34,567 nt of DNA, from contig RBNJ01000273.1 of assembly GCA_003990765.1 (NCBI GenBank), positions 1-34,567 of the forward strand, read 5' to 3'. The position numbers and the translations under genes were made by a program. The notes beneath the pieces were generated by a model that saw only the letters and a program-made list of their open reading frames with translations, ran no database searches and was not told the origin of the DNA. Source of the stretch: Jimgerdemannia flammicorona. Lineage: Eukaryota. Shown here piece after piece: positions 1 to 34,567 of the stretch (position 1 is the stretch's first letter; every line of letters begins with the position of its first letter).

Positions 1-1190
1 TTTTTTTTAATAGGCTCATAGTCTTATGGATTTTTATTAGAAGGAAACCTAGACTATATAGGCTAAAACCCTCCCCCACCACCCACTGAACAATATCCCC
101 CTATTAACCTAGACTACTAAACTGTCCAGCAGTCCCATTACTCCAGTTATGTATGCCTGTCAAATATTGGCTATATTGACTCCTACAACATAGACTAGAC
201 TTGTCTGCTTGCCAGAGCTGGATCATCATTTATATGTGAGAGCACACCTATGCATCAGATCTAGCAGTACTGAGACTGAATAAAGAATAGCCCCCCAAAC
301 CCTAAAAAAAAGCCCAAGATAAAGAAAAAAACCCCCCAACCAACCAATAGAGAGCAAAGCAGATTTAGAGTGAGTGAGTAAAAGACTTATATGCAGAACC
401 TTTCTCAAAGAACTTACACATAGGCTAGGGTCAGAAAAGACCCCACTCCTACTCCTCAAGTCTGTAGGCCTTGATCACATTGCTGTATCAGCTCCTGGTT
501 CTAGTCAGGTACAGCCAAATGAGGAAGGCTCCACTCTCTAAGCCTGTAGGCCTCAATTGTGTTGCTGCATCAGCTCTTGGTTCCAGTTGAGTACAGCCAG
601 GATGCTGGCCCCTACACCATCCCATCCCCTATCAGCCAATTGAAAGGTTCCATAAAAATATTGTCTGTCCTAGCCCCAATAACCACCCTTAGCCTGGTAC
701 TTTACTGGTTCACTATTATCACATCTGTAATGGCCATCTCCCCTCTCATCCTGACATCACCTGAAAAACAGTTACCTATGCCAGAACCATGCTTGCCAGA
801 AAGCTTGCCAAAGCCAGAGAGCCCCACTACAGATACTGAGGACCTACAGATAACCTATACTGAGCACTTGATGCCCAAGGTCAGCTGACTCTCTATATAG
901 CCTAAGATATATCAAGACAGTACCTAGTTGGCAATAGCAAAAGGAAGAAGGCACTACACCAAAATGGATGCACTCCAGATGTAGCTGAAGATATCAGAAA
1001 CTGTAAAAAAGTGGAGAAGACACTGATCTGACACTAATAAAGGGGCAACTCATCACCATTATCCTCTCCCCACCATACCCATGCAGGCACAACAAACCAA
1101 TCTGAGATAGAGGGGATAATAATAGAGGAAAGGGGACTTGGAAGGTTGTCTATCAAAACTTGTGATCAGTAAGGTAGTGGAGAAAGGAGC
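1..1190 (-). mobile_element. Poly(A)-tailed non-LTR-type retroposon (5'-truncated LINE or non-autonomous element) inserted into the 3' LTR of Gypsy element 1
   Basis: The window starts with a T run (poly-A on minus), with AATAAA on minus at ~33-38. This resembles the LINE 3' end at 18958-18993. The minus strand is G-rich like the LINE sense strand. LTR similarity stops abruptly at ~1190. No protein domain recognised. Confidence 0.45.
460..604. repeat. Diverged ~62-bp direct repeat pair (460-523 / 542-604)
   Basis: ctgtaggccttgatcacattgctgtatcagctcctggttctagtcaggtacagcca versus ctgtaggcctcaattgtgttgctgcatcagctcttggttccagttgagtacagcca. Confidence 0.7.
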
Positions 1191-1311
1191 TGTCATTTTC
1201 TGTATTGTTCATTTAATTATCATTCATATATCATACTTGATTGTATGATGATGTCATTGCCAGGTCATGTGATTGTGTATTACATCTTGTCTGTTCATTC
1301 ATTCTATTATA
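1191..1311 (-). repeat. 3' LTR remnant (U3 end) of element 1
   Basis: Ungapped match to 9544-9664 with differences mostly TG/CA transitions. Ends CTATTATA like the 5' LTR. Confidence 0.9.
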
Positions 1312-1324
1312 TTTTTCTCTCCTT
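1312..1324 (-). promoter_or_regulatory. Polypurine tract of element 1
   Basis: Minus-strand AAGGAGAGAAAAA immediately precedes the 3' LTR. Confidence 0.85.
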
Positions 1325-2149
1325 AGTAATCAATATTCTTATTGATTTGGAAATTGAGAACTAGGAGAGAGAAAGATAGAGAGTCTTTCTCAGTATTATT
1401 GCCATCTTCTTCAGTAGCAGGGGGGGTGGTTGCTGATGGCTTACTGTCTAGGATAGAGAAGTCAATGAGGTCTACAAATAGTTCTTACATTGAGATGGGT
1501 GCTGGTATAAGGGTTCTCCATCTGATGTGATTGGGACCATTCAAGTAGGGTTCTTGGTCCTTATGTCTGGAGATATCTATTTGGATAGGTGGTCCTTCAA
1601 AGAGGTCAGAGAGGCCTTGGAACCATTGGTCTGGATTGTTATTCAGAAGGAGACTCCAGTGGGGCTTGATATCAGTAGACTTGAGAGCAATCCAGGAGTT
1701 GGCTTCCTGGGCTACCATGATATCTAGCTTGTCAATCTCAGGGAAGAAGAGGTTCTAGAAATCCTTCAGTTGTATGTGATTGAGATTGGGGAATACAAAG
1801 AGTGTATGGTGTATGATTTAATAGACCTTTTTAGCAAGTCTTTGCTTGTATCTGTCCAGATGAGTCCAGTCTGAGACCTGGTCAGTGGGTAGGTTATTTA
1901 TATATTGAAGAAGCTGGTGGCTGATTTTGTATTTATACCAGATCTCTAGGCAGCTAGTAGTAAGGTTGGTTCTTCAATGAGTTCATGGTGGTTAAGGATA
2001 TATTATTCTAAGTCTGAGCTGGAGAGATTAAGGGCCTCAGAGTGGTGGTTCCTTCCTTGAATAGCAATCTGGATGTGTTAAAAAAGACAGTCAATCTGGC
2101 TTGGAAGGGGCTGGCTATGGCAGGCAGTTTAGTGGTAGATAGCAGGCAT
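1323..2149 (-). pseudogene. Degenerate accessory ORF (~275 codons, unknown function) downstream of pol in element 1
   Basis: ATG at 2149, one frameshift near 1975, and internal TAA/TAG stops. Reads MPAIYH*TACHSQPLPSQIDCLF*HIQIAIQ...LEIWYKYKISHQLL...THLDRYKQRLAKKVY*IIHHTLFVFPNL...MVAQEANSWIALKS...NNNPDQWFQGL...WRTL...LFVDLIDFS. Homologous to 20044-20861. TATAAATA on minus at 2209-2216. Confidence 0.8.
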
Positions 2150-2841
2150 TCTTGTCTTATCTTTTCTTTATGAGAAAGATAAGAGTTGCAGAATATTCTT
2201 GCCTTGGGTATTTATACTTATTCACCTATCTGGTGTGATCTTCTTTTGGTCATATTTTTTAGCAAAATATATGACCTATTGCTGTAAGTGAAGCATGTAT
2301 TAGTCATATGGGAAAAATTCTAATTTCAAAGATATCATCACTTATAGTTATGGTTACATAGGGTTACCAGGTCTTAGTCCTCTTTTTTTTTGTCTGGTTG
2401 GTACATTTGTAAGGAATAGGTAACCTTGTCTAGGGTGAGGGCTCCCATTATTGCAGCTGGAGGTTCAAATCTCTTAGAAATAAAATTTCTTATAATCTGA
2501 GGCAATTCCTAGTAACAATATCTATCATATAGATGGACTTAGATTGGTTTCGACATTATTGGCTTTCCTAAGTTTCATATGAAGTGTCTATCATCATCCA
2601 GTAAAGATGACACAGATGGTATGAAATAGAGTTGTTCAAATGCATTTTGCTATACTATACTAGATTGTTCTTCACCTAAGTGTCTTCTTGTTGATTAACT
2701 ATGATGTTTCTTTTTTTTCTACAATATTCAGTATTATATGTTTTGGATAAAATATATAGTATTCTTCTCATTTGCTATGTGCTCTAATTTTTAGAGTTAC
2801 AGTTCCTTCCTTTACTGGGAGGTAAGTATTTCCATATAGTG

Positions 2842-5800
2842 CTAGAGGGCTTTGTATATATTCTCTAAAGTTTCTTCTTTTTTCCAGATTGTGACATGGG
2901 TGGGGTAACCCTTCCACTTGATGAGGAAAAAATGCTTGACTATTCTGGGGTATTTGTAAATCTTGTGGTCAAGTACTTCCTCAATTTTGAATTCCTTATG
3001 ATCATTGATCCTAATTGGGGGTAGTGGTGGAACTATATGCTCAGGGAATGAGTTCTCATAATAGTCCACAAATTGACTGATAGAATACTGAGTATACTCA
3101 GATATTATGGGGAAGTTGTAACTTATAGTTGACTTTACTGACTTTTTCCACAATCTTGTATAGTCCAATTCTTCTAGCATGGAGTTTCTTGACTAGTTGC
3201 TGTGCCAGAGTGTTTAGGTGGAGGTGATCTGTTCTAAGCATAACTATGTCACCAATATTATAGGAGACTTCTCTTTGCTTCAAGTTTGTATACTTGGTCT
3301 GATAGTCCTGTGCTTCTATGAGAGCATCTCTTATTATTCAGATAAGGTCAGAAATGGTCTCAGCCAGATCTTGGGCTACTGAGACTGCTGATTTCACAGT
3401 AGTACTTGGAGTTCTTGGATATTGATCATAGTTCAGGAAGAATGGGATCTTTTTCATAGAGGTTTTCTGGCTATTGTTATAGGCAATCTCAGCATAGACT
3501 AGGTACTTGTCTCAATAATTCTACTTATAACAGCAGAAGATACTAAGCATCTGTTTGAGAGTTCTATTAGTTCACTCAGTTTGACTATCAGTCTGAGAGT
3601 GGTAGGTAGTAGAGAACTTCAGCTTGGTTCTATAGAGAGAGAAGAATATCTTCCAAAAGTTGCTTGTGAACTTAGCATCTTAGTTAGATACAATGGTATG
3701 AGGCATACTATATAGCCTAAAAACTTGGTTGAGGAAAATCTCAGCAATTTCTGATATAATAATGGTGGTCTTGGTGGGTGCAAAATAGGCTTATTTGCTT
3801 AGGCAGTCCATATAAATACCACAATGGTATCTCATCCTACCTTGGTCTTGGGGAGTTGAACAATAAAGTTCATTGCAATCTAATCCCAGTTATAACTTGA
3901 GATAGGCAGAGATTGCAGAAGTCCTGCTGGTAGCTTGTTGCCACTTTTGAATCTTTGGTATATCTTGCATGAGGCTATAAAGTCTTTGATGTCCTTGGTC
4001 ATCTTTGGCCAGTAGAACTCTCTTGAGAGGAGGTTGTAGGTCTTCTTAAAACCAAAGTGTCCTGCTGCAGGAGTATCATAGAGTTTCTGTATGATCTTGA
4101 GCCACAGAGTATTATTATTGGATATAACTACTCTATCATAGTTCTATAGATAAGTCCATTATGGTAAGTGAATCTCTTGGACATTTGCCTCATGAGTTCT
4201 AGGACCTTGGTCTCTGATACTTAGCAGAATTGAAGGAAATTCATCAGAGAGCTGTCCTGTTAATAACCATTCTTGATTATTTAGATAAGGTCTCCAATTA
4301 TCTTAACCATGAAGATAAGTTCATCTTCCATATATCTGGAGAAACCATCAGCCACACAGTTGGTTTTGTCTGAGATATACTTGATTTCTATATCAAAGTT
4401 GGTAATGATTTCCATTCAGCAGGCTTGTCTGTGGGTCAGTATGAGCTGTGTATGAATATACTACAAAGAATGGTGGTCAGTGTAGACCACAAATAGTTGT
4501 CCTAAGAGGAAATGGCACCATTCTTGGAGTGCAGTGACAATGGTCAGGAGTTCCTTCTCATGGGTAATATACTGGGTCTCAGCTAGCTTGAGCTTTTGGG
4601 AAAGGTAGGTCACTGGGTAATCTTCTTGACTGAGCACTACCTCAATGGCAATATCAGAAGCATCTGTGGTCAGAGTGAATGGCCTAGTAGATTCAGATAC
4701 AATTAGCACTGAGGCCTTGATAAGGAGTCTCTTGAGATGGTCTATAGCCTGGGTATATTCAGGAGTCTATTCAGTCTTGACATTTACTTCTTTGTGGGCT
4801 AGGCTGGTCAGTGGAGCTACAATAGCAAAATATCCTTAGATAAATCTTCAGTAGTAACCAGCAATACCCAGAAAGTACTAAAGTAGCATGAGGGTAGTGG
4901 GGATGGGAATATTTTTGAGGGCTAATACCTTTTGGGGGTCTATATTGATTCCTTCAGCAGAGATAATATGTCTTAGGTACTCAATCTGGTCTTAATAGAA
5001 TTTGTACTTGCTTATCTTGGTATAGAGCTGGTGTTCTCACAGAAGGGTCAGTATCTGTCTGAGGTAGGTGTAGTGTAACTCCACTGTTTTGCTATAGATT
5101 AGTATGTCATCAATATATACAAGGATACAGATGTTGAGGAGTGGTCCAAAGATATCATTCATCAGATACTGAAATATTGCTGATATATTGGTTAAACCAA
5201 AAGACATGACTCAGAACAGGTAGTATCCAAATCATATTCAGAAAGCTGTCTTTTCAATATCCTTCTCATCAATGAGGATCTGGTGGTAGCCATTTTTTAA
5301 GTCTAGCAGAAAGAAGGTCTTGACCTTGAAGATTTGGTGCAACAACTCATCAATCCTGGGCAAGACATACTGGTTCTTGATAGTGATCTTGTTGAGGGCT
5401 CTATAGTTAATATATATTCACAGAGAGTCATCCTTCTTCTTGATAAATAGAATGGGGGCTCCAAATAGAGAGCAGCTGGGTTCAATATATCCTTGGGTCA
5501 GTAGTTTGGTCAACTCATTCTTGAGGGTCTTGAGCTCAGATTGGACCAGTTGATAGATACTCTTATATGGGGGTTCAGATTCTGGAATGAGATCAATTCC
5601 ATATTAGATTTGGTACTTGGGTGGAAGTCCTTGAGGGTTCTGAAATACATCTTAGAATTCTTCAAATAGTTCTTGAGCTTCTGTTGAGATTGGACTACTT
5701 ATAGCTTCAGTGACTTCTTGTATAGTGTAGATGAAGTAGGTGTTTCTCTTTTTTCAAGAGAGTCTCTTTATTTAAATGATAGAGATAATTTTGATTTCTT

Positions 5801-6140
5801 GATAGTTGGTGCCTTCCTGGGGTATTAGGGTGATTTTTCTGCCTTCATGGGTCAGATTAACCTCATTGGTCCTTCAGTTGATATCTGGGTTGTACTGGGT
5901 CAGCCAGGCTTTTTCTAGAATAATGTCTTGTCCTGGGAGATCTACAATACTGAAGTCCAACTTCTCTTGATATTTGCCAATCTTGAGCAAGAGATCTTCA
6001 CAGATCTTGATCAGTGGTGCAGTCTTATCATCACCAAATATAACACTTCTTTTCTCAGTAGCTGGTCTGCTTTGGACTCCAATCCTCTTGGTGGTTTTGG
6101 TACTGATATAGTTTCCAGTAGCACTGCTATCAAGCAAGAC
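2842..6140 (-). pseudogene. pol: pol remnant of element 1: aspartic protease, RT, RNase H, integrase, C-terminal chromodomain
   Basis: Protease LLDSSATGNYIS (~6140). RT YIDD (~5107-5118). RNase H LTTDASDIAIEVVLSQ...HEKELL...YTDHHSL (4461-4709). GPY/F-like IGDIVML..IGLYKIVEKVSKVNYKL. Chromodomain EFKIEEVLDHK..FLIKWKGYP..IWKKEETL (2842-3000). Confidence 0.95.
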
Positions 6141-6506
6141 ATTGATATTCTGTCTGTGGACTTGATCTGTAAACTTGATGCAACTATTCTCCTTTTTGAT
6201 GGTGTTGAGCTCTTCATCTTCATTGTTGTTCCAATTGCTATCAGTCTCCTTGAAGTCAGTTTCTCCCCATTCTTTATAAGGAGAGTGGTCTTGTTTGGGT
6301 TCCTCAGTCTATTGGGCTTGGTTTCTTTCAGAATTGATATTGAAAATCTTGAAAAGACATGCTGGGCATTCACTAATATATTCTATGCAGTACATTCAGA
6401 TAGAATGAGGGCATCATCCATATAGTGCATAACTATCTGCAATTCTCTTGTACCAGTTTTCATCATCTTCCTTCATAGTAGTGACCCTTTGAGTGGAAGG
6501 TTTGTT

Positions 6507-6920
6507 GGTTGATCCAAACTCTTTCTTATCACAGTCTGTCTGGGAGAGCTCAGGGACTTCTTCAATAGTGAGATCTTAACCAATTTCTTCAATTATTGCT
6601 TGGACAATTCTTTGGCCTACTTTGACTTCAAATGAGGTATCTCCAAAATTTCACAAAATGACACAGATTTCACTAGTAAAACTTTGGTCAACTACTCCTC
6701 CTCCTAGTCTAATGTTGAACTCTTTGGCTAGGCTGCTTTGCTCAGTAAGGCAGATATATGTACCTTTGGGAGCTTATATTGTAATCTCTGTTCACACTAT
6801 AGCATTGGTACTTAGTGAAATAGTGAAGTCTTGGCTACTGTAGAGATTATATCTAGCATCAATAGGGTGGGCCTTAGTGGGGATAGTAGCCTTATACCAT
6901 ATCCTCTGTACTTTGATAAT
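6507..6920 (-). pseudogene. dut: dUTPase domain of element 1, between gag zinc knuckle and protease
   Basis: Hand translation shows all five trimeric dUTPase motifs in degenerate form: ATIPTKAHPIDARYNLYS, EQSSLAK, GGGVVDQSFTSEI, GQRIVQ, TDCDKKEFGST. Confidence 0.9.
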
Positions 6921-6989
6921 ATTCTTGGGGTTCTTCTTTTCTAGTCCTTCTCTGATAACAGTAATGTTCTAGTTACTGGGTTTGCCTGA

Positions 6990-8010
6990 TCTATTTCTCT
7001 TCTCAGGGCATTTGAATAAGATGTATCCTGCTATCTTACAGATGAAGTACAATTCTTTTTTGTGAAGCTGCTTCTTTTCATCTTCAATGAAAGGTCTAGG
7101 TCCTCTGGGGTTTTACTGGTTTTTTTGATTATTCTTTTGATCATATCTATGGCCATTCCTTTGATCATATCTATGGTCATTCCTTTGATCATTTCTCCTG
7201 ATAGGGTTCCTTCTATCCTGGTTATCCTTCTTATGTTTGGGGTTTCATGGGACCTATGTAGCAAGAATTTCGCAGGCTCTTCTTTGTACTTGGGCAAAGC
7301 ACTATAAATAGTGGAGACATCCTTGGAGAAGACCTTATTCCTTAATCTTTTAGGTGAGCCAGTCTGGTAGGGCTGCAAAGAGATGGTTGGCTCTGGTACC
7401 ATTGATGGCCAAATTGTTCTCCTAGTAGATAAGATCAATGGTTTTGAGATACATAGGTATCCATTCTAGTAGCAAAGGTCTCTAGATCTTCCTTGTCATT
7501 CTTGTGGAACTTTATCTGGGACAGTTTGTTCCAAGTTTCTTATATATAGGCTGCATTTCAGAATTTGGTCAGTAGTAATGCCTTGAGTCCAGGGTCTGCT
7601 TCATAGTCATCCCAACCTGGTCTGTTATTAGCAGGTACTTGTTCATTGACTTGAGGGCAATTTTCTCAGGTTACTGAGTGCTATTCTAAGATATACTAGA
7701 ATTCAGCTACTGTTCTAGTGAAGAATGTGGCTACTGTTTCCACTTGTATTACTGATATAGCAAACAGCTATTGAAGGGTATTGTTCTGGTTATTGGTGAG
7801 TATTTCTATAGGTACTTAGTTATCATTCTATTGATTTGCTTGGTAGTCTATATCAACTGCATTGATGAAGTTTTTGATATTGCTATTTTTTCTACTGAAT
7901 GTTGGAATTTGCAAGATCTTGGTTGGTTTGTTCTGTTCAGCAATTTGTCCTACTATCTCTGCTAGTATAGCTAGCTGGGTAGTCAGTGCTACAATATTGG
8001 CATCTACCAT
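6990..8010 (-). pseudogene. gag: gag remnant of element 1 with CCHC zinc knuckle
   Basis: ORF pieces MVDANIVALTTQLAILAEIVGQ...IPTFS. Knuckle Y(C)FICKIAGY(H)ILFKCPE at ~7008-7049. Confidence 0.8.
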
Positions 8011-8889
8011 TGTGTTGACTATTGGTGGTGGGCCTGTGGGGGTAGATTCTCCTGAAGATTGTTTTGCTTGGTGGGGTTATAGTGCTGTATAACTTGGGGT
8101 TACTTGATTCCCAGATATGTATCAGGTCAAAGAGTCCTGTGAGAGAGGGTAAACCAAATCTCTGTATAGGTGACTGGGTTAGTTCTGGGGTCTGATCTTC
8201 TTGACCTGTAGTTTCTTGATAAATTCCTAAGTATACTATTCCTTATTGACTATCATCAGACTGGTATCCTGTAGAGTTTTCATCTGACTCCTTTCTCTGA
8301 TGAGATAGTATGTCCTCATACTGACTAGGTCCTTCAAAGAGGATATTAGTTTCTGGCTAAGTAGATAAGCCTACTTTTTATTCAGTAGTAAAAGATGGGT
8401 GGCCTGCTTGCTTATTCTCATATCTGGTTATAGCAGAGGTATAGTATACAACTAGTCTGTAATAGAGTGAGATCTTGGTAGGAGTATGATGATATCTATC
8501 AGAGATAATCTACTCAGCAGCTACTTCTTTTGTAGCAGGGAGTGAGATATAATCTAGAAAATCCTAGGTGACTACAGTAGTAGATTCTGGAGTCCTAGTG
8601 GTTCCAATATGTCTACAGAGAAGTTCATAGAATCTATAGTAGCTGACTATATTCCTAAGTCCTGGGTGATAAGTTCTAAAGACCTGGTATAGATCCTTAT
8701 AAGTCTAGTCAATTACAAGCTAGTGGGTCTCTGGGTCTGTAGTTTCCTGGTACCACTTGGTCCTAATGGCAAGGGTTTCTCTGGCTCTGGTTTGGGGATT
8801 TACAGTTGTTTCTGAGGGTTACTCCTGTCTAAGGTTAGTCTTGTTCCAACTTCAGGAATGTATTCTTGATATCTTCTTGACTTGGTAAA

Positions 8890-8901
8890 CTACTGCTACC
8901 A
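8890..8901 (-). promoter_or_regulatory. Primer-binding site of element 1
   Basis: Minus strand reads LTR end + ACT + TGGTAGCAG, where TGG is complementary to tRNA CCA. Confidence 0.75.
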
Positions 8902-8904
8902 AGT

Positions 8905-9664
8905 TATAATAGCTCTCACTTCTACCCCTCTCTTATTCTTTGGATAATTAGGGAAATAAGACTATTACTTAGGGACTTAGTATACAATGTGTACCAAGAA
9001 GTCTTCAGTTTGAGGAAGCACTCACTTGAAAGTAATTATAGCAGTAGTGTCTTATCTTTCAAAGATCTTTCTCTTTTACCCTAGCTTTCAAGAGTCTTGT
9101 TCTCTGCTATATACAGACTAAATTCACCTTGGAATTCAGGTTCAATAGGTTTACTTAAGTCTTTGGGGATTTATATATCAGTCTCAGTTCTGGCAGAAGT
9201 TAGACTTCTGGAGTTTAGTCAGAAACACTAGAGTCACTTAAATGTCATTACTAAGACTCAGAGGAATGTGTGTGTATGGGAGAGACTTCAAGAACTAAAC
9301 TAAAACTGTTTTATTGCAAATGGAAACTGATAGGTATTTATACAAGTTTGTCTACAATTTCTGACTAAGTATGAGTGACTAATTTGGTAACTATAATGAG
9401 GTTTGTGATCATGACCTTTGTCAGATGGTTTTTGGCAAAAACAACTTTGTAATCAGGACCTCAATTACTAGGCAATGATTAGCTACTGTGGTAATATTTG
9501 CTATAGTGCTGATTGTCAGGGATAAACTAGATATCATTTTTTGTGTTATTTTTTGCATCATTCATTCATTTGTCATTTATATGTTATACTTAATCATATG
9601 ATGATATCATCACTAGGTCACATGATCACTTGTCATGTTTCATCTATTCATTCATTCTATTATA
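8905..9664 (-). repeat. 5' LTR of element 1 (760 bp)
   Basis: Terminal inverted repeat TATAATAG...CTATTATA (likely mutated TGTAA...TTACA). Minus-strand TATAAATA at 9335-9342 and AATAAA at 9310-9315. PBS is adjacent. Confidence 0.9.
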
Positions 9665-10130
9665 GTAGACTTATACTTATTACAATATTTAAAGCTCTTA
9701 GCTTATGCTTATTGCTCACAGGATTGTACTTAATACAATATTTGAAGCTCTTGGCTTATACTTATTGATTATAGAATTGCTGACTTATACTTATTGCTTA
9801 TCAGATTGCAGACTTATATTGTTGTAATATTCAAAGCTCTTGGCTTATACTTATTGATTATAGGATTGCTGACTTATACTTATTACTTACCAGATTACAG
9901 ACTTATATTATTGTAATATTCAAAGCTCTTGGCTTATACTTATTGATTATAGGATTGCAGACTTATATTGTTGTAATATTCAAAGCTCTTGGCTTATACT
10001 TGTTGCTCATGAGATTACTGGCTTATACTTGTTACTTGTAGAATTACAGACTTATACTTATTATAATATTTGAAGCTCTCAGCTTATGTATATTGCTTAT
10101 AGAATTGTAGACTTATGAGCTTATAAGTAT
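9665..10130. repeat. Minisatellite of alternating ~29/33-bp units (gacttatacttattgcttataggattgca / ...tgtaatattcaaagctcttggcttatac)
   Basis: Directly visible tandem repetition. It starts at the LTR edge and may be hAT subterminal repeats. Confidence 0.85.
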
Positions 10131-10494
10131 AAGTATTTCAGATATAGTAATTAAGTATATATAATATATATTCTTAAGCTTTGAATATATTTGAAGTTCT
10201 ATATATATATATTATACTATTCATACTACTTATATATCATTTATCTCTAGTGCTCTTGAGCAGATATAAGATATCTTACTTATCTCATTAGGACTGAAAA
10301 TGATAGAAATCATATTTGAATATAACAATCTGATATGTATTTAGAAATTATATTCAGATATAGTATATCTATAAGTTCTGAATCATACTTATATAATATA
10401 ATATCTGAGTGCTATATTTATTTGATATTTTGAAATATAACTATATTTTAAAATTTAGAATCAGCTATTGTTATTGAAATACTAGACTGATTAT

Positions 10495-12850
10495 CATTTC
10501 TTTAAAAACATATATTTATGAATTATTTCAGAGTCTAAAGCACCTCTTTTAGCTATTATAAGATCTTTATTACTTGAAAAAACTCTCTCAATTAAAGCAC
10601 TGGTTGCTGGGATAACTAAGTAGTTATATATATACTATTTTGCTAGACTTGGAAAATCTCCCCTATAGTCTTAATATTTTCCATCAATTAAATCAATTAG
10701 AGAAACTCAAATAATATTTTGAATTGACCTAATTTGAATATAAATTTCCAACTCACTTATCACTAAGACAATATATCAACTTCTGCTTAAAATTTAACTG
10801 TTTTACTTTTAAATAAGCATCTATCTCCTATCAGAATTTACTATCAGTTTTTGTCTTTTATTGAATATATATTCATATAGTGCAGCATTAATGTTATCTC
10901 CTACTTCTTTATGATCTTCAGAACTTATTTAATTAATCGATTCAGATAGAGGAATATAGTTTTTATTATAAACTATATAAACTTTATCTTTAGCCTCTTC
11001 AATCTAAATGTCTTCCCAATTATGTGATAAATAATATCCTAGCTTAAGTCTGAGATCAAGTACTGGGTTTCATTAAAAAATAAAATAAAATAAAATTTAA
11101 AATAAATTAATAGTTGCTAACAAGTAAATTTCACAATAGATTTATACTATTTCCAACACTAAGCAAATTTTGAAATAAATTTATGCTATCTCCAAAATCA
11201 AGCAAATTTCAAAATATTTACTTATTAGTACTAATATAATAAATTGGAGTATTTGTTATTAAATAATATATCTTCAACTTAGTACTAGCTATGGTTAGTA
11301 TCAGATAAATGATATTTCTCTCTTCTGTATATTTTTGAATTTCTTGATTGTTATCCTCCAATATATCTATTAGAAAGTTATAAATAGAAATAGTAGAATA
11401 AACCATTAGATATTTATAATGAGCTGCAAGATCTGTTACTTGTTTAAAGTACTTTAGTATACTAATAATGTCTTTTAGTATCTACCAAGTATAGTCTTCT
11501 ATAGCATATTTTTACAAATTTTTATCAGCTATAACTATTGAGATTAAATATTATTAATAGATTAATTTATTAAATTATTTGAAGAAAAAACTGTAAAATA
11601 AAAAAATTAAATATAATATAATCAGCTTTCTCTGATAATTTTAAGATCTGTTCAACTATCAAATATATTGAATTCTATTAAGTTTTAATGTCCAAAATAA
11701 GTTCTTTTAGATTGCAGACTCTAAAATCTTTATATTGAACAGTAAATCTCTCTCAAAGTTGTAGTAATGACTGGATCTTAATAATAATTAATCAGAGCTT
11801 TGAAATTATTTCTCCAAAACCATCTTTACTTACATCATCATCAGCTTTTAAATAGACTAAAAAGTCCTGAACAGTCAAATTAATAATATGAGCCAGACAG
11901 CATATATATATATTATATTAGCTAATAGTTGAGACTAATATAATTGAACTCTGTCCTAATTGTTTGAAATAATGTGGTATTGTTAGATACATTATCTATT
12001 GTTATAGCTAATATCTAGAGTAAAAAATCAATAATTTAAATATAAGATTTTTTTTTTTTTTTGAAAACCCAATCTTTTTTAAAAATTCAATCTTTTTTGA
12101 AAACCTAATCTTTTTCAAAAACCTGACCTTTTTCAAAAATCTGATCTTTTTCAAAAACCTGACCTTTTTCAAAAATCTGATCTTTTTCAAAAATCTGATC
12201 TTTTCAAAAACTCGATCTTTTTTAAAAATCTGACCTTTTTTGAAAACCCAGCTATTTTCAAAAACCTGATCTTTTTCAAAAACCAAATCTTTTTTAAAAA
12301 CCTGAACTTTTTAAAATATAATCTTTTTGAAAGACTTATTATCTATATATCTTTATCTATATATCAAAATCTCAAACATAGTTTTCAAAGACACCAGTAA
12401 GATTTTTATCTGAATGAGATTCTGACAGCTTGACAAAATCAATTAATATATAGTTGAGTTGCTAATTTTGACAAATCCAGTGTATATTAATTTTAAGAAA
12501 TATGTATATATTAGATGATATCCATATGTCAATAGTAAAGGATATTTGATCAGGTATATTCTATTTTGAAATAAATAAATTGAAATAAGAATAATTCAAA
12601 GTTATTTAACTTTGAAATATTAGAATTTATATTCAATATTAAAATATTAAATCTTATCTATAGTTTAATTTGGACAGGATAATATTTTCATTGAAAGGTC
12701 AGTCTAATTTCATTTTATATAGTTCCAGCAGAAGGAATAGTAATATCTGGTTTTAGAAGACAAAAAAGATCTCTCAGCTCTAAATTCTCAATAACTATAA
12801 AAGGCTGGCTATCATAGATAATCTAGTAAATAAGTTTGTCTTAAAATAAC
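10495..12850 (-). pseudogene. Degenerate multi-exon hAT-family transposase
   Basis: QPFIVIENLELRDLFCLLKPDITIPSAGTIK (~12720-12810). ISFTIDIW (first catalytic D, ~12520-12545). AITIDNVSNN (~11980-12008). CLAHIINL. DIKT**NS. VLDLR(LDPR). Dimerisation domain FPSLAK..YLVIPATSALIERVFS..KRGAL (10500-10670). Introns at ~11064-11221 and 12015-12350. Confidence 0.9.
12060..12330. repeat. ~18-bp tandem repeat (aaaacctgatctttttc[a]) inside a hAT intron
   Basis: About 15 visible units. They produce the spurious periodic ORF 12008-12286. Confidence 0.9.
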
Positions 12851-13174
12851 TTCACAGAGAATCTCAGCTATTTAGAGAATTATCATGTGGTAATAAATTA
12901 ATAATAAGAAAAGAAATAAAAGCAGACAAGTTATATGAAAACTATATTTTGGAAAAAAAAAAAAGACTCTATTACTTCTGTTTGATAACTCTTATAAAAT
13001 TTATCAAAATATGCCTACAAATTTGTTATTGAGTTAGTAATAGCCTTATATGATATCTTACATACCTTTCTCCTGTACAATTCATGTTATACAAACTTCA
13101 AGCAATGGTTTTCAACACAACTCAGAGAAAAGGTATTATAATAATATCATCAAGTAAGAGTTCTGATGAGCATG

Positions 13175-15130
13175 CTAGGTCAGGTGGACCTGGGGCTTTT
13201 GGCTGACAGTATGTAGGGAGAGGTTATAGACTAGGGATGGGGCTTTTGGAGGATCAAAGGGTGGCAAAGGCTCTGGAGGAGGACTAGTATATGGTGGATC
13301 TGGGGAAAGACCTGGGCCCTCCAGCTTTGCCAACAAGGTAAAGGTGAGTAGATGGCCTACTGGAACCAGAGCTGGCACTGCTGATGAGAAGGACAAGGCT
13401 AGCATCAGGAGGGGGAGTGGCCCTCAGGGGGGAGCAGTGAGTATAGGGGCTGGAGATGCTATGGCTGGAGGTGTGACTATTGATGGGAGTGTGATGGAGG
13501 ATCAGAAAAAAAAAAGAAATGTGATGGCTGATGGCCAGGTGGGGCAGGGGCTCCCAATGCAGAAGGGGGATCTGGCAGATGGTGTGACAGGGCTGGTAGT
13601 GGTGCCATTGCTCAAGAAGTTGATATCAGAGTTTGCAGCCACCTTGTGCTTTTGGGGCTTAGTGGTGATAGTGAGGATGGTCCTGGGGCTAATTTTGAAG
13701 CAGGTGGCTAGGGTGGTCACAGTGAAGTTCCTGAGGGGTCTGGAGGGGGTTGAGGTGGGCTTTGAGGAGACAGGCCCACTGGACAAGGCTCTGAAGACTA
13801 GAGTAGTGGTTGGGGAAGTGATGGTCCCCATAGTGTGGTACTTGAGATGGGACCCCAGGGTGGTATAGCTTCTGGTAAGGGGGGTGCCAATAGTGATGAA
13901 GGAGGAGACTAGGAGGAGGGTGGAGGAGGTGATGGTAGAATATGGTGATGTGGTGGACATTGGCTTCCAGATGTGGGAGGGGACCACCTTCAGGATGGGT
14001 GATGTTGATGTCAGGATTTGGCTGGCAGAGAAGGAGGCCACAGGGAAGATGAGTGACTGGCCCTCGGTGCTAATGTGGTGGGCTTTTGTCTGTAAGGTGT
14101 TGCAGGTGAAAGGGAGTGAAGAGGAGGAGGAGAACTTATTGGAGACTCTGGAGGAGTTGAGTGGTGTAGTTGAGAGGAGGACAAAGGCCTGGAGAGTGTT
14201 TGAGAAGTCAACACATCTGGAGATTATAGATGGGAAGCATATTCGCACTGACAAGAGACAGTGGGAGCAGGCACAGAGATGCAAGAGGTAGAGGGAGCTT
14301 TTGGCAAGTGTGAAAGGAGAGGTGAAGAAGAAGACAGATGGGGCTGAGGTGTCTGGGGGCATTGAAGTCAGTGTCTGGGCTAGTAAAGAAGAAGGGGAGG
14401 TGGAGGCAAGCAAGGAAGGAGCTGGGAAGATGCTGAGCAAGGACCTCTATGCAGATGGTATATTTGAGGTCTGGGAGTAGGAATTGGATACCATCTCCCC
14501 CCCCTCTTATCAGAAGGGGCCAAGCTGTGAAGAGAGGGACAACACTGGATGTACTGATACAGGGGGCCCAGTGAGTACACTTTGGGATCCCTGATGTAGT
14601 GAAAGGGGGTCAGGTGGTGGCAGTTGGCAAGGATGAGCTGGTGGATGTCCCTGAGGAGGAGTGGGATGAGGTTGCCAGTATAGGAGCTGATACTACAATG
14701 TTGGATGCAGGGCAACCAGAGACTTCAGGAGAGAAGGAGATGGGGAATCTGCTGTGGATGAGCAAGGTGATGAATAACCTTGCAGCTGAGGCATTGGGAG
14801 AAGTGGACCTACATGTGATGCCTGAGGTATATTGGGTATGAATTCTGCATGGAGATGGAGTGGTGGAGGCGTTGAAGGTGTAGATTCTTGTGATCTTCCT
14901 GGAGGAGGAGGGATATGAGGTTGACAAGGTGAGGAAGGCAGAGCTGGTGGTTGTCACTGGTGAGCAGGCAGCCTACTGTTGGGCAGAGTATCATGGTCTG
15001 CAGCTCTGGCAGGAGGCCTGTCTGGAGTATCATAAGGACTTTGAGGAAAGAGAAGATGGGGTGATGGTGGAACTTCTGGGAGGGTTGGAGGCATGAGAAG
15101 CTAGAGAAAGGGAACTAGCTGCTGAACATG
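13175..15130 (+). pseudogene. LINE ORF1 remnant
   Basis: Successive plus-strand ORF pieces (13344-13868, 13884-14291, 14599-14841, 14890-15096) lie upstream of ORF2. No motif firmly recognised. Confidence 0.65.
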
Positions 15131-15189
15131 ACTTGGACTTGGTACAGGAGGAGCCAAATGTGGACTTATAGAGGATGGGATCATTATAT

Positions 15190-18100
15190 AACATTATTTC
15201 TTATAAACAGTACAACCAACATTTTCTCTTTGAATGTGAATGGGTTAAGGGGATCTGGGCAGTGTAAGAACATTTTTACTTGGCTCAAGGGATTGGAGGC
15301 TAATCTCTTTTTACTACAGGATGTATGGTGTGAGGATGAGGATGATCGGGTGGAGTGGACTAGAGAATGGGGTGGGGCTACTGCTTGGTTTGGAAAAGTG
15401 GTGATTCTGGTGAGGAAGGGTAGAGGAGACTTGAGGGGAATCAGGAGCTGGGGTGATTGCTTGGTCTGGAGAGATTGGCATCGGCCAGGGTGGGAGTCAG
15501 TGAGGGTTGACTCTTACTACTGTCCAGCAGTTAGGGGCAAGAGAACTGCATGGATTAAGGAGTTGCTGGAGGAGGGTATTCTCTTGGAAGAAGGGGTTGA
15601 TGTTCTCAGTGGAGACTTTAATATGGTTCAGGATCAGTGTCTAGACAGAACTGATGGCAGGAGGAATGCAGGGGGGAGAAATGGAGGTCTAGATGCATGG
15701 GAGGAGGTGGAGAATTTAAGCTCCTTAGGGGATATAGACAGAATATGATAGGGCAACACCAGGGTCTATATACATTGGGTGAATGGCTTGGGTACAAGGA
15801 TTGACTGGATTCTGATGGCCAAGTGTTGGGGTTCAGATGTTTGGAAGACATTGGAGATAGAGTGGTGCCTGTGGTCTGATCACTGGGGACTATTGGGGCA
15901 GGGGCAGTTTGGGGAGAGTGGAGATGGACCCAGACATTGGTGCCTTAACTCCTCTCTACTGGCTGAGAAGAGGTTGTGGGACTCATGGGTGGAGGACATT
16001 CAGGTGAAGGTTTTTATCTGGAGATATGAGAGTTTGTCTGTGGGGATCCATTGGATGAGATTGAAAGAGGCTGCAAGGGTCTATTGCGGAGGAGCTAGTA
16101 GAGAAGCTGGGAGACAGAGGAGAAAGCACATGAGATATGCTTCTAGCAGGCTGAGGAGACTATAAATAGATTGGGCAGATTTGCTTACTTCTGATAGGGT
16201 GGAGGATTGGAGGATAGAGCAGGCAAAATTGTAGATAGTGGAACTGCAATAGGTGTTGAGAGATGAGAAGGAGACTCATATACAAGGAATAGCTACCAGG
16301 CTATGGTGGCAGGGGCTTGAGGAGGGTGAGTGGCCTACTAGGTATTTATCGAGACTCCTCAAAGCTAGGAAAGTGTGACATCGGTGAGATGGGGTCTTAG
16401 ATACCAAGGGGGATATGGTGCATGGTACACAACAAATCTTAGTGGTTTTGAAGGAGAGATGGCAGGGTTTGTAGAGTGAGGGGGAAGGGGGTGCTGATGA
16501 GGAGGTGATTGAAGATATACTAGAGGAGTGGAGGCTACCACAAGTAGCAGGACTGGGTGACTTGATCTTATCAGTGCAAGGAGAGGAGATCCAGAGTGTC
16601 CTTGTGGCAACTAAGCTTGAAACAGTGCCAGGGAAGGATGGGTTACCATGGGACTTTTGGAAGAAGATGGTAAAGGTCCCTGGAGTTTTGGGTGAGATAG
16701 CTGCTCTCTGTAACCATGTTCTTCAAAATGGTGAGTGGGTTGGAGAGCAGGACCTTGGGCTGGTGGCCTTATTATACAAAGACAAGGGGAAGAGGGAAGA
16801 CTGGAAGAATTGGAGACCAATCATGCTTCTGGATATAGACAGGAAGATGGTGACTAAAGTGATTGTTGCAAGGCTGCAGAAAGTTGCCCAACAGGTGCTG
16901 GGGGAGGAGCAGTAGGGCTTTGTTGGGGGCAGACTTATAAGGGATGAGACTGCATGGGTACATGGAGTCATTGAAGGGGCCCAGGCTTGTGGACTGGATG
17001 GAAGGTTGGTCTTTTTGGACCAAGAGAAGGTCTATGACCATGTACAGCAGATTTGGCTGGGCAAGGTGTTGGATTGGATTGATGTTCCCCCAAGATTTCA
17101 GTCTTCTATGTTGAATCTGCTAGAGAGTAGTCGGGTGGCACTAATGTGTAATGGTCACTGTGGTCTGATATTTTCCTTGAGAAGAAGAGTTCCTCAGGGG
17201 GACCCTCTATTCCCTATTCTCTATGCTCTTTCATTAGACCCCTTAATGGATAGAATTTGCTGGAAGGTGGCTGGGCTCTCTATATATGGTATAGTGTGGA
17301 AGGTGGGAGCCTTTGCTGATGACATAGTGGTTGGACTTAGGTCTGTGGCTGATGTTGAGGCACTTAAAGAGACAGTGGAATGGTATGAGGCTCACTCTGG
17401 AGTAAAGCTCAACTGGTATAAGTGTGAGACAATGGTGCTAGGGAATGGGCTAGAGAGTGGGGATATTATTGGAACAATTGTCTCTACTGGTGAGATGGTG
17501 CAGTATCTGGATATCTTTCTTTCTGTATATGGTTCTGTCTTGCCACGAGTATGGTGGGAGAGCAGGGTGACCATTTGAGGGGAGGTCCTTTGAGGTTGGG
17601 GAGACCGCCATATCTCTCTAGCAGGATGGGTGTTAATTCTGAATGTCTACTGGTTCCCCAAGCTATGGTATGTGGCCTATCACCTAGACTTCCCAGCTTA
17701 GGTGATGAAGAGGCTGACAAAGGTGGCTAAAGATTAGATTTGGGCAGAGAGGTGGTCCCAAATTAGTTGGAATACTCTTGCAACACTAGTGGTCAGGGCC
17801 TTGTGGATTTCTCTAAGAGGTTGCACTGCTTGTGAGTCTGGTGGTTAAAGAGAGCTGTGGAACTACAGGGAGGGGATTGGGTGCCACTGCTGCAGAAGGT
17901 ATAGGAGATGAGGACCTCTCCTCGAGGGTTCTTGGGAGATCTGCTCTCTTTGATGGGGCTGAATGGAAATTGGTGGCTACAGTTTGAGGGCTTTTGGTGG
18001 GGAGTGGTAGATGGAGCACACTGAATTGGCCTGTGCTGGCAAGGCAATGAGGGGGAGGTGATGTGGGGACCAGATATGTGGCAATAGGATAGACTGCTCC

Positions 18101-18900
18101 TGGGGGGTACTTCACTTGCTGAGTTTAATATTGGAGATAGAGTAGAGTATCAGCAGGGTCTTGGCCAGGATCTTTGGCCAAGTAGCTGGTAGGTGGCAGA
18201 AATCAGCGAGGAGTGAGACTGGGCAAGTATCTGGTCTTGGAGTGCTGAGGTGCAGAGGTGGCTTCCTCCCAAGTTCTGGGTGATATGGTGGTGAATGCTG
18301 TGGAGGAATGTCATGTTGAATTTCCACACTGGGTATCTGGTGGATGGTGGCCATTTCAATTGTGAGGAGTGTTACAATGTAGGACAAGCTGGATGACTTG
18401 TATAGACACCAGAACATTGGTTGGGAGAGTGTGAGATTTTGGGGGACTTTTGGATAGAAATAGGGAATAGACTGGGTATGGAGTGAAGGCTGGCAGGTGG
18501 GGGAGGCCACTGGGAGGACTTGAGATCCTGAATAGACTGGGTATGGAGTGAAGGCTGGCAGGTGGGGGAGGCCACTGGGAGGACTTGAGATCCTGGCTAG
18601 TAGGTGGTGTGGGTAATAGTTGTCTCACTGTAGGGTGAATGTTAGCAGTATGGGTGGGACTGGCTGACCATTGGTTTTTTGTATTTGAGGAGGGGTAGTA
18701 GGTGAGGCTGTAGAAGAAGATATTATGATGAGAGGAGCTATTGGGGGATCTGCTAACTAGATGGTGGGTGGCCTGAGGTCCTCAGGGGGGGCAATGTCAC
18801 AGTTTGGTGGCAAGGATCTGTGAGCAAAGTAGTGGGAGGGTAGAGATAGTGTTAGGCAAAGTGGTCTTATAATGGAACAGGTTGGGGGGTGGACCCCCCA
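15190..18900 (+). pseudogene. LINE ORF2 remnant: apurinic endonuclease and reverse transcriptase
   Basis: Endonuclease: IFSLNVNGLR..LLQD, SGDFN, TRIDWIL, WSDH. RT: PGKDGLP, WRPIMLLDIDRK, FLDQEKVYDHV, VPQGDPLFPILY, AFADD, KLNWYK. Confidence 0.93.
18466..18595. repeat. Perfect 65-bp tandem duplication in LINE ORF2
   Basis: aatagactgggtatggagtgaaggctggcaggtgggggaggccactgggaggacttgagatcctg occurs twice (18466-18530, 18531-18595). Confidence 0.95.
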
Positions 18901-19542
18901 GGGGGATCGGATAGGGGTGGGGGTCAATGTAATATTATGGGATTAGATTGGGGTATTAATAAAGGAGTTCAAGAGACTATAAAAAAAAAAAAAGAAATTT
19001 TATCTTATAGATCCAACAGAAGGTCTAGTAAACTAGACATATATTCTTATTCTCAATAAGAGTAGAAATGGGGCAGGAGACCTTAGTAGTAATATTAGGA
19101 GTGTATTTCTTTATCATATCTGCTATCAGGATTATTTTGACTAACTAGTCATTTATACTGTTGTAAAAACTGATAATTACTCAGCATTTGACAAAATTGC
19201 TCACCATTTACCAGAATATATATAATGCCAACAGTATATATATCTTTTTATCATATAATATCTATAATTTGATAGAATTATAGAAATCTAGAAATACCAA
19301 CTCCTATATAAGAGAAGCTATATTCTATCTACTAGACTTATTCTTAAAAGGAGGAGAATATATATTTATAGCATCTCAAATAAACTACAAAATAGATAGA
19401 AGGGTCAAAAAATAAGTACCATATACTATATATATATATCTACTGTCTGATAGCTATATAGATACTATAAAGTTAGTAAATACTCATTCTTTCTTAGAAG
19501 AGCTGAGCCAGATAGTTGATCTATTATTTAGTAGATATATAT

Positions 19543-20242
19543 TGTCATATAGTGATTGCTGAGTTCTTCAAATATGTCAGATTCTCTCCAAGGTATATCT
19601 CTTAGACTAACTACAAGTTTATTATAAGTAAGTTCTTATTAGAGTATCTTCCTAAGATCTTATAGTCCTCAAACTTCTTATCTTTAAATTGTCTTGTTAT
19701 CTATTAGATTGCTTGTATGAAATTAAGAGTAAGTAAACTAGAACTGACTTTATTTTAAAGGAAATAAGAGAGGTATTTATACAAAATATAATTTAATAAT
19801 TGCTAAGTTATAAAGCTAAATATAAATTTCAATAACTAAATAAAATACTGAAATACAGAAAACTACAGTTGTAAGTACAAATTCAAGTGTTTGTACAAAT
19901 AGTTGTACAAGTTTAGGATGCCAGTAGATTTCAGTAGTATAGGAAAAGAGTACTCAAATATTTAGATATTACAGAAAAAAAATACTAGTAGAACTCAGTT
20001 ATACAGAAAAAAGATGCCAGAAGATTTTAGTATTATCAAGAACTTAGAGCAGAATGTTCAAGACCATAGGGGCTTTATCTTCATTACTACTGAAGGAGAT
20101 AAGATCTATAAATATTTTATTTATTTCATTACATATGTTATATATCTTGCATATATCACATAGGATGATATCATCACTGATGATATCATCACATTTAGTG
20201 GTAGAGAAAGTAAGGAGATCTAGGGCTCTCTAATCTATGACA
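19543..20242 (-). repeat. 3' LTR of element 2 (700 bp)
   Basis: Termini TGTCATA...TATGACA. TATAAATA at 19774-19781 and AATAAA at 19749-19754 on minus. PPT AGAAGAGAA at 20243-20251. Confidence 0.95.
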
Positions 20243-20861
20243 TTCTCTTCTACAAAATAAGGAATAAATGTGGAGTCTTGGAAAGGTCTAACCTGGATGC
20301 TGGAGTCTTAGAATACTGAGATCAGTCCTTGTATGAACTGATCTAGATTGTTCTAAAGGATGGAATACCAGAAGTCCTCTACTTTATCACTATTGAGAGT
20401 GATAGTGGACTGAGCCTCTGTGGCCACCATGGTCTCTAGTGCATTGGTGCAGCAGGCTGATAGTTCTTTGAAGTCTGAGATCCTAGTATACTCTAAGTTA
20501 GAGATCAACTATAGTATATATCTGAAGACCTGATAAATCTTCTTTACTATCTTTATTTTATATATATCTATAGGGGTGGTATCTGAATCTCTTAGAGACT
20601 AGTCTGAGGGAATTCCTGATAGAGGAGGTTTTCTATTTTATACTCCTGCCATATCTAGAGGTATTTGGTAGCAATAGTGATCCTTGTTTCCATTTTATAG
20701 TAGTAGATGATATAATAATAAGAGTTGCTAATACCCAGGTTGAGGCTAGGAGTCCTTCTTGTATAGATCTCTATAGCTCTTCTGATGTCTTAGAACATCC
20801 TATTCTGGACTGAGGGGCTTTAGTAGTTCCTGGATCTTGAGGTTTGATGAGTGGTAAGTAT
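20044..20861 (-). pseudogene. Degenerate accessory ORF of element 2, homologous to 1323-2149, extending into the 3' LTR
   Basis: Start is ATA (probably mutated ATG) at 20861, with one frameshift near 20587. Reads ..RMF*DIRRAIE..SLNL..L*IWQEYKIENLL..TPIDIYKIKIVKKIYQVF..NL..MVATEAQSTITLNS..NNLDQFIQGL..NVID*RAL..IFIDLISFS. Confidence 0.8.
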
Positions 20862-21434
20862 TTTATTTATAATAAATCTTTGGAACTATTTCTGTAAGCT
20901 TTGTTTGAATTACTGCTACTGTGGGTTCTTGATTCTTCTTTTATATTTCTCAAAATATCTGTCTTATGGTTACAATGACTCATAGTTGGTCATCATTGCT
21001 CATCTTATAGCCTGGATGAATTATACTATATGATCTTCTTATACTCTGATCTGATAGCTTGTAAGGAAAGACTGTCTTCTATACTAATGTTATCTTTCTT
21101 CTGAATAAGAATCTCCTTTTGAATATTCTTATTCATTAGTTCAGTTCTGAAAAATTTGCTGATCCCATAACCTCTGGTAGAGAGTCAAAAAGTGGTGTTT
21201 ATGGGCTGATATCTTCTTTATGTATTTTGGCATGATGGTGAAGAGTTGCTCTCTTTATATAGAGCAAGGACCTAATTCTGATCTTGACCAATCAGTTGAT
21301 AGTTCAAACTCCTCTGGCTTTAAAAGTCTCTGATGCTATATTCCTTAGAGAATGGTCTAGATAGATTGCCTACTAATCATAGAACATACTGTTATAATTC
21401 ATGAACTAGAACCTCACAGGCAGTCATCATGTTT

Positions 21435-23900
21435 TACTTCTCTTATATAGATTCATGGTACTTCTTGAGTCTATTACTGTATACTGTAGTAGGCAGTATA
21501 GTCTCCAAGAGTTTTCTAAGCCAGAAGATAGTTCTCTTAATATCTTGCATATAGAAGAGTCCTTCTCATTTGGGCTCTAGTTTTCATAACTATGAGGCTT
21601 CTACTATATTTTGATATAGTAGAACCTTTTCTCCAATTTGGATGAGTTCTAGGGTCTTGTAATTCTTTTCTATATTCTTCCTTATCAGTGTTTGTGACTT
21701 GATGATATAATCTTCAGCCTTCTTTCTAATTTAGTATAGTCTCCAGATTTCTGAGTTAACCCATCTTCAAGTTAGATCTAGATTTATAGCTGAGGTTCTA
21801 TCAGAATCTTCTTCTCTGAAGAGCAGTTCTCTTAGGGTAAAGTGTATACTCTGTGACTATATATCTCATAAAACAGAGAGGGCAGTTGGGAGATAGTTAT
21901 CTCAATTGTCATATGTCTGAGATCTTCATCAGGATGTTCTTGAGAGTCTTATTGATTCTCTTTATCTGTCTATTTCATTGAGGGTAGTATGTGGTAGTCT
22001 TGATATACTGAATCTTATATCTCTGATATATTATCTTATAGAATTCATTGACAAATTCTGTACTGTGGTCTGTGGTGATTTGAATTGGTATCTTGTAGTG
22101 ACAGATGATTTCTTGGTACAGGAAGTTAGCAATAGAGAAAGTATTGGCTTCTTGTAATACTTCTACTTCTATCTATTTAATAAAGAGGTCTACAATAACT
22201 ATAATATAGTAGTTTTCTGATAGTATCACTGATAGCAGTCCAATAATATTCATTATGATATAGTGGAAGAAGATAGGCTCAATTCTTAATGACTCAGGTA
22301 TCTGGTCTTACTGATCTTATTTCTGTTTTTGGTACTTATAACACTCTTTGACAAATTGATACAAGTCTTCTTCTATCTTAGGCTACTACATAGTTCTTCT
22401 TACTTTATCATATGTTAGTTTCTCTTAGATATCCTTATTTGTGTACTTTCTTCATTACTTGATACTTCTTGTATTTGGATATTATGAACTTTTCTTCTTT
22501 TCTGAGTATAGTATTGTCTAGTTTAAATTGTTTTCAAGTCTAGTTGATGATAGTGATAGTCTAGGGTTTGAGGTGATTGGGTATCTTCCACTACCTAAGA
22601 TAGCTGATTATGTAATCTATAGTATAATTCCTTATTCATATTGAATAGTCTTAATGGGAGTGTTTTGAAGTATTCTTGAGAATGTATCAATATTAGCATT
22701 GGTTCTTCCTGAGTAGTTCTTGATAGTATAGTCATACTTTTGTAGCCTGTAGATCTATTTGATATATATTTCTTTGAGGTTTAGAGTGTGGAATAGCCAG
22801 ACAAGAGTGGAGTAATCTGTTTGAATTATAAAGTATTTCTCAGCTAGGTAGTAGTGGAACTTATCTACTGCCCAAACTACTACTAAGCATTCAAGCTTAT
22901 ATGACTAATAGTTCTGTTCTGCTCTGTAGATATCTCAGCTTATATAGGAGATGATATATTCATATCCATCTTTCTTCTGAGCTAGAACTACTCTAAGTTC
23001 TATAGCACTTACATCTATCTGCAGGATAAACTCTAGGTTCCAATCTGGTCTTTTGAGAATGGGTGTTTGGATCAACCTGGTTTTGAGTTTATTGAAGATT
23101 TAAATTTGGTCTCTTTCTTCAGTAGCTCATAGATAGGTGCTGCAATGTTAGAGTATCTTTTGATGAATCTTCTATAGTAAGAGGTCAGTCCAAGGAAGAC
23201 ATGGACTTCTGTAGTTATTCTGGGTCTTGGATAGGTTGCAACAGCCTCAATCTTCATGAAGTTTATGTAAATTCCAGTCTGGTTGATGAGATGTTCTAGG
23301 TAGGTGATTTTCTGAGCTATAAACTTGCACTTCTTGGGCTTGATATAGAGGCTATGCTTCTTGAGCTTCTTGAGGACTAGCTGTATATAGTTAACATATT
23401 CTTATGCAGTGTTACTGAAGATAATCATATCATTAATATAGATAAAGAGACATTTTCCAATCTCATTACTGAAGACTCTGTTCATCATTTGCTGAAAACT
23501 TACTGGGGTATTACATATTCCAAATAGTATTTACAGGTAGATATAGGTGGTATCAAATATAATGAAGACTGATTTCTTACTGATATCTTGAGTGAGATCA
23601 ATCTGATAGAAGCCTGAGAATAGATCCAAGGTGGTGTAGTATTTGGCTTCACTTCTAAGGGTAGTAAGGATTTCTTGAATATTTAGCAAGAGCTGCCTAT
23701 CCTTCTTGATAATTATATTGAGCTTTCTGTAATCAATGCAGAGTCTTGAGGCAAACTCTCCAGGCTTACTTCCTTTCTTTGAGACTAGGATAATGGGTGA
23801 AGCCCAGGGGCTGATAGCTTGCTTAATGATTCCAGTTTCTTCCATTTTCTTGAGTTCTGCTCACAGCTATTCTCTGTAAGCAGGTGGTATAGGTCTGGCT
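21435..23900 (-). pseudogene. pol: RT, RNase H and integrase remnants of element 2
   Basis: SPWASPIILVSKK..RLCIDYRKLN, TLDLFSGFYQI, YIND (YIDD), FLGLTSYYRRFI, KLECLVVVWAV..QTDYS. Integrase C-terminus IGEKVLLY..KLEPK*EGLF..NRLKKY. Confidence 0.95.
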
Positions 23901-24130
23901 TTCTGGTAGATAGACTTGATATCACTAGTGTCAACTTAATAATAGTACTTGGGTTCTTGATTGTGGATGTCTCTGAAGTCTGTAGTAAGTACTCCTTTAT
24001 TCTGATGCAAGATCTTGAGAAGTTGTTCTTCTAGAGAAAAGTTTTCTCTAATAGTATATATGTACTTATTCTGGTCCTTGTCTTTCTTATACTTGAGTTC
24101 AGTAATCTTGATAACAATATAGACTCCTCT

Positions 24131-24540
24131 TCCAGTAGATCCAAAGCCTTATTATTCTCTCTTAGTCTTGATGATTTAATGGCTTCAGTGATCTTAGGCT
24201 TCTTGATTTCATAAATTAGTATCTGGCCAATTCTGTCATACTTCTTAACTTTGAATGGAGTGGTAGGGTTGTGATTTCTGATTATGAGGAAGATCTTGCC
24301 AGTATAATCAAGGTTAATTACTCTTCTTTCAACTGAGATTTTACTTTTGGCCAGACTGCTCCTGGTCTTGATAATTCCAGTATAGTTTTCTGGCAACTTG
24401 ACTCTAATTTCAGTGCTAAGTAGAGTGATGGTCTGGGGTTTGAGAATAGCATCTTGAATACTGATAAGGTCTATTCCTATAGCTTCTTCAGTCTTATATT
24501 CTGAGATTTTGGCTTCAGAGTAAAACTTCTTGACCTTGAG
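24131..24540 (-). pseudogene. dut: dUTPase domain of element 2, between protease and RT
   Basis: EAIGIDL, TRSSLAK, RVINLDYTGKI, DRIGQI, and GFGSTG after a frameshift. Confidence 0.92.
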
Positions 24541-24899
24541 AGTAATATCTGATTTTGTTCCTCCTCATCATTACTGTCAGCTTGAAGCTCTGGGGGCTGG
24601 TCATCTTCTTTAACTTTTCTTTTTGCTTCAGTAGCTTCTTGCTCATGCTTTTGTTAATAGATTTTTCTGACTTTACTGATATAGAACCAGCAGTCATTCA
24701 GGTGTTTGGAGCAGTGCATCCTAGTACCATGGGGGCATCTTCCTTGAGGAGTATAGCTATTAATAATCTTATTATACTACTGCTCATCTGTGAGCTTAGG
24801 TGTCTTACTTTTGTTCTTGTATACTGAGTGCTTAAAGACTTCTGTATCCTCTTCATCTCCTTTCTCTATATCTGATAGTACTTCTTTGTGAATATTGAT

Positions 24900-25270
24900 A
24901 GAGACTCATACCTTTCTTTCTCTATAGTTGATCTACATCTTTTGAGCATTGAGGTCAATGATAGTCTTAGCCTTGTAAAGCCATTAGTTGCTAATGAGGA
25001 TTTCATAGTTGATGGTACTTGTAACAATCATATCTACTGAGATGGTAGCTCATCCATTTTTGATGGAGACTTCTCAGATCTTGTCTAGAGAGATAGTATA
25101 TATGTACTATCTACTATAACATAGACTATTTTGATAGACTCTTTAATATTCTAGCCTAGGTGGTCAATTGCTTTCTTGCTCATGAGATATCCTCTAGTAC
25201 TAGTATCAATAATGATATCAAAGATACAATCTTCAATCTAACATAGGATATAGGCTGATGTCTTATAATG
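24900..25270 (-). pseudogene. Retroviral-type aspartic protease remnant of element 2
   Basis: DIIIDTSTRGYLMSKK..ILISN*WL. Confidence 0.75.
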
Positions 25271-25819
25271 GTCTTCAAATTCTTCACCTAAATCTTCTTG
25301 TTCATCTTCTTATGCATTGTGAGCTTCTATGATCTTGTACTCTTGGTTCTTGATAGTAGTTGCAACTCCTACTCTCAACTGCTGTCTGAAGGCAGAGACT
25401 TTGACTAGTTGACCAAAAGTAGCATTAATCTTCTATTCCTTAAGGTTCTTATAGATATTATACTGGTGGATTTTAGTCTTGTACAGCTTCTGTTCTTTCT
25501 TGCTTTTACTTTCTCCTAAGACTGGAGTAATACCTTTAATAATTTGACAGATAGCTTTATCTAACTCTATATCTTGATCAATATCCTCAGATTGGGTCTT
25601 ACTTTGGATAGTGATAGCTGGAGTTTTCTTTGGGTTTCTAACTGACTTGCTGTTGCTCTTCTTATTATAGGGCTTGGACCAGATTCTGGTACCTTCAGTA
25701 ATAGAGTAGAATTCAGACTTCTCATAGTATTTTTCATCATTAGTGTCACTAATCTCCTCAATGACTACTATATTGGTTTGTTCTCTAGTAGTATTGCTGG
25801 ATTGGACATTATGTCTTGT

Positions 25820-26695
25820 TTTGGTCATACAACTCTTTATATAGTGGCCTTCTTCTCTACATCTGAGGTATATGATATTGCACTCTTCTGTAGCAGCTGA
25901 AAATCTCTATACTGGTCTCCTATTGGTGCTTTGGACTTCTTTAACAACATCACTAAGATATACAGTCATCTTGGTAAACTACTTAGAAAGTTTCTCTACT
26001 GGATCAGCTTTGGCTATCTTGAAGATAGGTGGAGATAGTTGTCTGTTTATAACTATAGTAAGTATGATCCTGATTGGCTTTGATGACTTTATCTTGATAC
26101 CAGTTATTTTCTCTATTGAGTGTTTGGCAGAGTGTCTGGTAGTCTAATATCTCTATATAAAGACCACTTTCTGGTCAAGGGTCAGAGCAGCTGGGGTAGA
26201 TCAGATTACTAAGGTAATTTCAGGATGAATTCCTTTGAGAAAGGTTGAATTAGCTATTTGTTCCTTGAGGGCATCATCATAGCCAGCCAAGACAATCTGG
26301 TGGCAGATTTGGATATAGAATAAGTTGAGATCTTCACTGAGTTCCTGGTAGATAGTGTTGAGTTAATCCTTGAGAGCTTGCTTGATCTCTTCAGTATAGT
26401 ATATAGTTCTAAGAAAGGTCTTCATATTGACAAGTTTGGCTGTACCAGCATCAGCAATAGTAGCTATATTGAACTTGTCTCTAGTAGGTTCTCTAAGGCT
26501 GACAGGTAGAAGGGCTAATTGTGCATTCATGCTGAGAGCTTGTATAGTGGCAAATTGTTCAAAGTCTTCAATAAAGGTCAGAATTGACTCTTTAGTAGTA
26601 TATCTATAGAATGTGGAAGAAATATTTTTATCTTGTTTTGAATTCTTATAGGGGTGACTCTTGTAGTCAGGATAGTTATTGTAGTAGTTGTTCAT
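25820..26695 (-). pseudogene. gag: gag remnant of element 2 with CCHC zinc knuckle
   Basis: ORF 26363-26695 continues through stops to FLKGIHPEI. Knuckle Y(C)LRCREEGHYIKSC at ~25829-25870. Confidence 0.85.
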
Positions 26696-26734
26696 TTTTC
26701 AGCTTGAAAGTGAGGAATTCATCTTGAATCACCA

Positions 26735-26748
26735 GTCAATGGGTACTA
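26735..26748 (-). promoter_or_regulatory. Primer-binding site of element 2 (mutated)
   Basis: LTR end + ACT + TAGTACCC (TGG->TAG). The ACT spacer is the same as in element 1. Confidence 0.6.
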
Positions 26749-26751
26749 AGT

Positions 26752-27433
26752 TGTCATATAGTAGTCACTGAGTTCTTCAAATATGTCAGATTCTCTCCAA
26801 GGTATATCTCTTAGACTAACTATAAGTTTGTTATAAGTAAGTTCTTATTGGAATATCTTCCCAAGGTCTTATCTTTAAACTGTCTTGTTATCTCTTAGAT
26901 TGCTTGTATGTAATTGAGAGTAAGTGAACTAGAACTGACTTTATTTCAAAGAAAATAAGAGGGGTATTTATACAAAATATAATTCAATGGTTGCTAAGTT
27001 ATAAAGCTAAATATAAATTCCAATAACTAAATAAAATACTGGAACATAGAAAACTATAGTTATAAGTACAAATTCAAGTATCTGTACAAATGGTTGTACA
27101 AGTTTAGAATACTAGTAGATTTCAGTAGTATAGGAAAAAAGTACTTAAAGATTTTGGTGTTATAGAAAAAGGATACTAATAGAACTCAGTTATACAGAAA
27201 AAGGATATCAGAAGATTTTAGTATTACCAAGAACTTAAAGCAGAATGTTCAGGACCATGGAGGCTTCATCTTCATTGCTGCTAAAGGAGATGAGATCTAT
27301 GAATGTTTTGTCCATCTTGTCACATATATTATATATATCACATATGTCATGTGGAATGACATTATTGCTGATGACATCATTACATTTGGTGGCAGAGAAA
27401 GTAAGGAGATCTAGAGCTCTCCAATCTATAACA
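26752..27433 (-). repeat. 5' LTR of element 2, also serving as 3' LTR of a truncated upstream tandem copy
   Basis: Aligns to 19543-20242 with mostly transitions and one ~18-bp indel. Confidence 0.95.
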
Positions 27434-27710
27434 TTCTCTTCTACAAAATAAGAAACAAATGTGAGATCTTGGAGAGGTCTAACCTGGATACTGGGACCTT
27501 AGAATACTGAGATCAATTCTTATATAAACTGATCTAAATTGTTCTGATGGATGGGATACCAGAAGTTCTCTACTTCATCACTATTGAGGTGATAGTGGAC
27601 TGAGCCTCTGTGACCACCATGACCTCTAGTATATTGGTGTAGTAGACTGACAGTTCCTTGAAGTCTGAGATCCTAGTGTACTCCAAGTTTGGGATTGACT
27701 ATAATATAGT
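27434..27710 (-). mobile_element. Truncated second copy of element 2's internal 3' end (PPT + accessory ORF)
   Basis: Colinear match to 20243-20520, directly beyond the 5' LTR. Confidence 0.9.
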
Positions 27711-27712
27711 GC

Positions 27713-27925
27713 TCCAAATGGATGGAGTTGATCCAGATGAGGTTCGATTCAGATTCATCATATGATGGATTCAAATCAACTCGGATTGGTCTCGTGATCT
27801 GATCTGGATTGATCCAGATTGATCCAGATTGATCCATCCAGATTGATCCAGATTGGTCCATCTGGATTGGTCCATCTGGATTGGTCTATCTGGATTGGTC
27901 CATCTAGATTGATTCATCTGAATTG
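27713..27925. repeat. GGATT/GATCC-based minisatellite (gatccagatt, tccatctggattgg)
   Basis: Visible 10-14-bp tandem units. It begins where the LTR-element copy is cut off. Confidence 0.85.
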
Positions 27926-28154
27926 AAATCTTTAGTGATATCACCCTTTCTTTTGTTCATTTCACTCTCATTTTTTTTTTCCTGCCACACTTTGGTGATA
28001 TCACCCTTTCCTTTTGCTCCCTTTCTTCTTTTGTTCTTTTCTTTGTTCTTTTTCTTTGTTCTTTTTCTTTGTTCTTTCCTGCCACATCATGAGCAAACAA
28101 AACAGTAGCTCTTAATTTGTATGTTGGTCCAGTCTACTCATTTTTCACCCTGTA

Positions 28155-28600
28155 ATGATCATCAAAAGAGAGAGTATTCAAGGTGGAAATGCACTCTCTG
28201 CTGATAATGTTAGATTCTTTCTCATATGGACAGCACACAAGCTGCTCATCGAGAGCCAAAGGGGTGACAGCAGTAGTGGTGGCGATGGCAATGGCGATGG
28301 TGGGAATGAGGGAGAATTCCAGCAACAACTTATGATGGCCCTTCAGACCTCAGAATTCACAGATCTCACAGTTATGTATATGGCAGCCTTTTTGAAGCAG
28401 CTAATAGTAGATGTAGGTTGCTCACTTAGCCACTACTTGTTTACTTGTGTTTATTTAAACTTCCCCAGCATGACCCAATTCACCTCATGCTTTTCTTAGG
28501 GTCCACAGCTCTATGGCGAGATCTGCCAACTTTATTTGCAACATCTGGTCAAGATGAAGAAAGGCTGATGGACATTGCGGGGCATGCCTTTGGTGGCTGA
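28155..28600 (+). pseudogene. Possible spliced gene fragment of unknown function
   Basis: ORF ..EGEFQQQLMMALQTSEFTDLTVMYMAAFLKQLIVD, then a GTAGGT..CCCAG intron (28413-28468), then in-frame HDPIHLMLFLGSTALWRDLPTLFATSGQDEERLMDIAGHAFGG*. CpG is partly retained. Confidence 0.35.
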
Positions 28601-28849
28601 GCTGTTGAGTCAATGCATTGCATGGCAGAGGTCTCAAAAGGAACAGAAGCAAGCCTTTGTGAGCAATCTTATACAACTCGTGCAACTCATTAGCATGCAA
28701 CTCATCAGCATGCAACTCATTGGTATGCAGCTCACTCACTCACTCACTCATGCTCTTTTTCTGAAATACCCATCTCTGTGTTTTATTTAATTTCATTTTT
28801 ATGTGGTCTCCCTCTAAAAAAACACCCACACCTGTATACAACCCACTCA

Positions 28850-30390
28850 TACATAGTATAGAGTTTGAATACCCTTTATTTTGAAGTATAATTACTATAC
28901 AAACTCATTCAGCAAATATATATTAAAGTATATCTAGACCTTATTGATTTGAAGAATAATGAAGATATTAAAAAAATAGAGTAGTTTTCTATATAGAGTA
29001 GCATAGATAGTATTCTTGTTCTAAAACTCAGTAATAATAATATCTATCAGGACTTTCTCTATTTAGTATATATTCTATTTATAGAAAATTGGAATTTGGT
29101 CTAGAGAGAGTTTAGAGGACTAATCTATTCAATTCTTATTTTACTGTAGGCAGTATTGATAGCTCAGCAGTTAATGTTCAAGTTCTTTTATATTATCTTA
29201 GAGATCTTAGTAAGGTATACTCTTATCTTAAACATAATATTTGATAACTTAGGGGTGATTATATGATAGAGAGATAGATCTTTTAGACCTGAGTAATTGG
29301 TGTAAATACACTATATTCTAGGTTTAGAGCTTAGAACCCCTCTTAGTAGTTGGTACTTAGGGTATAGTTTCTGGAGCTAGAGGCTTACTAGTAGTGATCA
29401 GAGTGGTGGCTGTCCTATATTCTATTTTTCTGACTATAGTCTCTGAAGGAAGTTAAACTACAGTGGAAAATATTTCTATAATAACTTAGTTTAGCTATAT
29501 TACTATATTATATATAATAAGATAGTATTTCTGGTATTTGGTATCATCATAGAAGTGACAGATGAAGTCAGTACTAAAGAGATTACTATTAAACTTAGAG
29601 TCAGAGACTACTATATTACAAATAGAGATAAGAGCTGAGGACTATTTAGTAGTCTTGGCAAGCTCTATATAGTAATAGATCTGGATGTATTCAGTCTTAT
29701 AGAAACTGCTCCAGAGGGAGTCTTAGAGTTTTTTCACTAAAAGAAAAATGACAATATTATGGACTAGCTAATGATAGAGGTCTGCCCTGTCTAGGTATAG
29801 TTTGAGAATATAGAGAGTAATAGTGATCAGATAGAGAATATTATAGATTGCTCATTAGATATTAGCAAGAACCTTGTCTGCTTCTCTAGCAGTCTTGAAG
29901 AAGTCATCAGTAAAAGTCTTATCAATAACAGAGATGTAGAAAATACTACATCTTAGCTCAAGATTACAGCAGAGAAATTTTAGAGGCTAGCAGAGATAAG
30001 ATAGATCTTAATTCTATTCTGTGGGACCATATCCATGAAGGTAGTAGGGGGGTATTATATTGCTCAATAATCCTTATCTTGATAGTAGTGAGAAATTCCC
30101 TATCACCACTGTCATCATCATGGAGGTCTATTTCATTGGAGTTGTCTCTGAGGCCAGATGACTCATCTGCCCAATATTAGAAGAAAAGGATATCAATGAT
30201 ATATCAGTACTCCTGTCTATTTATAATCTCTAGATCTGGTGGAGGAGGGCAGAAGCTGACCACAACAGCCTCAGTAACCTGTCAAAGGAATTCAGCATGC
30301 TTGGCCTGAGCAACCTGGTCACATTGCTGTTGGATTTGGTCATTGTTCATAATCACACAGAAAAAAATAGTAGTTAGAGGGAAAAAAAAC
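28850..30390. mobile_element. Heavily mutated repeat debris, class unidentified
   Basis: No CpG and TpA-rich like the recognised TEs. Fragmentary minus-strand coding-like sequence (MNNDQIQQQCDQVAQAKHAEFL*QVTEAVV..). Confidence 0.35.
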
Positions 30391-30528
30391 GGCAAACTGC
30401 CAAAGCTTTCAAAATGGCTAAGGGACTCAGGGGGAGTTGAGATGTCTTTTATTACTATGTTTTGCAAATGTCTCATACATATGTCTTAGACAGATGAAAT
30501 TTCATGTATACACCATGTTTAAGATTTC

Positions 30529-30990
30529 AAATGCCCGAACGACTACAAATATAAATGGGCATATAGCATGTGCAGCGTGGCGTGAAAGCCTAAAAATGTC
30601 CGAACGACTGCAGATATAAACGGGCGCATACAGCATGTGCAGCGTGGAGCCACATTTTTTATTATCCATAGAAAAGGTCACGCTATTTTGCAACCTGAAC
30701 GATTATATACAACAAATTTGCATAAATGGGTATGGAGCATGTGCAGCGTGGAAACCACGGCCACATCGCAATTTTTCCATATCTCATGAATACTTTGTTA
30801 TTTATAAACGGCTAATATTCCCAAACAACTACGACAGATTTACAGATACAAACGGGCCACGATGCACATGCTGTATTGCTGTATGCCCGTTTGTTCGGAA
30901 AATTTGTCATGTGAAATATTGATTGATTGATTGCGATGTGACCCTTTTTTCGAATAATAAAAAATGGTGGCTTCCACATGCTGTATGTTA
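30529..30990. repeat. Cluster of direct and inverted ~35-55-bp repeats (core aaaygggc..agcatgtgcagcgtgg), fold-back/MITE-like
   Basis: Direct copies at 30529-30580, 30594-30647 and ~30695-30751, a partial copy at ~30820-30857, and inverted copies at ~30858-30900 and 30966-30987. Confidence 0.7.
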
Positions 30991-31278
30991 TACAAATCTC
31001 TCCACTTCTAGCCAGTCCAAATTGGAAAATGTAGTATCCTGCAGTAGCCCTATAATGGTGTGTTCATAGTGTGCTTTATCCAAACTATCCACAACCACGT
31101 CCTAGCAAAGAACTGAAAACGCTGGGGCAGCTTCGAGAAACTGGTGCCCCCGCGGTTAAAAAATCTCAATTCCGTGGCTGCGACGGTCTGTACTGGACAA
31201 CCTTTTTGGACTTCGTCGAAGAACGATTTAACGACGTGGAGGAGGAATTGCAAAGATTCAAGCTGGAGTTAAAGGCTA

Positions 31279-32272
31279 ATTTTTGTATCGCCTCATCGCT
31301 TCTCAACAAAGCCGCCGCCACCGCTATCCCTTGGAGCGAAACCAACAAGGACCTCTACGACGCGCTCCTCAACCCTTTCCGCGCTAATAATTTTGCCATT
31401 GGCGAGCTTACCGATCTCACCGAGAGGCTCTCGAGCTACTCCTCACCGAGGCAGACACCCTTTCCATACCCGAGCACGATATATTGCTGTGTGTCGTCGA
31501 CTGAGTCTGGGCGCGCAACGAGAACGCACCGTCAACTTCGGAGCGCCGTGCTGCTCTGCATGACATCAACGATATGGTTGCGTGGTATTAAGGCACGGTC
31601 CGGCTAGGAAATGGTGCGTCGCGCGCCTTGCTGCTCAAAATAATGAGTCACTTTAACCTCACGCTCATCTGCCCACACCAACTCAAGAGCATTGCGGAGG
31701 CAGTCGACACATTTGGAGGCGTATCCACACTATATGACCCTTTTTCCATCACGCTTGCTAGAACACCGTATGCACTACGGGTCATCCGTCCGCATATCGC
31801 CTCATTCTCCAATGAGATCGATCGAAAGTCGGTTCTCAAGTGGTCGTTTCGGAAGATGGCCAGGTTTGTGGAGCTTCCATCGGGGGCTTCGCCACAAACA
31901 GTACGCTTTACGTCCCCGAAACAATTTTTATAACGATCTATGCGAATGAGACATTGTAATTGAATAGCTTGGCCCCCAGGATGGCTGTGCGATTGGACTC
32001 ATTGGAGAGGAATTTACAAATTTTGATTGCGGTACGACACCCGGCCGTATACATGGAGTTTCCGTTCCTTCAATAACAACCATCATACATAAGATGGAAA
32101 AGAAGAAAAAAACTCAATTCCAATTACGGCAAATTTGAAAATGGCCATGTTGTCACCTTGCACATTGTAGCATAGCCATGTATTTTTGGCACATGTCTTT
32201 TATATTCACCTTAGTCGAAAAAAAATTGACACCTCCTGTTTCATCATTGGATTTTAATATTTAAAGTCTGGG
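31279..32272 (+). pseudogene. Frameshifted partial tandem duplicate of the BTB-SPRY gene, including 3' UTR
   Basis: 31279-32163 aligns to 33234-34135 (ASSLLN..PWSETN.DLYD.LLNPF; LLKxMSHFxLT). 32168-32272 aligns to 34357-34483. There are multiple frameshifts, and the BTB N-terminus and SPRY C-terminus are missing. Confidence 0.9.
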
Positions 32273-32780
32273 ATACACGTCGAACTCGAATGGCGGTTCA
32301 AAATACCCTGATCCATAAGCACTGGTGGTGCCGAACGGTTACATCTCCAATATACCGAAATTGTTTTTTGGCCATATTTTATTTGAGTTGATAATTATGA
32401 TCATAATTTTCAGCACATATACACATTCACTTTCGCTTTATCAGCATGTTACTCATATTATTTTCTTGATTGTTGGTTTCCATTGCTGCTAGAAATCAAT
32501 TTTTCAACAAAGAATATTTTCATGCGACAATACCAGGCAATATCACCATATTGGCAAATTTCCATGGCCCGGCGTTGGCATCCAGTTGGAGAGGAGAGAA
32601 TAGAGGTGTTGGAATTTTTGTATTAGAATGACGAACTTCTCATGCTAAAATTGTCAACCTGTAGCGCTGGCGGCATTGGACACTCCATTTTCAATTGCTG
32701 GGTCACAATTGTGTAACGCTGCGCCACGATCAAAATGAACGGAACTCCGAAATCACACCTCAATCATCTCTATTTCGAAC

Positions 32781-34279
32781 ATGATCGATAGTGGTCTTAG
32801 CCTCAAGGACGATATCGCCTCCATCTGGAAGGACCCAACCTACCACGATGTGACCATCGTCTGTGCTGACGGTGTCGAGCTGGGCGCATGCCGTGCCATA
32901 CTGGCTTCAAGGTTTGTCCGATTTTGATCCTGTTTAGTTGTGTCTGTCATTTTCACGACACTTTCCACACACTAAATTTTATATAATATCTTAAAAGGTG
33001 CCTAGTCTTCAAGGCGATGCTATATGGAAACATGCGAGAGGGTTCCTCTCGTCGCATCGTCCTCAACGACATAACCTCCGTGGTACTCAACATTGTCCTT
33101 GGCTTCATTCACACCGAAACCATCGAAAACACTGTCAATATTTCTATCGTGGTAGAAATATACCGCGCAGCAAGTTTTCTCCTCCTTCCAACACTCATGA
33201 AGATGGCGTTGGAGTGCACGCACGATCTCGCAGATTTTGGTGTCGCCTCATCGCTTCTCAACGAAGCTGTCACCACCATGCCCTGGAGCGAAACCAACGA
33301 GGACCTCTACGACGTGCTACTCAACCCCTTCAGTGCTCACAAGCTCGCCATCGGCGAGCTGACCAATCTCTCTGAAGAAGCCCTCGAGCTTCTCCTTACT
33401 GAGGCAGACACCTTTTCCACCTCCGAGCATGACCTGTTGCTGTGCGTCATCGACTGGGTCTGGGCACGCAACGAGAACACCCCATCGGCTTCGAATCGCC
33501 ATGCCGTTCTGTATAACATCAGCAATATGGTTGCGGGGTGCGATGGCACGATCAGGCTAGGAGATGGCACGTCGCGCGCCTTGCTGCTTAAAATGATGAG
33601 CCACTTTGATCTCACGCTTGTCTGCCCGCATCGGCTCAAGAGCATCGCGGAGGCGGTCGACACGTTTGCGGAAACCTCTCCACACTACATAGAATTTTGC
33701 CATAACGTCTGCAAGAACACCATATGCCCTACGGGTCATCCGTCCGAATGTCGCGAAAGGGAACGTGAAAATATCAACCTCCAGTGGGATCGATTGAAAA
33801 TCGGTTCTCGAGTGGTCGTTTCGGAAGACAGCCAGGTTGTAGAACTTTCGTCGGGAATTTCGCCACAGACCGCACGGCTTTCCGTCCCTGGGACGAAAGT
33901 TTACGACGATTTATGCGAATGGGACATTGTCATTGAATCACTGGGCCCTCACGGCAGCTGTGGAATTGGGCTCGTTGGAGAGGAATTCACACATTTTGAT
34001 AGTATCATGTTAAACCAGCAGTATGCATGGGGATTTCATTCCAACAGCAAAAACCATCACATATATGATGTAGAGAAACAGCTCAAGCTCAATTATGGCA
34101 AATCCATCGAAAATGGCGATGTTGTAACCTTGCATTTAAACCTAAATGACCATACCTGTTCCCTTTCAATCAACGGAGTCAATCACGGGACAGCCTGGAC
34201 CAATCTCCCGGACAAGTTGTACCCTGCCGTGACCTTGTGTGAACTAGGCAAGTGTCGGATAAAAAATCGTCGAGGCTGA
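32781..34279 (+). CDS. BTB/POZ (+BACK-like) and SPRY/B30.2 (ConA-like) domain protein, ~470 aa; exons 32781-32911 and 32998-34279
   Basis: Exon 1 MIDSGLSLKDDIASIWKDPTYHDVTIVCADGVELGACRAILASR joins via a GT..AG intron (32912-32997) in frame to CLVFKAMLYGNMRE, a BTB signature. C-terminal CEWDIVIE..GIGLV..AWGF..YGK..GDVVTLHLNL..SLSINGVNHGTAW..LYPAVTL is SPRY-like. Likely a Cullin3 adaptor. Confidence 0.9.
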
Positions 34280-34567
34280 ATGCTGATCTATCTGTTCTTA
34301 ACTTAGCCTCCTATCGTCCTGTACCAAAGCCTACGTTGTATTGTTCTGTGCTCTATGTAATATAGCCGTAGCCGTTTTTTTTTTTCTTTTTTCGCTCATG
34401 ACTTTTGTATTCACCTTAGTTGATAAATGTTAACAAAACATTTTCCTGTTTTATCATCAGATGTTTAATATTTAAGCTCTGGGTTGAAAATGACGTGCTA
34501 AATTACTTTCGCATTATACTTTTAACCAAGAATCAGCTCCAATCACAGTTCAAAATACCTTGCGCTG

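Follow-up and report, generated by a model that had tools for sequence, protein, structure and literature searches.

A decayed third open reading frame between pol and the 3' LTR of two Ty3/Gypsy retrotransposons in Jimgerdemannia flammicorona

Does the region from 1323 to 2149, on the reverse strand of a 34,567-nucleotide stretch of Jimgerdemannia flammicorona DNA (the window), hold the remnant of a real gene, and if so, of what kind? The region follows pol and precedes the 3' LTR in a retrotransposon, and its open reading frame, here called ORF3, is broken by stop codons. Extra genes of LTR retrotransposons are raw material for retroviral envelopes and regulators, and we know of almost none beyond the env-like genes with a known function. 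The original prediction saw in ORF3 a conserved, possibly undescribed accessory gene which is shared by two different Gypsy lineages.

Carrier elements and ORF3 copies in the window

Both carriers, designated E1 and E2, lie on the reverse strand and, judged by their pol domains and LTR pairs and by a polypurine tract that is clear in E1, are Ty3/Gypsy LTR retrotransposons. In E1 the alignable parts of the 5' LTR (9544 to 9664) and the 3' LTR (1191 to 1311) share 74% identity, and the polypurine tract GGAGAGAAAAA (1312 to 1322) directly follows the ORF3 stop codon, with the LTR running from 1311 downward. A dUTPase (6507 to 6893; PF00692, E 5.6e-21) is situated upstream of the protease (PR; about 6206 to 5901; RVP_2, E 0.0073), which is followed by the reverse transcriptase (RT; 5444 to 4971; RVT_1, 8e-25), RNase H (4766 to 4395; RT_RNaseH, 2e-24) and the zinc-binding domain of the integrase (4113 to 3943; Integrase_H2C2, 4e-19). 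The E1 pol also contains an SH3_Tf2-1 match and ends with a chromodomain (2836 to 2991; PF00385, E 7.5e-6), which is separated from ORF3 by a spacer of about 690 nt that is not conserved and has no Pfam match. E2 has its 3' LTR at 19542 to 19975, with the upstream boundary between 19975 and 20043, and its 5' LTR at 26751 to 27166, which is common to a truncated copy located upstream. Its protease (about 24815 to 24546) is followed by a dUTPase (24172 to 24516), the RT (23749 to 23297; RVT_1), RT_RNaseH and a weak rve match, and no clear polypurine tract is visible. A BTB-SPRY gene (32987 to 34279) flanks the elements. As predicted, the two elements differ in three respects: a chromodomain is found only in E1, with no match even at E<=1 in the heavily decayed E2; the dUTPase order is gag-dUTPase-PR in E1 and PR-dUTPase-RT in E2; and the two gags give no alignment at E<=0.01.

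All three ORF3 copies in the window are pseudogenes on the reverse strand, with three to eight premature stops and one frameshift each. The E1 copy (1323 to 2149) reads from an ATG at 2149-2147 to a terminal TAA at 1325-1323 and carries six premature stops (2131, 2080, 2005, 1820, 1757 and 1487) as well as a frameshift near 1973. The E2 copy (20044 to 20864, terminal TAA at 20046-20044) has lost its start codon and has eight premature stops and a frameshift near 20585, and the third copy (27235 to 27734), which is 5'-truncated, has three premature stops and is frameshifted once, at 27588. Since the latter is 85.6% identical to E2 at the DNA level over 977 bp, extending through the LTR, it represents the 3' end of an adjacent E2-family element, and the third partial copy of the original prediction is thus present but does not represent a separate lineage. 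Searches by tblastn with six intact relatives as queries located the E2 copy at about 20849 to 20047 and the third copy at 27698 to 27238, and revealed no further ORF3 copy in the window.

The similarity claimed between the ORF3 regions of E1 and E2 is genuine and specific to one reading frame. A single frame pair reaches a BLOSUM62 local score of 183 whereas the other 35 of the 36 pairs score at most 68, and 300 shuffled sequences gave a mean of 34.4 (sd 4.9) and a maximum of 54. The peptide strings quoted in the original prediction are present in the window translations, and its hand count of about 35 identical residues in 96 is replaced by a computed 45 of 131 aligned; a separate tblastn comparison inside the window reaches E 3.5e-11. 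The N-terminal blocks are weaker yet likewise exceed their shuffles (53 versus 27.8±3.5 and 47 versus 27.4±4.3, 100 shuffles each). Comparing the decayed copies of both, the ORF3 core of E1 and E2 is 33.6% identical over 134 aa and the RT 31.5% over 352 aa. As the divergence of ORF3 resembles that of RT, vertical inheritance within one clade bearing dUTPase and ORF3 fits at least as well as exchange, and of the predicted two different lineages the difference in architecture holds, while the divergence is at least as compatible with a single clade.

The window copies were destroyed by C-to-T and G-to-A transitions. The observed/expected ratio of CpG is 0.00-0.01 in E1 and E2 and 0.00-0.09 across the repeats, against 1.07 in the neighbouring gene, and in the comparison of E1 with L001, an intact relative introduced below, C>T (42) and G>A (40) substitutions exceed T>C (22) and A>G (15). 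Between E2 and the third copy, transitions make up 56 of the 58 differences in the larger piece, and codons with a single difference comprise 20 synonymous and 22 non-synonymous cases; because these differences represent decay after duplication, selection was not judged from this pair. An alternative genetic code was weighed as well, the ORF3 stops coinciding with Gln or Trp of intact relatives, and transition decay is preferred. The stops in RT fall at positions which we take to be usually Arg in Gypsy RTs. A stop that E1 (2080) and E2 (20792) share after a phenylalanine is a coincidence, as the relatives hold Gln (E2-like) or Arg, Gly or Ser (E1-like) there.

Relatives outside the window and features of the protein

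A profile of the window copies gave four matches among 1,835,955,588 representative library proteins (E 5.8e-57 to 2.7e-31). A word-based search yielded seven proteins with E<=0.001 among 2891 candidates, and none among 220 candidates when the decayed E1 copy served as query. Cluster members included, ten database proteins (P0001-P0010) were obtained from metagenome contigs of 778-4848 bp, P0003 being encoded on the contig of 4848 bp, and the family members are annotated as 'hypothetical protein' only. Scanning metagenome contigs led from 338 pattern matches to one locus, L001, whereas none of 80 pattern matches in viral contigs encodes a relative. L001 contains an intact ORF of 291 codons (376-1251), followed by TAA, GGAGGGAGGA and the start of an LTR, which is the layout of E1; it is the one contig on which transposon context is seen outside the window, and its ORF is the only intact relative that was viewed as DNA. 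The intact proteins match the window in tblastn with E 1e-60 (E1), 2e-64 (E2) and 2e-41 (third copy); E1 matches the L001 ORF with 44% identity over 219 aa and 53% over 62 aa (E 1.2e-60), and E2 matches P0007 with 54-61% identity (E 2.4e-64). The two subfamilies are homologous to each other (hhalign probability 100, E 1.1e-46, 46% identity over 207 columns). Fusion of ORF3 to pol was found in none of 6129 longer candidates, which is weak evidence.

The arrangement of ORF3 recurs: a position after pol, an own start and an end near the 3' LTR are common to E1, E2, the third copy and L001. Its own ATG follows a non-conserved spacer 3' of pol, and it ends at the polypurine tract in E1 and L001 and within about 70 nt of the LTR in E2. 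L001 and E1 differ at 79, 52 and 106 first, second and third codon positions, respectively, and codons with a single-base difference comprise 39 synonymous and 41 non-synonymous cases. The distribution over codon positions suggests that ORF3 was under selection in the past, and we regard it as very probable that ORF3 is a real, selected accessory gene of the element. The central claim of the original prediction, a conserved retrotransposon accessory gene unrecognised by the databases, is thereby upheld by the similarity in a single frame, the intact relatives, which are labelled 'hypothetical protein' only, and the missing Pfam and PDB matches described below. While an ORF3 of LTR retrotransposons is a known category, the proteins described here form a new family in it, and no description of this family was found in the literature compared, including passages of PMC2864245. 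As neither gene callers nor Pfam at present go beyond 'hypothetical' for these ORFs, the family profile (alignments A4/A5) can serve as a marker for the ORF3-bearing clade.

The proteins comprise about 250-340 residues (ORFs of 247-342 in the relatives) and start with MPA or MPP in four of four full-length sequences. They are acidic, with a pI of 4.1-4.9, and have a basic, arginine-rich N-terminus with a net charge of +2 to +6 per 20-residue window wherever it is retained (four sequences). The core is marked by the motifs LEIWxEYEI, AKKIHQVFRHAP and WxPILxDNPDQ(F/W)LQGL followed by FxGPxI, and the acidic tail by two conserved hydrophobic motifs, DLIxF(S/E) and (V/I)LN(F/I)L. Two separate models agree at low confidence and suggest a mostly helical protein, the gap-rich, low-confidence tail of which is probably disordered; since the AlphaFold models are poor (pLDDT 44.4 and 49.1), helicity and disorder are weak statements. 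No known fold or described env family was matched in the structural comparison that had been proposed as a check, for which the model is weak. Pfam gave no significant match for the three window copies and four intact proteins, ATG5_HBR being noise (E 0.09-0.13, 13 bits against a cut-off of 21.3), and a sequence profile search of the PDB gave no match at E<=10. Foldseek, with a low-confidence query model, gave none at E<=0.001 in PDB and BFVD, and in the ESM Atlas, the own model of which has a pLDDT of 0.35, the best feature score was 0.83, below the bar of 0.9, with all TM-scores <0.5.

Expression and possible role of ORF3

A TATA-like box precedes ORF3 in each upstream region. In E1 the box TATAAATA (2209 to 2216, reverse strand), a candidate internal promoter element, had been seen by the original prediction, although it lies 67 nt upstream of the ATG instead of about 60. 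In E2, TATAAAAG is found at 20938 to 20945 on the same strand, 81 nt upstream of the former start, and in L001 a TATAAAAG box at -80 is the only TATAWA in 1535 nt. The joint chance of TATAWA at -67, -81 and -80 in three of three upstream regions is about 1e-4 for a 31-nt search window, which was picked after the data had been seen, and the AT-rich decayed copies contain 0.19-0.35 such hexamers per 100 nt. Beyond the TATA motif, alignments of the upstream regions show nothing alignable that is conserved. An ORF3 transcript would start downstream of this box, which itself lies 67-81 nt before the ATG, and end in the 3' LTR; we hold such an own transcript from an internal promoter to be plausible, if just short of probable, and an mRNA that starts at the LTR promoter and is spliced is no less possible.

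On balance, we lean slightly towards reading the region 1323 to 2149 as a dead copy of a true third gene that had its own transcript and a regulatory or adaptor product. The protein would be a soluble factor acting for the element, e.g. a transactivator or an RNA-handling protein, the basic N-terminus of which may bind nucleic acid or direct nuclear import, whereas the acidic tail may recruit a host partner. The tail could be an activation domain, a SUMO-interaction motif or a clathrin-box-like motif, which we presume from pattern resemblance. The regulatory or adaptor role itself is a tentative assignment. It is possible, though doubtful, that with ORF3 a regulatory gene is seen for the first time in a (probably fungal) LTR retrotransposon; like foamy-virus Tas, it would encode a small nuclear protein that is expressed from an internal TATA promoter and either activates the very short LTR of its own element or exports the element's RNA or shields it from the repeat silencing of the host. 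If so, gene regulation of the kind seen in complex retroviruses would have arisen independently in a dUTPase-bearing Ty3/Gypsy clade.

Other roles have to be weighed against this one. ORF3 could have been a counter-defence factor that blunts RNAi or DNA and histone methylation by binding a silencing component through its acidic tail. The host attacks repeats efficiently, as the contrast in CpG between the repeats and the neighbouring gene illustrates, and the tail motif of P0008 consists of hydrophobic residues and subsequent runs of Ser, Asp and Glu, which we take to resemble the SUMO-interaction motifs of viral anti-silencing proteins. However, neither Pfam nor the PDB gives homology to a known suppressor and the copies in the window were silenced and destroyed anyway, and we consider this role rather unlikely. 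Also unlikely is a structural or chaperone function within the virus-like particle or the reverse-transcription complex, e.g. as a nucleic-acid chaperone. The positively charged N-terminus, the conserved and predicted helical core and the co-divergence with pol at a similar rate would suit it. Against it stand the strongly acidic character of the protein as a whole, the missing zinc knuckle, the lack of any match to gag in the window at E<=1 and the gag that both elements already possess.

It is still less probable that ORF3 is a captured host gene, a passenger of no use to the element, or was exchanged horizontally between unrelated Gypsy lineages. No host-gene homologue was found among the 1.84 billion representative proteins, position, start codon and near-LTR end are kept in both subfamilies and L001, and the parallel divergence of ORF3 and RT is what joint descent predicts, against which stand the different chromodomain, dUTPase order and gag of the two elements and the ORF3 types that, according to PMC5408684, are common to unrelated retroelements of bdelloid rotifers. 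Highly improbable is an envelope-like protein, or one that acts on membranes, of the kind found in errantiviruses and Athila, with which ORF3 shares the position between pol and 3' LTR. Env-like ORF3 proteins are characterised by a signal peptide and at least one transmembrane segment. As the original prediction had stated, ORF3 has neither: the Kyte-Doolittle mean over 19 residues peaks at 0.48-0.74 in five sequences, and the N-termini are basic and hydrophilic. Since there is no membrane segment, ORF3 is not env-like, and no envelope family is among the Pfam matches. Nor did the PDB profile search or Foldseek, the latter with its low-confidence query model, point to a viral fusion glycoprotein. 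That the region is no gene at all, but chance or a conserved cis-acting nucleic-acid region, can practically be dismissed, since the stops that riddle all three window copies are outweighed by the one high-scoring frame pair, the intact ORFs of the relatives and the excess of differences at third codon positions.

With the reading as a true third gene, ORF3 represents a clean non-envelope case that was kept under selection across two lineages whose RTs, in the copies analysed here, share no more than about 31% identity. Moreover, the ORF copies from environmental contigs make the question of function approachable in a host that destroys its repeats.

Comparison with known systems

The errantiviruses, such as Drosophila gypsy, and the plant Athila/Tat elements resemble E1 and E2 in having a third ORF between integrase and 3' LTR, whereas the protein described here is acidic and soluble and differs from their env-like products in having no signal peptide, transmembrane segment or Pfam envelope match. 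Foamy viruses encode Tas/Bel1, an accessory gene with an internal promoter. ORF3 shares with it the 3'-proximal location, a candidate internal promoter, a size near 300 residues and an acidic C-terminal region, but no sequence or fold similarity was detected (Pfam, PDB, Foldseek); furthermore, Tas/Bel1 is carried by a spumavirus and ORF3 by a retrotransposon, in which promoter activity and transactivation are putative.

Among retrotransposons, PMC2864245 describes the extra env-like ORF of Athila as well as Gypsy elements of Postia placenta in which the dUTPase is either N-terminal in pol or placed between PR and RT. The two arrangements of these fungal chromodomain Gypsy elements match the layouts of E1 and E2, and some fungal chromoviruses are drawn with an 'add. 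ORF' of unknown function (PMC2864245). The dUTPase-bearing LTR elements of bdelloid rotifers carry varied ORF3s, some of them common to different retroelement lineages, and according to PMC5408684 these are GDSL esterases, DEDDy exonucleases or env-like, whereas our ORF3 matches no Pfam family. A lineage-restricted accessory protein which, like ORF3, is not an envelope is CERV of Cer1, a Ty3/Gypsy-type element of C. elegans. According to PMC10309623, homologues of CERV are confined to its host group, and the protein, which bears candidate signals for nuclear localisation and export, is required for genomic RNA export. The profile search with the window copies gave metagenomic proteins only. 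Compared by description, CERV is larger (517 aa), has a G-protein-like domain and is translated from a five-exon spliced mRNA sharing its first exons with gag (PMC10309623), whereas ORF3 has 250-340 aa and its own ATG and is located after pol. For a regulatory ORF of this kind, CERV would be the best precedent in terms of function.

Two minus-strand retrotransposons and their surroundings

The window is repeat-rich, and both of its LTR retrotransposons, the decayed Ty3/Gypsy elements E1 and E2, lie on the minus strand. E1 (about 1191-9664) has the domain order gag, dUTPase (6893-6507, E 5.6e-21), protease, RT, RNase H, integrase, SH3-like domain and chromodomain (2991-2836, E 7.5e-6), and its alignable LTRs (1191-1311 and 9544-9664, 74% identity) measure only about 121 bp. 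E2 (about 19542-27166) is ordered gag, protease, dUTPase (24516-24172, E 4.6e-19), RT, RNase H and integrase, with no chromodomain detectable even at E<=1, in agreement with the originally noted differences in chromodomain presence and dUTPase position. In E1 dUTPase precedes protease (5901-6893), whereas in E2 it follows protease (24172-24815); each of the two domains is nonetheless homologous across the elements at about 30% identity. The same two layouts, with dUTPase at the pol N-terminus or between protease and RT, occur in Gypsy families of Postia placenta described in PMC2864245, a parallel that hints at a host among the fungi, perhaps one resembling basidiomycetes.

The region 1-1190 flanking E1 (GC 0.44, negative GC skew, CpG observed/expected 0.00) has a single open frame reaching 100 codons (550-888, plus strand), for which Pfam gave no match; this flank is most likely a further decayed repeat. 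The block 9665-13000 has a very low GC (0.23) and contains a hAT transposase dimerisation-domain remnant (minus strand, E 0.0014) as well as tandem-repeat arrays at 9692-10056 (29/60-nt period) and 12022-12355 (13 copies, 18-nt period). A decayed non-LTR (LINE-type) retrotransposon occupies 13000-19000 on the plus strand, with an endonuclease/exonuclease/phosphatase domain (15119-15748, plus strand, E 6.7e-4), RVT_1 (16916-17578, plus strand, E 3e-12), a GC of 0.48-0.52, a CpG observed/expected ratio of 0.05 and an unusually strong GC skew of +0.32 to +0.52. A BTB+SPRY gene of 430 aa (32987-34279, plus strand; SPRY 4e-9, BTB 8e-7) has a partial tandem duplicate about 1.95 kb upstream (31307-32027 versus 33259-34000, 79-81%).

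The ORF3 gene and its relatives

Both elements carry an ORF between integrase and the 3' LTR on the minus strand (ORF3; 1323-2149 in E1, 20044-20864 in E2), as the original prediction had proposed from peptide strings that are indeed present in the translations. In a local BLOSUM62 comparison of the two post-integrase regions one frame pair scores 183, with 45 of 131 aligned residues identical, whereas the other 35 of the 36 pairs stay at or below 68 and 300 shuffles give 34.4±4.9 with a maximum of 54; the N-terminal blocks are less similar, yet exceed shuffles as well. The similarity is thus genuine and confined to one reading frame. A third partial copy was also correctly noted (27235-27734), but it does not add a third lineage: since it shares 85.6% DNA identity with E2 over 977 bp extending through the LTR, it belongs to an adjacent E2-family copy, of which it forms the 3' end. 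From 19542 to 27734 a partial ORF3, an LTR, the full E2 and an LTR are found, one LTR being common to both copies, as in a tandem or recombinant array.

A profile of the window copies with stops read as X (alignment A3) found only four matches among 1,835,955,588 representative proteins (E 5.8e-57 to 2.7e-31), and a word-based search with an alignment of these four and their cluster members retained seven of 2891 candidate proteins at E<=0.001. In total ten database proteins (P0001-P0010), located on metagenome contigs of 778-4848 bp, belong to the family; they are annotated without a name or as 'hypothetical protein', with no precomputed Pfam domain in any of them. Profile comparison leaves no doubt that the E1-like subfamily (P0002, P0003, P0006) and the E2-like subfamily (P0001, P0004, P0005, P0007-P0010) are homologous (hhalign probability 100, E 1.1e-46, 46% identity over 207 columns). 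Six intact proteins searched back against the window match exactly three loci and no others, namely ORF3 of E1 (2149-1326, E 1e-60), of E2 (20849-20047, E 2e-64) and of the third copy (27698-27238, E 2e-41), all on the minus strand.

The DNA context of these relatives rests on one metagenome contig, L001 (1535 bp; CpG observed/expected 0.50), with an intact ORF3 of 291 codons (376-1251), 66% identical to that of E1. Its stop is followed by the tract GGAGGGAGGA and then the LTR start, an order also present in E1 (TAA at 1325-1323, GGAGAGAAAAA at 1322-1312, LTR from 1311), so that ORF3 terminates at the polypurine tract in both. All four full-length sequences start with MPA or MPP. Upstream of ORF3, E1 has a spacer of about 690 nt that gave no Pfam match, and the spacers of E1, E2 and L001 do not align with each other; a fusion of ORF3 to pol was found in none of 6129 longer candidates, which is weak evidence. 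ORF3 is thus a genuine gene of these elements with its own start, and that the region is not a gene is extremely improbable. The LTR of L001 (at least 274 bp, 1262-1535) resembles that of E1 only in the first few bases. An antisense open frame of 168 codons (922-1428, minus strand), overlapping the C-terminal part of ORF3 and the LTR start of L001, is probably a side effect of the sense frame.

Decay, selection and descent

All three window copies are pseudogenes. Six premature stops and a frameshift near 1973 interrupt E1; in E2 the ATG is lost, and eight premature stops are joined by a frameshift near 20585; the third copy lacks its 5' part and is broken by three premature stops and a frameshift at 27588. 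The premature stops are all TAA or TAG at Gln or Trp positions of intact relatives, changes from L001 to E1 are rich in C>T (42) and G>A (40) compared with T>C (22) and A>G (15), and CpG observed/expected is 0.00-0.01 in E1 and E2 and 0.00-0.09 across all window repeats, but 1.07 in the neighbouring BTB-SPRY gene. The damage is therefore transition decay directed at repeats, and an alternative genetic code was rejected on the same grounds. The sharp two-state CpG contrast points to cytosine methylation and deamination directed against repeats, or to a RIP-like process.

Between L001 and E1, ORF3 differs at 79, 52 and 106 first, second and third codon positions, respectively. Codons with a single differing base comprise 39 synonymous and 41 non-synonymous changes, a synonymous share far above the expectation for unconstrained sequence despite the later decay. 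ORF3 is very probably a real accessory gene under selection. Between the decayed E1 and E2, identity is 33.6% over 134 residues in the ORF3 core and 31.5% over 352 in RT (RNase H 28.5%, dUTPase 30%, protease 29%, integrase 29%), so that ORF3 has diverged about as much as pol. We read this as joint descent of ORF3 and pol within one putative clade bearing dUTPase and ORF3, which would later have rearranged its dUTPase/protease order and gained or lost the chromodomain; an exchange of ORF3 between unrelated lineages is rather unlikely.

Possible function and comparison with known systems

The protein has 250-340 residues and a pI of 4.1-4.9. As originally stated, it has no signal peptide or membrane segment, because 19-residue hydropathy peaks at 0.48-0.74 across the five sequences analysed. 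The four sequences that retain the N-terminus show it to be basic, with a net charge of +2 to +6 per 20 residues; in the E2-like subfamily it is arginine-rich. The core contains the conserved motifs LEIWxEYEI, AKKIHQVFRHAP, IPN(L/I)xYVRV, LExxVAxEAxS and WxPILxDNPDQ(F/W)LQGL followed by FxGPxI, and the acidic, gap-rich tail has two conserved hydrophobic motifs, DLIxF(S/E) and (V/I)LN(F/I)L; by its pattern the tail may resemble an acidic activation domain or motifs of the SUMO-interaction or clathrin-box-like kind. No Cys/His cluster or catalytic-looking motif was found in the protein, and Pfam, PDB sequence profile and ESM Atlas searches gave nothing usable. Two AlphaFold2 runs of low confidence, one per subfamily (mean pLDDT 44.4 and 49.1), agree in predicting a largely helical protein that has a short hairpin close to its C-terminus; that Foldseek gave no match at E<=0.001 in PDB or BFVD is expected from such models.

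A TATAWA box lies 67 nt (TATAAATA), 81 nt and 80 nt (both TATAAAAG) upstream of the ORF3 ATG in E1, E2 and L001, respectively, the E1 box thus being present but farther away than the roughly 60 bp first given. The box at -80 is the sole such hexamer in the 1535 nt of L001, and the joint chance of three boxes within a 31-nt window, set post hoc, is ~1e-4 from hexamer densities; their flanks do not align. The boxes hint at an internal promoter, from which a subgenomic transcript with its end in the 3' LTR would arise. Whether ORF3 has its own transcript of this kind is a slightly less than even call, and a spliced mRNA starting in the 5' LTR is possible as well.

The solubility and acidity of the protein, its basic N-terminus, its acidic tail with conserved motifs, its retention for as long as pol and perhaps a promoter of its own together point to a regulatory or adaptor role, for which, counter-defence included, we see about an even chance. 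ORF3 would then act, for example, as a transactivator, RNA-handling factor or counter-silencing factor. Within this role, regulation of the element's own expression or RNA is a tentative candidate, and a counter-defence function is unlikely. A structural or chaperone role is distinctly unlikely, and a passenger or horizontally exchanged gene is improbable.

Elements with an additional ORF between pol and the 3' LTR are already known, the env-like genes of errantiviruses and Athila being examples. ORF3 differs from these, as it lacks signal peptide and membrane segment and tests for env membership came out negative, which makes an env-like nature extremely improbable. Varied ORF3s are described for bdelloid elements in PMC5408684, and PMC2864245 has some fungal chromoviruses drawn with an 'add. 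ORF' lacking assigned function. No description of the family was found in the literature covered, though the drawings of PMC2864245 may already depict it. With intact relatives, no named family and no match to any described ORF3 type, the original observation is confirmed and the predicted conserved, possibly undescribed accessory gene supported, and ORF3 is a new protein family within a known category. It is dead in the window and alive elsewhere, and the regulatory reading is testable. A precedent for such a regulatory accessory protein is CERV of Cer1, which, according to PMC10309623, is lineage-specific and required for genomic RNA export. The second precedent is foamy-virus Tas, with its internal promoter.
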